A stretch of DNA of 64,000 bases, taken from a candidate division FCPU426 bacterium (lineage in GTDB: Bacteria > Oederibacteriota > Muellerivitia > Muellerivitales > Muellerivitaceae). The stretch lies in NCBI GenBank assembly GCA_963771075.1, contig CAVYSE010000023.1:49821-113820 (forward strand), written 5' to 3'. Shown here one piece after another: positions 1-64,000 of this stretch (its first letter is position 1; every line of letters starts with the position of its first letter). The position numbers and the translations under genes are program-made. A model generated the notes under the pieces. The model did not search any database and had not been told where the DNA came from. It was given only the letters and a program-made list of their open reading frames with translations.

Positions 1-73
1 GAGGGAATCCTGGGTAAACCAATCCGTCCTTGGACCGAGGCGTTGGACGAATATCTCACCAAGGAACTCGGAA

Positions 74-820
74 TTGAAAAAGCTTGATCTATCGGTGGTG
101 ATACCGGTTTATAACGAGGAAAAACGCCTCCCCAAGACCTTGGATGAGTCCTTAAGCTACTTGAAAAAATCCAAATTGAGCCATGAAATTCTTATTGTCG
201 ATGACGGCTCCAAGGACTTGACCTTAGAAAAAGTGGAATACTTCCGAAAAAAAGGGGGAGGCAGAGCTATTCGAGTTCTAAAACAGGAAGTTAATCAAGG
301 CAAAGGGGCGGCGGTTAAAAGGGGTGCTTTGGAAGCGCAAGGAGAGATCATCCTTTACATGGACGCGGATAACGCGACCCCGCTTGATCAATTTGAAAGA
401 TTTCGACCCCAGTTCAATAAGGGGACCGATGTGGTCGTTGGGAGCCGGGCGATTGACCGAAGTATGGTGAAAGTTCATCAACCCATTTATCGGGAAGCCA
501 TGGGTAGGTTTTTTAATGTTTTGGTTCAGTTAGCGGCCACTCCGGGCCTGCAAGACACCCAATGCGGGTTCAAGGCCTTTCGGCGCAGGGCCGCCCAGGC
601 GGTATTTCCATTGCAAACGATCCACCGGTTTGGCTTTGACGTTGAAGTCCTTTATATAGCGCGCAAACAAGGCTGGTCCATGACCGAGACGCCGGTGGAA
701 TGGTTCGACGCCCCTGGATCAAAAGTCCACGTATTCCGGGATTCCTCGACCATGTTTCTGGACCTGCTACTGATCCGCTACAACGATCTTGCGGGCCGAT
801 ACAAATCAAAACCCTCCTGA
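74..820 (+). CDS. GT2 glycosyltransferase, dolichyl/undecaprenyl-phosphate beta-glucosyltransferase-like
   Basis: SVVIPVYNEE, VDDGSKD, NQGKGAAV, YMDAD, DTQCGFKAF, FGFDVEVL motifs; TTG start after GGAA. Confidence 0.9.
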   Translation: MKKLDLSVVIPVYNEEKRLPKTLDESLSYLKKSKLSHEILIVDDGSKDLTLEKVEYFRKKGGGRAIRVLKQEVNQGKGAAVKRGALEAQGEIILYMDADNATPLDQFERFRPQFNKGTDVVVGSRAIDRSMVKVHQPIYREAMGRFFNVLVQLAATPGLQDTQCGFKAFRRRAAQAVFPLQTIHRFGFDVEVLYIARKQGWSMTETPVEWFDAPGSKVHVFRDSSTMFLDLLLIRYNDLAGRYKSKPS

Positions 821-831
821 AAGGCCTCTCC

Positions 832-2283
832 ATGGATTCCGCGGAAGGCCGGGCCCGCCGAATCGGTCGAAACACACTTTTTCTCCTTTCCACGGACGTG
901 GCGGCCCGTCTGTTTTCATGGGCAGCCCTAGCTTTTCTTTGGCGTCAATGGACGGTTGAGACCTATGGCCAGTACGCCCTAATCAAAAACCTAGTGGCGG
1001 TATTCGCGACCGCTAGCGACATGGGATTGAACGCACTCACCATCCGAGAAGTGGCTTTCCGTAAGGATTTAGCCGGGTTTTATCTGCGTAATGTTATGGG
1101 AATCCGTGTGCTCTTTTCCTTAATTCTCATCGTGATACTTCTCTCCACTGGATATGTTTTGGGTTATGAGAAAACCATTCAAATTGGACTATTGATTATG
1201 GGCCTGAGGTTGCTTTTGGATTGTTCCTCGGGAGCCTATGTTTACCTTCTCCAGGCGCATGAACGGATGGGAATTCATGGGAGCATCATTATGGGAGCCA
1301 GTTTGTTTCGATTGGTAGGTACCGTCTTGGTGGTCGCCTTGGGCGGGGGTTTGACTCCGGTTTGTGCTGTTTGGGTCTTAAGCAGTGGGGTGACCTTGTT
1401 TGTGTTGGGAACCATGGGTACCCGAATGGGCTGGAAACTGGAATTTTCCATTTGGAACTGGGAAGAGGCCTACGGGGTGCTCCGGAACGCGCTTCCTCTG
1501 GCGGCTTTTGGGGCCTTTCAAATGCTTTATTACAGAGTGGACTCCATATTGCTGAAGAGTTTGAAAGGAAACGCATCGGTGGGCCTCTACGACGCTGCCG
1601 CGACTTTCTTGCTGGTGATTCTTTCCTTTTCCCAACATTTTGGGCTCTCAACTTTTCCCGTTTTTTCGACCGACCAAAACCAAAAATCGGAATTTAAGAG
1701 GTTGGCCAGGAGATCTGTAAAATTTCTGATGGTTATGGGGTTTCCTATTTCCGTTGGCGGATTCCTCCTTGCCGGGCCCTTGATGTCTTTCGTCGGTGGC
1801 TCGAAATACATTTCCTCGGCACCCGGTTTTTCCATTTTGGCCCTTTCAACGGTTCCTTTTTTTCTTTCCAATGTTTATGTGAACGTGCTCATGGTGCGAA
1901 AGCCCAAGGCGTTGGTTTATCTTTATTTATTTCTCTTCGCGTTGAATGTGGGGCTTAATCTTTTATTGATTCCACGGTGGGACACCGTGGGCGCTGCTTG
2001 GGCCACTGTATTATGCGAGATTTTTGGCGTAATGCTTGGTTTGGGTCTGATTCGAAATGACCTAAGGCTGGAAGGTTCCAAAGGTTTTTTATGGTCATTA
2101 GTCGCTTCGGGTTTGGCGGCGGGCCTAATGGGACTAGGCATCAATTGGGACCCGCGCCTCTATTGGCTATTCCTGGGACCACTAGTTTACGGCTTCGCCT
2201 TTTGGGTTTTGGGTGGTGTGGAAAAGGAGGATTGGCGGGCTCTTCGGAGTTTTGCGACCGGTAGGAAGGCTACCGTCGATTAA
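832..2283 (+). CDS. Polysaccharide flippase (Wzx/MOP family)
   Basis: Many hydrophobic segments; YGQY, DMGL..LTIREVA, LYYRVDSILL, VGLYDAA, LNLLLIP; ATG at 832 chosen over the longer ORF start at 700. Confidence 0.85.
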   Translation: MDSAEGRARRIGRNTLFLLSTDVAARLFSWAALAFLWRQWTVETYGQYALIKNLVAVFATASDMGLNALTIREVAFRKDLAGFYLRNVMGIRVLFSLILIVILLSTGYVLGYEKTIQIGLLIMGLRLLLDCSSGAYVYLLQAHERMGIHGSIIMGASLFRLVGTVLVVALGGGLTPVCAVWVLSSGVTLFVLGTMGTRMGWKLEFSIWNWEEAYGVLRNALPLAAFGAFQMLYYRVDSILLKSLKGNASVGLYDAAATFLLVILSFSQHFGLSTFPVFSTDQNQKSEFKRLARRSVKFLMVMGFPISVGGFLLAGPLMSFVGGSKYISSAPGFSILALSTVPFFLSNVYVNVLMVRKPKALVYLYLFLFALNVGLNLLLIPRWDTVGAAWATVLCEIFGVMLGLGLIRNDLRLEGSKGFLWSLVASGLAAGLMGLGINWDPRLYWLFLGPLVYGFAFWVLGGVEKEDWRALRSFATGRKATVD

Positions 2284-3052
2284 ACGGGGTGAGGTTGGAT
2301 ATTCTTGGTTTGGTGGCCGCGCAAAAGAGGGATAACCCGATGGGCTTCGGAAGGAACTTTTCGACATGCTGGGAAAACCAAACCACCCGGTCATAAAGCA
2401 TCATCTGGGATCGGGGGATGATCTTTCGCCTTAAAACCTTGCCGTTCAGCCACCAGCCGAAGATTCCCAACAGGTTCAAGAAGCGGCAATACTCCACTTG
2501 AAAACCAGCCCTCTCCATTTTTTGATAAAGATCCTTTCGGTCGTAACGCCGGAAATGACCGTAACTTTCATCCATTGATCCATATAAATAGGGAAGAGCC
2601 GGGACAAAAAACATCAATCGGCCGCCTGACGGGAGCAATTTATAGCATTCGGTTAAGACCTTTTGATCATCGGCGATGTGTTCCAAGACATTGACACAGA
2701 TGATGCTGTCAGGTTTGAAAGAGCGTAGGTGAGAAAGGGAATGATTTAAATCGATCTTTTGATAGGAAAGATTGTCATGTTCCCTCAACCGCTTTTTTGC
2801 TGAATTCAAATAGAGTTGATTGACGTCCGTGGCCAGAACCTGGCCGTGTCGGGCCAAAAAACCGGTGATATTGCCTGTGCCACATCCGATTTCCAAGATC
2901 CGATTTCCAATATAAGGGCGCAAAATACCGTAGATCCATTGATTGTAGTTGATCGCATTGGATAGATCGTCCAGGGTTTCCCTTTGACCGTCCCACCCCC
3001 TGTCATTGGGCCTATTTTTTTTCGATTTTTGGGATTTGTGATGAAGCGGCAT
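2270..3052 (-). CDS. Class I SAM-dependent methyltransferase
   Basis: ILEIGCGTG motif, NVLEHI, GHFRRY; start uncertain (ORF extends to 3085). Confidence 0.85.
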   Translation of the reverse strand: MPLHHKSQKSKKNRPNDRGWDGQRETLDDLSNAINYNQWIYGILRPYIGNRILEIGCGTGNITGFLARHGQVLATDVNQLYLNSAKKRLREHDNLSYQKIDLNHSLSHLRSFKPDSIICVNVLEHIADDQKVLTECYKLLPSGGRLMFFVPALPYLYGSMDESYGHFRRYDRKDLYQKMERAGFQVEYCRFLNLLGIFGWWLNGKVLRRKIIPRSQMMLYDRVVWFSQHVEKFLPKPIGLSLFCAATKPRISNLTPFNRR

Positions 3053-3316
3053 TCGGTTTTCGCTTTCGCCATGGCATAAAAACAATTGGTTGATTGGAAT
3101 GAGGCATCATAACATCGAGTGGGAATCAAGAGCCTGTTTTCCCTTTGTTTTCATTTGGAATTAAACACAAGGTTGGATTTTTAATCCCCTTTTCCTTGCG
3201 GCTTCTAGTCTTGGCCTGCGATAATTCAGGCTTCCTTTCGGGAACGGATGAATAATAGTGGCATTTTGGTCCCTGGATAGCGATAAAGTCATTTCAACAC
3301 GGAGCGATTCAATCCA

Positions 3317-4090
3317 ATGAAAGCGGTCATACTCGCGGGGGGGCTGGGTACCCGCATCACGGAAGAAACCCATCTCAAACCCAAACCCATGATTGAGATC
3401 GGCGGAAAGCCCATTCTTTGGCACATCCTGAAGATCTATTCCCACTACGGTATCAATGATTTTGTGATCTGCTGCGGTTATAAGGGTTACCTTATCAAGG
3501 AATATTTCGCCAATTATTTTCTTCACATGTCTGACGTGACCTTCGACATGGCCCATAACAAAATGGAGGTTCACCAGCAGAAGGCGGAACCATGGCGCGT
3601 GACCTTGGTCGATACGGGGGAGGAAACCATGACCGGTGGCCGCTTGAAGAGGGTGGCTGGCTACATCCAAAAAGAAGAATCTTTTTGCTTCACCTATGGG
3701 GATGGCGTCAGCGACGTGAATATCAAAGAACTGGTGGCCTTCCATAAAGCCCAAAAAGTAAAAGCCACCATCACCGCAACTTTGCCTCCCGGCCGTTTCG
3801 GAGCTTTGGATATCCAGGGGGACAAGGTTCGCAGTTTCAAGGAAAAGCCAAAAGGCGACGGAGCTATGATCAATGGAGGTTTTTTTGTCCTTTCGCCATC
3901 GGTTCTTGATTTGATCCAGGATGACAAAACGCTTTGGGAAAAAGAACCCCTGGAAAAATTGGCCGAATCCAACCAACTTGCCGCATACCACCATTCTGGC
4001 TTTTGGCAGCCCATGGATACCTTGCGGGATAAGGACCATTTGGAGAAGTTATGGTCTTCCGGCAAGGCTCCCTGGAAGGTCTGGGCATGA
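3317..4090 (+). CDS. rfbF: Glucose-1-phosphate cytidylyltransferase
   Basis: [54 protein letters not shown]. Confidence 0.97.
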
Positions 4091-5166
4091 ACCCGGGTTT
4101 TTGGGCTGGTAAAAGGATATTTCTCACGGGCCATACCGGTTTTAAAGGCTCCTGGCTTTCCCTTTGGCTGCAACAGTTGGGGGCCCAGGTAACGGGTTAT
4201 GCCCTTCAACCGCCCACGAATCCCAGCCTGTTTGAGAGCGCCAAGGTTGCCGAAGGCATGAAGTCCGTCTTCGGGGATATCCGCGACTTGAGCGCCTTGA
4301 AAAAGGCCATGGGCGAGGCGAAACCTGAGATTGTGATCCATTTGGCGGCCCAGTCCTTGGTTCGGGAATCCTACAATTTTCCCGTGGAAACCTACGAGAT
4401 TAACGTGATGGGGACGGTCCATCTCCTGGAGGCCGTGCGCCAAACCCCCGGGGTTAAGGCGGTGGTCGTGGTCACAACGGACAAATGTTATGAGAACCGC
4501 GAGTGGGCCTGGGGCTATCGGGAAAATGATCCCATGGGCGGGTTTGACGTTTACAGCAACAGCAAGGGTTGCGTGGAACTGGTCTCCGCGGCTTACCGCT
4601 CTTCCTTTTTTAATCCCCAAAGCTACCAAACCCATGGGGTTGCGGTGGCCACAGCCCGAGCGGGAAATGTCATTGGGGGAGGGGATTGGGCGAAGGACCG
4701 ATTGATTCCCGATATTCTCTCCGCCTTTGAGTCGGGTCGGCCTGTTTTGATCCGTTCGCCCCATTCCATCCGTCCCTGGCAGCACGCGCTTGAGCCTCTT
4801 CGGGGCTACCTGACCCTGGCTGAGAAACTTTATCTGGATGGGCCCCTCTACGCTGAGGCTTGGAATTTCGGCCCTCAAGATGAAGATAATCTTCCGGTGG
4901 AATGGCTGGTGAAGCGTTTGGCCGAGCTTTGGGGCAAGGGCGCCCAGTGGCAAATCGACAAAGGCGAACATCCCCATGAGGCTGCATTCTTAAAGTTGGA
5001 TATTTCAAAGGCCCGGACCCGGTTGAATTGGCACCCAACCCTTCGTTTGGACAAGGCCTTAAGCCTTACGGTGGATTGGGCAAAGAAAAAGGCGGAGGGT
5101 AGAGCGCCGAAAACCCTTACCTTGGAGCAGATTCAAGCCTATCAATCGCTTATCTTGGAAAACTAA
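4087..5166 (+). CDS. rfbG: CDP-glucose 4,6-dehydratase
   Basis: [45 protein letters not shown] overlap with rfbF. Confidence 0.97.
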
Positions 5167-5191
5167 ATAATATGTTTTTATTGAGGTTCAT

Positions 5192-6514
5192 GTGACCCAA
5201 CCTAGTGATGAACTGCGCGCCCAAATACTGGCACTCTCCAAGCGTTTTCACAACACCCAATGGCCCCATAAGGATTTTGTGCCGGGAGAAAACCAGGTTC
5301 CCGTAAGCGGAAAAGTTTTCGATGGCGAGGACCTGTCCAATTTGTTGGACGCCTCGCTTGATTTCTGGCTGACCACCGGCAGGTATGCCCATGAATTTGA
5401 GAGGGGCTTTGCCGAGTTCATGGGGGTCCGTTATGCGATTCTGACGAATTCGGGATCCAGCGCCAACCTGCTGGCAGTATCATGCCTGACCTCTAAAACG
5501 CTGGGGGAGAGGCGCTTGAAACCCGGGGACGAGGTCATCACTGTCGCGGCGGGGTTTCCGACCACGGTGAACCCGATCCTGCAAAACCAATTGGTGCCTG
5601 TTTTCATAGACGTGGAGATACCGACTTATAATATCGACCCGAATCAACTAGAAGCCGCGCGAAGTCCTAAAACCCGCGCGGTTATGATGGCCCATACTTT
5701 GGGAAACCCCTTCAATGTTGAGGCAGTCCAGGCTTTTGTCAAAAAATATGACCTGTGGCTCATCGAAGATTGCTGCGACGCGGTGGGTGCCCAATATGAC
5801 GGGACCAAGTGCGGGACCTTTGGCCATATCGCTACGACCAGTTTTTATCCCGCCCACCACATCACGATGGGTGAGGGCGGAGCGGTTTTGACCAGTGACT
5901 CCAAGTTGAAAAAACTTATCGAGTCATTCCGAGATTGGGGACGGGATTGTTGGTGTGAGACCGGGCATGACAATACCTGCGGCAAGCGCTTTGATTGGAA
6001 ACTGGGTGACCTGCCCCAAGGTTATGACCATAAATACACCTATTCCGAAATTGGGTATAACCTCAAAGTGACGGATATGCAGGCCGCCATCGGTGTTTCC
6101 CAGCTCAAGAAATTACCGGGTTTTATCCAGAAAAGATTGGAAAATTTCGAATATTTAAGTAAAGGTCTCTCCGGCCTGGAGGACTATTTGATACTACCCG
6201 CGGCCACCCTGAATTCCCAACCCAGCTGGTTTGGTTTTCCCCTCGCGGTCAAAGAAAAGGCGCCTTTTACTAGGGAGCAATTGATAGCCCATCTTGACCA
6301 GGCCAAGGTCCACACCCGGCTACTGTTCGCGGGTAACATGACCCGCCAACCTGCCTATAAGGGGCTCGACTTCCGAGTGGTGGGGGACCTTCCGAATTCC
6401 GATTTCGTCATGAACCGGGTTTTCTGGATCGGGGTTTATCCGGGGTTGACGAAACCCATGTTGGAATATGTCATTGCGGTTTTTACCGCTTTTATCCAAA
6501 AATTGAAGAAATAG
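5192..6514 (+). CDS. rfbH: CDP-4-keto-6-deoxyglucose 3-dehydrase (E1, DdhC)
   Basis: [28 protein letters not shown] (His in place of the PLP Lys), [18 protein letters not shown]. Confidence 0.96.
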
Positions 6515-6546
6515 GCCGGTAAGAGACCGAGGAGCCTTTAAAAAAC

Positions 6547-8382
6547 ATGGCTAAAATTCAAAAAAACAAACAAATCAAGGTCACTGATTACATTTTCAGC
6601 CATTTAGTGAAGATCGGCGTACGGGATATCTTCATGATTTCCGGCGGGGGAGCCATGCATCTGGTGGATTCAGTGGGGAAACAACCCGGACTGAATTACT
6701 ATTGCCCCCATCATGAACAGGCGGCTGCTATCGCCGCGGAAGGCTACGCAAGGGTTTCGGGCAAGATGGGAGTTGTAGTTGTGACCAGCGGCCCGGGCGG
6801 TACCAACACCCTCACTGGGCTCATCGGCCAATGGCTTGATTCGGCGCCATGCCTTTATCTTTCCGGCCAGATCAAGCAGGAAACCTCCATCGCCTCTTTT
6901 CCCGGTTTGGGACTCCGGCAACTGGGAGACCAGGAAATCAACATTGTGGATATGGTCAAGCCCGTAACCAAATACGCTGTAATGCTCAAGGACCCCAAGA
7001 CCATCCGCTACCACTTGGAAAAGGCTGTTTATTTGGCAACCCATGGCCGGCCAGGTCCTGTATGGCTGGATATGCCGTTGGATATCCAAGGTGCCATGAT
7101 CGATCCGGATGACTTGCCCCCTTATGATCCTAAAGAGGACGAGTTAAGGACAGATGAGTTTGAACTTAAAGAAAAGGTTTCGAAAACCATCGAGCTACTG
7201 AAAAAAGCCCAACGGCCCGTCTTTCTCGCGGGAAACGGAATCCGCATCAGCGGGGCGCAAGACCTGTTCCTGAATCTGCTGAAGGATCTTCCCATTCCCG
7301 TTCTTTCCACCTTCAATGGATTTGATCTGATCGATTCCGAGAATCCGCAATATATAGGCAGGATCGGCACAATTGGTAACCGGGCCGGCAATTTCGCCCT
7401 TCAAAACTCCGATCTTCTTCTCTGCGTTGGTTCCCGAAACAACATCCGGCAGATCAGCTATAACTGGAAGGCCTACGCTCGGGTGGCGAAAAAGGTAGTC
7501 GTGGATATCGATCCGGCCGAACTGAAAAAGCCCACCATCAAGCCGGACCTAGCCATTCAGGCTGACGCGAAGGCCTTTCTTTCGGAACTCCAAAAACAGT
7601 TGAAAAAATCATCCCTTCCCGAATTTTCCGATTGGTTGAAATGGACGCAAAAAAGGAAGAAACAATACCCAATCATCCATGCGGAGCACATGAAGACCAA
7701 GGACAAGGTTGATCCCTATTATTTTTCCAAGGTATTAAGCGAATTATTGGGCCCCAAGGCCGTAGTCGTAACGGGTAACGCCACCGCGAGCGTTGCTTAT
7801 TTCCAGGCGGGTGAAGTGAAGCAGGGCCAAAGGGTGATCTGGAACTCGGGCTGCGCCTCCATGGGTTTCGACCTCTCTGCCTCCATCGGCGCCTGCGTGG
7901 CGAACCATCAAAAAGATGTGGTCTGCCTCGCGGGGGAGGGAAGTCTGATGATGAATATTCAGGAACTTCAGACCGTCTCCCACCACCGGTTTCCCATTAA
8001 GCTCTTTGTCCTGAACAATAACGGTTACGTATCCATCAAGCAAACCCAGGAAAGTTTTTTCCAGGGCCACTACGTGGCCACCGGCCCGAAGAGCGGGGTG
8101 ACCTTCCCCGACATGGCCAAGATCGCCAAGGCTTTCCGCCTGCGTTATGAGCGAATCAAGGATCAAAAGGGTTTGAAAGCGAAATTGAGAAGCGTTCTCC
8201 GCAAAAAGGGACCGGTCTTGTGCGAGGTAATCCTGCCCGAATCCTATATCTTCTCGCCGAAACTTTCTTCCCAGCGCCTGCCGGACGGAAAGATGGTCTC
8301 CAAACCCTTGGAGGATATGTTCCCTTTCCTGGACCGGGAGGAGTTCAAGCGGAATATGCTGATCCCGGAATGGGAAGGATAG
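6547..8382 (+). CDS. ThDP-dependent enzyme (acetolactate-synthase superfamily, YerE-like carboligase)
   Basis: HHEQAAAIAAEGY, TSGPGGTN, GRPGPVWLD, GEGSLMMNIQEL..LNNNGY ThDP motif; sits directly after rfbH. Confidence 0.88.
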   Translation: MAKIQKNKQIKVTDYIFSHLVKIGVRDIFMISGGGAMHLVDSVGKQPGLNYYCPHHEQAAAIAAEGYARVSGKMGVVVVTSGPGGTNTLTGLIGQWLDSAPCLYLSGQIKQETSIASFPGLGLRQLGDQEINIVDMVKPVTKYAVMLKDPKTIRYHLEKAVYLATHGRPGPVWLDMPLDIQGAMIDPDDLPPYDPKEDELRTDEFELKEKVSKTIELLKKAQRPVFLAGNGIRISGAQDLFLNLLKDLPIPVLSTFNGFDLIDSENPQYIGRIGTIGNRAGNFALQNSDLLLCVGSRNNIRQISYNWKAYARVAKKVVVDIDPAELKKPTIKPDLAIQADAKAFLSELQKQLKKSSLPEFSDWLKWTQKRKKQYPIIHAEHMKTKDKVDPYYFSKVLSELLGPKAVVVTGNATASVAYFQAGEVKQGQRVIWNSGCASMGFDLSASIGACVANHQKDVVCLAGEGSLMMNIQELQTVSHHRFPIKLFVLNNNGYVSIKQTQESFFQGHYVATGPKSGVTFPDMAKIAKAFRLRYERIKDQKGLKAKLRSVLRKKGPVLCEVILPESYIFSPKLSSQRLPDGKMVSKPLEDMFPFLDREEFKRNMLIPEWEG

Positions 8383-8441
8383 AACTTAGACACGCAGGCT
8401 CAAATAAGCTGAATCACTTTTAAATGTGAAGGGGTGCGACG

Positions 8442-9530
8442 ATGAGAAGCGACATATTCGAGGACCTGTTCGTGCTGGAGATGGCCAACAACCATTGGGG
8501 CAAACTAGAGCGTGGAATGAAGATCATCACCGATTTTGCCCGGATCGTTCGCTTCAACAATGTCCGAGCTGCGATCAAACTCCAAGTCCGGGACGTGGAC
8601 CAATTCATTCACAAGGATTTTCGGAACAGCGATATCCGCTACATTAAAAAGACCCTCGATACCAAGGTTTCCATCGCGGACCTGACCCAAATGGCCCAGG
8701 CTGTCCGGAAAAGCGGCTGCATCCCCATGGCCACACCTTTTGACGAGCATTCGGTGGACATGTGCATGGAAATGGGGATCCAAATCATCAAGGTCGCCAG
8801 TTCCGACCTCAACGATTGGGTGTTACTGGAAAAAATAGCCAAGACCAAGAAACCCGTCATCGTCTCCACGGGCGGGTCCTCCCTGAAGGACCTAGACGAC
8901 CTGGTGACCTTTTTTGAGAATCGCAACATTCTTTTGGCGATCAACCATTGCGTTTCGGTCTATCCTTCCGAGGACAAGGAATTGGAGTTGAACCAGATCG
9001 ATTTCCTGAAAAACCGCTATCCGAACCATATCATTGGTTTTTCCACGCATGAGTATCACGACTGGATCTCTTCCATTATGATGGCCTATGCGAAAGGGGC
9101 TCGGACCTTCGAGCGACACATCGACATCCAAGCCGATAACATCCCGGTTTCGCCCTATTGCTCGCTTCCCGAGCAGGCTGACCTATGGTTTAAAGCTTAC
9201 CAAAAGGCAAAGGAAATGTGCGGGGCGAGCGGGGCCTCGAAGCGCAACCCGTCGGAAAAGGAGATCACCTACTTGGACGGACTGGTGAGGGGAATCTACG
9301 CCAAGCGCGATCTGCCTGAAGGCCATATGCTTTTGCATGAGAGGCTGGAAGAGGACATTTACCTGGCTATCCCCCTGCAAAAGGGCCAGATTTCCTGCCG
9401 GGAATTGATGAGCGGAGAGGTATTACTGAAGGCCGTCAAAAGGGATCAGCCGATCCTGATCGATTGCATCGACAGCCCTTACAGCAATAGTCCGGACTTA
9501 AAACAAATCATATACAACCGAGGAATTTAG
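8442..9530 (+). CDS. NeuB/SpsE-family PEP-dependent ulosonic acid synthase with C-terminal SAF domain
   Basis: EMANNH, TPFD, IKVASSD, PVIVSTGG, HCVSVYP, GFSTHE, FERH, RGIYAKRDL. Confidence 0.85.
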   Translation: MRSDIFEDLFVLEMANNHWGKLERGMKIITDFARIVRFNNVRAAIKLQVRDVDQFIHKDFRNSDIRYIKKTLDTKVSIADLTQMAQAVRKSGCIPMATPFDEHSVDMCMEMGIQIIKVASSDLNDWVLLEKIAKTKKPVIVSTGGSSLKDLDDLVTFFENRNILLAINHCVSVYPSEDKELELNQIDFLKNRYPNHIIGFSTHEYHDWISSIMMAYAKGARTFERHIDIQADNIPVSPYCSLPEQADLWFKAYQKAKEMCGASGASKRNPSEKEITYLDGLVRGIYAKRDLPEGHMLLHERLEEDIYLAIPLQKGQISCRELMSGEVLLKAVKRDQPILIDCIDSPYSNSPDLKQIIYNRGI

Positions 9531-9576
9531 CCCCGCCCCAAACTCCCGTAAGAATGACTTTATTTAAAGGTGCGAA

Positions 9577-10518
9577 GTGACGGACCCAAAATTAAACCTT
9601 TTCATCACCGGTGCGAATGGTTTCGTCGGTAAAAACATCTCGGAATATATCCGGTCGGTCTTCCCAGGCCGATACGCCGTCTTTGGACCTGCCCACCGGG
9701 AATTGGACCTGCTGGAAGCCGATAAGGTCGAGGCCTTCATGCGGGAAAACCGCATTGATCGCGTCATCCATTGCGCCAATGTGGGGGGATCCCGAAAAAC
9801 GGCTTATGATGCCGGAACCATCGATGTGGTGGAAAAGAATTTGCGAATGTTTTTCAACCTTGCGAGGTGCCTGGGTCCGGCGCGAAAAATGATCCACTTT
9901 GGGTCCGGCGCCCAATATGGCATGAAGCACTATCGGCCCGCCATGATGGAGGATTATTTTGGACTCCATGTCCCGGAGGACTCTTACGGGTTCTCAAAGT
10001 ATGTTATTTCCAACTATATCCAAAAGACCGATCGAATCCTGGAACTGAGAATTTTCGGGATGTTCGGAATATACGAGGATTACGACTACAAATTCATTTC
10101 GAACGCCATCGTCAAGAACCTGTTCCATCTGCCTATTGTGATCAACCAAAATGTCTATTTTGATTATATGTATATCAAGGACGCGGTGAAGTTAGTCGAG
10201 CGGTTTCTTTCAGCCGACCCGGCGCATAAGGCCTACAACTTGACTACGGGCAAGACCGTGGACCTCCTTACGATCGCGAATACGATCAATGAGGTCTCGG
10301 ATTTCAAATCCGAGATCATCGTCAAGAATTCGGGCCTGAACGTCGAATACAGCGGGGATAACCAGCGGTTGATGCGGGAAATGAAATTCGACTTCACCTC
10401 CCTGCGGGATTCGGTGAGGGAATTGGTGGGTTACTACCGGGGAATCATGCCCCAAATCGATAGGTCGCGGATCGAGACGGACGAATTCATCAAGTTCTGT
10501 AAAATAGTTAAAAACTAA
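9577..10518 (+). CDS. NAD-dependent epimerase/dehydratase/reductase (extended SDR)
   Basis: ITGANGFVG, GSGAQY, YGFSK catalytic motif. Confidence 0.88.
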   Translation: MTDPKLNLFITGANGFVGKNISEYIRSVFPGRYAVFGPAHRELDLLEADKVEAFMRENRIDRVIHCANVGGSRKTAYDAGTIDVVEKNLRMFFNLARCLGPARKMIHFGSGAQYGMKHYRPAMMEDYFGLHVPEDSYGFSKYVISNYIQKTDRILELRIFGMFGIYEDYDYKFISNAIVKNLFHLPIVINQNVYFDYMYIKDAVKLVERFLSADPAHKAYNLTTGKTVDLLTIANTINEVSDFKSEIIVKNSGLNVEYSGDNQRLMREMKFDFTSLRDSVRELVGYYRGIMPQIDRSRIETDEFIKFCKIVKN

Positions 10519-10541
10519 ATTATTTGGAAGGCGTTCCGGAC

Positions 10542-11894
10542 ATGCGAAGCCAGGCTTTGAGGGTGACTCGGTTTCTCGGCATCGACCGGGCGGTGGGGTT
10601 CACCATTTTAGGTCGCGTTTGGTCCCTGGCCACCAGCGCGGTCAGCTTATGGATGATCGTGCATTTTCTGAACAAGGATGAGCAGGGCTTTTACTATACC
10701 TTTGGAAGTGTTCTGGGCCTCCAGATCTTTTTTGAGTTGGGACTCAGCTACGTCATATTACAGTACGCGAGTCACGAAATGGCAGACCTGAAATTCAACG
10801 AACAAAGACTGGTTCAGGGCGACGCAGTCGCGAAGGCACGCCTAGCCTCCCTCCTTTGGTTCGCGATGAAATGGTACGGGGTAGTCGCATTCCTCGTTGT
10901 TTTGCTGGTCCTTCCCTCCGGTTTGTGGTTTTTCAGCAGCCATTACCCCAGCGATTTAGGAGTGGTTTGGAAGGGCCCCTGGACCATCCTCAGCTTGGCC
11001 ACCGCCGCATCCTTGTTTTTGAGCCCGCTTTGGTCGATCGTGGAGGGCGTTGGCCGGGTTGCGGAAACCGCGATGATGCGAATGTGCCAGGGAATTTTCT
11101 CCACCCTGGTGATGTGGGCCGCCCTGTTTTCAGGGTGCAGGCTATACGCCTCCCCGATCTTGAGCAGTTTGAACGTCTTATTCGCCTCCGCCTGGCTGAT
11201 AGTTCGTTTCGGGCCCTTTCTATTGGACTTAATGAGGTCCCGCACTCCCGTCTATGGCGTGCGTTGGTGGGAAGAAATCTTTCCTTTTCAATGGAAGATC
11301 GCAGTGAGCTGGTTGAGCGGGTATTTCATCACCCAGCTCTATAACCCCGTCATGTTCGCCTATCACGGGGCCGCGGAAGCCGGCCGGATGGGGATGGCCC
11401 TTTCGATGTCCTCCAGCCTGTCGGGCGTAGCCTTGTCCTGGCTCTCGACCAAATCCTCCCCCTTTGGCCAGATGGTAGCCCGCAAAGACTACGAGTCCCT
11501 TGACCGGGTTTTTTTCCGCAGTTTATGGCAATCCTTAGGCTTGCTGGTGATGGCGGCGGGAGGGGTTTTCGCCATTTTGCTCTATTTAAAATACATCCAT
11601 CATCCCATCGGGCTTCGGGTATTGGACCCTTTGCCATTGGCTTTCCTTTTTACGGCGACCATTATTCAGCATATTGTCAACGCCGAAGCGGTTTACCTGA
11701 GGGCGCATAAAAAAGAGCCCTTCCTTTGGACCTCGGTCGCGGGTGGTGTCATGACCGCTTTATCCGTGTATATATTGGGCAAACCCTATGGAGCCATGGG
11801 CCTTTGCTCGGCGAATTTGGTCCTCGTGGCCATTATCGGGTTCGGGGCGGGTACCGTCATCTTCTTGAAATGCCGCCGTGAATGGCACGGTTAG
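10542..11894 (+). CDS. O-antigen flippase (Wzx-like)
   Basis: About 12 hydrophobic segments; EQGFYYTF, FFELGL, FQWKIAVSWLSGY, YLRAHKKEPF. Confidence 0.8.
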   Translation: MRSQALRVTRFLGIDRAVGFTILGRVWSLATSAVSLWMIVHFLNKDEQGFYYTFGSVLGLQIFFELGLSYVILQYASHEMADLKFNEQRLVQGDAVAKARLASLLWFAMKWYGVVAFLVVLLVLPSGLWFFSSHYPSDLGVVWKGPWTILSLATAASLFLSPLWSIVEGVGRVAETAMMRMCQGIFSTLVMWAALFSGCRLYASPILSSLNVLFASAWLIVRFGPFLLDLMRSRTPVYGVRWWEEIFPFQWKIAVSWLSGYFITQLYNPVMFAYHGAAEAGRMGMALSMSSSLSGVALSWLSTKSSPFGQMVARKDYESLDRVFFRSLWQSLGLLVMAAGGVFAILLYLKYIHHPIGLRVLDPLPLAFLFTATIIQHIVNAEAVYLRAHKKEPFLWTSVAGGVMTALSVYILGKPYGAMGLCSANLVLVAIIGFGAGTVIFLKCRREWHG

Positions 11895-11903
11895 GATAGT
11901 GAT

Positions 11904-12821
11904 ATGAATAAAATTTTGGTTTCCATTTGTATCCCGACTTTCAACCGTTCCCATGAGCTCGGTATGACGCTCCAAAGCCTTGTCCGGCAGAAGGGGTTTG
12001 ATTCCACCGTTGAAATTGTGATCGTGGATAACGCCTCCACGGACTCAACGGAACAAACCGCGAAAAAGTTTGCCCGAAAACACAAGAACATTCGTTATGT
12101 CCGAAATAAGACCAACATTGGTTCGGACAACAACATGGTCAAGGCGGCGATGCTGGGAAAGGGGACCTATATCAAACTGCTTAACGACAACAAGTCCTTC
12201 ACGGCGGGCGCATTACAAAGGATGAAATCGATTTACAACGACGCCGAGGAATGCGTGGTGTTTTTCAAGAATGTGGGCGGGCACGGCATTACCCGAACCG
12301 CCACGGTGGATGATTTTTTGAGGGACGTGTCCATCCACTGCACTTGGCTCGCAGGGGTTTCCTTCCGCCGAGACCTTTTACACCGGGTCGGTATCACAAA
12401 AGAGGATTATCCACCCTATATGTCGCAAACCGGGGTGATGTTGAAGTTATTGAAAGCTCGTCCGACCGCGCTGGTCGTGAGCGGACAATACATGACAGAA
12501 CCAGTTGTACCGATACGAACGGGATATAATTTTTATGAGGTTTTTGGCCCTATCTATATCGGGTATTTGTCCAAACTGTTGCGAGAAAATATTATCACAA
12601 AATCCACCTTCAAAAAGATGAAGAGGGACATTCTCCATCGTGTCATCTTCCCTTTTACATTCGAAACCCTGTTTAACCGGAGGCTTAACAAATTGGGGAC
12701 TGACAAGGCTCTTTATCATTTGTTTAAGAATTATAAAAAAGACTATTTGTTGTATTTGTTTCCACTTTGGGTCTTGAGAAAAATGTTGAAGGGGGGGTTT
12801 AAAAAAGCCGCCGAAGTTTAA
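11904..12821 (+). CDS. GT2 glycosyltransferase
   Basis: VSICIPTFNR, IVDNASTD, NIGSDNN. Confidence 0.9.
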   Translation: MNKILVSICIPTFNRSHELGMTLQSLVRQKGFDSTVEIVIVDNASTDSTEQTAKKFARKHKNIRYVRNKTNIGSDNNMVKAAMLGKGTYIKLLNDNKSFTAGALQRMKSIYNDAEECVVFFKNVGGHGITRTATVDDFLRDVSIHCTWLAGVSFRRDLLHRVGITKEDYPPYMSQTGVMLKLLKARPTALVVSGQYMTEPVVPIRTGYNFYEVFGPIYIGYLSKLLRENIITKSTFKKMKRDILHRVIFPFTFETLFNRRLNKLGTDKALYHLFKNYKKDYLLYLFPLWVLRKMLKGGFKKAAEV

Positions 12822-14289
12822 ACCGACACAAGTATGAATCGTCGAAAGTCGTTCTCCTCCTGGGCCGGATCGTGGTTTTTTTGGTTTTTTACTTATGTTT
12901 CGCGGCGAATACATTTTTATAACCTATTAAAATGGTGGCAAAGCCAACTTTTTCAGGAAAAGATTCAATATAGTCCAATGATTTCCTGCGAAAATATTTG
13001 GGTCGAGAACTTAGTTGTTGTTCTTGAGTTTTTCAGAGGTTTCAGATTTTAACTTTTTCCTTCGTTAAATCTGGGGTTAACTTGATCCCAGGCCCGCCCC
13101 ATGGAAGGAGAGCTTTGCGGTAAGCCATTGGATATTCCTGCATTAGGATTTGTAATAGCTGGGTTGTCGGAAGATAATTAGATTCTAAAAATAATATTTC
13201 TTAACGAATTATTTGAAAATTAGTTCCTGGTTCAAAGGAATGTCATTGCGACTGGCAAATAAAATCGGCAATAAACTAATTAAAATCATCCATTCCCAGC
13301 TCGTTCGTTCTGAACTGTGTTCGGACAAAAATTATATTCTTCAATCAGTGGAAGACGGTTTTGCACAAAAGCGAAACGACGTACAGGACCCATTGATCTT
13401 TGAGCGAATCATCCGTTCTTATAACAAGGCGAAAGCGGTTCAGTTCGATTCCCCTGGGTTTTATCAGGTCAGTAACGAATGGTTGCCGATTTTTGAGGTT
13501 TATCTGGGTGAGGTCATGGCCACCCTGAAAAATGGAAACGTCGATAGGCTGAAATCCATTTACAACAATTTCTTTCGAGACCCTTGCAGTGTTGGCCTGC
13601 ACGGATTGCCACTCGACATGTTCAAGTGTTTCTTTTCCGGACACATCAGCGATCGCCACAAAAAATTATTCCTCACCGATGTTCTTTACCGCCACAGGCT
13701 ATGGAAAAATTTGGTGGGACCGTCTTTTGGGATCGAATCCTTGGAATCGCCTCTAAGGGGTAACCCTTACGGTTACTATATCGGCAGAACTTTTATCAAG
13801 GCTGGTTCCGAGTACCAACATTATTACGCTATCTTGATTGAGAAGCTGGTTCGCGGAGATTGCCACAAAACGGTCGTGGAATTGGGAGCCGGTTATGGTG
13901 GCATGGCCTATTACTTGGTTAGAGATAACTCGGATTTGACCTACATTGACTTCGACCTACCAGAAAATGTCGCGCTCACTGCCTTTTATCTTTTGACATG
14001 TTTCCCTGATAAAAAAATTGCTTTATTCGGGGAAATGGACCTGTCCCAGGATAAGGTGGAGGATTATGACCTGATCCTGATGCCCAATTTTGAGATCCAC
14101 AAGGTGAAAGACCAAAGCGTGGATTTAACCTTCAACTCTTACAGCCTCGCCGAAATGTCCAAGGAAACAATCGAGAATTATATTCATCATTTCAACCGTT
14201 TCACGAACAAGTTTATATTTCACGTTAACCATAACCGCAACAGTGTCGTGCGAGCGGATGAATTTAGCATTGACCTAGATAAATTTGAT

Positions 14290-15702
14290 CACTCTTGTCC
14301 TAAATAAAGGACTAAAAAAAGACACCTCCGACTGAAGTAGAATTGGGTTAGTCGACAAGCCCAAAGCGACGGTTACCAGCCGTCGCTACTTCAAACATCC
14401 GGAGGCGTATTTCGATGGTACCACCAACCAGTCTTTTTGCCCAAGTGTTGAAAATTGTGGATCGCACGGCTTTTGAACGAATTGTGCGGGAGTTTGAAGC
14501 CGAAAAACACGCCAAGGGGTTCAGTTGCTGGAATCAGTTTGTTTCCATGCTTTTCTGCCAGATGGGAGCCGCCCATTCCTTGAGGGAAATCTGTGGTGGC
14601 CTCCACACGGCCCTTGGGAAATTGACCCATTTGGGTCTTTGCGAAGCACCCACTAAATCCACCTTGGCTTACGCTAACGCCAACCGTCCTTGGCAGGTTC
14701 AGCAAAGTCTTTTCTACCATCTGCTATCGAAGTGTCAGCTACAGGCGGCCATCTCGAAGAGGAAATTCAAGTTCAAGAATCCCCTCTACAGCCTGGACTC
14801 CAGCACCATTGATCTTTGTTTGTCAGTCTTCGACTGGGCAAAGTTCCGTAGGACCAAAGGGGCCATCAAACTCCATCTCTTGCTGGATCATCAGGGATAC
14901 TTGCCCTGCTGGGGACTCGTAACGGAGGGAGGCGTGCATGACGTGAAAGTGGCTCAAAAGCTGGATTTTCCGGTGGATTCAATCGTAGTGATGGATCGGG
15001 GATATGTGGATTTCTTTCTTCTGGCCCGATGGACGTTCCAAGGCGTGTGGTGGGTGACCCGTGCCAAGATCAACATGGCCTACGAGGTGGTGAAGAACCT
15101 GCCGGTTCCGAAAACGGGCAACGTCCTGAAGGACCAAGTGATACGGTTAACAACGTTTCGGTCACAGGAAGCCTACCCGAAAGAGATGCGACGAGTGGTG
15201 GTATGGGACGAAGACCAGAAGCGGGAACTCGTATTCCTTACCAACCACATGGGTTTTGCTGCCTCGACGGTGGCGGCCATCTACAAGGAACGTTGGCAGA
15301 TCGAGTTGTTCTTCAAGGCTCTCAAGCAGAACTTACGGGTGAAGACTTTCGTAGGGACCACTGAGAATGCTGTTCAGACGCAGATTTGGACAGCATTGAT
15401 TGCCATGCTGCTGTTGAAATTCCTTCAACTGAAGAGCCATATCGCCTGGAGCCTGTCCCACTTGGCGGCCATGCTGCGGATGAATCTATTGACCTACCGC
15501 GATTTGTGGGCTTGGTTGGATGCACCATTCCTGGTGGCGAGATTGGAACCGGCGGAAAAACAGATGGAATTAATACCCTCGTGATTTGGACAGCATCCGG
15601 ACGAAAGGGGGGGGCTTATCCCTGGAAATTCACAAACCTGTCCAAAATCGCTTGTTTTTCTTGGGGGGCAGCGGTCAGATTGAGTTGTTTAGGATAGCAG
15701 TG
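14290..15702 (+). mobile_element. IS4-family insertion sequence, 1413 bp, with 9-bp target-site duplication AAATTTGAT
   Basis: Imperfect terminal IRs CACTCTTGTCCTAAATAA and the reverse complement of the right end, CACTGCTATCCTAAACAA; AAATTTGAT at 14281-14289 and 15703-15711. Confidence 0.95.
14415..15584 (+). CDS. IS4-family DDE transposase
   Basis: LDSSTI, KLHLLLD, MDRGY, YKERWQIELFFKALKQ (YREK signature). Confidence 0.96.
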   Translation: MVPPTSLFAQVLKIVDRTAFERIVREFEAEKHAKGFSCWNQFVSMLFCQMGAAHSLREICGGLHTALGKLTHLGLCEAPTKSTLAYANANRPWQVQQSLFYHLLSKCQLQAAISKRKFKFKNPLYSLDSSTIDLCLSVFDWAKFRRTKGAIKLHLLLDHQGYLPCWGLVTEGGVHDVKVAQKLDFPVDSIVVMDRGYVDFFLLARWTFQGVWWVTRAKINMAYEVVKNLPVPKTGNVLKDQVIRLTTFRSQEAYPKEMRRVVVWDEDQKRELVFLTNHMGFAASTVAAIYKERWQIELFFKALKQNLRVKTFVGTTENAVQTQIWTALIAMLLLKFLQLKSHIAWSLSHLAAMLRMNLLTYRDLWAWLDAPFLVARLEPAEKQMELIPS

Positions 15703-15810
15703 AAATTTGATCTAATAGTTCGCGCACCGGCCTTGTGGAATCTAGCGCTCAACGCCAACATGGATGAGTTCGAGTTTTTATATAAGAATAAAAAGCTTAC
15801 CTTTAGTTAA

Positions 15811-16025
15811 ACATCAACCACATTTCGATAGATGAATAGAAATATATTTCACCGCCTAATCTTTCCCTTTACCTTTGATTGGCTGTTGAACCAAGGAATA
15901 TCAAGTTGGGGACCTGCCGGGCGGTCCATTATTTGCTCAAGAATTACAAAGAAGACTACTTATTGTATTTATTCCCGATTTGGGCGTTGAAGAAAGCCAT
16001 GGGGGATGGATGGCGAAGGCTATAG
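15811..16025 (+). pseudogene. Degenerate 3'-end fragment paralogous to the GT2 at 11904-12821
   Basis: Translates as MNRNIFHRLIFPFTFDWL, then after a frameshift KLGTCRAVHYLLKNYKEDYLLYLFPIWALKK; the intact gene reads MKRDILHRVIFPFTFETL..KLGTDKALYHLFKNYKKDYLLYLFPLWVLRK. Confidence 0.85.
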
Positions 16026-16231
16026 GGAATATTTAAAATTTCACCACGTGGACGCTGAAACACACACCGCATTTCCGTAAATCTCATTACAATTGCGGTA
16101 TAGTCCTGATTTCTTTGGCCCCAAAGACAAATGGGGACAGAGAAAGCCTTATTGTTTGTTATCGACAATCCCCAAAAGGCAATGATTAGAGGTGCCCTTA
16201 AGATGACGGTCAGGAAGAGGCCAATTTAGAA

Positions 16232-17224
16232 ATGAGCGAAAAGTACCTCCTCACCCTTTCAATACCGACCTATAACCGCGCGATCTTTTTGGAAACTTGC
16301 TTGGAGCATATCGGTAGGCAATTCCCGGGAAATGAACTTTTGATCGAATGGTTGGTCATCGACAATCATTCCTCGGATTCTACCCCGGCCGTGGTTCGCC
16401 GATATATCGACCTTGGATTTCCGATCCGATACATCCGAAACGAGGAAAACATCGGGGCGGACCGGAACATCCAAAAATGTTTTCGAGAGGCTCTCGGCAA
16501 ATATGTCTTGATTTTCGGCGATGATGACATATTGCTCGACAGGGCTTTAATCAAAATCATTGATTTATTGCAAAAGGGGGAATACGGGGTTGTCTATTTA
16601 CAATCCTATGGCTTTTCAAATGATTTTGAGAAAGAGAAACCTAAAAGAATACTAAAGCGAAATCGTACAATCGTAATGGAACAAACGGACCGATTTGTTT
16701 CCGAGGTGAATTATTGGCTCACCTTTATTTCTGGAAACATTGTTAACAAAAGTTTGCTCAACGAAAATCGAGATTTTGATAGGTTTCTGGACACTAATTT
16801 GATACAGCTTTCCTGGGTTATTCCCGCTTTGCTAAAGGCCCATCGAAATGCCGTGATGAACGAGCGGTTCATCGCCATGAAGACGGAAAATACAGGCGGA
16901 TACCAATTGTTCAGGGTGTTTGGAACGAATATGAACCGCATCATGGATGCCTTTAGAGCGGAGGGTTTGTCGGAAAAGGCCATTCGTAAGGTCAACCAAA
17001 AGCTCATTCTTACTTTTTTCCCTTCTTTTATCGTCAAGTTACGTTCCGACAGGGGAATGTTCGGGATAGAGGATGGTTTCGCCGAGTTGTATCCCTTATA
17101 CAAAAACTACTTTCTCTTTTGGATTTGTTTAGTCCCGCTTATAAGATTACCTTTGCTATTGGCCCGCCTTTGGCATTTCAATATCAGGGTTGTCAATAAA
17201 CTAAACAAGATGTTGCGAGGCTAG
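16232..17224 (+). CDS. GT2 glycosyltransferase (RfbV/dideoxyhexosyltransferase-like)
   Basis: LTLSIPTYNR, IDNHSSD, NIGADRN, IFGDDD, TFISGNI. Confidence 0.88.
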   Translation: MSEKYLLTLSIPTYNRAIFLETCLEHIGRQFPGNELLIEWLVIDNHSSDSTPAVVRRYIDLGFPIRYIRNEENIGADRNIQKCFREALGKYVLIFGDDDILLDRALIKIIDLLQKGEYGVVYLQSYGFSNDFEKEKPKRILKRNRTIVMEQTDRFVSEVNYWLTFISGNIVNKSLLNENRDFDRFLDTNLIQLSWVIPALLKAHRNAVMNERFIAMKTENTGGYQLFRVFGTNMNRIMDAFRAEGLSEKAIRKVNQKLILTFFPSFIVKLRSDRGMFGIEDGFAELYPLYKNYFLFWICLVPLIRLPLLLARLWHFNIRVVNKLNKMLRG

Positions 17225-17225
17225 G

Positions 17226-17867
17226 ATGATTCTCTTTCGCGCTTGGAATTTTCTCCGGCACAACGGATTGGCCCTTACGGTTAGAGAGTTGTGCCACCGA
17301 TTCGCCAACAAGGTATTCAATTTCACCTTGGTTTTGGGTAGAACGGATATGAACATTGACCGTTCCGCGAGAATTTTAGGATTTTCGCACATTAAAATCG
17401 GGAAAAATTTTTCCGCTGGAAAAGATCTGTGGCTCGAGGCCGTTTTAACCCATGGAAACACGCGTTATAACCCCTCGTTGGTCATCAAGGATCAGGTTTC
17501 CGTCAGGGATTTTGTTCATATCGGAGCGGTCCGCTACGTGGAAATCGGGGAAAATGTACTGATGGGGAGCCATATTTTCATATCCGACCATAATCATGGT
17601 TCCTATTCGGGTGATCATCAGAGCGATCCCCGGGAGGTTCCGAATGGACGGAAGGTCAAGGGGGACCAAGAAGTCGTTATCGGGGGCAATGTTTGGATAG
17701 GTGACCATGTTTGTATCCTGCCAGGCGTTCGAATTGGTTCGGGAAGCGTGATCGGAGCGGGCTCGGTCGTGACGAAAAACATACCTGAGGCGTGTGTGGC
17801 GGTCGGAAATCCGGCGAAGGTCATAAAAAGGTATAATCCCAATTCGCGAAAGTGGAAAAAAGTCTAG
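17226..17867 (+). CDS. Hexapeptide-repeat O-acetyltransferase
   Basis: ISDHNHG, VVIGGNVWIG, GSVIGAGSVVTKNIP, GNPAKVIK. Confidence 0.92.
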   Translation: MILFRAWNFLRHNGLALTVRELCHRFANKVFNFTLVLGRTDMNIDRSARILGFSHIKIGKNFSAGKDLWLEAVLTHGNTRYNPSLVIKDQVSVRDFVHIGAVRYVEIGENVLMGSHIFISDHNHGSYSGDHQSDPREVPNGRKVKGDQEVVIGGNVWIGDHVCILPGVRIGSGSVIGAGSVVTKNIPEACVAVGNPAKVIKRYNPNSRKWKKV

Positions 17868-17932
17868 ATCGGGTCTTTTGGGGAGATAGCTAGAATTACC
17901 ATCGACTTAGAATTTTTATCTAGGATCAATAA

Positions 17933-19002
17933 ATGAAAATACTCGTGACAGGCGGTGCCGGGTTCATCGGGTCGAATTTCGTCCGGTCGGCCCTCCGCCA
18001 GGGGCATTCGATCGTGGTGCTCGATTTGCTGACCTACGCGGGTCATGAGTCGACGCTCAATGACGTGAAAAATAACCCAAATTTTTCTTTTGTGAAAGGA
18101 GATGTAGCCGACCGAGCCATGGCCCGCGAATTGATGGACCGGCATCGGCCCGACTCGGTCGTGCATTTCGCGGCGGAAACCCATGTGGATCGTTCCATCG
18201 ACGATCCTTCCCATTTTCTAAGGACCAACATCATGGGCACTTTCGAGTTGATGGAATCCGCCCGTCTTCAGAAGGGGTTGCCTTCCGGGTTCAAGTTTTT
18301 ACTAGTATCAACGGATGAGGTCTATGGCACATTGGGGCCGACCGGCGCATTTCAAGAGGACAGCCCCTACGCCCCCAACTCACCCTATTCGGCCAGTAAA
18401 GCCTCGGCCGACCTATTGGCCCGCTCCTACCATGAAACCTTCGGATTCCCTGTGGTCATCACCAATTGCTCCAACAATTACGGCCCCTATCAATATCCTG
18501 AAAAACTGATTCCCCTGATGTTGTTAAACGCGTTGGAGGGCCGGGAACTTCCAATCTATGGGGATGGAGGCCAGGTCCGCGACTGGCTGTATGTGGGGGA
18601 CCATTGTGAAGCTCTTTTACTTGTTCTGGAGAAGGGACGGCCGGGCCGAAAGTACCTGGTAGGGGGAAGATCGAGAAAAGACTAACCTTCAATTGCTGGA
18701 CGCCTTTTTGGATTTGTTGGAGCAACTTCGCCCCGCCTCGAAAAATGAAGCCTTAAGGCCAAACAAATCACCCGTTACACCGAACTCAAGCGTTTCGTCA
18801 AGGATCGGCCCGGCCATGACCGCCGTTACGCCATTGATCCCTCGAAAATGGAAAAAGAAATGGGGTGGAAACCCCGGCTGACCTTCGAGGAAGGACTGCG
18901 GCAGACGGTTCAATGGTATTTTTCAAATCTGGATTGGTGCGAAAAGGTTCAGAAGGACAAATACGACCGCGGCCGTTTGGGGTTGAAGGGGGCAAGATAT
19001 GA
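17933..19002 (+). CDS. rfbB: dTDP-glucose 4,6-dehydratase (frameshifted in this sequence)
   Basis: [55 protein letters not shown] in another frame; indels near 18672 and 18760; 3' end approximate. Confidence 0.92.
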
Positions 19003-19879
19003 AGGGAATATTATTGGCGGGTGGCGCCGGGACGAGGCTGCATCCCATCACGAAGGGCGTTTCGAAACAACTGTTGCCCCTTTTGACAAGCCGATGGTTT
19101 ATTACCCCCTCACCACCCTGCTTTGGACCGGGGCCAAGGAAATAATGGTTATGACCACGACCCGAAGGACCAGCCTTCCTTTCAGCGGTTACTGGGGGAC
19201 GGAAGCTGGCTGGGCATCAAGCTCCATTGGGCAATCCAACCCGAGCCGAAGGGCATTTCCCAGGCCCTCCTGATCGGCAAGGATTTTCTCGCCGGGGAGC
19301 CCTGCGCCCTGGCACTGGGGGACAACATTTTTTATGGCCATCGGCTGCCGGAATTCCTGAATAAGTGTTCCCAAAAGGCCGAAAAGGGGGCGACGGTTTT
19401 CGCTTACCAGGTCACGGACCCGGAGCGGTACGGGGTGGTGGAATTCGACGAAAAGGGCGCGCCCAAGGGAATTCTGGAAAAACCCTAGCGATGCCCCTTC
19501 CCGCTGGGCGGTAACGGGATTGTATATGTATGATGGGACCGCCGCCAAGCGGGCGGCGCGAGCTTGAAACCCTCCGCCCGGGGAGAGCTGGAAATCACCG
19601 ATTTAAACCTGGATTACCTCAAGTCGCGCGATTTGCGGGTGGAAAAGCTGGGCCGAGGGATCGCCTGGCTGGATACCGGGCACCCCCACCGCCATGCTCC
19701 AGGCGAGCATGTTTATCCAGGCTATCGAGGAACGGCAGGGATTGAAAGTGTGCTGTCCTGAAGAGGTGGCTTTCCGCAAGGGTCTCATCAGCCAAGGGGA
19801 ATTACTCCAGCAGGCCAAGGCTTTGGGCAAGAGCGAATACGGCAAGTACCTGCAGTCCCTGTTGGAGGAAAACGCATGA
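18999..19879 (+). CDS. rfbA: Glucose-1-phosphate thymidylyltransferase (frameshifted in this sequence)
   Basis: [71 protein letters not shown] spread over several frames (about 5 indels). Confidence 0.92.
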
Positions 19880-20418
19880 ACTTAAAGGTTGAAAAAACAC
19901 CCCTTGAGGGGTTGCTGGTGATGGCCCCCCTCCATTTCGAGGATGCCCGGGGTTATTTATGCGAAACGTACCAAAGGGAAAAGTACGTACATTTCGGGGT
20001 GGCTTGCGATTTTGTCCAGGATAACCAGTCCTACTCGGTTCGTGGTGTGTTGAGGGGCCTTCATGCCCAGTTGAAACACCCCCAGGCTAAGCTGGTTCGG
20101 GCCGTGGCCGGTGAAATATTCGATGTGGCGGTGGATGCCCGGCCCCAATCAGCCACTTTCGGCCAATGGCACGCGGACTATCTTTCGGGCTCCAATTTGA
20201 AACAATTGTTCATCCCTGCAGGATTTCTTCATGGATTTTGCGTGCTATCCGAAACGGCCATCGTCCATTATAAATGCTCGGATTTTTACGCACCGGACGA
20301 TCAAATCGGAGTTCTTTGGGACGATCCCGATCTGGGAATAGAATGGCCCATCCAATCTCCCATCATTTCAGAAAAAGATCGGCAAAATATTTCCTGGAAA
20401 CGGCTAAAGGAACTATAA
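19876..20418 (+). CDS. rfbC: dTDP-4-dehydrorhamnose 3,5-epimerase
   Basis: DARG, FVQDNQS, GVLRGLH, GEIFDVAVD, GFLHGF, YKCSDFY. Confidence 0.96.
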   Translation: MNLKVEKTPLEGLLVMAPLHFEDARGYLCETYQREKYVHFGVACDFVQDNQSYSVRGVLRGLHAQLKHPQAKLVRAVAGEIFDVAVDARPQSATFGQWHADYLSGSNLKQLFIPAGFLHGFCVLSETAIVHYKCSDFYAPDDQIGVLWDDPDLGIEWPIQSPIISEKDRQNISWKRLKEL

Positions 20419-20422
20419 CCGC

Positions 20423-21643
20423 ATGATCCCTACCGCCGGTTGCACGATCGTCTCCAAGAATTATTTGGCTTATGCGCGAACCCTTTGTGATTCGTTTAAA
20501 CGGTTTAATCCGGATATGCCTTTTTATGTTTTGCTGGTGGACGAATTAGATAGCACGGAACCCGACCTGAAATCCGAACCTTATGAGCTGATCGAGGCCA
20601 GAAATATCGGTATTGATCATTTCCTGAACGCGGCCTTCCGGTTTTCCATCCTTGAACTCAATACCAATGTGAAACCCAGTTTTCTCAAGTTTTTGATAAA
20701 AGAAAGATCGGTTCAAAGAATCGCTTATTTTGACCCGGATATCCTTGTAACCCAACCCCTAAAACCTGTTTTTGATGCCTTGGATCAAAACCAGATCATA
20801 CTTACACCGCATACAAACTCCCCGATATCCATGGATGGATTGCGTCCGAATGAACAGGATTTTTTATCCTCGGGTGTGTTCAACTTGGGTTTTGTGGGAG
20901 TAAAGAATGCCGCTGACTCGATCCGATTTTTGGATTGGTGGGAAGACCGTTGCCTAAAGCTCGGGTTTGAGGAAATCCGTTCCGGACTGTTCGTGGACCA
21001 AAAATGGTGCAATTTCGCCCCTTGCTTCTTCGATCCTGTCGGGATCATCCGGGACCTGGGTTGGAACATGGCCTATTGGAATCTCCACGAAAGGACCTTG
21101 TCAAAAAAAGAAAACACATGGTTGGTTAATGGGCAGCACCCGCTCCTTTTTTACCATTTCAGCGGGATCTCCATAAACGAACCCGATCAAATCTCACGCC
21201 ATACCAACCGGTTTGACCTGAATTCCCGAGGGGACCTAAGGGAAATCTTTGATGATTACCGGCGGTTGTTGAAATCCAGCGGCATGGAGAGTTTTAAGAA
21301 ACTGGCCTACAAGTATGGATGTTTCTCCAACGGAGAACCCATTACCCCCTTGGCCCGCAGATTGTTCGCCGCGAATGAAAGCGGAATCAGCGGAAACGAT
21401 CCTTTTTCCGCTTCGGGGGCCGTTTACCATTGGTGCAAAAGAAGTGGTTTTTTGGGCGGGAAAGATACGACGGGGAACTATACCGCCTCGAACTTCGAGT
21501 CGGCTGATTGGCGCGTCAAGTTCATCAGCGCTGGCTTGAGGCTTTTTCTAAAGGTTTTTGGAGTCGAGAAGTACAGCCTGCTTATGAAATACCTTTCCTA
21601 TATCACGATTTTAAGAAACCAAGCCATCGTCCATAAGTTTTAA
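20423..21643 (+). CDS. Putative glycosyltransferase (GT-A fold, GT8-like)
   Basis: CTIVSKNYLAYARTL, YFDPD DxD motif, GVFNLGF, FVDQKW, NMAYWNLHER. Confidence 0.65.
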   Translation: MIPTAGCTIVSKNYLAYARTLCDSFKRFNPDMPFYVLLVDELDSTEPDLKSEPYELIEARNIGIDHFLNAAFRFSILELNTNVKPSFLKFLIKERSVQRIAYFDPDILVTQPLKPVFDALDQNQIILTPHTNSPISMDGLRPNEQDFLSSGVFNLGFVGVKNAADSIRFLDWWEDRCLKLGFEEIRSGLFVDQKWCNFAPCFFDPVGIIRDLGWNMAYWNLHERTLSKKENTWLVNGQHPLLFYHFSGISINEPDQISRHTNRFDLNSRGDLREIFDDYRRLLKSSGMESFKKLAYKYGCFSNGEPITPLARRLFAANESGISGNDPFSASGAVYHWCKRSGFLGGKDTTGNYTASNFESADWRVKFISAGLRLFLKVFGVEKYSLLMKYLSYITILRNQAIVHKF

Positions 21644-21693
21644 CCCCGCATTTTCCGTGCCCCGCGGTGGTTGATCGCCAAGTACCCAAGTTT

Positions 21694-23064
21694 TCATGAC
21701 AGGTTGCCTAAAAATATCGTCAAGGGGTGGCTATCCCAATAGCCATCCATGGCGCCTAAGGCATTGATGCTCAAGGAAAGCAGAATCAAGAAAGTAAAAG
21801 CCAATTGGTTCCACTTACTCCACCGCGAAAAGGACTGTAAATTGTAAAGGAGTGGGATCATCAAGAAGGGGAGGATGGGAACGACCTGCCGGGGTCCGTA
21901 ACACCAACATCCGTGCCAATCGATTTCCAGGTCCGCCATGAGGAGAAAATAAATGATGAATCCGGCGCCCCAAACTCGAGCTTCCGCTCCCTCCTTGAAA
22001 AGGAATTCCCTCCACGAAAACAGAACCGGCAGCGCGATAGGTGTAAAGGGTAATATTCCATGATTCCATGAAAACCATAGTCCGAAAAAGCCTTGAAAAA
22101 TGCTTCCGAATTTTTGTACCTCACAAAAGTGCAATGGGGAGCCAAAAAGGGAATTGTTCAGGTATAAATAAAAGGAGAGCGCCATTCCCGGCCCAAGAGT
22201 CATCAGGAATAGGTCCTTCCAACATTTCCGAGCGATCCAGAGCGCTCCGATAGGGAAAATCAATAGGCAGAGAGATGGTTTGATAGCCATGCCGATGCCC
22301 AAAAGGATGCCGGACCAAAAGCCCGAGCGGGCTTGAATCGCGGCAAGGTATCCGGCTAAAGCGAAAAGGACCAGGAAAGGTTCGGTGAAAAGGGTCCGGC
22401 CATAGGCCCAAACCGGCGTACCGAGGAATACGATAAAGGTGGAAAAATTGACGATCCAAGGATTTTTCGTATAACGCCCTATAACTTTTCGATAAAGAAA
22501 AGCCGAAAGGATCACGGCCAAATTCGCGAGAAGTAAGGCGACCGATTCCACGTAAGGGGTGTTACGAATAGGCCACAGGACCAAAGCGAGTAAAAAAGGC
22601 ATTCCATAGGGATGGGCGGGATAGGCGTGGAGGTCCGAACCTTCAATATTGGGTTTTAACTGGGGGATCAAGGATCTGGTTCCGGTTTTTTCCCAAGAGG
22701 ATGGATCAGCATAAATATCAGTCCACCAAAAGGTTTTTCCTGATAAGACATACCAGGCATGCGGATCCAAGGGTAAGCCCGCGTATTTTTTCCCTGCCTG
22801 ATTGGACCCTTCCCAGACCTGATCGTAATTGTTTTTTAAATCCCAGTCCCCATCTTTCAGAAGACTGTTGATCATAATGAGGTAATGGGGTTCATCCCCG
22901 CCCTTGACATAGGGGATCCCTGCGCGAAAGCCGTGGAAAAAAAGGGGAACAAATAGCAATAAAACCAGGCAGGACGCAAAAATTTTTCCGTTCGAGAACA
23001 AATTTAATACCCTGACGGTAATAGGGGATTCTAAGGCCGATCCGGGCTTGGAGTTTGAAGTCAT
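21694..23064 (-). CDS. Polytopic membrane GT-C-type glycosyltransferase (PMT/ArnT-like)
   Basis: GDEPHY motif in the first loop, many TM segments, FTEP, WCYGPR; start could be 23136. Confidence 0.6.
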   Translation of the reverse strand: MTSNSKPGSALESPITVRVLNLFSNGKIFASCLVLLLFVPLFFHGFRAGIPYVKGGDEPHYLIMINSLLKDGDWDLKNNYDQVWEGSNQAGKKYAGLPLDPHAWYVLSGKTFWWTDIYADPSSWEKTGTRSLIPQLKPNIEGSDLHAYPAHPYGMPFLLALVLWPIRNTPYVESVALLLANLAVILSAFLYRKVIGRYTKNPWIVNFSTFIVFLGTPVWAYGRTLFTEPFLVLFALAGYLAAIQARSGFWSGILLGIGMAIKPSLCLLIFPIGALWIARKCWKDLFLMTLGPGMALSFYLYLNNSLFGSPLHFCEVQKFGSIFQGFFGLWFSWNHGILPFTPIALPVLFSWREFLFKEGAEARVWGAGFIIYFLLMADLEIDWHGCWCYGPRQVVPILPFLMIPLLYNLQSFSRWSKWNQLAFTFLILLSLSINALGAMDGYWDSHPLTIFLGNLS

Positions 23065-23232
23065 ATTGAGTTTGCCCCTCTTTGTTTTCTCGATTTTAGT
23101 GTAAATCAAAACACCAAATTTCAGGAGGGGAAACATGGATGTAATTCATCTTGCCTCATTCCTGTCCCGATATAATGTGAAGCCTTGTTCGAAGTGGTTG
23201 AATGGCACGGCCCTGAAAAAAGGAATGAATGC

Positions 23233-24328
23233 ATGAAGATCGCCATTGATACCCGCATGGCCTGGTCCTCGGGTGTGGGAACCTATATTCGAAACTTGGT
23301 TCCAGCCCTTTTAGCCGCCAGGCCTGGGGACAGGTTTTTCCTGCTCGGAAGCAGGGGGGATATGGAACGTTGGCCTGGATTCCATAAACCCAACGCGGTT
23401 TGGGTGGAGACCTCTTCGAAAATCTATACTTTTTCGGAACAGTGGGAAGTGGCCCGGAGGATCCCCAAGGATGCGGACCTATTTTGGTCGCCCTTTTATA
23501 ACGTCCCCCTGCTGTGGAAGGGCAAGCTCCTGGCGACCGTTCACGATGTATTTCATTTAGCCGGGGCCCGGGAAATATCGGGATTCCACCGGCGCTTATA
23601 CGCAAGCTATATGTTCGGACACCTGGCCCGACGGGCGGACTCCATCATATCGTGTTTCCCAGTTCACGAAAAAGGAATTGTTGACCCGGGTGGGCGGGGA
23701 TGCCCTGAAGATGAAGGTGATCCACAATGGCGTGGATACGAATCGGTTCAATATCAAAAAACGAAAACGCCCCCACCCGAAGCCCTATTTGTTATACGTG
23801 GGGAATGTCAAACCCCATAAAAATCTTGGCAGGCTTTTGCAGGCATTCGCTTTATTGAAGGATAGAATCCCCCACGACCTGGTCGTGGTCGGCAAAAAAG
23901 AGGGATTCCTAACGGGTGACCGGAAATCACTCGAAATAGCGAAGGGTTATGGAGGACGGATCCATTTTACCGGCCCCGTTGATGATGTAAGTTTAGGACA
24001 ATATTACGTTTTTTCCGAAATGCTTGTTTTCCCCTCCCTTTACGAGGGGTTCGGTCTTCCCCCGCTGGAGGCGATGGCAAGCGGAATTCCCGTCGCAAGT
24101 TCCTCAGCAGCTTCTCTGCCGGAAGTCTGTGGTGAGGCGGTCCATTATTTTGATCCGTTTAATCCCGCCGAAATGGCAGAAAAAATAGTGGATGTGATCC
24201 AAGATGGGGCACTTCGAAAAAAGTTAATCCGGAAAGGTTTCCAAAGGGTCGAGCAATTTAGCTGGGCTCGATCCGCGAATGAAACGAATAGGCTCATCGA
24301 CGATTTGTTGGTTCCTACAAGAAATTAA
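23233..24328 (+). CDS. GT4 glycosyltransferase (one frameshift near 23655)
   Basis: MKIAIDTR..GVGTY, TVHDV, YVGNVKPHKNL, FPSLYEGFGLPPLEAMASG. Confidence 0.88.
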
Positions 24329-24340
24329 TTCAATGAAAAG

Positions 24341-25723
24341 TTAATCGGGATCTCGGTTCAGAAGCCCGAGGGCCATAAAAAATAGGATCCAATAATCCAG
24401 GCGGGGAAACGTTTGGCAAAGATTCATATTGATGGTGAAGTGGCAAACCAACGCACCCAAAACCAATGCTTTCACCAAGGTGGGTGGCCCGCCTTTCCAG
24501 GCCCTCTTGAGGGAACCGAAAAATCCCCACACAAAAGCGGTGAAACCCAATAATCCTGACTCCATCCCAACTTCCAACCACATGTTATCGGTCGTAACGG
24601 TCACCTTGGCTTCACCGGAGGAATCTCGGGCCACCCCGTTTCCGAGGATGGGATGCTGCGCCCAATCCTTCAATCCTTGAAAATAGGTGTCGATCCTGCC
24701 CTTTTCGCTCTTGTGAGGATCTTGGGGCGGGCCGGTAGCAACTTGTCCCGTCGAAAGGCCTCCGATAAAGGACAAGTATTCTCGGGATGAGGGCGTAACC
24801 GCGAATACCAGGATGGCGAGAGCCGCCCCGGTTATGGTTATCAGAAGGCTTCTTCTAATTTCGGGAAGGGAAAACCGCAAGGAATATCCCCCGACGAAAA
24901 GTAACCCGACGAGAATACCAAGGAATCCGCTTCGGGATCCCACCAGGAGGATCGAACTAAGGATCAGGGCCGACCGAATGGGGATTTTCCGAGACTCCCA
25001 TCGGGACTCGAGGGCCAACGATAAGGGAAATCCAAACGCCAAGGCGCATCCCGCGTAAGAGGGTTCGTAATAAAAGGCGCTCGGGCGGAACAGGAATTGA
25101 TGAAGCCCAACCTGGGTTCCGGATTGGACAAATCCCAAGGGAAAAGGAAGGGGATGAACCAAAAAATTGAGCGGACCGGTAAAGCACCACTGGCCCAGGG
25201 GCGTTGTTGCGCCGAACCAATAGGCCGCAATGGCCTGGACCCATAGGGTTCCCGCAACGGCGAAAAGACCCCACGAGGCACCCTGGAGGGCCTTGTCCCC
25301 GCTTTTCGGGTTCAAGAATACTAAGGCGGCACATGAAATGTTCATGAACCCCCAGCCCACTTTGATCAGGGTAATTTGAGTATTGCCGGAAAGGATGGCC
25401 GCCAGGGCATAGATCAGGAAAAACCATCCCCAATTCGTGAGTACCTGGATGGGAAAGCTTTGTTCCTTGGCTCGGTTGAAAAGAGAATTCCAGTTTTGCC
25501 CCAAGGAAAGCAGCGCGGGCGCCCAAAGGAGGATTTGGCCCCACCGAATATGGAACGGGCCCCATTTTGTGGAAAAATATTGATCCGCGCAGCATAAGTA
25601 GAAAAGCAGGGCAAAAAAGAATACCGTCAGGAAACTTTCCGCTTTTTTGTTGAAGGAGAATGAAACGGGTGTCCTTGTAGGCCCGTTCGCGGGGTCCGCC
25701 TTATCGATACCCTGGAGGTTCAT
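24341..25723 (-). CDS. O-antigen polymerase/ligase family protein (Wzy_C)
   Basis: Multiple TM segments; RPSAFYYEPSY, GSRSG, HPILGNG, NMWLEVGMESGLLG; start could be 25777. Confidence 0.8.
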   Translation of the reverse strand: MNLQGIDKADPANGPTRTPVSFSFNKKAESFLTVFFFALLFYLCCADQYFSTKWGPFHIRWGQILLWAPALLSLGQNWNSLFNRAKEQSFPIQVLTNWGWFFLIYALAAILSGNTQITLIKVGWGFMNISCAALVFLNPKSGDKALQGASWGLFAVAGTLWVQAIAAYWFGATTPLGQWCFTGPLNFLVHPLPFPLGFVQSGTQVGLHQFLFRPSAFYYEPSYAGCALAFGFPLSLALESRWESRKIPIRSALILSSILLVGSRSGFLGILVGLLFVGGYSLRFSLPEIRRSLLITITGAALAILVFAVTPSSREYLSFIGGLSTGQVATGPPQDPHKSEKGRIDTYFQGLKDWAQHPILGNGVARDSSGEAKVTVTTDNMWLEVGMESGLLGFTAFVWGFFGSLKRAWKGGPPTLVKALVLGALVCHFTINMNLCQTFPRLDYWILFFMALGLLNRDPD

Positions 25724-25816
25724 GGGTTCAAATCCATATTTAATCCTTCGAAAGCGAAGGTATACTACCAAAACCATGCGGCCTTAGGCCCGCGATTCAA
25801 GAAAAAGAGCCCTGTA

Positions 25817-26962
25817 ATGATTATCGGAATTGATGGAACATGCCTTTTGGGTGAGCGTACCGGCGCGGGTTGGTACCTGACCCACCTATTGGAGGCTCTC
25901 TCCCATGTGCTGGAGGAGGATAGGGCCTATATCTGGATGAACAACCCGACCCCGGAAGAGAGGGCCCGGGTTTCGGAAAACCGCTTTATTTCCCTGAACG
26001 TGACCCATTATCCCTGGGCCGCGCTCAAACTGACATGGAATACCCTGGGCACTCCCGCCATCGAAAACCTGATCGGCCGTCCCGCGGATGTCTATTTTTA
26101 TCCTAACTTTTTATCCATCCCCCAGAAGCAGGGGAAAAAGGTCCTTTTTGTCCACGATCTCACCCACTTGACCCATCCCCAATGGGTTCCGGAGGAAACG
26201 GGAAAAAACTTGAAGGCTAATTGGGGGAAGCAGGAAGAAACCGCTGACCTGATCCTCACCGCTTCGGATTACAACCGGCAGGAAATACTATCCCATGCCC
26301 CCCGGCTGGGAGAGGGCAAGGTACGCGTGGTCCCCCATGGGGTTCCGTCGAACTTTCAACGGCCCGCGAGCCAGGACAAGGTCAGGACCGTGCGTGAGAC
26401 TTATCGTCTCGCGAAACCCTATTTCCTTTTCGTTGGAAGCCTGGAACCTCGCAAGAATCTGTTGAGGCTGGTGCACGCCTTTCTCCTTTTCAAACAAAAG
26501 TCCCGAATGGACCACCAATTGGTTCTGGCGGGGCCGAAGGGTTATGTGGGGGACGAATTCATGGAATTTCTTTCCTCACCCCAGTTGGTGGATAAGGTGA
26601 GGTGGCTCCACTACATTCCGGAGGAGGACCTGCCGGCTCTTTATACGGGTGCCACGGCATTTGTCTTTCCCTCGCTTAAAGAGGGGTTTGGCTTGCCGCT
26701 GCTGGAAGCGATGGGTTGCGGGTTGCCCATCCTTTGCTCGAACACCGGGGCCATACCGGAAGTGGTGGGCGACGCCGCCTGGATGATGGATCCCATGAAC
26801 GTGACGGATTGGGCCCGGGCCATGGAAAGAGCCGCCTCCGAACCAGCCTTTACGGGGATCCTTTCGGAGAAGGGGAGGACGCGTGTTTCCCTTTTCCGGA
26901 TCGACCAAACGGCCCGGCAGACCCTCGCTGCCCTTAAAATGACCTGTCAAACCTATGTCTAA
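25817..26962 (+). CDS. GT4 glycosyltransferase
   Basis: FVHDL, FVGSLEPRKNL, FPSLKEGFGLPLLEAMGCG. Confidence 0.92.
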   Translation: MIIGIDGTCLLGERTGAGWYLTHLLEALSHVLEEDRAYIWMNNPTPEERARVSENRFISLNVTHYPWAALKLTWNTLGTPAIENLIGRPADVYFYPNFLSIPQKQGKKVLFVHDLTHLTHPQWVPEETGKNLKANWGKQEETADLILTASDYNRQEILSHAPRLGEGKVRVVPHGVPSNFQRPASQDKVRTVRETYRLAKPYFLFVGSLEPRKNLLRLVHAFLLFKQKSRMDHQLVLAGPKGYVGDEFMEFLSSPQLVDKVRWLHYIPEEDLPALYTGATAFVFPSLKEGFGLPLLEAMGCGLPILCSNTGAIPEVVGDAAWMMDPMNVTDWARAMERAASEPAFTGILSEKGRTRVSLFRIDQTARQTLAALKMTCQTYV

Positions 26963-28343
26963 GAACAAGGGAAAAAAGGGTCCGGGCGGGTTGCCCAAGC
27001 GCCCTGCCCCGGTCAAAAAGGGAAAAACCTCCCCTGTCCCAAGGACCCGATCGAAAGGGGTAAGAAAAACTTCCCCTCTCCCGCCTAAAACCAAGGCATC
27101 CGATTTCCGAAAAATTCCAACCCCACCCCCGGGGGGCGGGTTGGTAAGAAATGGGGACCCTCTTCGGCCCATCCCCGGGAGAAACACTGTTTTCGATCCC
27201 GCCTTCCGTTTTGGTTTGGAAGGGCGATTGGGCGATCCGAAAAGGCGTTTTGCCCAAGTCCTGGCGGGAAAACCCAAGGTGACGGCGGTGGTCATCAACC
27301 ATAACGGGGCGGATCTGCTATGGAATTGTCTTTTCGCCCTTCAAACCCAGACCTATCCCCTGGATCAAATTATTGTCGTGGATAACGCCTCCACGGACGC
27401 CAGCCTCCCCTTCCTTGAATCCAATCATCCGAATGTCCGGATTCTGGAATGCCAGGAGAATTTCGGCTTTGCCCTTGGTTGCAACCTGGGGGCCCGAATG
27501 GCGGAAGGGGATCTGGTGGTGTTCCTCCACAATGACACGGTCGCCACCCCGGAATGGGTTTCCCGAATGGTCGCTGCGTTCCAGGAATGGGGGCCCGATA
27601 CGGGAGCGGTCGCATCCGAGGTTCACTTGAGGAAGGGCAAGGGTGATACGGATAAGAAGAACGCCATGAATTTGTTGAGCCTTCCCTTGCGGGGGTTTTA
27701 CATGGATCGGGACCTGAGGTTCGCCCCCACCGGATGCGCCTTTATGGTCTCCCGACTTCTCTTCCCGGAGGGGCCGTTTGAAGGTGACTATTTTTTGGGA
27801 GGGGAGGATGCCCAGGTGGGATTTCGGCTCCAGGACGCCCATCGCCCGGTCGTGCTCGCCCGGGGAGCCAAGGTATTCCACGGGGAAGGTGAAAAACCAT
27901 TCCGCCTGCCGGGCTGGAAAAAGGAATACTACGCCTTTCGAAACCGATACCTGACCCTTCTCACCTTTTACCGCCGGACCACTCTCCTCAAGTTAACGCC
28001 TCTCTTGGCGATGGATGGGATTTCCCAATTGCTGATTGGACTTTTTCTTTCCCCGGAGAAATTCATTGGAACCCTGGCCGGAATGGTTTGGATCCTGACC
28101 CATCCGGGATGGTTGACCAAGAAACGGGCGGGGATCCAGGAGAAAAGGTCCGATGAGGACCGGGCGATTTTGGGAATGTTGAGCGGAAGAATTTTGGATG
28201 GAGAGGGCCTGGGAGCCCGGATCGCCAATTTACTGTCCCTGGTCTACTGCCGTTGGGCCTTTATACCCATCTTGGAATCGATGGATCTCCCTTCCGAGGG
28301 GAATGAACGGAAAAACTTGGAAAACCCAAGTAAAGTTGGGTAA
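26955..28343 (+). CDS. GT2 glycosyltransferase with basic, Pro-rich N-terminal extension
   Basis: VVINHNG, VVDNASTD, NFGFALGCNLG, FLHNDT; first ~100 aa are K/P/G/R-rich. Confidence 0.85.
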   Translation: MSKNKGKKGPGGLPKRPAPVKKGKTSPVPRTRSKGVRKTSPLPPKTKASDFRKIPTPPPGGGLVRNGDPLRPIPGRNTVFDPAFRFGLEGRLGDPKRRFAQVLAGKPKVTAVVINHNGADLLWNCLFALQTQTYPLDQIIVVDNASTDASLPFLESNHPNVRILECQENFGFALGCNLGARMAEGDLVVFLHNDTVATPEWVSRMVAAFQEWGPDTGAVASEVHLRKGKGDTDKKNAMNLLSLPLRGFYMDRDLRFAPTGCAFMVSRLLFPEGPFEGDYFLGGEDAQVGFRLQDAHRPVVLARGAKVFHGEGEKPFRLPGWKKEYYAFRNRYLTLLTFYRRTTLLKLTPLLAMDGISQLLIGLFLSPEKFIGTLAGMVWILTHPGWLTKKRAGIQEKRSDEDRAILGMLSGRILDGEGLGARIANLLSLVYCRWAFIPILESMDLPSEGNERKNLENPSKVG

Positions 28344-28392
28344 ACTCGCATCCTACTTGTTCCAATGTGATTTCAAATCGAGGGCGTTGATC

Positions 28393-28725
28393 ATGGTTCC
28401 AACGAAAACACCGGGTTTCATCAACGACCCTAATCGTTGCCAGGTTTGCACGACGTTTTTGACCCTTTATCCGAAAAGTTTCGCGACCTGTCCCCATTGT
28501 CAGAAGGTGGTTTGCCGCAGATGCTGGGGTGAGGCCTACAATAAAAAACCCTATCCCACCGATTCCTGCGTCCACGAGGTCGAGGAAACCAATATCGAAA
28601 GGTCTCCCCTCGCCAGCCAGAGGAGCCAGGTTAAATGGGATTGGTTTCGCATGGGTTTTGTGGCGGTCCTGGTCCTTTTGACCTTGGGAATATTATTCTT
28701 CCTCTGGAATATCTTCTTCGCCTGA
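28393..28725 (+). CDS. Small Cys-rich zinc-finger protein with C-terminal transmembrane helix
   Basis: CQVC-x13-CPHC-x4-CRRC-x14-CVH followed by a hydrophobic tail; fills the gap between two GT genes. Confidence 0.7.
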   Translation: MVPTKTPGFINDPNRCQVCTTFLTLYPKSFATCPHCQKVVCRRCWGEAYNKKPYPTDSCVHEVEETNIERSPLASQRSQVKWDWFRMGFVAVLVLLTLGILFFLWNIFFA

Positions 28726-28767
28726 AAAATGGCCGAGCCGTGAATTTTCCCATAAGAAAGCTTTAAC

Positions 28768-29871
28768 TTGAAAATCGCCATCGTTCACGACTGGATGACG
28801 GGGATGAGGGGCGGGGAGAAGGTGCTTCTCGCGCTCCTGGAGCTTTTTCCCCAGGCGGACCTTTTCACGCTGGTTTACCGGCCCGACAGGATGGACCCGG
28901 TTTTCCAAAAACGCCGGGTGACCACTTCCTTCCTCCAGAGACTCCCCTTCGGGCGTACTCGCTACCAGTACTATCTTCCACTTTTCTGGGAACTGATGGG
29001 CGGCTTCGATCTTTCATCCTACGACCTGATTGTTTCCTCCAGCTCGGCCTGCGCCAAGTGGGTCCGCAACCCCAAGAAAACCCTCCATGTCTGCTATTGC
29101 CATACGCCCATGCGGTATGTCTGGGATCTTTTTGACGATTACTTCGAGAAAGAGGCGAAGGCACCGGTGCGATGGGCGGCGCGGGCCTTCCGGTCCTACC
29201 TCCAGCGCTGTGACCTGAAATCGAACGAGGGAGTCACCCAGTTCCTGGCCAACTCCAACGAGGTGAAGGAGCGCATTCAAAGGCTCTACGGCCGGGAATC
29301 GGAAGTACTCCATCCGCCTGTGGACGTGGACCATTTCCGGTTGCGGGAAGGGAAGGGGGAATACTTCCTTGCCCTCTCGGCCCTGGTTCCCTATAAAAAA
29401 ATCGAGTTGGCGGTGAGGGTTTGCACGAAAAGGGCCTGGCCTCTCTGGGTGGTGGGGCAGGGCCAGGAGGAAAATAAATTGCGAACCCTGGCTGGCCCCA
29501 CGGTTTTCTTCAAAGGCTGGGCGAAGGAGGAAGAACTGCCGGATATTTACGCCCGCGCTAAGGCGCTGGTTTTCCCGGGCAAGGAGGATTTCGGCATCGT
29601 GCCGGTGGAAGCCATGGCCTGCGGGGTTCCCGTGGTGGCCTTTGGGGAGGGAGGCGTCCTGGATTCGGTCCAGGACGGCGTCACAGGCGTCTTTTTCCAC
29701 AAGCAAACCGAAGAAGCGCTGGAGGAAGCCCTCGAGAAATTCGAGAAGATGGAATTTGATCCCAAGGTTCTCCGCGAGAAGGCCAACCAGTTTTCCAAGG
29801 CCCGGTTTTTGTTCAAGGCGCAGGTGTATTTTCGAAGACTGTTTGGCATCAAGCCAATTGGAGAAGAGTAG
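28768..29871 (+). CDS. GT4 glycosyltransferase (mannosyltransferase-like)
   Basis: KIAIVHDWMTGMRGGEKVL, YCHTPMRYVWD, EDFGIVPVEAMACG. Confidence 0.93.
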   Translation: MKIAIVHDWMTGMRGGEKVLLALLELFPQADLFTLVYRPDRMDPVFQKRRVTTSFLQRLPFGRTRYQYYLPLFWELMGGFDLSSYDLIVSSSSACAKWVRNPKKTLHVCYCHTPMRYVWDLFDDYFEKEAKAPVRWAARAFRSYLQRCDLKSNEGVTQFLANSNEVKERIQRLYGRESEVLHPPVDVDHFRLREGKGEYFLALSALVPYKKIELAVRVCTKRAWPLWVVGQGQEENKLRTLAGPTVFFKGWAKEEELPDIYARAKALVFPGKEDFGIVPVEAMACGVPVVAFGEGGVLDSVQDGVTGVFFHKQTEEALEEALEKFEKMEFDPKVLREKANQFSKARFLFKAQVYFRRLFGIKPIGEE

Positions 29872-29919
29872 TCGACAGTCAACAGTCGGCAGTCGACAGA
29901 AGGCAAACGACAAACGGCA
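29871..29919 (+). repeat. Heptamer tandem array (GTCGACA-like), left arm of the four-helix-bundle gene
   Basis: GTCGACA GTCAACA GTCGGCA GTCGACA GAAGGCA AACGACA AACGGCA. Confidence 0.85.
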
Positions 29920-29951
29920 GACCAAAGTCGCCAACTCCAAAGGAACGGCGT

Positions 29952-30308
29952 ATGTCATCCGATCATGAAAAGTTGGACGTTTGGAAAAAATCGATGAAGC
30001 TTGTCACAGAGATTTACCAAATTAGTCAAAAGTTCCCAAAAGAAGAAATCTATGGTTTAACCAGCCAAATGAGAAGATCGGCCATATCCATACCTAGCAA
30101 CATAGCCGAAGGTAAAGGACGCCACACGAACCCGGAATTTTGCCAATTTCTAATCCATGTGCGGGGATCATTATTGGAACTGGAAACACAATTGCAAATC
30201 GCCTGTAATCTGGGCTATCTGGAAAGCCAAAAGATGGATGATTTAAAAGTTAAAACTGCGGAAATTGGTAAAATGCTAAACGGTTTAATTAAAGCAATCG
30301 GCCGCTGA
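29952..30308 (+). CDS. Four-helix-bundle protein (23S rRNA IVP / Avd-like family)
   Basis: LDVWKKSM.L..EIY....FPKEEIYGLTSQMRRSAISIPSNIAEG.GR, RGSLLELETQL. Confidence 0.93.
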   Translation: MSSDHEKLDVWKKSMKLVTEIYQISQKFPKEEIYGLTSQMRRSAISIPSNIAEGKGRHTNPEFCQFLIHVRGSLLELETQLQIACNLGYLESQKMDDLKVKTAEIGKMLNGLIKAIGR

Positions 30309-30316
30309 GGTTTGGG

Positions 30317-30344
30317 CAGTAACCGTCGACCGTCGACTGCCAAC
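30317..30344 (-). repeat. Heptamer array in inverted orientation, right arm
   Basis: CAGTAAC CGTCGAC CGTCGAC TGCCAAC, the reverse complement of GTTGGCA/GTCGACG units. Confidence 0.8.
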
Positions 30345-30360
30345 TTTCTCGCGAGGTTTT

Positions 30361-31752
30361 ATGAGATTTCCACTCAAATCCCTTTTCGCTTCCATCAGCT
30401 TCGTGCTGGACGGCCTTTTGGTGGCCGGGTGCTTCATGCTGGCCGATTGGATCCGATTTCGATCGGGGTGGTTGAGGGTGGATGAACCCACCTATTACCC
30501 CCATTACCGGACTTTTTTGGCCGCGGTGATGAGTGTTTACTGGCTGGTTTTCAAGTATTTGGGCCTTTATCGAAGCCGCCGGGGTGTCTCCGTAGTGGAT
30601 GAATTGGTTAAGGTCCTTTGGGGGTCCGTCATCGCGACCCTTTTGATCGCGGCCGGGACTTTCCTGGTGCATTTTTTCGCCTTTTCCCGGCTGGTGGTTA
30701 CCTTCGCGGCCGGGTTGATCATTGTCAGCGTGTGGTTCGAAAGAACCCTATTGAGAAGGATACAAATCCTCCTCCGCCGCAATGGAGTGGGTGTCACCCG
30801 CGTCCTGGTGGTGGGTACGGGCGAGACCGCCAAGATATTCCTTCAGCGATTGCGGCATAACCCGGGCCTAGGCTACCGGGTAGTCGGGGTGGTTTCGGAG
30901 GGAAATAAAACCCTTGGGGAAGTGGAAGGGATCCGGGTATTGGGGAACCTGGCCCGTTTCGACCAAGTCATGTCCAAGCACATACCCGACGAGGTGATTT
31001 TCGCCCTGCCCGCTTCCGCCCATGGGGAATTGCTTCCCCTATTGGTGACCCTTCAGGATACCCAGGTGAAATACAAGATCATTTCCGACCTCTTTGGCCT
31101 GATCACCAATCCCCTGGAAAGCGACGTTCTTTTAGACATGCCTGTCTTCGAAATGAAGGAAGCCCCCTTGAACGCCTGGCATAACCGGACGATCAAACGG
31201 ACTTTTGATTTTGTTTTTTCCCTGGTGGCGATCCTGTTGTTGAGCCCGATCTGGATTTTGGTGGCCCTGGGGGTCAAGCTCACCTCGCCCGGCCCCATCC
31301 TGTTCCATCAAAAGCGGGTTGGGAGGGATGGAAGGGTCTTTCACATTCGGAAATTCCGCACCATGCAGGTGGGAACGGAAACCGTGGCCTTTACCGCCCA
31401 AAAGGACCCACGGGTCACGCCTCTTGGCAAGTTCCTGCGCAAGACCAGCCTGGATGAGCTACCCCAGCTCCTGAACGTCTTGACCGGGCGCATGAGCCTG
31501 GTCGGGCCCCGGCCCGAGGTGCCAGGCCTGGTGGAGAAATTCCAAAAAGAGATACCCCGTTATTTTGAGCGCCATCAGGTGAAATCGGGTATCACGGGTT
31601 GGGCCCAGGTGAACGGCTTCCGAGGCAACACGTCCCTGACCGAGAGGGTGAAATACGACATCTATTACATCGAGAACTGGAGCCTTCTGCTCGACATCAA
31701 GATCATCCTAAGGACTGTTTTGGATATTTTGGAGCATGAGCATGCTTATTAA
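30361..31752 (+). CDS. Undecaprenyl-phosphate glucose phosphotransferase (WcaJ/WbaP-like)
   Basis: N-terminal TMs, VLVVGTG, IKRTFD, KFRTM, DPRVT, SLDELPQL, MSLVGPRP, GITGWAQVNG. Confidence 0.95.
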   Translation: MRFPLKSLFASISFVLDGLLVAGCFMLADWIRFRSGWLRVDEPTYYPHYRTFLAAVMSVYWLVFKYLGLYRSRRGVSVVDELVKVLWGSVIATLLIAAGTFLVHFFAFSRLVVTFAAGLIIVSVWFERTLLRRIQILLRRNGVGVTRVLVVGTGETAKIFLQRLRHNPGLGYRVVGVVSEGNKTLGEVEGIRVLGNLARFDQVMSKHIPDEVIFALPASAHGELLPLLVTLQDTQVKYKIISDLFGLITNPLESDVLLDMPVFEMKEAPLNAWHNRTIKRTFDFVFSLVAILLLSPIWILVALGVKLTSPGPILFHQKRVGRDGRVFHIRKFRTMQVGTETVAFTAQKDPRVTPLGKFLRKTSLDELPQLLNVLTGRMSLVGPRPEVPGLVEKFQKEIPRYFERHQVKSGITGWAQVNGFRGNTSLTERVKYDIYYIENWSLLLDIKIILRTVLDILEHEHAY

Positions 31753-31784
31753 GGCAGTCGACGGTCCGCAGTCGACAGTTGGCA
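31751..31784 (+). repeat. Heptamer array (left-arm orientation)
   Basis: AAGGCA GTCGACG GTCCGCA GTCGACA GTTGGCA starting at the stop codon of the priming transferase. Confidence 0.8.
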
Positions 31785-31824
31785 ACAAAGCCGGTTCGAG
31801 TCCAAAGAGGGAACGGTTAATTAG

Positions 31825-32268
31825 ATGATTGATAAAGCATCCAGAAGAAAATTGACGGAAAAATTAAGACAGTTTGTGAGCGGTCGGATTACAAATTATC
31901 AGTATGAAGATATGACTCCGAGGCGGTCGCCCGATAAGGCGATTTGGGCAATTCAGCAAAGAGTTTGGACGGTTTACGATGATTTACATGAACACATACT
32001 TACAGGTAAATGGGCACTGAATAAAGAAGGGAGGGCAATTGTTTCAAGGTATATTCTCTTTCTTCATTCGAATTTCGAATATGAGTGGCCCAAACATCCT
32101 TCGGAAAATATTCTGGGGAAGATTTTGTCTCTGTTTAGTCTTGGACTAATCCCAAGATTGTTTTGGAATAAAAAATGGAATCAATCAGGAAATATTAAAG
32201 CGTGGCCTTTCATAAGCCAAAAAGACTTAAATAGGGCTAAAAGAAAACCCAGGTTATTAAATGGTTAA
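31825..32268 (+). CDS. Hypothetical protein, AT-rich insert
   Basis: Clean 147-aa ORF, visibly lower GC than its neighbours, no recognised motif. Confidence 0.7.
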   Translation: MIDKASRRKLTEKLRQFVSGRITNYQYEDMTPRRSPDKAIWAIQQRVWTVYDDLHEHILTGKWALNKEGRAIVSRYILFLHSNFEYEWPKHPSENILGKILSLFSLGLIPRLFWNKKWNQSGNIKAWPFISQKDLNRAKRKPRLLNG

Positions 32269-32333
32269 GGTTTTATTCGTAAAACTTCGAATTTTACGAT
32301 TCGCAAATCGCAGAGAATGAGGAATGAACTAAA

Positions 32334-33251
32334 ATGAAAATCCTTGTAACTGGCGGCGCGGGGTTCATCGGTAGTCATGTAGTAGACGCCTATCTGGCGG
32401 CGAGGCACGAGGTGATCGTGGTCGATAACCTGTCCACGGGAAAGGCGGCGAACCTAAACCCCAAGGCGAAGTTTTACGAGATGGATATCCTCAACGAATC
32501 CCTACAGCAACTCCTGCAAAACGAGAAAGTCGAAGTGGTAAACCACCACGCGGCCCAGATCAAGGTTAAGGCTTCCCTGGAAGACCCTTATTTCGATGTG
32601 AAGGTGAACGTGCTGGGATCGGTCCTTCTCCTCGACCTCTGCCGCAGAGCTGGGGTCCGGAAATTCATCTACGCTTCTTCCGGTGGGGCCCAATATGGTG
32701 AGGCGGAAGCGGGACCTTTTCCCGAAACCCAACCGGCCCGGCCATTTTCGGTTTACGGCGCCAGCAAATATTCGGTAGAACTTTACGCGGACGTTTTCTC
32801 CCAGGCCTTTGGCATGGAAAGGGTCATCCTGCGTTACGCCAATGTGTACGGGCCACGGCAAGACGCCCTGGGGGAGGGAGGGGCGGTGGCCATCTTCACC
32901 CACGGGATGCTCCATGGGGGTGATTTCCAGATCTTCGGCGACGGCTACAACCTACGGGATTACGTTTATGTTAAGGATGTGGCCAAGGCCAATTTGCTGG
33001 CCCTTGAATACCCTCAAAACGGCACTTTTAATATCGGAACGGGGGTGGGGACGACTACTTCGGAACTTTTCCAAGCCCTGGCGAAAGCCACTGGTTATAA
33101 ACTTCCAGCCCTGCATACGGTGGCCCGCCTGGGGGACCTGAAAAAAAGCTTGTTGGACCCCACCCTTGCTAAAAAGGACCTAAAATGGGAACCCGCCTAT
33201 GACTTGGCGGCTGGGTTGAAAGAAACCATCGAATACTACAAATCCCGATGA
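32334..33251 (+). CDS. NAD-dependent epimerase (UDP-glucose 4-epimerase-like)
   Basis: [44 protein letters not shown]. Confidence 0.92.
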   Translation: MKILVTGGAGFIGSHVVDAYLAARHEVIVVDNLSTGKAANLNPKAKFYEMDILNESLQQLLQNEKVEVVNHHAAQIKVKASLEDPYFDVKVNVLGSVLLLDLCRRAGVRKFIYASSGGAQYGEAEAGPFPETQPARPFSVYGASKYSVELYADVFSQAFGMERVILRYANVYGPRQDALGEGGAVAIFTHGMLHGGDFQIFGDGYNLRDYVYVKDVAKANLLALEYPQNGTFNIGTGVGTTTSELFQALAKATGYKLPALHTVARLGDLKKSLLDPTLAKKDLKWEPAYDLAAGLKETIEYYKSR

Positions 33252-33273
33252 GGTTTTAATTTGTTTTCCAAAC

Positions 33274-33340
33274 TGCCAACTGCCAACCCTTCGACTTTGC
33301 TCAGGGCCCTGAGGTTCTCGAAGGGCTGCCGACCGCGGAC
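33274..33340 (-). repeat. Inverted heptamer array interrupted by a 39-bp REP-like hairpin (33287-33325)
   Basis: TGCCAAC TGCCAAC, then CCCTTCGA..CTCAGGGCCCTGAG..TCGAAGGG, then TGCCGAC CGCGGAC. Confidence 0.8.
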
Positions 33341-33349
33341 TGAAGTACC

Positions 33350-34393
33350 ATGAAGGCAATCATCCTCGTAGGCGGCCAGGGAACCCGGATGCGGCCCCTA
33401 ACGGACCGGCTTCCGAAGAACATCGCGCCCCTTTGCGGCACCCCCTTCCTCACCTACCAATTCGAGTTCTTGAAATCCGCCGGGGTCAAGGAAATCGTCC
33501 TTTCGCTTGGGTATCGTCCGGACGACATCCGCCAGATCTACGGCAACGGCCGAAAATTCGGCATGAAGATCTATTACGTCATGGAAGACGCTCCCCTGGG
33601 AACCTCGGGGGCCATCAAGAACGCCGAGCGCTTCGTCAAGGGATCCCCGGTGGTGGTCATGAACGGGGACATCTTGACGGATATCCCCCTGAAAAAAATG
33701 ATCGCGGCCCATTACGAGGCCGGCAACCTGGCCACCCTGGGCCTGGTGCGGGTGGAGGACCCCAGCCCTTACGGCCTGGTGATTTTGAATTCCCAGGGGA
33801 AAATCCAAAAGTTCCTCGAAAAACCCAAGCCCGATGAGACGGTGGTGGACACCATCAACGCCGGGGTTTACGTCTTCGAGCCGGGGGTGATGGATTTTAT
33901 TCCCTCCGGCGTCAACCATTCCGCGGAAAGAGGCCTTTTCCCCGCGCTGTTGCAGGCGGGCGTGCCCTTCGGGGGCTATGTTTGGAAAGGCTATTGGCAG
34001 GATATCGGCACGCCCCGCAAGTACCTCACCACCCAGTGGGATGTCCTGAACGGGGCCTTTCCCATCCATTCACGCGTGAAGAGGGGACCCAACCATATCT
34101 ACCGGGGCAAGCGGGTTTGGATCGGCCGGGACGCGGTGGTGCAGGGACCCGTGCTTTTGGAAGAAGGATGCTTCATCGGCGACGGGGCTAAGATATTGCC
34201 CTATTCGGTGATCGGGAGAAAATGCATGATCGGGCCGGGAGCCGTGATCTCCAAAAGCCTTTTGTGGGATGGCGTCAAAGTGGGGAAAGACGCGAAATTG
34301 GAAGAAGCGATCCTGGGACGCAAATGCGTCGTTGGGGAAGGCGCCCAGCCTTCTCCCGGGGGGGTATGGGGGGACGAAAGTCAGGTTTCTTGA
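33350..34393 (+). CDS. NDP-sugar synthase (mannose-1-phosphate guanylyltransferase-like)
   Basis: AIILVGGQGTRMRPLT...PK, PLGTSGAI, MNGDIL, FLEKP, WQDIGTP, C-terminal left-handed beta-helix. Confidence 0.9.
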   Translation: MKAIILVGGQGTRMRPLTDRLPKNIAPLCGTPFLTYQFEFLKSAGVKEIVLSLGYRPDDIRQIYGNGRKFGMKIYYVMEDAPLGTSGAIKNAERFVKGSPVVVMNGDILTDIPLKKMIAAHYEAGNLATLGLVRVEDPSPYGLVILNSQGKIQKFLEKPKPDETVVDTINAGVYVFEPGVMDFIPSGVNHSAERGLFPALLQAGVPFGGYVWKGYWQDIGTPRKYLTTQWDVLNGAFPIHSRVKRGPNHIYRGKRVWIGRDAVVQGPVLLEEGCFIGDGAKILPYSVIGRKCMIGPGAVISKSLLWDGVKVGKDAKLEEAILGRKCVVGEGAQPSPGGVWGDESQVS

Positions 34394-34545
34394 TTTCATT
34401 TCTTCGCCCTTTGGGATGGCGGGCCCAATGGAAACCTCGCATTTGCACTAAGCTTCCGGTTTTGCGCATTGACGGGTTTCTGCCCCTCCCTTAAAATCGT
34501 TCACCGGATCATTTCAAGGTGTTTATTTGCTCTTTAGGAGCCGTA

Positions 34546-35826
34546 ATGCTTCTTCGAATCAGCCTTTTTTCCTTTCTCTCCTCCCTTTTTTTCATGTCTT
34601 TTTGCCATCCCATCCCCTCTTGGGGCGCGGAGCCCGATAGCCAGTATTACCTGGATAAGGCCAATGTTTACCTGAAAGAGGGCAAATCCAGCGATGCCAT
34701 TAATTATTTGAAAGAGGCGGTGGAAAGAAATCCATATAACGTGGAAGCCCGAAACAACCTTGGAAAAATTTACGCCCAGCGCGACCTTTATGACCAGGCC
34801 ATGGAGCAGTTTGACAAGGCCCTTTCCGTCCAACCCAATTATGTCCAGGCCCTTTCCAACAAGGCTTACGTTTACTTGCAACGCCGAGCTTATCCCTTAT
34901 GCGTCCAATATGCCCAAAAAGCGTTGGTCCTGGACCCCAGTTTGGGATCGGCCCATTACAATTTGGGGCTGGCTTATTTCGCCCAAGAACGCTATCCCGA
35001 AGCCGTCCTTGAGATCAAAAAAGCGGTCAAGGCCTTCCCCGAGAATTCAGAGGTCTATGAGCGCCTAGGCGACCTCTACCAGGTTCAGTCTAAAAACGAG
35101 GAGGCCTTTGCCTATTACCGGCAGGCCTTGGATGTGAATCCGCTGAATACCTCAGCCCGGTCCAAATTGGGAAATGTTTATTCGCAAGAGGGGTCTGATA
35201 AAAAGGCGGTCCTACAATACCAGGCCGCTGTGGACCTGAATCCTTCCGACATAGCCGCCCGTTACCAATTAGCCCAACATGACGAGGATATCCGGGACTG
35301 GCCCAATGCCCGCAAACAATACCTGGCGATCCTTTCTTTGGATGACCGCCAGGCAGCGGCCCATCGGCAGGTCGCGAAAATATGCGAACGAAACGATGAG
35401 ATGGGATTGGCGCTTTACCATTGGGAAAAATACGCCGCCCTGAATCCGTCGGATACTAGCGTTCAAAAGCATATCGACGACATTCGCAAGCCCCTTTTGA
35501 CGAAGAAACAGGCCGAACAAATGGCGGCCTTCCAAAGCCAATTACAGCAGAAACAGCAGGCCCAGCAGACCCCGAGCCCTGTTCCTCCCAAGAATAATTT
35601 GTGGAGCGGTCCCAAACCCACGGATAATTCCAACCCGACCCCGGTGGTGCCCGTCGTGCCGTTGGCGGATCAGTCCACCTATTCAAGCGCGTCTCACGCA
35701 CCCAGCGCGCCTGCGCCGAGCGCCCCCTCGGCGGTGGTTTACGATACACCCACTCCTTCGGTTCAATTGGTGCCGGTGGATATCGTTCAACCCACCCCTT
35801 CCGACATCGCCACCCTTCCCAAATAG
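34546..35826 (+). CDS. Exported TPR-repeat protein with Pro/Ser-rich tail
   Basis: AGGAG RBS; signal-like N-terminus; repeated TPR patterns (NNLGKIY, HYNLGLAY, YERLGDLY). Confidence 0.85.
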   Translation: MLLRISLFSFLSSLFFMSFCHPIPSWGAEPDSQYYLDKANVYLKEGKSSDAINYLKEAVERNPYNVEARNNLGKIYAQRDLYDQAMEQFDKALSVQPNYVQALSNKAYVYLQRRAYPLCVQYAQKALVLDPSLGSAHYNLGLAYFAQERYPEAVLEIKKAVKAFPENSEVYERLGDLYQVQSKNEEAFAYYRQALDVNPLNTSARSKLGNVYSQEGSDKKAVLQYQAAVDLNPSDIAARYQLAQHDEDIRDWPNARKQYLAILSLDDRQAAAHRQVAKICERNDEMGLALYHWEKYAALNPSDTSVQKHIDDIRKPLLTKKQAEQMAAFQSQLQQKQQAQQTPSPVPPKNNLWSGPKPTDNSNPTPVVPVVPLADQSTYSSASHAPSAPAPSAPSAVVYDTPTPSVQLVPVDIVQPTPSDIATLPK

Positions 35827-35918
35827 ACCGATTTTTCGAAGCTGCCGGATGGGGGTTTGCCATCTTGCGGGTTTTTCCAACCGTTCGTTACCATCAACAA
35901 AGGGAGACGATCCTATAA

Positions 35919-36637
35919 ATGCGTTTTGCCATCCTTTTACCGGTCTATAACGAGGCTCCCACCCTGGAAAGGGTCGTCAAAAAACTTTCCGATTTCGCCG
36001 AGGCCGACGTGGTCGTGGTGGATGATGGTTCCACCGACGCCACACCCTCCATCCTGGAAAGACTCAAGGTCGCCGCGATTATCCGCCATGACAAAAACCT
36101 GGGTTACGGCCAAACCCTGATGGACGCGTTCCGCTTCGTCATCGACCATGGATATGGTTCCTGTGTGACCCTGGACGCGGATGAACAGCATGAACCGGCC
36201 TTTATCCCCCGGTTTTTGGAGGATTTGACCCGGTTCGACATTGTTTCGGGGAGCCGTTACCTCAACCCCCTGCTGGCGACGGACCACCCCCCCCGGAACG
36301 GTTGGAAGTTAACGAAATTATCACGGCTAAATTGAAGCACTTGACAGGTTATAATCTGACCGACAGTTTTTGCGGTTTTAAGGGTTATCGCGTGGATGGT
36401 TTAAAAAAACTTCGACTGACAGAGACTAATTATGGTTTCCCGCTCCAACTCTGGCTCCAGGCCGCAAAAGTGGGTTTGACAGTGGTTGAATGCGCCGTAC
36501 CCTTGATTTACAAGGACCATACCCGGAATTTCAACAACCGATTCAATACCCGGGATGAGAGGTTGAATCATTATTTGGAAGTGATGGAACGGGAGGCGAA
36601 ACTTTTGGGCCTTCCGCTGGCCACGAACCAAACTTAA
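35919..36637 (+). CDS. GT2 glycosyltransferase (frameshift in the poly-C run near 36290)
   Basis: LPVYNE, VDDGSTD, NLGYG, LDADEQH, GSRY, then TDSFCGFKGYR in a second frame. Confidence 0.85.
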
Positions 36638-36654
36638 AGTAAAAGGAGATTCCC

Positions 36655-38244
36655 ATGGGTGAAACGACCGGAAATATCCCGCAAGGACATGGGAGCCTTT
36701 ACTTTAATCCGCCCCTGGCCCTGTGGAAGGAAGAAGCCCTCCGCAATCGGGAAAAGGCGGTCAAGGCCCTCGTCTGGGGCCAAAACGCGTTGAAGGTCCG
36801 GGCGGCCTTGAAGTTGCCGATCAATCAACCCCTCATTCTTTCGGGACACCAGCCTGTTTTCTTCCATCCGGGCCTATGGACCAAATGCCTGGCCGCCTCC
36901 TACCTGGCCGAGTCTGTCCAGGGAACCGCCTGCCATAAGGTGACGGATACGGCCCTGGCGGCGGAATACCTGCATTACCTGCCGGAGGTGGAGGAGAACG
37001 GCAAGGCGCGCATGAAGACGCTCCGATTTTACAAAAACAAGGAATTCATCGATCAGGAAAAAACAACCCCCTATTGCCTCATGCCCGCGCCCGATCATGA
37101 GGCGGTGAAGAACATCTTTTCCGAGGCTCAGGTCTATTGCCCCTCTTCGGTGAAAAACGCCATGCGGGGGGTCGAAAGTCAATTCATGGGAGGCCTTCTC
37201 AAGAACGCGACGTGGAACGAATTCCATCTCTCCACCCTCAAGTATTTGGATACCTTGAGCCAAACCCAGAGGATTTACCTGGAGGCCCACCGTCTTTGGG
37301 AAACCGATCCTTATTATGAATTCCTGGCCCATTGGATGTCCCACTTGCCCGAATTGACGGAAGCCTACAATAAGTCCCTGGATGATTACCGGACCCGCTA
37401 CGGCATCAAGCACGATTTGACCCCCCTTCCCAACCTAAAATTCGAGAACTGGTGGTTCGAGATACCCTTCTGGGGAGTCACCAAGTACAACCATCGGCAA
37501 TCCCTTTGGGCCAAGGATGACGGAAAACACCTGGTGCTCAAGATCAAGGGCGGGGAAGGGACTTTCCAGGCCAGCCACGAGAACCTGAAAGGGGAGCTGA
37601 TGACCCTTCCCATCAAGGTCTGGCCCAAGGCCCTGCCCCAGACCTTTTTCTGCCGCATGTACCTCTGCGACTTTTTTATCCATGGCATCGGGGGAAGCGC
37701 CTACGAGGAAGTGAACGACCTGTTCATTGAAAAGGTGTTGGGGATCAAACCCCCCGCCTTTGGCACGGCGACCGCCACCTGGTTGGTGGAACCGAAGGAC
37801 AGCGAGGCGTTGGACAAGGTCGCCGGTTTTGAGGATAAAATTTTAAGCTGGGAAAGGATTCTGGAAAAAAATCCCGAGTACCTTTTTTTGAAAGCGGAAG
37901 CCTGGAAAACCGAATTACCGGCATTCATGCATAGCGCCTTCCTGGCTTGTTTGAACAACGCCCCGCTCGCGGCCAAGGCCGCGGAAAAGGGGAAGTGGGT
38001 GGAGTTGTTGAAAAATCCCGCGAGAAAGGCCGAGGCTTCCCTGAGGATCAAGGATATTAATTCGATCTTGTCGGAAGGATTGACGGAAGTCATGAAAGTG
38101 GTCTTAAAAGGAAAATTGGAGATCGAGCAGGTGAAGCAAAGCCGGGACGTGTTGTCTTACCGTAAGTATCCCTATTTCTGTTACAGTTCCGAAGCCTTTC
38201 TCGAATTGAAAGCCAAGGTTCGGGCCTTGATCCCCTCCAGTTGA
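36655..38244 (+). CDS. Hypothetical protein, distantly BshC-like
   Basis: ILSGHQPVFFHPG..K near the N-terminus, IPFW, PKAL, FIHGIGGSAY, helical C-terminus. Confidence 0.45.
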   Translation: MGETTGNIPQGHGSLYFNPPLALWKEEALRNREKAVKALVWGQNALKVRAALKLPINQPLILSGHQPVFFHPGLWTKCLAASYLAESVQGTACHKVTDTALAAEYLHYLPEVEENGKARMKTLRFYKNKEFIDQEKTTPYCLMPAPDHEAVKNIFSEAQVYCPSSVKNAMRGVESQFMGGLLKNATWNEFHLSTLKYLDTLSQTQRIYLEAHRLWETDPYYEFLAHWMSHLPELTEAYNKSLDDYRTRYGIKHDLTPLPNLKFENWWFEIPFWGVTKYNHRQSLWAKDDGKHLVLKIKGGEGTFQASHENLKGELMTLPIKVWPKALPQTFFCRMYLCDFFIHGIGGSAYEEVNDLFIEKVLGIKPPAFGTATATWLVEPKDSEALDKVAGFEDKILSWERILEKNPEYLFLKAEAWKTELPAFMHSAFLACLNNAPLAAKAAEKGKWVELLKNPARKAEASLRIKDINSILSEGLTEVMKVVLKGKLEIEQVKQSRDVLSYRKYPYFCYSSEAFLELKAKVRALIPSS

Positions 38245-38264
38245 ACGGCCCCTACCCCCGCCCC

Positions 38265-38714
38265 ATGGAACAACCCCTGTTGGAAATCGAAATACTTCCG
38301 GGTCAAGAGGACTTGGGCTTGCCCGCCTATGCCACGGAAGGCTCGGCGGGTTTGGACCTGAAGGCCGCCCTGGCGGCCGATCTGGTATTGGCGCCGGGCG
38401 AGAGGGGAGTGGTTCCCACCGGTTTGAGGATGGCGATCCCTTCGGGCTTTGAAGGCTGTGTCCGGCCCCGAAGCGGGCTGGCCCTCAAATACGGGCTGAC
38501 CCTCACGAACGCGCCGGGAACCATCGACTCGGATTATCGGGGCGAGGTAAAAGTCCTTATGGTCAATTTGGGCAAGGAGCCCGTGACCCTGAAAAGGGGG
38601 GACCGCGTGGCGCAATTGCTGATCTCTCCCGTGGCAAAGGCTCAGATTCGTCAGGTGAAAAGCCTCGATGAAACGGCGAGGGGCGAGGGCGGGTTCGGCC
38701 ACACGGGAACCTGA
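38265..38714 (+). CDS. dut: dUTP diphosphatase
   Basis: GSAGLDL, RPRSGLA, GTIDSDYRGE, GDRVAQL, RGEGGFGHTG (all five dUTPase motifs). Confidence 0.97.
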   Translation: MEQPLLEIEILPGQEDLGLPAYATEGSAGLDLKAALAADLVLAPGERGVVPTGLRMAIPSGFEGCVRPRSGLALKYGLTLTNAPGTIDSDYRGEVKVLMVNLGKEPVTLKRGDRVAQLLISPVAKAQIRQVKSLDETARGEGGFGHTGT

Positions 38715-38794
38715 TTTCGCGGTCAGCGATTGGCAGACGGTCAATCCTTTAAAACCACCAGATGATGTTGAAGGCCCTTGGCGGGAACTCCTTA

Positions 38795-39379
38795 ATGAAC
38801 TCACATAAAGATAAAAGACTTTTTATATCCGGTATTCCAACATCAGGAAAATCGTATTTGGCGGATAAGCTTGCCAAGGAAATAAACGGCATAGCCGTCC
38901 ATTTGGATCATTACAGAATAGATTTCGCGAAAGAAGAAAAATACAGGAAATGGACGGATTTTCTGTTTGATAAAAATGAATATGAATATTTAACTAAAAC
39001 AACTCCGGATCATTTGTGGAAAAATCTTGTCGCCCAATCCGAAGGGTTGTGGCCGGCTTTTTCTAAAAAAATAGAAAAGTACAAAGCGGAAGAAAAACCA
39101 GTGGTATTCGAGTGCGTCAATATACTCCCGCATATTGCGAAACAATATTTGGATTTCCCCGGTATTGTTCTAATTGGAAATTCCTATGAAATAGTTCTCG
39201 AAAGAAATAAACAAGCTCCTCGTTTGGGAAAAACCCCTGAATTACAGGCATTGGAAGCAAGGTGGTTTTTTGAGGTGGAACGGCCCCATTACAAGGCGGA
39301 AGCGGAAAAATATAAATACCCGGTATTTGAATCCGCAGATGAAGCGCTTGAAAAAGCACTTCAATTTCTCAAGGTATGA
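38795..39379 (+). CDS. P-loop kinase-like hypothetical protein, AT-rich
   Basis: FISGIPTSGKS Walker A, VHLD, VVFEC. Confidence 0.65.
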   Translation: MNSHKDKRLFISGIPTSGKSYLADKLAKEINGIAVHLDHYRIDFAKEEKYRKWTDFLFDKNEYEYLTKTTPDHLWKNLVAQSEGLWPAFSKKIEKYKAEEKPVVFECVNILPHIAKQYLDFPGIVLIGNSYEIVLERNKQAPRLGKTPELQALEARWFFEVERPHYKAEAEKYKYPVFESADEALEKALQFLKV

Positions 39380-39724
39380 CTTTAAACAAAAAGATCGGTG
39401 GCCTACCCGCGAAGGGGACCCATCGCGGACAGGCGGCCATTTCCAAGAGTGGCGTGGAGCAAGCCCGGTTTGCTGCGTTCCTGTTTTAACCCCTTGAATA
39501 GGGTTACAAACGGTCCAACCCATCCGGGTTGTCAAGATCCAACAAATCATTGGATAAATGAATCCATCGATGGACTTATACATCTATTCGTATTTTTGAC
39601 CTAAATGTTCCTCCCAAAATGCAAAAAATCTTACCAAGATACTTTCGCCGTCCTCAGTACCTATTTTCGAATCGCGGGGAAATGATCCGGACAAAAAAGC
39701 CTTGGCAATTCCAAGTGGCGGCGT

Positions 39725-39754
39725 TGAATATATGAATAGATTGGAATATATTCA
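39725..39754. promoter_or_regulatory. Candidate ArsR operator (9-12-9 inverted repeat)
   Basis: TGAATATAT-N12-ATATATTCA, 20 bp upstream of the ArsR start. Confidence 0.6.
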
Positions 39755-39774
39755 TTGAACCAAGGGGAGCCCTC

Positions 39775-40107
39775 GTGATCGATCCAGACTTCGTGTTCAA
39801 AATCAAATCCGACTTTTTGAAGGCCCTGGCCCATCCCGGCCGGCTCAAGATCATCGAGCACCTCAAGCGCGGTGAAAAATCCGTCAACGAAATATGCAAG
39901 GCCCTGGAAATGGAACAGTCGGGCCTTTCCAAGCACCTGTCCATCCTGAAGCAGGCCGGCATCCTGAATTCCCGGCAGGAAAAGGTGACGGTGTTCTATT
40001 CGGTCCGGGACAAGGGGATTTACGACGTTTTAAAGCGCGTTTCCCTTTTCCTCAAAAAAAAGTTCAAGGAAAGCCAGGCCGTCCTGGACCACCTGGGCAA
40101 AAACTGA
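39775..40107 (+). CDS. ArsR/SmtB-family transcriptional regulator
   Basis: KALAHPGRLKII, SVNEI, QSGLSKHLSILKQAG, VFYSV. Confidence 0.93.
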   Translation: MIDPDFVFKIKSDFLKALAHPGRLKIIEHLKRGEKSVNEICKALEMEQSGLSKHLSILKQAGILNSRQEKVTVFYSVRDKGIYDVLKRVSLFLKKKFKESQAVLDHLGKN

Positions 40108-40151
40108 GATGAACCGAAGGCCCCATCCTTGCTTAATCACGGAGATCAAAC

Positions 40152-40811
40152 ATGCAGTGGACGGTTAAAGAAGCCTCGGAATTCCTACAGATTCCGGAAG
40201 ACACCCTCTTCGACTGGATCGATAAAAGAGACCTTCCGGCCACCCGTTTCAACGGCCGGTACCATTTCAACCGCATGAAATTGATGGATTGGGCCCACGA
40301 AAACGCGGTTCCCGTTTTGATCCCCAATGGGGTCGATTTGCCTTCCTTAAAGGAGGCCCTGGAAGAGGGGGGAATTTATGAAAACATCGAGGGAGCGGAT
40401 AAACCCGAGATTTTCAAGAATATAGTGAATTTCCTCAAAATCCCAGTGGAAGAGGATAAGGAACTGGTTTGCCAAATGATCCTTTCCCGGGAAAGGGAAG
40501 GCTCCACCGAGTTGGGAAACGGTATCGCCATCCCCCATGCCCGGCACCCGATTTTGCTGCAAGTGGCAAAGCCCATGGTGGCCCTTTGCTATTTGAAGAA
40601 TCCCGTCTTATTCGGGGAGGCCGAGCGGAAACCGGTTTCCGTCCTTTTCGTGGTCCTTTCCCCCAGTATCCGGATGCACCTGCATTTCCTGGAGCGGCTG
40701 GGTTTCGCGCTCCGGGACAAGGAATTTTCCGATTTGGTCCTGGAGCGCGCGCCCCAAACGAAAATCATGGAACGGCTGACGGTTCTAAGGGATCAGTTGG
40801 AGAAACGGTAA
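40152..40811 (+). CDS. Excisionase-type HTH fused to PTS EIIA(Ntr/Fru)-like domain
   Basis: TVKEASEFL...EDTLFDWI...LPA; REREGSTELGNGIAIPHAR with the phospho-His. Confidence 0.9.
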   Translation: MQWTVKEASEFLQIPEDTLFDWIDKRDLPATRFNGRYHFNRMKLMDWAHENAVPVLIPNGVDLPSLKEALEEGGIYENIEGADKPEIFKNIVNFLKIPVEEDKELVCQMILSREREGSTELGNGIAIPHARHPILLQVAKPMVALCYLKNPVLFGEAERKPVSVLFVVLSPSIRMHLHFLERLGFALRDKEFSDLVLERAPQTKIMERLTVLRDQLEKR

Positions 40812-40832
40812 GGGTTTTGGTTTTAATATTCT

Positions 40833-40923
40833 CCCCTTCTCCCCTTGAGGGAGAAGGATGGGATGAGGGGGATTCCAGTCGCAAACGCCCCTCACCCTAA
40901 CCCTCTCCCTCAAGGGGAGAGGG
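40833..40923. repeat. REP-like inverted pair (CCCTCACCC/GGGAGAGGG family)
   Basis: CCCCTTCTCCCCTTGAGGGAGAAGG..GATGAGGGG and CCCCTCACCCTAACCCTCTCCCTCAAGGGGAGAGGG. Confidence 0.85.
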
Positions 40924-41022
40924 TCAATTTATAAACCGCGCCAAGTGCATAGTGCCGATTGTTTTTGGACCGGGAATTACGAAGGACGTCTTAGTCTGAC
41001 GGGTTGGAAGTAGAAAGGAAGC

Positions 41023-43122
41023 ATGGTTTCTATGGGTTTGATTCTGGTTCTCCTCGCGCTTGCGGGCCTGGGTTTCGGCGAATTCGCCGCCCTTCCCTTC
41101 GGGCGCCACTCCAACCTCGGGCAGAATCTTGCCGCCGGTCTGACCCTCCTCTCCTCCCTTTGCGGGGGAATAGGTTTGGCAGTCTGGTTTTCCGTAGGGA
41201 TACCGCTTTCCATCGGCATGCCCTGGCAGGTTCCCGGGGGCACTCTGGCCCTGGGGCTCGACGGCTTGACGGCATTTTTCCTGATTCCCGTTTTTCTCGT
41301 CTCCGCACTGGGGGCCCTTTTCGGCCTGGAATACTGGAAACAATCGGAGAATCCCGGATCCGGTCAATCCCTCCGGTTTTTTTACGGGTTCCTTTCACTC
41401 GGGATGGGGCTCTTGCTGATGGCCCGCAACAGCGTGCTTTTTTTGTTGGGCTGGGAAATCATGGCGGTGGCGGCCTACTTTTTGATCGTGGTGGAGGACA
41501 AAGAAAAAAACGTCCGGCAGGCCGGGTGGATCTATTGGGTTTCGGCCCACCTGGGGCTCGCGGCCCTCATGGTGATGTTTCTCCTGATGCGAAACCTGCT
41601 GGGAAGTTTCGATTGGTCGGTTTTGCCCCTGGACTCGCGGGAAAATTTACTCGGGTCCGCCCTTTTCTTGCTCGCCCTCTTCGGTTTCGGCTTCAAAGCC
41701 GGGCTCATGCCCTTTCATTTCTGGCTTCCCCGGGCCCATTCCAGCGCCCCCAGCCATGTCTCCGGCATCATGTCCGGCGTGATGCTCAACATGGGAATTT
41801 ACGGGATCATCCGGATCCTGGGATACCTTCCCCAGCCCCCGGTGTGGTGGGGTATCCTGCTGTTGGTTATGGGAATCGCCTCGGGGGTTTTGGGAATCCT
41901 CCTGGCCATCTCCGAAAGCGACCTGAAGCGCATGCTGGCCTACAGCAGTATCGAGAATATCGGAATCATCTTCATGGGTTTGGGGTTGGCCCTGGTCGGG
42001 CGTTCCTCGGGCAACAACCTCCTACTCCAACTGGGTATGTTGGCGGCGCTCTTCCATGTCCTCAACCACAGCCTGTTCAAGACCGCGCTTTTCTACTGCT
42101 CGGGCTCGGTCTTGCACGCCTGCCACACCCGCCGGATGGACCACCTGGGGGGCTTGATCCCGCTTCTTCCCCTCACCGCTTTGGCCTTCGTGTTCGCCTC
42201 CTGCGCGGCCTGCGGCCTCCCCCCCTTGAACGGATTCATCGGCGAATGGATTCTCTACCAGGGGCTTTTCCACTTGTCGGCCGGGGGGTCCATCTTTCGC
42301 GCCCTCCTGGGCACCCTGGCCATCGGGGGATTGGCCCTGATCGGCGCATTAAGCGTGGTTTGTTTCGTGCGCTCCTTCGGCACCATCTTCCTCGGTTCGC
42401 CCCGGTTTTCCCTGAAGCCCCATGAAAAGGAAAAAAAGGGGTTCATGATCTTTACCCTGGCCCTGTTGGTGGGGGCCTGCATGGGCGTGAGCTTTCTTCC
42501 CGGAAAGATCCTCTTCATATTAGGGAAGGCGATGGAAACCTGGGACACTGGCCTCTCCCCGGCTTCGCCCTCCCTTGAGAGCCTGGTTCCCCTGGGCGTC
42601 CTGGCCCTTTTGAACCTAACGTTATTTATTGTTTTGGGCGCCGGAATCGGGTGGTTTGTCTTGAGGAAACAAAAGGCGAAGCAGGCACAGCCCGCCGGGC
42701 TGGAACAGCCGATCGGGCTGGGACAGCCAATCGGGCTGGGACAGCCAATCGAGTTGGCACGACCCCACCCGCAGGGAATGGGATTGGAAACCTGGAGCTG
42801 CGGTTATATCGATCCCGCTTCTCCCCGGCTTCAATACACGGCTTCTTCCTTCGGCGAAATCCTCACGAAAACCTACCATTGGTTCATTCCCGCAAGGTCC
42901 CACCAGCCGGGCCCGGGGGGTGTTTTTGCCGGGAAATCGTGGTTTGCCACCCTTCCCTTTGACCGTATCCTCGGGGGATTCCTCATTCCTACCATCCGTT
43001 CCTGGGGGGACAAAATTTCAGTACTCTTGAAACTGCAACAGGGCCGGACTTCCATTTACCTTCTTTATATCGTGGTCATCTTCCTCGTGGCCCTTTGCTG
43101 GGGCAGTTGGAGCCTGCCATGA
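41023..43122 (+). CDS. hyfB: HyfB-like proton-translocating antiporter subunit, copy 1
   Basis: WEIM, KAGLMPFHFWLP.AH..APSHVSG.MSG, KRMLAYSSIEN, NHSLFK, GLPPLNGF.GEW, WSCGY. Confidence 0.88.
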   Translation: MVSMGLILVLLALAGLGFGEFAALPFGRHSNLGQNLAAGLTLLSSLCGGIGLAVWFSVGIPLSIGMPWQVPGGTLALGLDGLTAFFLIPVFLVSALGALFGLEYWKQSENPGSGQSLRFFYGFLSLGMGLLLMARNSVLFLLGWEIMAVAAYFLIVVEDKEKNVRQAGWIYWVSAHLGLAALMVMFLLMRNLLGSFDWSVLPLDSRENLLGSALFLLALFGFGFKAGLMPFHFWLPRAHSSAPSHVSGIMSGVMLNMGIYGIIRILGYLPQPPVWWGILLLVMGIASGVLGILLAISESDLKRMLAYSSIENIGIIFMGLGLALVGRSSGNNLLLQLGMLAALFHVLNHSLFKTALFYCSGSVLHACHTRRMDHLGGLIPLLPLTALAFVFASCAACGLPPLNGFIGEWILYQGLFHLSAGGSIFRALLGTLAIGGLALIGALSVVCFVRSFGTIFLGSPRFSLKPHEKEKKGFMIFTLALLVGACMGVSFLPGKILFILGKAMETWDTGLSPASPSLESLVPLGVLALLNLTLFIVLGAGIGWFVLRKQKAKQAQPAGLEQPIGLGQPIGLGQPIELARPHPQGMGLETWSCGYIDPASPRLQYTASSFGEILTKTYHWFIPARSHQPGPGGVFAGKSWFATLPFDRILGGFLIPTIRSWGDKISVLLKLQQGRTSIYLLYIVVIFLVALCWGSWSLP
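42697..42750 (+). repeat. In-frame 3 x 18-bp tandem repeat (GLEQPI/GLGQPI)
   Basis: GGGCTGGAACAGCCGATC followed by GGGCTGGGACAGCCAATC twice. Confidence 0.92.
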
Positions 43123-45098
43123 TCCAAACCCTGTTTTATACCGCGATAGGACTGACCGCTTTCAGCGGCGTTCCCGGATTGTTTTTCAAACGCCCCTCCA
43201 CGGGAGGGCAATTTCTTTCCATCCCGCTGTTTTGTTTGGGGTCGGCGGCCGGTTTGGCCACGGCTTTCCTTTCCTTGTTCCAAGGCGTGGGCGAAGAATG
43301 GACCCTGCCCCTTTCGGTTTGCGGGGGAAAAATTTCCTTCCTCGTCGACCCGCTCGCTTCCATTTTTTTGGCCAGCATCTTCCTCATTTCCTCTATGGGC
43401 TCTATCTATGGATTGGAATACTGGAAACAAATCCAACATCCCGAAAACGGCCGGAAGCTGAGGTTCTTTTACGGCTTCCTGACGGCGGGGATGGCCCTGG
43501 TGGTGGTTGCCCATGATTCCCTGTTTTTCCTTTTTTCCTGGGAGGTCATGGCCCTTTCGGCTTATTTCCTCGTCACCACCGAGGATGATAAAAAGGAAAG
43601 CCGGCAGGCCGGATGGGTTTATTTCGTCGCCACCCATTTTTCCACCCTTTTTCTTTTCGCCCTTTTCGCTTTTCTCCACCTGGCGAAGGGTTCCTTCGAA
43701 ATCATTCCCTTCAAGGCGGGCGAAATCCCCCCCGCCGGGGCGGACGGCCTTTTCCTCCTGGCCCTGCTGGCCTTCGGCCTGAAGGCGGGGCTATTTCCCC
43801 TCCACATCTGGCTTCCCTCCGCCCACGCGAACGCCCCCAGCCATGTTTCCGCCGTCATGTCGGGCGTCCTGCTCAAGGTTGGGGTCTACGGCCTAATGAG
43901 GGTGTGCTGGCTTTTCGCGAACCCGCCTCTCTGGTGGGGAACGCTCCTGGTCGTGATGGGAATTATTTCATCTGTGCTGGGGGTGGCTTTCGCCCTCGGA
44001 CAGCACGATCTCAAAAGACTGCTGGCCTACCACAGCGTGGAAAATATCGGGATCATCTTCCTCGGGTTGGGGCTGGCCCTCATCGGCAAAACCATGGGGA
44101 GGAGCGATCTGGTATTGCTTGGGATGGCAGGGGCCCTGCTGCACGTCTGGAACCACAGCTTGTTCAAGTCCCTTCTTTTCCTCGGCGCGGGTTCGGTGAT
44201 CCACGCCCTTCACACCCGGGAAATCGACAAAATGGGGGGAGTGGGGAAGAAGATGCCCCGGACCTCCCTGTTATTCCTGGTGGGTGCGGCGGCGATTTGC
44301 GGCCTCCCCCCCTTGAACGGATTCATCAGCGAGTTTTTGATCTACCTCGGGTTTTTCAAGGCCATGAACCTCCCCGGGTTGGAATTGAATTGGAGCTTGT
44401 GGATGGGGGTGCCCGCCCTAGCCTTGACCGGGGCCTTGGCGGTCGCCTGCTTCACCAAGGTTTACGGGGCCGTTTTTTTGGGCTCTCCCCGGTCGACTTC
44501 CGTGCCCGAGGCGAAGGAATCGGGAAGGGCGATATTATTTCCCATGGTTTTGCTTGGGCTTCTGTGCTTCTGGATCGGCTTGTTTCCCCAAACGGTGGCG
44601 CCCCTTTTGGAATCCGCGGCCCGGTCTTGGGCGCCCCTTCAGGCGGTTACTATCACCCTGGCGGCTTGCGTCCCCTTGGGCGTTCTTTCCGCTATCGGCA
44701 TTTCCCTTTGGGTGGTTTTTTTCATCGGAAAAGTTTTCCTCAGTCGGCGTCCCCAGGGCGGGAAGGCCCCTTCGCCTGTATTGACCTGGGATTGCGGGTA
44801 CATCCGTCCCACCCCTTCCATGCAGTACACCGCTTCCTCCTACGCCCAAACCCTGGTTGATTTTTTCAAATGGATTCTGGTCCCCGAAAAAAGCTCCGTC
44901 CAGGTCAAGGGAAATTTTCCCCATTTCGTTTCCTTCCACAGCCATGTGCCCGAAACCGTCCTGGACCGGGTCCTCTACCCCCTCGTGAGGGGTATCCAGT
45001 GGGTCTTTCAATGGTCCAAGTACCTGCAGGTGGGTTATTTGCAGGCTTATGTCTTTTACATTTTTCTCGCGCTGACCTTTTTCATTCTTTGGAGGTAG
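43119..45098 (+). CDS. hyfB: HyfB-like antiporter subunit, copy 2
   Basis: WEVM, KAGLFPLHIWLPSAHANAPSHVSA, KRLLAYHSVEN, GLPPLNGFISE, WDCGY; ATGA overlap with copy 1. Confidence 0.9.
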   Translation: MIQTLFYTAIGLTAFSGVPGLFFKRPSTGGQFLSIPLFCLGSAAGLATAFLSLFQGVGEEWTLPLSVCGGKISFLVDPLASIFLASIFLISSMGSIYGLEYWKQIQHPENGRKLRFFYGFLTAGMALVVVAHDSLFFLFSWEVMALSAYFLVTTEDDKKESRQAGWVYFVATHFSTLFLFALFAFLHLAKGSFEIIPFKAGEIPPAGADGLFLLALLAFGLKAGLFPLHIWLPSAHANAPSHVSAVMSGVLLKVGVYGLMRVCWLFANPPLWWGTLLVVMGIISSVLGVAFALGQHDLKRLLAYHSVENIGIIFLGLGLALIGKTMGRSDLVLLGMAGALLHVWNHSLFKSLLFLGAGSVIHALHTREIDKMGGVGKKMPRTSLLFLVGAAAICGLPPLNGFISEFLIYLGFFKAMNLPGLELNWSLWMGVPALALTGALAVACFTKVYGAVFLGSPRSTSVPEAKESGRAILFPMVLLGLLCFWIGLFPQTVAPLLESAARSWAPLQAVTITLAACVPLGVLSAIGISLWVVFFIGKVFLSRRPQGGKAPSPVLTWDCGYIRPTPSMQYTASSYAQTLVDFFKWILVPEKSSVQVKGNFPHFVSFHSHVPETVLDRVLYPLVRGIQWVFQWSKYLQVGYLQAYVFYIFLALTFFILWR

Positions 45099-45103
45099 TT
45101 ACT

Positions 45104-46015
45104 TTGACGATCCTTAATGACGTGATCCATTTGTTCATAGTCTTGTTCCTGTCGCCCCTGCTCTTGGGCGTAATCAACAAGACAAAGGCCCTGGTTGCCG
45201 GCCGGGTGGGGCCGCCGATTTTCCAGACCTATTTCGATTTATTCAAACTATTCCGGAAGGGAATGGTGTTCAGCCGCACCACCTCCTGGGTGTTCCTCGC
45301 CGGGCCCTGGGTGGGATGGATCTCCATCTTCGCCGCCTCGCTCGTGGTGCCTCTGGGCCACCACCGGGCGCCCCTGGCTTTCCAGGGCGACATGATTTTC
45401 CTGGCTTACATCTTGGCCCTGGGCAGGTTTTTCACGGCCTGCGCCGCCCTGGATACGGGGTCTTCCTTCGAGGGCATGGGGGCTTCCCGGGAAGTTTCCT
45501 TCGCCTCTTTCGCCGAACCGGCCCTGTTTTTCGGCTTCCTCGCGCTCGCGCGCCTTTCGCAGACCTACAGCCTGTCGGATATGGTGTTGGGTGAAAACTT
45601 CAGGGTGGGGCCGGACAAGATTGCCTCGCTTATTCTCATTTCCGTCGCCTGGTTCATCGTGCTCTTGGCCGAGAACAGCCGCATCCCCTTCGACGACCCC
45701 AACACCCACCTGGAATTGACCATGGTCCACGAAGTCATGGTCTTGGACCATAGCGGGCCCGCCCTGGGGCTCATATTGCACGGGTCCGCAATGAAGCTTC
45801 TTTTGCTGGGCGCCCTGGTGATGGACGTCGCCCTCCCCTGGGACACCTCGACCTTGGCGGATTGGGTTTCCTTCCTCGCCGAAATGGGGGCCCTGGCGGT
45901 CGGGATAGGCCTGACGGAATCCCTCATGGCGCGGTTGAGGCTCAAGTACATCCCCAACCTTTTGGTTTCGGCCTGCCTGTTGTCGGCCTTTGGTTTCATC
46001 CTTTTGGTGAGATGA
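45104..46015 (+). CDS. hyfC: HyfC/NuoH-like membrane subunit
   Basis: GRVGPPIFQTYFDLFKL, DTGSSFEGMGASRE, ENSRIPFDDPNTHLELTMVHE; TTG start after GGAGG. Confidence 0.9.
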   Translation: MTILNDVIHLFIVLFLSPLLLGVINKTKALVAGRVGPPIFQTYFDLFKLFRKGMVFSRTTSWVFLAGPWVGWISIFAASLVVPLGHHRAPLAFQGDMIFLAYILALGRFFTACAALDTGSSFEGMGASREVSFASFAEPALFFGFLALARLSQTYSLSDMVLGENFRVGPDKIASLILISVAWFIVLLAENSRIPFDDPNTHLELTMVHEVMVLDHSGPALGLILHGSAMKLLLLGALVMDVALPWDTSTLADWVSFLAEMGALAVGIGLTESLMARLRLKYIPNLLVSACLLSAFGFILLVR

Positions 46016-46028
46016 TTCGATTCACGCA

Positions 46029-46208
46029 TCCCCCTCTGAAAGAGGGGGATGGAGGGGGAGTTAGGTTTTTGAACGATATTTGGAAAGGCTAATACCCCCT
46101 TGATCCCCCTTTTTCACCCCCATTTCACCATGGGGAATAAAAAAATGAAAATGGGGACGTCCACATGCCCCTTGCCATTTTTTAAAGGAGGCATGGGGGA
46201 AGGGGGGA
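46029..46208. repeat. Degenerate CCCCC/GGGGG REP-like palindromic region
   Basis: CCCCCTCTGAAAGAGGGGG hairpin, CCCCCTTGATCCCCCTTT...AAGGGGGGA. Confidence 0.55.
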
Positions 46209-46275
46209 ACTAGCGGTTCAAAGGGTGCTTGAGGTTTTAGAACCTATAACAAAAACCTAAGGCAAAGGCAATTTT

Positions 46276-46384
46276 CACCGCCAAGACGCCAAGTCCGCCA
46301 AGGAGGCCCAAAGTCAAGCCTTTGATTTTAAGGATTTTCCAACTTTTTGTTTTTTTGTCGTTCTTGGCGAACTTGGCGGTTAAA
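46276..46384. repeat. CGCCAAG-unit inverted element
   Basis: CACCGCCAAGACGCCAAGTCCGCCAAG ... GTTCTTGGCGAACTTGGCGGTTAAA; the 25-bp right arm is identical to 57377-57401. Confidence 0.85.
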
Positions 46385-46449
46385 CAGGTTTTGTTAGAGC
46401 TTCTTAATAACGTCGCGGGCTTATTTGTTACGAAAGGACATTCACCATA

Positions 46450-47091
46450 ATGGAAGCAGGCATCAATTCACTCATCATCGTGCTGGTTTTGGTGAACTTT
46501 CTCGCGCTCGGCTCCAGCCAGATCGGGACGGTCATCCGCCTCTCGGCCTTTCAGGGCCTCTTGCTGGGGCTCATGCCCTTGATGATGGAAGGGGTGGGGG
46601 AAATCCACATCCCTTTCCTTTGCCTGGCCATTATCGCCATCAAGGGGTTTTTGATCCCGTCCCTCCTCTTCAAGGCCATGCGCGACGTCAAGATCCGCCG
46701 CGAGGTGGAGCCTCTTTTGGGTTTTATCCCCTCAATGTTTTTGGGGGCGCTGGGGACGGTTTTGGGGCTCCTCTATTCGAACCACCTGCCCCTGATGCCC
46801 TTGCATAAGGGCACCCTGATATTGGCCGGTTCCTTTTCCACGATCCTGACCGGGTTCATCATGCTCACCACCCGCCACAAGGCCATTACCCAGGTGGTGG
46901 GTTTCCTGATCCTCGAGAACGGCATATTCGTTTTCGGCCTGCTCCTTTTGGAAACCATGCCCTTCCTGGTGGAAATCGGGGTCTTGCTCGATCTGTTCGT
47001 CTGTATTTTCGTCCTGGGCATCATCTTGAACCACATCCAGAAGGCCTTCTCGTCGCTGGACTCGAACAAACTGACTACCTTAAAGGATTAG
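46450..47091 (+). CDS. hyfE: HyfE-like membrane subunit
   Basis: IRREVEP, QVVGFLILENGI, VEIGVLLDL; position in the operon. Confidence 0.88.
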   Translation: MEAGINSLIIVLVLVNFLALGSSQIGTVIRLSAFQGLLLGLMPLMMEGVGEIHIPFLCLAIIAIKGFLIPSLLFKAMRDVKIRREVEPLLGFIPSMFLGALGTVLGLLYSNHLPLMPLHKGTLILAGSFSTILTGFIMLTTRHKAITQVVGFLILENGIFVFGLLLLETMPFLVEIGVLLDLFVCIFVLGIILNHIQKAFSSLDSNKLTTLKD

Positions 47092-47125
47092 GGAACGATG
47101 CACTTGGCGTGTCTATAAAAATTAA

Positions 47126-47217
47126 CCCTCTCCCCTTGAGGGAGAGGGAAGGGTGAGGGGTGCTTTGACTTGAGGTAGCCCCCCCTCATCCCGACCTTCT
47201 CCCTCCGGGGGAGAAGG
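47126..47217. repeat. REP-like inverted pair (same family as 40833-40923)
   Basis: CCCTCTCCCCTTGAGGGAGAGGG..GGGTGAGGGG and CCCCCTCATCCCGACCTTCTCCCTCCGGGGGAGAAGG. Confidence 0.85.
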
Positions 47218-47364
47218 TGCCCTTATTTCTCTAACAAATCGGGAAAAGCCCGATCTTGAAAATAAGGACAACCCAGTTCTCATTTCTTTTTCCGGGCCAA
47301 TGGCCCGGAAAGGTTGAGGTGGAACAGGGTGAAAGTAACAAAACTGAACTAAGGATTAAACGAA

Positions 47365-48798
47365 ATGCTCTATTGGATTCTATTGGTTCCTTTCACCGGC
47401 GGGTTGGCGGCTTTGCTTTGGCCCTCCAACCGGTTCCGCCCCTACTTGCTTCCGGCCTTCTCGCTCGCCCATTTAATCCTGGTCCTATCCGTACTGAACG
47501 CAAATAACCTGACGGCGGCCCGGGGCTGGCTGTTGCTGGACCCGCTGGGGAAATTGGTGCTGGCGGTCATCTCCCTGTTGTTTGCCGCCTGTTTAACCTA
47601 CGCCCCGGCCTACCTGGGGAAGACACTGGAAAAGTCCAACCGCGTTTTTTGCGCCTGCCTGCTTTTCCTCTTGGCGCTCCTGTCGCTGGTCGCCCTATCC
47701 CGCCAACTGGAACTCATGTGGGTCGGCATCGAGGCCACCTCGCTGGTGAGCGCCCCCCTGATTTATTTTAACCACAACAACCGGGCCATCGAGGCGGCCT
47801 GGAAATTCCTTCTTATCTGCTCGGTCGGGATCGCCCTGGCCCTCCTGGGCACCTTTTTCATGGCCTATGCCTCCCTCGCGGGAGGCGGACCCACGACCTT
47901 CATGATGGACGACCTGGTGCGCTCGGCGGGGTCGCTTTCCAAACCCTGGCTTCACGCCGCCTTCGCGGCCCTCCTGGTCGGTTACGGCACCAAGATGGGG
48001 CTGGCCCCCCTTCACACCTGGCTTCCCGACGCGCACAGCGAATCCCCCGCCCTGGTCTCCGCCCTCTTGTCCGGCGCGCTTTTGAACGGCGCATTCCTGG
48101 CGGTATTGCGGGTCACCAAGATCCTCCATGCCGCAGGCGAAGGGGCCTTCGCGGACCGGTCCCTTTTGGCGCTGGGGCTGTTGTCCATCGCCTTCGGGGC
48201 CGTCTTTATGGCCCGTCAAAAAGATTTCAAGCGCATGCTGGCCTACTCCAGCGTGGAACACATGGGCATCCAGGTCTTAGGGATCAGCATGGGCGGGATC
48301 GGGATCTTCGGGTCCTTCCTCCATCTCATCAACAACGCCCTGACGAAGGGAATGCTCTTCCTCGTCTCGGGGAACCTCTACAGCGCCTACCACAGCAAGT
48401 CGCGCGACGACGTTTCTGGGGCCCTCCGCCGGCTTCCTATTTCGGGCCCGCTGTTCCTGGCCGGGTTCATCGCCATCACCGGTTCGCCGCCCTTCGCACC
48501 CTTCCTAAGCGAGTTCACGATCCTGCGTTCCACCTTCGAGAACCACCAATACCTGGTGGGGGGTGTTTTCCTCTTCCTCCTGATGGTGGTCTTCATGGGT
48601 ATGGGCAGTACGGTGCTGGCGGTTTGCCTGGGGGAACCCTCGGAAGCGGCGAAGGCTACGGATTATCGCGAGACCCTATTCACGGTTTTGCCGCCCCTGG
48701 TGCTGATGGGGCTGGTTTTGCTCATGGGCCTTTATATCCCTGATTCCGTGATGAAGCTTATCCAGGACGCGGTGAACGATTGGAGCATCCCCTCATGA
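47365..48798 (+). CDS. hyfF: HyfF-like antiporter subunit
   Basis: EAAWKFLLICSVGIALAL, GYGTKMGLAPLHTWLPDAHSE, KRMLAYSSVEHMG, GSPPFAPFLSE. Confidence 0.92.
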   Translation: MLYWILLVPFTGGLAALLWPSNRFRPYLLPAFSLAHLILVLSVLNANNLTAARGWLLLDPLGKLVLAVISLLFAACLTYAPAYLGKTLEKSNRVFCACLLFLLALLSLVALSRQLELMWVGIEATSLVSAPLIYFNHNNRAIEAAWKFLLICSVGIALALLGTFFMAYASLAGGGPTTFMMDDLVRSAGSLSKPWLHAAFAALLVGYGTKMGLAPLHTWLPDAHSESPALVSALLSGALLNGAFLAVLRVTKILHAAGEGAFADRSLLALGLLSIAFGAVFMARQKDFKRMLAYSSVEHMGIQVLGISMGGIGIFGSFLHLINNALTKGMLFLVSGNLYSAYHSKSRDDVSGALRRLPISGPLFLAGFIAITGSPPFAPFLSEFTILRSTFENHQYLVGGVFLFLLMVVFMGMGSTVLAVCLGEPSEAAKATDYRETLFTVLPPLVLMGLVLLMGLYIPDSVMKLIQDAVNDWSIPS

Positions 48799-50328
48799 CC
48801 CCCATGGAACATTTCGTCATCCTCGCCAACGGTTCTTCCGTGGACTATGGGCGAATCCCCCCCCTGGGTTTCGACGATTTCAGGCAATGCATGCGCCATG
48901 GTGTTGAGAAGGGTTTCCGGGTGGCTTCCTTTTTCGGGGCAGCTCCGTTCGGAGCGTCCCCCCGGGAAGGGGCCGGGGTGGACCTGGTGGCGGTCTTCGC
49001 CGACGACCCCAACAACCGGCTCCTGGTTTTCAAAACCAACGTCCGTGAGAAAGCTTTCCCCTCCCTTACGCCCGATTGCCCCCAATTGCACCTTTTTGAA
49101 AGGGAGATATTTGAGCAATTCGGGCTTACCCCCGAGGGCCATCCCTGGTTGAAACCCGTCCGGTTCGCCGGTTCGGTTTGGAACCCGAAAAATCCCGAAG
49201 GGATTCCGCCTATCGGCTTGATGGACTTTTACCAGGTCAAGGGAGACGAGGTTCACGAAGTGGCAGTGGGTCCGGTTCACGCGGGCGTCATCGAGCCAGG
49301 CCATTTCCGGTTCCAATGCCACGGGGAAGAAGTTTTTCACCTGGAGATTTCGCTCGGCTACCAGCACCGGGGGGTGGAGGAAGCCCTGATCCAGGGGCCC
49401 CACAAGGGTTCCTTCTACCAGGTGGAGGCGGCCTCGGGCGATTCCACCATCGCCCATGCCTGGGCCTATTGCCAAAACCTGGAAGATTCAGGGGCGCCAA
49501 GATCACCGCGCATGATTGGATGGTGAGGGCCATCGCCCTGGAACTGGAGCGCCTGGCCAACCATACGGGAGACCTGGGCGCGTTGGCTGGCGACGTGGGC
49601 TTCCTTCCCACCGCTTCCTATTGCGGAAGGATCAGGGGGGATTTTCTCAACATGACCGCGCTTTTATGCGGAAGCCGGTTCGGAAGAAGCCTGCTCAAGG
49701 TGGGGGGCAACCGCTTTCAGTTGGGCCTTCCCACAGGCTGGCGACCTGTTGAAACGGTTGTCCGAGGTGGAAAAGGATGTCACCCAGGCCGTGGATCTCT
49801 TGTGGGAAACGGCCTCGGTGGTGGATAGGTTTGACGATACGGGCGCCGTCAGCCAGGAACAGGCCCGGGAACTGGGTTGGGTGGGCCCCGCCGCCCGTTC
49901 CTGCGGGGTGGAAACGGACGTGCGTTTCAACCACCCCTTCGGCCCCTACCGCTTCGTGGTGGTTCCGGTTTCCACGGCCCATGCCGGGGACGTGCATTCA
50001 CGGGCCTTCGTTCGTTGGTTGGAGATCAAGCGTTCCATCCAATTCGTCCGGGAAAGATTGATGAACCTGCCCTCGCCCGAAAAGGAAAAAACCATGGGCA
50101 AAATCCCGCCCGGCCGCTTGGCGGTTTCCCTGACCGAGGGTTGGCGTGGGGAAGTCTGCCACGTGGCCCTGACGGGGAAGGACGGGCAATTCATCCGTTA
50201 CAAGATCACCGACCCCTCTTTCCACAATTGGAGCGCCCTGGCCCTTTCCATGCGCAACCAGGCCATCTCCGATTTCCCCTTGTGCAACAAGAGTTTCAAC
50301 CTTGTCCTACTGCGGCCACGACCTATGA
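48795..50328 (+). CDS. hyfG: HyfG/NuoCD-like large subunit without NiFe-binding cysteines (Ehr type); about 3 frameshifts
   Basis: FEREI, HPWLKP, VGPVHAGVIEPGHFRF, LGYQHRG, SGDSTIAH, ELERLANH, EGWRGE, DPSFHNW, SDFPLCNKSFNL then SYCGHDL-stop; indels near 49490, 49735 and 50303. Confidence 0.88.
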
Positions 50329-50543
50329 AAATAAATTCGAAAACCAACACAATAAAAACGGCTCACCAAGGGTGCGTCCACCGCAAAGAGGCAGTTAAGA
50401 CGATTAGATTTAAAGATTTTTCCTTACTGCAAGTAGAAATATTTTGGACCATTTTGGGGTTTCCCTTTTCTTTGTTTTGCCTTTCTTGGGTCTTGGTGTC
50501 TTTGCTTTGGCTGTGGGTTCTTGTTTTTCCGGGAGGTAAATGA

Positions 50544-51329
50544 ATGTATAAAATCCTGAAAGCCAGGTTCCAGCAGGGCCATCGCACAATGGCTTATCCC
50601 AAGGGCCCCCCCCCTTCCTTGCCCGAGCATTTCCGGGGCGTTCCCATGGTCGACGCGGGGAAATGCCCCGCCGGGTGCCGTGAATGTGTGGAAGCCTGCC
50701 CGGTGGATGCCATCACCCTTAAAGACGGCGCGCCCCAAATCGATTTGGGCCGGTGTATCTTTTGTACCGATTGCATGGAAGCCTGCCCGGAAGGCGCGAT
50801 CCGCTACGGGACAGATTACCGCCTGGCGGCCAGCTCCAAGGAAAACCTGGTCGTCGGCCCGGAAAGGGAATTGCGCTTGGCCCAGGCGTTGGATGAGAAA
50901 CTGCTCAAGTTGTTCGGGCGATCCCTCAAGCTCCGGCAAGTCAGCGCTGGGGGCTGTAACGCCTGCGAGGCGGATGTGAACGTGTTGGGAACGGTGGGTT
51001 GGGATTTAGGAAGATTCGGAATTCAAATGGTGGCTTCTCCCCGCCACGCGGATGGGCTCCTCATCACCGGATGCGTTACGGAAAACATGAAACTGGCCCT
51101 TGAAAAAACCTACGCGGCGGTCGCACCGCCCAAGATCGTCATCGCGGTTGGGGCCTGCGCCATCTCGGGGGGGCCCTTCCTGAAGAATCCCCAGCAGTTG
51201 GGAGGCGCTACTCCCACCGTCCCAGTGGATCTTTACATCCCGGGCTGTCCACCCCATCCCTTAACGATCTTGGATGGGTTATTAAGATTATTGGGAAGGC
51301 TGGAAGTCCGCGAAAAAATCAAGAGGTAG
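50544..51329 (+). CDS. Fused 2x[4Fe-4S] ferredoxin (HyfH/NuoI-like) and small subunit (HyfI/NuoB-like)
   Basis: CRECVEACP, CIFCTDCMEACP, GGCNACE, SPRHADG, GACAISGG, IPGCPPHP. Confidence 0.92.
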   Translation: MYKILKARFQQGHRTMAYPKGPPPSLPEHFRGVPMVDAGKCPAGCRECVEACPVDAITLKDGAPQIDLGRCIFCTDCMEACPEGAIRYGTDYRLAASSKENLVVGPERELRLAQALDEKLLKLFGRSLKLRQVSAGGCNACEADVNVLGTVGWDLGRFGIQMVASPRHADGLLITGCVTENMKLALEKTYAAVAPPKIVIAVGACAISGGPFLKNPQQLGGATPTVPVDLYIPGCPPHPLTILDGLLRLLGRLEVREKIKR

Positions 51330-51420
51330 GGTTTTTCCCCTTGAACCTGGCATTGGACCCCGCTAACTCGTTTTCATTGATCATGGGGAATTTATCCCGC
51401 GATGGGGACCCGATCCCGCC

Positions 51421-53013
51421 TTAAACCTTGAATTGGCCCATCAGGTTCTTTAATTGTTGGGTGACGCCCGCCAGCGAATGCGCGGCCGATTGGATATCCA
51501 CCGCGCCCTTGGAAACGTTGCCGACCGCCTGGGCCATGTTGGTGATATTCGACGATATTTCCTCCCCGCTCTTGGCCGCTTCCGACAGGTTGCGGCTCAT
51601 TTCCAATGTGGTCGCGGTCTGTTCCTCGACCGCGCTGGCGATGGTGTTGGCGATCTCGTGGATGCGGTTGATGACCTCGCCGATATTGCGGATCGATTGG
51701 GCGGAGAGCAGGGTGCGGGCTTGGAGGGACTCGATCTTATGGCCGATATCCTCCGCGGAGTGGGAAGTCTGGCGGGCCAATTCCTTGATCTCGCCGGCCA
51801 CGACCGAGAATCCCCTGCCTGCCTCGCCCGATCGGGCCGCCTCGATCGTGGCGTTGAGCGCGAGGAGGTTGGTCTGCTTGTTGACGCCGGTGATGACCTT
51901 GAGGACCTCGCCGATCTCTTTTCCGCTCTGGCTCAAGGCCGAAACGTTCTCGTTGCTCGATTGGGACGCCTCCACCGCCTTGTCCGCCACCTGCGCCGCC
52001 TGGTTGGCGCTGTTGGCGATCTCCCGGATGCTCAGGTTCATTCCGGATGTGGCCGAGGAAACGATCTGCAGGTTTTGACTGACCTGCCGGGAGGCGGCGG
52101 CCATCACGGTGGCCTGGGTGGAGGTTTGCTGCGAGGCGGAACTCACCACCATGGCCACGTCGTTCAATTGGTTCGAGGCGCGGTCCAGGCTGTTCACGGT
52201 TTGCTCCAGGCTTTGAACCATCGCCTGAAGTTTGCCGACGAAGGTGTTGAAAGCCTCGGCAAGCTGGCCGATCTCATCCTGCCCCGAAACGGGCAAGCGG
52301 CGGGTCAAATCTCCCTCTCCCCGGGCTATTTCTTTCAAACCTTGGCCCACCCTCAAAAGCGGACCGGCGATCTGGTCTTGGATCATGCGGGCGACGAACC
52401 AAACGGCGAGGCCCATTAAAAGGGCGGCCAAAAGGCCCAAGCCGATCGAATCCCTCAGGAACTCCGTCCGGTTGTGGTTGATCTGATCGTTCGCCTGGCC
52501 CAGCTCGTAATCCAGGAAATTTTGGACGGAATAACTGACCGGATCCACGTTCAGGTAAACCCGCGAGTCCAGCCGGCGAAGCTTTTCCATGTCGTGGGCC
52601 TGGAGGATCATCTCGAGATCTTTCATCAATTGGGCGGCGGCATCGGCCTTGTCCGAAATGTCCTGGACCAGTTGGTTTTCATCCGGGGAGAAGGAAAGGG
52701 TCTGAAGTTGGGAACGGCTGGATTGAACGTTTTCCTCGATTTCCCTGAGCCTGCCTTCGCCTACTTCCCACGGGAAAACACCCGAGGATAGTTTTTGGAC
52801 CAGGGTGATCAGGTCCTTGGAATAGGAGTCGGAAAGTTTCACGGCCAGGATGGTTTTTTGATTGTTCAGATCGTAGATGGTCCGAAGTTTCTGGTTATTG
52901 GCGTTTCCAACCCAAAAACCAAACAATAAAAACAGGCCCATCAAGATGACCAGGGTGGCAATGATCCAGACCAGTCGGGTCCGGATGGTCATGGGGCGGG
53001 TGGAATGGGGCAT
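51421..53013 (-). CDS. Methyl-accepting chemotaxis protein (4HB sensor, HAMP, signalling domain)
   Basis: Two TMs, GDLTRRL..DEIGQLAEAFN HAMP, QTNLLALNATIEAARSGEAGRGFSVVAGEIKELA. Confidence 0.95.
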   Translation of the reverse strand: MPHSTRPMTIRTRLVWIIATLVILMGLFLLFGFWVGNANNQKLRTIYDLNNQKTILAVKLSDSYSKDLITLVQKLSSGVFPWEVGEGRLREIEENVQSSRSQLQTLSFSPDENQLVQDISDKADAAAQLMKDLEMILQAHDMEKLRRLDSRVYLNVDPVSYSVQNFLDYELGQANDQINHNRTEFLRDSIGLGLLAALLMGLAVWFVARMIQDQIAGPLLRVGQGLKEIARGEGDLTRRLPVSGQDEIGQLAEAFNTFVGKLQAMVQSLEQTVNSLDRASNQLNDVAMVVSSASQQTSTQATVMAAASRQVSQNLQIVSSATSGMNLSIREIANSANQAAQVADKAVEASQSSNENVSALSQSGKEIGEVLKVITGVNKQTNLLALNATIEAARSGEAGRGFSVVAGEIKELARQTSHSAEDIGHKIESLQARTLLSAQSIRNIGEVINRIHEIANTIASAVEEQTATTLEMSRNLSEAAKSGEEISSNITNMAQAVGNVSKGAVDIQSAAHSLAGVTQQLKNLMGQFKV

Positions 53014-53558
53014 TATTCGAGGGACAGGGTCGCGACGAGCACGCCGATGGCCTTACCCCCATCCTGGACGGGTACGGCGACCTGGATGGAATAGATTTTG
53101 GTGGATACATCCAGCATGGCCGGACCGATCCAAACCTTTCCATCGCCCCCGTTGTAGCATTTCAGGAATTTATCCTCGGTCCCATGGATGAAATCCCTCG
53201 ATTTGGGGGCCGTGGCCACGATGTTCCCCTGCCGGTCCAAAAGGAAGCATTTGATCAGGATGGGTTTCTGGGCCATGGTTTTCCTCATTGCCGCCGCGGA
53301 AGGTTTGTTGAGGTAAGGCTTCACCGATTCGGAAATCCCGATTTTTTGCCATTCGGTCTGGAGCTTTTGAGCCTGGGAAGTGGAGAGGTTCAGGTCATTC
53401 TGGCTTTTCACGTCGGCGAGGAGGATGGGATCAGTCGCAAGTTGTTTGATCCAGGTTAGGTTCGCTTTCGCCACTTTTAGGGCTTTTTCGTTCGTCCCGG
53501 CAAACGAGGAGGAAATAAATCCGATAAGCATAAAAGCTAACAACAAAGATTTTTTCAT
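53013..53558 (-). CDS. Exported stand-alone PDC/Cache-like sensor protein
   Basis: Signal peptide, FLLDRQGNIVA, DFIHGTEDKF, QVAVPVQDGGKAIGVL; TAATG overlap with the MCP start. Confidence 0.7.
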   Translation of the reverse strand: MKKSLLLAFMLIGFISSSFAGTNEKALKVAKANLTWIKQLATDPILLADVKSQNDLNLSTSQAQKLQTEWQKIGISESVKPYLNKPSAAAMRKTMAQKPILIKCFLLDRQGNIVATAPKSRDFIHGTEDKFLKCYNGGDGKVWIGPAMLDVSTKIYSIQVAVPVQDGGKAIGVLVATLSLE

Positions 53559-53862
53559 GATCCCCCTCAGTGGGTTTTATTCGTTAAACCCGATGGAACC
53601 ATTATATTGATTTTGATCCCGGGTGGTTCGCCAAATGTGGCAAGAATCCATCTGAAAAAATCAAAAAACGGTGTTGGAATGTTCGGCCCTGGCTCCTGGT
53701 GAATGGGTTGGTCATTTCACCGCGGTTCGGGGTGCGAACGAAATAGGACCGGTTTAAGGAAGTGGGTTTTGTCCCGAACTTTTGAACGGGAATCCATTTT
53801 CAAATGGGGTTGGCCTCGTTACAATCCTTGCTCATCCTTTGAACCGGCAGGTTTGTGACCGC

Positions 53863-54921
53863 ATGAAATATCGTCCCCCCTTTCGCCCCGTAGGGTTCAA
53901 CTTGGGCGGTTGGATATCCCAATCCACCCTGACCGATGGGCATGTGAAGGACTTTATCCGCGAAGAGGATTTTAAGACCATCGCCGGATGGGGTTTTAAT
54001 TCAGTGCGCCTTCCCCTGGACGCCCCCTGGCTTTTTCAAAAGGGGGGGAAAGGGCCGGCCTCGCGGGAAAAATTGAACCTGCTTCGCGTTTTTTTGGGAT
54101 GGGCCCAAAGAGCAGGGCTATTGGTCATCCTGGACCTTCACCAGGTCCCCTGGCATTCTTTCGCGAAACCGGAGCTTGAGAATTTGTGGAAGAACGCGGA
54201 CGACCTTCGTTCCTTTTGCTCGCTTTGGGAAGAACTGGCCAGTGAACTGAGGGATTTTGGGGACGGGCTTTGGTTTGAGTTGTTGAACGAGCCGACGGCC
54301 CGGGATCCCCGAGATTGGAATAGGGTGGCCGAACAATCGATGGAAGCCATTCGAAAATCCGATCCCCGCCGGGTGGTGGTGATTGAGTCCACCTTTTGGG
54401 GTTCCATAGACCGGATGCCTGATTTGGTCCAGGGCTTAAAGGATGACCGTCTGGTTTACAGCTTCCATTTTTATTCGCCCATGTTCGTCACCCATCAATT
54501 AACCCCCTGGTGGAAGGATGGGTTTCCTTATAGGGAAAAGGTGGATTATCCCGGCTCGCTTCCCAAGGTAAACGAATATCTAAAGGGCGATCTTCCATCC
54601 ACGACCCGGGCCATTCTTGAAAAGGAAGGGAACCGCCATTGGAACAAGGAATTATTGATGGAACTGTTCCAGCCCCTTCTTCCGCTTTTAAAAGAGGGAG
54701 CCCCCCTCTATTGCGGGGAATTCGGGGTTTATGAAAAGGTTTCCCGTGCCACCCGGCTGGAATGGACCCGGGACGTGGTTGGAATTTTCAAAGAATTGGG
54801 CATAGGCTGGTCTTATTGGAATTATAAATGGCTAGATTTCGGTATTTGGCCCAAGATGTCGGGTGAACAGACCGGCCCATTGGATAGTCAAATGCTGGAA
54901 GTCCTCCAGAAGGGAATTTGA
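53863..54921 (+). CDS. Glycoside hydrolase family 5 (CelC-like), no signal peptide
   Basis: GFNLGGWISQ, GFNSVRLP, ILDLH, ELLNEP acid/base, FHFYSP, YCGEFG nucleophile, WSYWNY. Confidence 0.93.
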   Translation: MKYRPPFRPVGFNLGGWISQSTLTDGHVKDFIREEDFKTIAGWGFNSVRLPLDAPWLFQKGGKGPASREKLNLLRVFLGWAQRAGLLVILDLHQVPWHSFAKPELENLWKNADDLRSFCSLWEELASELRDFGDGLWFELLNEPTARDPRDWNRVAEQSMEAIRKSDPRRVVVIESTFWGSIDRMPDLVQGLKDDRLVYSFHFYSPMFVTHQLTPWWKDGFPYREKVDYPGSLPKVNEYLKGDLPSTTRAILEKEGNRHWNKELLMELFQPLLPLLKEGAPLYCGEFGVYEKVSRATRLEWTRDVVGIFKELGIGWSYWNYKWLDFGIWPKMSGEQTGPLDSQMLEVLQKGI

Positions 54922-57258
54922 ATGAAAAAGATATTCTATTGTCTCTTGGCCATTCCAACCCTGATCGGTTGCGCCGCCCGTGAGGTGGTTAAAACCAATC
55001 CTCCGGCGGCCGTCAGCCAGGTAATCCCAACCGCGACGCCCACACCCGCGCCCACCTCTTCCATCGTCCCTTCCGCCCCGGCCCAAATGGATATCCATCC
55101 CGCGGTTTCCCTGGCCGATTACCAGGGCGCCCAAATGCGCATCGGCGCCTCCGAACCGTCTCCCCAGAACACGGACGATTACATGACCCTTGCCCAGTAT
55201 CAGTTCAACCAAAATGACCTGGATTCCAGCCAGAAGACCTACAAAAGGGTGTTGACAGTCCAAGCCGAAACCCGGTTCCGGGACAAGGCCCAATATATGT
55301 TGGGTCAGGTCTATTACGCCCAAAAGGCCTATCTGCCTTCCCTCTCCGCCTTCCAGGCCGTGCTCAAAAACCCCGCTTCCCCCTATGCGAATGGTTCCAA
55401 GCAAATGATGGAATTCATCCTGTCCTACTGCCTGACCCAGGAAGATCTTCTCAGTTTCGTGACGAATTACCCCGATTCGTCCGAAAAATGCACCGCGCTG
55501 TTCCAACTGGGCAGCAAGGAATACCAGGCCGGCGCCAATGGCGAGGCCATGGACCACCTGGGCCAGTTCGCCCAACTTTGCCCCCAGCACCCCTATTTTT
55601 CATCCGCCCAGCTTTTGGTCCAATCCATGAAAAGCCAGCAGCAGGGCAAGACCTGGAATATCGGGGTCCTCGCGCCCCGCACCGGGGACCGGAAAGAGTT
55701 CGGGGACTCGGTGGTAAACGGAATCAACCTGGCGGTGCAGGACGCCAACCTGACCGGAGGCGCCCAGCGTCATACCCACGTGGTCGTCCAGGACACCGCG
55801 GGAGACCCGATCCAGGCGGTCAAGGTGTTCCAGGAGATGTCCAAGGACAACAGCCTGGACGCGGTCATCGGTCCCGTCCTTCCCTCGGAAATTCAGGGCG
55901 TGGCCGCCCTGGCGAACCAGCAGAAGACCGTTTTGATCTCGCCCACCAACAGCCGGGATGGATTGTCCACCCTGGGCAGCTACATCTTTTCCAACGGCAT
56001 GACCAATGAGATGCAGGGAAGGGCGATGGCCCATTTCGCAGTCGAAAAACTGGGGCTCAAGACCTTCGGTATCCTGGGTCCCGAGGACAATTACGGGCAG
56101 ATCCTGACCCAGGCCTTCACCCAGACCGTCGAGGCGTTGGGCGGGACGATCGCCGCCTCCGCCACCTACCCCTCCGGCGCCACCGATTTCAAGAAGCAGA
56201 TCCTGGCCATGGGCGGCCTGGATCCGGATGCCTCCAAGGAAAACGACCGCGAAAACAACCGGCGGTTGGACGAGCTGAATTACAACCTGAAAAAGGAAGT
56301 GGGGAAGATCCTTTTGAAAGTTCGGGACCTCTCCCCCGCGGTCCAGCCCGCGTCGGGGCCCTCGACCCTGCCCACTCCCATCGCCCTGGTCCCCCTGGTG
56401 GAAGGCCTGACCAATACGGCCTGCCCTTCCATCGCCTTGACCGTCACCAATAGCCTGAAGGATTCCTTCACCCAGCAGCCGGATTTCGAGCTGCGCACCA
56501 ATGACCTGGTTGATCAGGCCCTGACCAGCCTGCCGCCCGAATTCAAGGGCAATACCAAGGCGGCGGACGCGACGGTTTGGGGCCCCATCGCCGCGGACCT
56601 GCAGGCGAAGGTATTAATCACGGGCCGGGTGGTGGAGACCGACCCTCCCGCGGACACGGACCCGACGGATAATACCTGGAACTATTCCATCAGCCTGGAG
56701 GCCTATTTCCTGCCGGATGGGAAGGACCAGTACATCAAAATTTACCAGAGCCGTTTGTTGTACGGCATCTATAAGCCGAACGCAGGGGTAGGCGGGCCGA
56801 AATACCAGGCCCTCTACCTGCCGGCCCACGCGGCGGAAGTCCCCCTCCTGACGGCCCAGATCCACTTTTACGACCTCAATCCCGTCCTGCTGGGGGGCCA
56901 CCTTTGGGGAAACGCCTCCGTGTTGCAGGACGCGCCCAAGGACGTGGAAGGGGCCTATTTCGTGACGGGCTATTACTCCGACAGCCAGGAGGCCATGGCC
57001 CGCAAGTTTACCGACGACTATATGAAGGCTTATGCCAAGAAGCCGGATCTCTTGGCGGCCCAGGCCTATGACGCGGCTCGGTTGCTGCTCCAGGCGATGA
57101 ACGGCGCCACCGACCGGGATGGGTTGAGGAACCAATTGAGCCAGACCAACGATTTCGTGGGCGCCAGCGGTTTGACCAGTTTCAGGGGCAAGGGCGAGGC
57201 GGAAAAACAGGTGCCCATCCTCCTGATTAAGGGCGGAAAGTACCAGCAGGTGCAGTGA
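54922..57258 (+). CDS. LpoA-like lipoprotein (TPR N-domain plus type-1 periplasmic-binding fold) with an inserted domain
   Basis: Lipobox LIGC, TPR helices, IGVLAPRTG...G.SVVNGI.LA, AVIGPV, YG..L..AF, AAQAYDAA, GASGLTSF. Confidence 0.75.
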   Translation: MKKIFYCLLAIPTLIGCAAREVVKTNPPAAVSQVIPTATPTPAPTSSIVPSAPAQMDIHPAVSLADYQGAQMRIGASEPSPQNTDDYMTLAQYQFNQNDLDSSQKTYKRVLTVQAETRFRDKAQYMLGQVYYAQKAYLPSLSAFQAVLKNPASPYANGSKQMMEFILSYCLTQEDLLSFVTNYPDSSEKCTALFQLGSKEYQAGANGEAMDHLGQFAQLCPQHPYFSSAQLLVQSMKSQQQGKTWNIGVLAPRTGDRKEFGDSVVNGINLAVQDANLTGGAQRHTHVVVQDTAGDPIQAVKVFQEMSKDNSLDAVIGPVLPSEIQGVAALANQQKTVLISPTNSRDGLSTLGSYIFSNGMTNEMQGRAMAHFAVEKLGLKTFGILGPEDNYGQILTQAFTQTVEALGGTIAASATYPSGATDFKKQILAMGGLDPDASKENDRENNRRLDELNYNLKKEVGKILLKVRDLSPAVQPASGPSTLPTPIALVPLVEGLTNTACPSIALTVTNSLKDSFTQQPDFELRTNDLVDQALTSLPPEFKGNTKAADATVWGPIAADLQAKVLITGRVVETDPPADTDPTDNTWNYSISLEAYFLPDGKDQYIKIYQSRLLYGIYKPNAGVGGPKYQALYLPAHAAEVPLLTAQIHFYDLNPVLLGGHLWGNASVLQDAPKDVEGAYFVTGYYSDSQEAMARKFTDDYMKAYAKKPDLLAAQAYDAARLLLQAMNGATDRDGLRNQLSQTNDFVGASGLTSFRGKGEAEKQVPILLIKGGKYQQVQ

Positions 57259-57295
57259 TTTAACGGTCGAAAAGAATCACGATTACACCCACTGC

Positions 57296-57401
57296 CAACG
57301 CAAAGCCGCCAAGACGCAAAGGAAGGCAAAAAAGCCGAAGATTTGATTTTGATTTTCCCGAAAATGTCTTTTCGTTGTTCTTGGCGAACTTGGCGGTTAA
57401 A
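57296..57401. repeat. CGCCAAG/CGCAAAG-unit inverted element
   Basis: CAACGCAAAGCCGCCAAGACGCAAAG ... GTTCTTGGCGAACTTGGCGGTTAAA. Confidence 0.85.
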
Positions 57402-57442
57402 TAGGGTTGCCGGGATTTAATAATTCTTACGAAGGTTTTCTA

Positions 57443-58873
57443 ATGAGTGATAACACCAAATTCGGCCCGCCTAAGGGCATGAGGGACTGGCTTCCTTCGG
57501 AAGTTGAGCTTCGCCAGAAGCTCATCCGCCTCATCGAACACCACTACCAGGTTTACGGTTTCCGGCCCATCGATACACCCGTCATGGAAAACATCGAGGT
57601 CTTGCAGGGCAAGGGCGGAGGCGAGAACGAGAAGTTGATGTTTCAAGTGATGAAGCGAGGGGAGGATTATAAAGATGTTTTGAGTAAAGTTATTGAAAGA
57701 GCTCGTGAAAATCGGAACTTAACCCCGGAAACTTTATTTTCTGCAGAAGGCCCTGAAGGTTTTACTGTTGAAATCAAGAATACGGGACTTAAGTGGTTTG
57801 TGCCATTTGCCGACATGGGCCTTCGATTTGATATGACCGTTCCCCTGGCCCGGTATTACGCCAACCACGCCAACGACCTCCCCAAGCCCTTCCGTTGCTA
57901 CCACATCGGCCCCGTCTGGCGGGCGGACCGTCCCCAACGCGGGCGCTTCCGGGAGTTCTACCAATGCGATATCGATATCGTGGGCGGGGCCTCCGATTCC
58001 TACGAAGTGGAACTGCTTCTGGCCACCGACCGGGTGCTCAAAGAACTGAACGTCGGTAAATTCAAGATTCGCGTCAGCGATAAAGGTCTGCTCACTCTCA
58101 TCCTCCGAAGAATCGGCACACCCGTTGAGAAGATTGCCCAGGTAGCGGTTTGCATCGACAAGATGGATAAACTGGATTTTGAAGGCGTTAAAAAAGAAAT
58201 AAGCGAATTAGGCCTGAGCGCAGACAACGCCGAAAAGATATTTCTTTTCCTCAACAGCGCCAAAAGCGGCTTCATGGATTTGAAAGATTTTAAAGAAAAC
58301 AAGATCACCGAGTTGGGGCAAAAGATCGAATCCATCCGCGACCGGGTCAAGGCGGTCAACCCCGAAGCCAACGTGGTATTTGACCCGCTCCTGGTTCGGG
58401 GTTTCGATTACTACACAGGCCCGGTTTTCGAAATCAACGTCGAAGACAAAGACTTTGCTTTTTCCATCGGCGGCGGAGGCCGTTACGACGGTTTGATTGA
58501 GAAGCTGGGTGGGCCCAAGGACACCCCGGCGGTCGGACTTTCCTTAGGCTTCGAGCGCATCCTGACCATCTTGATGGAGAAAAATAAGGGAGGGGCGACC
58601 AGCGCCCGATCCGTGGTATTCATCGTGAACAACGGCCAGCCGGAAAAGGAAATTTTGGCCTTAGCCGAGAAGCTTCGGTCGGCGGGAATTCCGGTCGAAA
58701 CCTCACTCGATAACCGCAAGCTGGGCCAGCAATTGGAAGGCGCCCAGAAGAACGGCATTGAATACGCCATCAAGGCCTTTGAACCCGGCGCGGATAAGTT
58801 CAAGGTCCGCCAGCTTTCCACCCGGCAAGACAAAGAAATGACCCTTCCCGAGTTGAAAGCCGCGTTGAAATAA
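57443..58873 (+). CDS. hisS: Histidine--tRNA ligase
   Basis: PKGMRDWLP, IDTPVME, LRFDMTVPLARY, VWRADRPQRGRFREFYQCD, LVRGFDYYTG, GGGGRYDGL, GLSLGFER. Confidence 0.97.
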   Translation: MSDNTKFGPPKGMRDWLPSEVELRQKLIRLIEHHYQVYGFRPIDTPVMENIEVLQGKGGGENEKLMFQVMKRGEDYKDVLSKVIERARENRNLTPETLFSAEGPEGFTVEIKNTGLKWFVPFADMGLRFDMTVPLARYYANHANDLPKPFRCYHIGPVWRADRPQRGRFREFYQCDIDIVGGASDSYEVELLLATDRVLKELNVGKFKIRVSDKGLLTLILRRIGTPVEKIAQVAVCIDKMDKLDFEGVKKEISELGLSADNAEKIFLFLNSAKSGFMDLKDFKENKITELGQKIESIRDRVKAVNPEANVVFDPLLVRGFDYYTGPVFEINVEDKDFAFSIGGGGRYDGLIEKLGGPKDTPAVGLSLGFERILTILMEKNKGGATSARSVVFIVNNGQPEKEILALAEKLRSAGIPVETSLDNRKLGQQLEGAQKNGIEYAIKAFEPGADKFKVRQLSTRQDKEMTLPELKAALK

Positions 58874-58904
58874 GTCCACGCACATTAAAGTGTAGTTCAG
58901 CCGT

Positions 58905-58940
58905 AAACAAAACCGCCGGAAAACCCGGCGGCTTTTGTTT
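58905..58940. terminator. Intrinsic terminator after hisS, probably bidirectional
   Basis: AAACAAAA CCGCCGG AAAAC CCGGCGG CTTTTGTTT. Confidence 0.85.
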
Positions 58941-59140
58941 ATTAACCCCCTGAAACGATAAACCGCACAATTTTTGGCAGAAGTTTTAGAATTATTTAAT
59001 CCCGCCTGTTTTTTTCTGGAAATTAAAAATAATTGAAACTAGGATTTCGATTTAGGGGCACCCATTCTTTATTTGAGAATCGGGACACCCCAAACGTTCC
59101 CGTCGGCTTGAAGCCTCGGGCTAGGGGAGAACAAACACCA

Positions 59141-59220
59141 GTCGGCAGTTCGCGGTCGGCAGTCGACAGTTAAGCTTTAAAGGCTTTCCTGCGAACTACC
59201 AGCTGTCGACTGCGGACTGC
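59141..59220. repeat. Empty inverted pair of heptamer arrays
   Basis: GTCGGCA GTTCGCG GTCGGCA GTCGACA, ~21-bp spacer, then TGCGAAC TACCAGC TGTCGAC TGCGGAC. Confidence 0.85.
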
Positions 59221-59237
59221 TTTTGGAGGTATTCCCT

Positions 59238-60881
59238 ATGTCTATCAAAATTGAAGATGTATTAGCTCTCTTGCCGGGAATATTCCCAGGTACCCAGCAG
59301 GTCCCACTCAAGAATATCTGCCCCAACCCCGACAACCCAGGTCCCGCCCTGACCGAGGAACAGATCCAGGAGATGGCCGATGACCTGGCCGAGCGGGGCC
59401 TTCAAAACCCAATCAAGGTCCGGCCCTTGCCGTCTAAACCCCTCCGGGAAGGGGTCGCTTTGCACCCGGAAAACCCCCGGTTGCGGGGTGACGGCCACGC
59501 CTGGGAAGTGGGGGATTTCAATTGGGAGATCCTGTCCGGGGAACTGAGATCCCGGGGGGCGGAACGCCTAGGCTGGAAGGAAATCGACGGCTATATCCTG
59601 AACCCCACCCCCGGTGAGGCGGTGGAGATCGCCTATATCGACAACAAGGTGCGTTCCCGAGGCTGGTTCGCGGATTGGAAGACCATTGAAAACAGGATCA
59701 AAGCAGAGCCTAATTTGACGCTCGACCAAGTTTCTCAAAGACTCTCGATGGATAGTAAAAGGGTCCGTTTGGCTTATCAGTGTTTGTCCTTGTTGAACCT
59801 GGATGCCAGGGGGTTAATTCCGGGAAATTCCCGGAATTCAAATAAGGGAATTTGGGGTATTTCGGAGGCGGCGGTCACCCAACTGGCCCCATTAGGCCCT
59901 GGATCGGGTCTCAAACCAGGGGTCAAGAAGGCGGGGGAGCATAGCCAGGTCTTATGGCCCTATCCCCCTATCCCGGAGGAGACAAAGGCCCTGTTTTGCC
60001 GGTGTCTGAAAATGGCTATCGACCAGGAATTGACCGAGGCGGGGGTCAAGGCCCTCGTTGCTTGGGTTCAAGAGGGCCATGAACCGGAAACCTATGGTTC
60101 AGAAGCCAAAGAGACGCCAAAATCGAATCCCAAGGTTGCCAAAGAGGTTAGCCCAGAATACCGGCATGTCCCGGTTGGCCGGACGCGTTTACCCCGCTGT
60201 TGGGCCCATATGGCCCGTCACGCCCATAAAATTGATCGGAAGGCCCTGGCCATGAAAACGACAGGGGAGGCAAAGAGAATCGGGGTCCGAACCTTGTCGG
60301 ATGAGGAAAAACTGGCCGACTCCGGCCATGATTACGAGGTGTTTGATGGCTTCCTAGAATTGGAAGCGGCCAGAAAGTTAGGGTGGCCTTCTTTGGATGC
60401 GGTTATTTACAAGATTGATGAGCGGGAAGCCCTTCATCGGATTTCCCACAGCCATAGGCATAGCCAAGTTCTGACTTGGATCGAAATATACGAAAGTGTT
60501 GAAAAGAATTTAATGGATGTATTCGAGAAAGATCCCGCTAATTTAGCCATTCGAATAGAAGAGGACCCCGTACTCATGCCAAAGGTTATGTCGGTCCTGA
60601 ACCTTCTCAACGAACCCGCAAGGAAAGCCATTTGGGAGTCGAACTTCAAGTGTTTTGAGGGAATCGTAGATATGGGGGGGTATCGGTTCGTGAAAAGTTT
60701 GACCCTTCCCCTGAAACGCCTGGAAAAAGTCTCAAAAGACCTGGCTGAAACCCAGAAAATCGTTGAGAAAGTGGTCAATGTCGCCATTGAGAATGAAATG
60801 GGAGAAGACGAAATCGAAAAGCTAGTGGATTGGGTTTGGGACGGCAACGAACCTGAGGAATATTTTGTAGAAGAGGCCTGA
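59238..60881 (+). CDS. Protein with two tandem ParB/Srx-like modules
   Basis: GGAGG RBS; VPLKNICPNPDNP, GLQNPIKVR, EILSGELR..GAERLGW; second module EVFDGFLELEAARKLGW; both halves end in AIxxE...LVxWV..G.EPE.Y. Confidence 0.75.
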   Translation: MSIKIEDVLALLPGIFPGTQQVPLKNICPNPDNPGPALTEEQIQEMADDLAERGLQNPIKVRPLPSKPLREGVALHPENPRLRGDGHAWEVGDFNWEILSGELRSRGAERLGWKEIDGYILNPTPGEAVEIAYIDNKVRSRGWFADWKTIENRIKAEPNLTLDQVSQRLSMDSKRVRLAYQCLSLLNLDARGLIPGNSRNSNKGIWGISEAAVTQLAPLGPGSGLKPGVKKAGEHSQVLWPYPPIPEETKALFCRCLKMAIDQELTEAGVKALVAWVQEGHEPETYGSEAKETPKSNPKVAKEVSPEYRHVPVGRTRLPRCWAHMARHAHKIDRKALAMKTTGEAKRIGVRTLSDEEKLADSGHDYEVFDGFLELEAARKLGWPSLDAVIYKIDEREALHRISHSHRHSQVLTWIEIYESVEKNLMDVFEKDPANLAIRIEEDPVLMPKVMSVLNLLNEPARKAIWESNFKCFEGIVDMGGYRFVKSLTLPLKRLEKVSKDLAETQKIVEKVVNVAIENEMGEDEIEKLVDWVWDGNEPEEYFVEEA

Positions 60882-60921
60882 TAGCCATCAAAAAGATGGG
60901 GAACTCACACCCGTTGATGGC

Positions 60922-60950
60922 TTGAAGAAACGTAATATATATATTACATT
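60922..60950 (+). promoter_or_regulatory. Sigma70-like promoter of the TA operon with an overlapping palindromic operator
   Basis: TTGAAG-N17-TACATT; perfect 16-bp palindrome GTAATATATATATTAC at 60932-60947. Confidence 0.65.
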
Positions 60951-60960
60951 AGGATTGGGA

Positions 60961-61299
60961 ATGGAAAACCACCCCTTTGAAGTGAAGTATTTAGAAGTTA
61001 ATGGTAAAGAGCTGTTCAAAGAGTGGCATCGCCGCTTAAAAGACGAGAAGGCCAAAGTGCGGATCCAGACGGCGGTGGATCGGATGGTGGATGGGTATTT
61101 CGGGGATCATCACGATTTACCGAACACCGGGGGCCTTTGGGAATTAAGGATTCATTACGGAAGAGGTTTCCGGGTTTATTACGGCTACCATCAGGGCGCC
61201 ATCATCGTCGTCGTTTGCGGGAGCGAGAAGGACAACCAGGATGCCGTTGTCAGGAAATCGGCCCAACATTGGGCGGCCTTCAAGAGGAGCTTAAAATGA
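60961..61299 (+). CDS. Type II TA toxin, RelE/ParE (HigB-like addiction module killer)
   Basis: FKEW..L.D..AK.RI...DRM..G.FGD, GLWELRIHYGRGFRVYY. Confidence 0.92.
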   Translation: MENHPFEVKYLEVNGKELFKEWHRRLKDEKAKVRIQTAVDRMVDGYFGDHHDLPNTGGLWELRIHYGRGFRVYYGYHQGAIIVVVCGSEKDNQDAVVRKSAQHWAAFKRSLK

Positions 61300-61676
61300 A
61301 ATTCAGGCTGGTTGACCATAAGAACTACTTATTCGAGGAATTACAAATACCCGCCCGCAGGATTGGTTACATCAATGCGGCTTGGGAAACCGGTGATTTC
61401 AAATATTTTTTGAGGGCCTTGAAGAACGTGGCCGACGCCCTGGGAGGGATGCAAAAACTTTCCAAAGAAACCCAACTGGCCCGGGAATCACTTTACACCA
61501 TGCTTTCGGACAAAGGAAACCCGACTCTTGCCAGCCTCGAAAAGGTTCTCCATTCCTTTGGGGTGAGGATTGTTTTCGAGAAGGAGAAGCCTTCAGCAGG
61601 GCGGTCGGAAAAAACAAAACAAAAGGCATCGGCTGTTCTTCAATTAGCGGAACCCCACGCCAAATATCGTCATTGA
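61296..61676 (+). CDS. Addiction-module antitoxin (HTH)
   Basis: YINAAWE.GD...FLRALKNVA...GGM..LSKETQLARESLYTMLSDKGNPTL; ATGA overlap with the toxin. Confidence 0.92.
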   Translation: MKFRLVDHKNYLFEELQIPARRIGYINAAWETGDFKYFLRALKNVADALGGMQKLSKETQLARESLYTMLSDKGNPTLASLEKVLHSFGVRIVFEKEKPSAGRSEKTKQKASAVLQLAEPHAKYRH

Positions 61677-61713
61677 GTTGGGAACCTTTTGGTATGGACT
61701 GTCTTCATGAAAG

Positions 61714-61822
61714 CGAAAAGCTGGTGGATTGGGTCAGGGATGGCAACGAACCTGAAGAATATTTTGTAGATGAGGCCGAATTGGATGAGTCTTTGGGTGC
61801 GATAATGGGTGAACGCGAGTAG
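61714..61822 (+). pseudogene. Duplicated 3' end of the ParB-like gene (61714-61777 matches 60815-60878)
   Basis: 58/64 nt identity by eye; reads EKLVDWVRDGNEPEEYFVDEA ELDESLGAIMGERE-stop. Confidence 0.88.
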
Positions 61823-62071
61823 AAATACTCAATGTGTTGAATGTTGGCCAGGTACCTTTTTTTGTTCGTAAGCGGGAAAGAAGAAAGAGTTCGGCTGCTT
61901 ATAGTGGTTTCCTTCGTGGATGATTCGGCTTGAACGGCCTTATCGGCGACGGAATTACTTCCTTGGGCGAAGGAGAAAAGGAAACATAAAACGGTGAGTA
62001 AGATTATTTGCATGAATTGTCCGGAAATAAAAAAGCGGTGGGATAGGAATCCCAACCGTTTTAAATGACGG

Positions 62072-62419
62072 TTAATTATTGTTGTCGGTAGTTTCGCCTA
62101 CAGTGGCTGTGTTTTTATCCAACATCAGATTGAGTTGATTTTGCTGATCTGTAGTCACGTCCCTGCTTTTATTTTCTTTCAAAAACGCTTTCTCCTGTTT
62201 GCGGACGTTTTCCAAACTATCAAGCAAGAAACCCTCTTGGGATTGAGAAAATTTCTTGGAATTCCGGCCTGTCTCGATCAGATACCATTGATTCCTTATC
62301 CGAAGGTTGATTTGCCGGATATGAGGATGTTTTGAGACGACGGGAGTAGGTTTGGTTGTAGGCTCGGCGTAAAGAACTGAAGTGATTAAAAGGGCGAGAG
62401 TAAAGAATAGACGTTTCAT
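62072..62419 (-). CDS. Small secreted hypothetical protein
   Basis: GGAGG RBS, signal peptide MKRLFFTLALLITSVLYA, helical mature part. Confidence 0.75.
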   Translation of the reverse strand: MKRLFFTLALLITSVLYAEPTTKPTPVVSKHPHIRQINLRIRNQWYLIETGRNSKKFSQSQEGFLLDSLENVRKQEKAFLKENKSRDVTTDQQNQLNLMLDKNTATVGETTDNNN

Positions 62420-62898
62420 AATGGACATCCTCCGAATTTATATTCCAAACAACACTATTGTAATTGACAGTACTTTGATAGAAACATTTTTAGATATGAA
62501 TATTCATTGATTTTACAACATGATCAATTTCAAGGAATATTGTTGAATTTAAACTGAAAGAATCGGCCTGGGGATGGGCGGTATTGAGCTATCTTAAGAG
62601 TTCTTGTCCATCAACAACGGTTGTAACTGTTTAGAGAACGAAAAAAGATACCCGGTATAAAAAGGAAAATAGGAATGGTTTTATAAAATTACAGTCCTAA
62701 TTTTGTCTTAAAAATTACTACGGTTTTAACCGAGAATTAAATTGGCAGCGCCACAAGCTGGTGATATTGTCATAAACGTTAAGTGCACAATAAGGGCAAC
62801 GTTATATACAGGGAAATTTGCATGAATCAATTGAAACTCAATTCCCTTTCCTCTCTCCACTCATACGATCAAAAATTCAGAAATATTGGAGTTCGCCT

Positions 62899-64000
62899 AT
62901 GACAAAGATCAGACGATGGGTTGTTTGGAAACTTTTATTTTCGAGTCCTTTTATTATTGCTTCATTTGTTCTCTCTCTATTGTCTTCAAAGGCCGTGCAT
63001 TCTCAAACACCATTGCCCGAACAAGATAAATATGTTTTCAAACATTACATGTTGATTCCTTGGGGCGAGGGTAAAGGGAAGCTTACTTTAAGACTTGAGC
63101 AAGAGAAGATTCATTTGCCTTCCCCTGACACGCCCAAATGGGCGTTAGAAAAAAACAAGGCATACTACAACGCGACTGTAACAATGCAATATGCCCCCCC
63201 AACGTTTAAGCTGGACGACGATGGAAATGTGTATGTTCCCGGATTATTTTGCTAAACCACAGGTTCTTAAAAAATTCGACATGAAAGGGAACGAGGCCGC
63301 TAGTATTGAGATTAATCCCAGGGAAAAGTTGAATTTTTTATTTTGGATTCAGGATGACAAAATCATTCTTAAAAATGGTATAGCTCATGAAGTGGAATAT
63401 TTAAGACGGAGTGACCTCTCTGTATTGAAGAAATTCTCAATTCCGAAAGAATATGATATGACTTTTTCAAAAGCAATAAACGGCGTTCTCCTCAAACGAA
63501 CTGGGGTGGAACCCAATAAACCATCGGTTTTTGTCTTTGATGAGGAAGAAAGAAAAGCAAACCCTGCCGCCGAGAATGATTATTTATATGACTTCAGTGA
63601 TGGCAAGCATATCGGGTTAAATTTGGGACAAATGGAGATTTTGAATTTATCCTCGAAAGTCAAAGAGTGGACAAATGAAAAAATTTGGGACTGGAATTCT
63701 GAATATCAGGATAAATTTGGAAATATTTTCCTAACTGCAACAACCGATATTGAGCATTGGCCTGCAGTGCATTGGAATGAAAACAAAAAAGGTATTTATG
63801 AAACGACTATATTTAAAACCGATAAATCCGGGTCATTGCTTCTTACCATGAAGATAAAATTGCCAACCTTAGGAGAATTGGCCCCAGGAATACACAAGCT
63901 TGCCTTTGTTTTTGATAAAAATGGAAATATTTATTATTGCTGGGGTGGTAAAGATGGGTTCCATATTGATGAATACCAATATTTAAATGAAAAAGAATAA
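62899..64000 (+). CDS. AT-rich exported hypothetical protein, possible beta-propeller; frameshift near 63240
   Basis: N-terminal hydrophobic segment; repeated LDDDGNVY, QDKFGNIF and FDKNGNIY motifs across two overlapping ORFs. Confidence 0.6.

Follow-up and report, generated by a model that had tools for sequence, protein, structure and literature searches.

The locus analysed here raises the question of what a synthase of the NeuB family does within a gene cluster for a CDP-linked deoxysugar. The window, a stretch of 64,000 nucleotides of contig CAVYSE010000023.1 from a candidate division FCPU426 bacterium, contains six intact and co-oriented ORFs on the plus strand between positions 3317 and 10518, in the order rfbF-rfbG-rfbH-ThDP enzyme-NeuB-SDR. 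This arrangement, described in an initial annotation of the sequence, was confirmed. The intergenic gaps are -4, 25, 32, 59 and 46 bp if the start of rfbG is taken as the ATG at 4087; its ORF is open from 4051, and the likely start overlaps the rfbF stop. We consider it probable that the product of this cluster is a CDP-3,6-dideoxyhexose carrying a long polyhydroxy chain on C4, and that the NeuB-family enzyme delivers this chain in the form of a free 3-deoxy-2-keto acid.

The three genes for the CDP-sugar all score above curated cut-offs. They encode glucose-1-phosphate cytidylyltransferase RfbF (3317..4090, plus strand; TIGR02623, 487 bits versus a cut-off of 300), CDP-glucose 4,6-dehydratase RfbG (4087..5166, plus strand; TIGR02622, 509 versus 278) and the PMP and [2Fe-2S] 3-dehydrase RfbH, or E1 (5192..6514, plus strand; NF011936, 739 versus 423). 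The E1 protein matches 3BCX with an E-value of 4e-175, its His222 aligns with His220 of E1, and the cysteine motifs are kept. Together these enzymes would form CDP-4-keto-3,6-dideoxyglucose by chemistry that is established for their families. The lack of an RfbI/E3 reductase gene, noticed earlier for the window, extends to the whole genome (96.69% complete), where the sole PF00970 match is a hydrogenase-type subunit, and a crude motif scan found no E3 in 160 related loci. SpnQ works with ferredoxin or flavodoxin pairs instead of E3 (PMC8987622), and by analogy the reductase partner of E1 here is probably a general ferredoxin or flavodoxin system.

The fourth gene (6547..8382, plus strand) encodes a ThDP-dependent carboligase of the YerE-like ErwE/JanthE subfamily. 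All three TPP domains are present, yet the protein falls under every AHAS cut-off, and its best PDB match is 8RPH (E-value 2.5e-130, versus 1e-72 for AHAS), which is JanthE (PMC12188165). Its N- and C-terminal motifs are ErwE-like as judged by eye. According to PMC9306805, erwiniose, caryophyllose and gastriose are proposed to arise by a route from a keto-acid donor through a ThDP-dependent graft onto CDP-4-keto-3,6-dideoxyglucose to a final reduction, and part of this route has been demonstrated in vitro. The members of this 'unifying scheme' given there are erwiniose of Pectobacterium atrosepticum (ErwI/J-ErwE-ErwF), caryophyllose of Mycobacterium marinum (MMAR_2331/2332), gastriose (MygI-MyGE-MygF) and a sugar of Rhodopseudomonas palustris, and for ErwE decarboxylation and acyl addition were shown in vitro with a model ketone.

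The cluster shares with erwiniose- and caryophyllose-type pathways the genes for CDP-4-keto-3,6-dideoxyglucose and for a YerE-like ThDP carboligase. It also has genes for a predicted NAD(P)H reductase, for an enzyme predicted to provide a 4-hydroxy-2-oxo-acid donor, for a glycosyltransferase and, as those pathways often do, for a methyltransferase. It differs in that the predicted donor gene codes for a PEP-dependent NeuB-family synthase rather than the BphI-type ErwI or the aldolase/citrate-lyase-type MMAR_2331, and in that a phosphorylated intermediate is likely. MygI, whose family is not stated in the available text of PMC9306805, may also be NeuB-type. No NeuB-type donor synthase for acyl-branched sugars was found in the published literature. 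The initial annotation overstated the surprise, because the general scheme had already been proposed and partly demonstrated in vitro (PMC9306805).

The NeuB-family gene (8442..9530, plus strand; PF03102, E-value 6e-38) encodes a TIM barrel and a SAF-type domain, with Foldseek E-values of 3e-34 to 3G8R and 4e-25 to 1XUU. The nearest structure, 3G8R, is a structural genomics entry for a 'probable SpsE' of Chromobacterium violaceum, and the protein belongs to a clade related to it. As in NeuB, PseI and LegI, the metal-binding His pair and the PEP-binding Ser and Lys residues are kept; with roles assigned from PMC11339185 and PMC8208679, the retained residues are E13, K46, Q48, K117, S120, S142, Y174, S201, H203, E224 and H226. 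Unlike those enzymes, the protein scores far under the curated cut-offs (117 and 110 bits versus 400 and 340 for NeuB and PseI) and has no NeuA or NeuC partner; its identity to characterised enzymes is 20-23%. The positions of the ManNAc-binding Asp247 and Arg314 are also changed: 20/20 canonical NeuBs have D and R there, as against 0/16 of this clade, the window protein having S237 and I310.

The reported lack of NeuA and NeuC was borne out for both the window, where none of the 48 ORFs scanned matches PF02348 (CMP-transferase), and the whole genome. The genome has a single NeuB and two PF02348 matches, identified by sequence and context as KdsB beside pyrG and IspD beside ispF; no NeuC (TIGR03568) was found. 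Thus neither a cognate CMP-ulosonate synthetase nor an amino-sugar precursor enzyme, as in the canonical nonulosonic acid pathway, was found in the genome. Among 50 genomes bearing the clade, whose completeness is not stated, 31 have no NeuA-like match, while in 16 of the 19 NeuA-positive genomes the NeuA-like gene has a distinct, canonical NeuB no more than 8 kb away; in the other three (G007, G026 and G050) a NeuA/SpsF-like gene is present and no canonical NeuB was found, the G026 match being masked by an ORF that overlaps it. A NeuA-like match in G022 was rejected, being KdsB beside pyrG, and the three tandem fragments in G033 are probably one broken KdsB.

The NeuB product could also be an ulosonic acid that is CMP-activated by the housekeeping KdsB and transferred intact beside the 3,6-dideoxy sugar. 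The genome carries both KdsB and KdsC, and a KdsB-scoring match is present in the majority of clade-bearing genomes, but G002, G029, G030 and G048, which may be incomplete, carry the clade without one. The nearby glycosyltransferases are of the GT2 and GT4 types, and activation by KdsB leaves unexplained the fixed ThDP neighbour and the exclusion of pyruvate aldolases described below; we hold this alternative to be quite improbable.

Co-occurrence argues for a free keto acid as the donor. In the 80 best GTDB loci centred on this NeuB clade, which are mostly from Acidobacteria and not independent, a ThDP gene is always present (within 1 kb in 75), rfbH occurs in 58-60, and the sole CMP-transferase match within 10 kb scores as KdsB, so that the expected association with the ThDP gene and rfbH without neuA was recovered. 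An ErwE/JanthE-type ThDP enzyme likewise adjoins the clade in 16/16 loci from a viral collection, while a plasmid collection gave no match to the NeuB at an E-value of 1e-30. In an unbiased set of 40 relatives, the clade occurs in three, all within the five that have the ThDP gene (Fisher p 0.001), and the other two ThDP-positive relatives carry an HpcH- or HMGL-type aldolase. Neither key gene was found in 24 of 24 genomes of the same family.

The NeuB gene occupies the slot of the pyruvate aldolase used in the published pathways. Among 80 ThDP-centred metagenome loci, the donor gene is NeuB in 28, HpcH in 22 and HMGL in three, with none in 27 and never two together. For the 41 loci with at least 3 kb on both sides the corresponding numbers are 19, 12, 3 and 7 (p 2.7e-6 for exclusivity), and after merging of loci at 70% and 60% identity the p-values are 0.004 and 0.015. 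The exchange is visible between close relatives, since the ThDP enzymes of L100 (HpcH) and of L095 and L113 (NeuB) are at least 70% identical and each locus has the order SDR-[donor gene]-ThDP. No pyruvate aldolase was found in the 80 NeuB-centred loci, and no HpcH above cut-off in this genome. Co-occurrence and exclusivity thus lend genomic support to the earlier proposal that the NeuB product is the 2-oxo-acid donor of the ThDP enzyme. In tree building we left out L093, L126 and L225 (no ORF of at least 450 aa), three identical rows, and the distant L218 and L219.

The same loci bear on the possibility that the ThDP enzyme uses pyruvate and forms a yersiniose-type C8 sugar, with NeuB making a separate sugar or merely riding along. 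The yersiniose A pathway of Yersinia pseudotuberculosis (YerE/YerF) shares the acceptor and the ThDP-then-reductase logic, but YerE takes pyruvate for a C2 branch (PMC9306805), no donor synthase is needed, and E1 is paired there with E3. JanthE also accepts pyruvate (PMC12188165), and the seven well-flanked loci lacking a recognised donor gene suggest that for some members of the ThDP family the donor could be pyruvate or a different simple keto acid. However, ErwE, whose subfamily motifs are similar by eye, rejects pyruvate (PMC9306805), and NeuB of this clade is never found without the ThDP gene (80/80, 16/16 and 3/3) or with a second donor gene. This fixed neighbour argues against a pyruvate donor of the yersiniose type, which we regard as improbable.

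Which acceptor the NeuB-family enzyme would condense with PEP is suggested by its active site and neighbours. An aldose phosphate is a likelier substrate than a free aldose, so that a phosphatase step would be needed. R50 is an Arg in 16/16 members of the clade and in 15/15 KdsC-linked NeuBs, and in 0/20 canonical NeuBs; R283 was rejected as a clade-specific phosphate ligand, being carried by 20/20 canonical NeuBs. A HAD phosphatase lies beside NeuB in 40/80 NeuB-centred loci, and a NeuB-cupin-HAD fusion protein (P0138) was found. A HAD is not a NeuB-specific marker, as 11/22 HpcH loci have one too. The window contains no HAD phosphatase beside the cluster, and the genome has distant HADs only (22-31% identity) in addition to KdsC. 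The absence of Arg314, the basic residue opening the beta2-alpha2 loop and the HAD partner recall the phosphate route of human NANS/NANP, whose product, unlike the one predicted here, is CMP-activated; here the ThDP enzyme would take the place of the CMP-transferase. Bacterial Kdn-9-P synthase and its phosphatase form another phosphate-route ulosonate pathway.

In shewanellose the branch is of the pyruvyl type, and a comparable branch would arise if NeuB added PEP straight to the CDP-sugar at its C4 ketone, with the ThDP enzyme and SDR then decarboxylating or extending it and reducing it. Such a route would account for the tight linkage, the lost ManNAc contacts and the absence of an aldose-supply gene from the window, and aldolases able to take ketone acceptors are described in PMC12247030. 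The phosphatases (HAD in 40/80 loci; KdsC in 14/14 loci of a second lineage described below), the HAD fusion and the common loop Arg nevertheless indicate a sugar-phosphate product, and PMC9306805 supports, for ErwE and in vitro, an aldol-first order on a free aldehyde. Direct addition of PEP to the CDP-sugar is therefore also improbable.

In the preferred pathway, NeuB would join PEP to a housekeeping aldose phosphate without an N-acetyl group, and a HAD phosphatase encoded elsewhere in the genome would remove the phosphate. The resulting keto acid, not CMP-activated as sialic acid is, would be decarboxylated by the ThDP enzyme, which would graft the acyl unit onto the C4 ketone, and the SDR would reduce the new ketone. 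As acceptor, erythrose 4-phosphate is the first choice, at somewhat under even chances, with a pentose 5-phosphate rather less probable and all other acceptors together on a par with the latter. If it is erythrose 4-phosphate, the route would yield a 12-carbon analogue of caryophyllose that ends in CH2OH and has the caryophyllose D-ribo chain. This configuration assumes the facial selectivity suggested by the product configurations of NeuB enzymes; a search for published work on NeuB facial selectivity gave nothing relevant. DHQS-like partners may convert a heptulosonate 7-phosphate to the 7-deoxy donor.

The last of the six genes (9577..10518, plus strand; PF01370, E-value 2e-22) codes for an extended SDR with the catalytic motifs GxxGxxG and Y137xxxK141 and a single, weak PDB match. 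It is predicted to be the side-chain ketoreductase, in the role of YerF/ErwF. Its family is found in 23/80 ThDP-centred loci, whichever the donor enzyme, and in only 6/80 NeuB-centred loci; a different SDR is present in 64/80 of the latter.

The ThDP-binding motif of the carboligase is GEG rather than GDG, a change shared by 2/119 close homologues. An assembly error was rejected, as contigs from two other studies (records 19 and 26) span the codon without difference. The branching step may still be dead or bypassed in this strain, with the SDR reducing C4 so that an unbranched 3,6-dideoxyhexose, for example abequose or paratose, results. The rarity of GEG, the lack of an adjacent HAD and of E3, the IS in the downstream methyltransferase gene and a frameshift at the GEG spot in another assembly (P0271) would fit such a loss. 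However, all six ORFs are full length, the contigs of other studies match the window over the motif, three other homologues across the sets examined have GEG, about half of the NeuB-centred loci likewise have no HAD, and the SDR family recurs in ThDP loci, which makes a dead branching step very improbable.

A second, unrelated NeuB lineage is recruited to the same job. It is SAF-less, has a KdsC-like phosphatase in 14/14 loci and stands with this phosphatase beside a ThDP gene in 13 of them, without NeuA; in its next relative, L228, NeuA is present and the ThDP gene is not. A broader reading, which we put forward tentatively, is that the 3G8R-related clade is a new kind of PEP synthase which, with the facial selectivity of NeuB, converts erythrose 4-phosphate to 3-deoxy-D-ribo-heptulosonate 7-phosphate for undescribed branched surface sugars of at least 12 carbons, and that NeuBs were recruited at least twice, swapping with pyruvate aldolases. 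This heptulosonate would be epimeric at C4 with DAHP, the shikimate precursor, and configured like the side chain of caryophyllose, and a plug-in NeuB/aldolase module would have spread over many uncultured phyla and some phages. Many 'sialic acid synthase' annotations would therefore concern enzymes making no sialic acid.

The orphan clade is very large, with at least 8000 candidates passing (8000/8000 scored); the best 120 of these are 73-100% identical, and the names they bear, where there are any, are sialic-acid synthase or SpsE. Cultured Microcystis strains have a NeuB of 75% identity (AKE65281.1, AVQ71403.1). If the donor role is correct, this clade, and probably 3G8R as well, would gain a function, sialic-acid predictions for these organisms would be corrected, and the synthesis of acyl-branched sugars would have a third enzyme class at its donor step, predicting new higher-carbon sugars. 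For biocatalysis, it would provide a ThDP ligase that takes polyhydroxy donors and a PEP synthase whose C4 stereochemistry is opposite to that of DAHP and KDO8P synthases.

The cluster extends past the SDR gene into two genes that are absent from the initial annotation. A Wzx-like O-unit flippase (10542..11894, plus strand, ORF open from 10524; NF041503, E-value 1e-23, under cut-off) starts 23 bp past the SDR gene, and 9 bp further on follows a GT2 glycosyltransferase (11904..12821, plus strand; PF00535), a candidate for transfer of the branched sugar. The two proteins would put the sugar into a surface polysaccharide. Scans for promoters and terminators gave numbers in line with chance (14 versus 11.1 and 18 versus 15.7), and there were no RNA datasets among the listed sequencing runs carrying the locus. 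The GC content of the six genes is 0.49-0.55 and that of the genome 0.53, so composition shows no sign of recent transfer, although the 24 same-family genomes yielded neither key gene. Downstream, a NanM-like sugar O-methyltransferase (13213..14307, plus strand; TIGR04371, 88 bits versus 44) may be a tailoring enzyme; the IS interrupts the 3' end of its gene in this assembly, and an IS-free joint was seen in two runs.

The six co-oriented genes recognised in the initial annotation, rfbF-rfbG-rfbH-ThDP enzyme-NeuB-SDR, are all intact at positions 3317-10518 of the forward strand and separated by -4 to 59 bp, and the cluster is real and conserved. RfbF, RfbG and RfbH pass the curated NCBIfam cut-offs. 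RfbH matches the Yersinia E1 enzyme (3BCX) with an E value of 4e-175, and in the alignment with 3BCX it retains both the His in place of the aminotransferase Lys and the cysteine motifs, the roles of which have been described (PMC8987622). The closest solved relative of the ThDP enzyme (6547-8382) is 8RPH (E 2.5e-130, versus 1e-72 for AHAS), which is JanthE, a YerE-like ketone-accepting carboligase (PMC12188165). N- and C-terminal motifs, compared by eye, are common to the ThDP enzyme and ErwE and absent from MyGE (PMC9306805, supplement). Its ThDP-binding motif is GEG, which is found in 2 of 119 close homologues and was confirmed in contigs from two studies. NeuB (8442-9530) scores far under the NeuB and PseI cut-offs, and its nearest structure, by sequence and by fold, is the uncharacterised protein 3G8R. 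The SDR is predicted to be a candidate side-chain reductase. Genes for a Wzx-like flippase, a GT2 and a methyltransferase lie downstream.

The cluster probably works like the erwiniose/caryophyllose route with another donor enzyme, and not as a sialic-acid pathway: where that route employs a pyruvate aldolase, the cluster contains NeuB instead. The unifying scheme for such routes, comprising a keto-acid donor, its ThDP-dependent grafting onto CDP-4-keto-3,6-dideoxyglucose and a reduction (PMC9306805), is reviewed in PMC12247030. No NeuB donor synthase was found in the literature searched, the coverage of which leaves out most subscription journals.

The strongest argument is the exchange of donor genes, which are predicted to make the 2-keto acid for the ThDP enzyme. 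Of 520 metagenome loci centred on this enzyme, the best 80 comprise 28 that have NeuB as the neighbouring donor gene, 22 that have an HpcH-type aldolase, 3 that have an HMGL-type aldolase and 27 that have no donor gene, many of these 27 lying on short contigs; two donor genes never occur together in these 80. The 41 ThDP loci in which each flank reaches at least 3 kb include 19 with NeuB, 12 with HpcH, 3 with HMGL and 7 with none (p 2.7e-6); kin are not independent, and after merging the values are p 0.004 at 70% and 0.015 at 60%. A tree of the ThDP enzyme (84 rows; quick method with SH-aLRT only) implies 13-14 changes of donor type, with well-supported sister pairs of unlike type (L100 versus L095/L113, L156 versus L158, L110 versus L139), and places the window enzyme among L085 (NeuB) and L084, L086 and L087 (HpcH). 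The donor enzymes named in the accessible text of PMC9306805 are HpcH/citrate-lyase-type and BphI-type aldolases; since NeuB swaps with aldolases named there for the donor step, it behaves, as far as gene content indicates, as their non-orthologous replacement. Against the donor reading, 7 of the 41 well-flanked loci have no known donor gene. Two ThDP loci without NeuB or aldolase (L119 and L162) carry nucleotidyltransferase, cupin, DJ-1/PfpI and HAD genes, a possible further donor route.

The NeuB-centred set, the best 80 of 306 GTDB matches (68-77% identity), comes mostly from Acidobacteria, with members from Omnitrophota, Bacteroidota, Bacillota, Patescibacteria and others. In the test suggested in the initial annotation, this NeuB clade co-occurs with the ThDP gene (80/80 loci; within 150 bp in 39 and 1 kb in 75) and with rfbH (58-60/80). 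Also near NeuB in these 80 loci are rfbF (59), HAD genes (40), SDRs of two families (64 and 6), and DHQS-like and FGGY genes (1), while the sole CMP-transferase-like gene within 10 kb, in L069, scores as KdsB. Among 50 of the 80 genomes, each searched whole, 31 have no NeuA-like match by score band and 19 have one; in 16 of these it is no more than 8 kb from a second, canonical NeuB gene, and in 3 it is elsewhere and canonical NeuB was not found. Among 40 relatives chosen by kinship, the NeuB clade occurs in 3, all within the 5 possessing the ThDP gene (Fisher p 0.001). All 16 clade members from IMG/VR (54-62%) adjoin a ThDP gene, a distant one (25%) in 2 cases, and NeuA lies beside none of the 16; the three distant IMG/VR NeuBs adjoin a NeuA-like gene and lack the ThDP gene. 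Several of these 16 viral-collection contigs with NeuB and ThDP genes (L233-L248) add rfbH, DHQS-like and FGGY genes. L241, L244 and L247 appear to be true phage DNA, and others may be host islands; the ThDP gene of L247 is broken up by several small ORFs.

Whole-genome searches of the 96.69% complete assembly identified one NeuB gene. The lack of neuA, neuC and rfbI extends to this genome: the PF02348 matches are only KdsB, adjoining pyrG, and IspD, adjoining ispF, and neither NeuC nor RfbI was found. The absence of an E3 has precedent because SpnQ works with ferredoxin or flavodoxin pairs (PMC8987622). The genome contains no HpcH aldolase above the cut-off and no close HAD orthologue, and no HAD gene adjoins the cluster.

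The metal and PEP residues of Neisseria NeuB are kept in the window NeuB and are invariant across 33 clade members. In a joint alignment, the positions of Asp247 and Arg314, which bind ManNAc (PMC11339185), are D/R in 20/20 canonical NeuBs and 0/16 clade members. Arg50 sits where the beta2-alpha2 loop begins, a loop that in human NANS favours the phosphorylated substrate (PMC8208679); Arg occupies this position in 16/16 clade members, 15/15 KdsC-linked NeuBs and 0/20 canonical NeuBs of the joint alignment, and in 106/111 wider relatives. A NeuB-cupin-HAD fusion was also found. We infer that the substrate is a phosphorylated aldose lacking an N-acetyl group. Wider NeuB relatives of about 500 aa (P0137, P0138, P0143-P0153) possess a C-terminal, D-lyxose-isomerase-like cupin domain, which may supply the aldose, and one, the fusion just mentioned, adds HAD; Chromobacterium or cupin forms are not mentioned in Vieira 2021.

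The cluster contains no isomerase or kinase gene, and housekeeping metabolism should therefore supply the aldose. In Fischer projection, the new C4 hydroxyl is on the right in Neu5Ac (D-glycero-D-galacto) and on the left in DAHP (D-arabino) and Kdo (D-manno). A NeuB that kept its facial selectivity would convert erythrose 4-phosphate to a D-ribo heptulosonate. D-digitoxose is 2,6-dideoxy-D-ribo-hexose. The caryophyllose side chain has been synthesised starting from D-digitoxose (PMC7821131), and both ErwE and MMAR_2332 are selective for (R)-4-hydroxy-2-oxopentanoate (PMC9306805). By derivation, this enantiomer corresponds in sense to the D-ribo product. The host genome encodes DAHP and KDO8P synthases, and the opposite configuration at the new C4 would explain why these are unable to serve. 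DHQS-like and short SDR genes occur together in 5/28 NeuB and 6/22 HpcH loci (best 80 of 520, ThDP-centred). The substrate of DHQS is a heptulosonate 7-phosphate, and a DHQS-like enzyme could give the 7-deoxy donor of caryophyllose. Facial selectivity and the DHQS-like partners together suggest a C7 donor. A module of short SDR, DHQS-like and FGGY kinase genes, which may lead to a terminal-deoxy donor, lies between the ThDP and NeuB genes in L077 (3251-6340), L085, L107, L109 and L160 and in the viral-collection contigs L234, L237, L241, L243 and L246.

SAF-less NeuBs with a KFQKR motif form a separate clade, far from the window NeuB. In their 14 loci (L169:4219-7589, L170:2464-5869 and L216-L227; Acidobacteria rfbFGH clusters) a KdsC-like phosphatase is always present, the ThDP gene adjoins NeuB in 13 (in 3 of these it is distant, 27-31%, and the fourteenth locus is a short contig), rfbFGH are often found and NeuA never lies beside NeuB. 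Their next relative, L228, has NeuA and lacks the ThDP gene. Judged from these gene neighbourhoods, the SAF-less lineage is a convergence on the same design; both lineages occur in genomes G005 and G019.

Downstream of the cluster, an IS4-family element (14290-15703), of which the genome has 10 near-identical, full-length copies, truncates the 3' end of a NanM-like methyltransferase gene (13213-14307) with a target duplication of 10 bp, and an IS-free allele of this joint is present in contigs from two runs. At 17933-19879, rmlB and rmlA look frameshifted; contigs built from short reads show one-base indels at three places there, and the frameshifts are therefore probably assembly errors. A 406-aa ORF 3' of rmlC (20423-21643) has no Pfam match at 1e-5 and reads as glycosyltransferase-like, and a GT4 glycosyltransferase gene (23185-24328) is split across two frames. 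The region 40152-51329 comprises a PTS EIIA-HTH gene followed by an operon for a group-4 hydrogenase/Mrp-like membrane complex.
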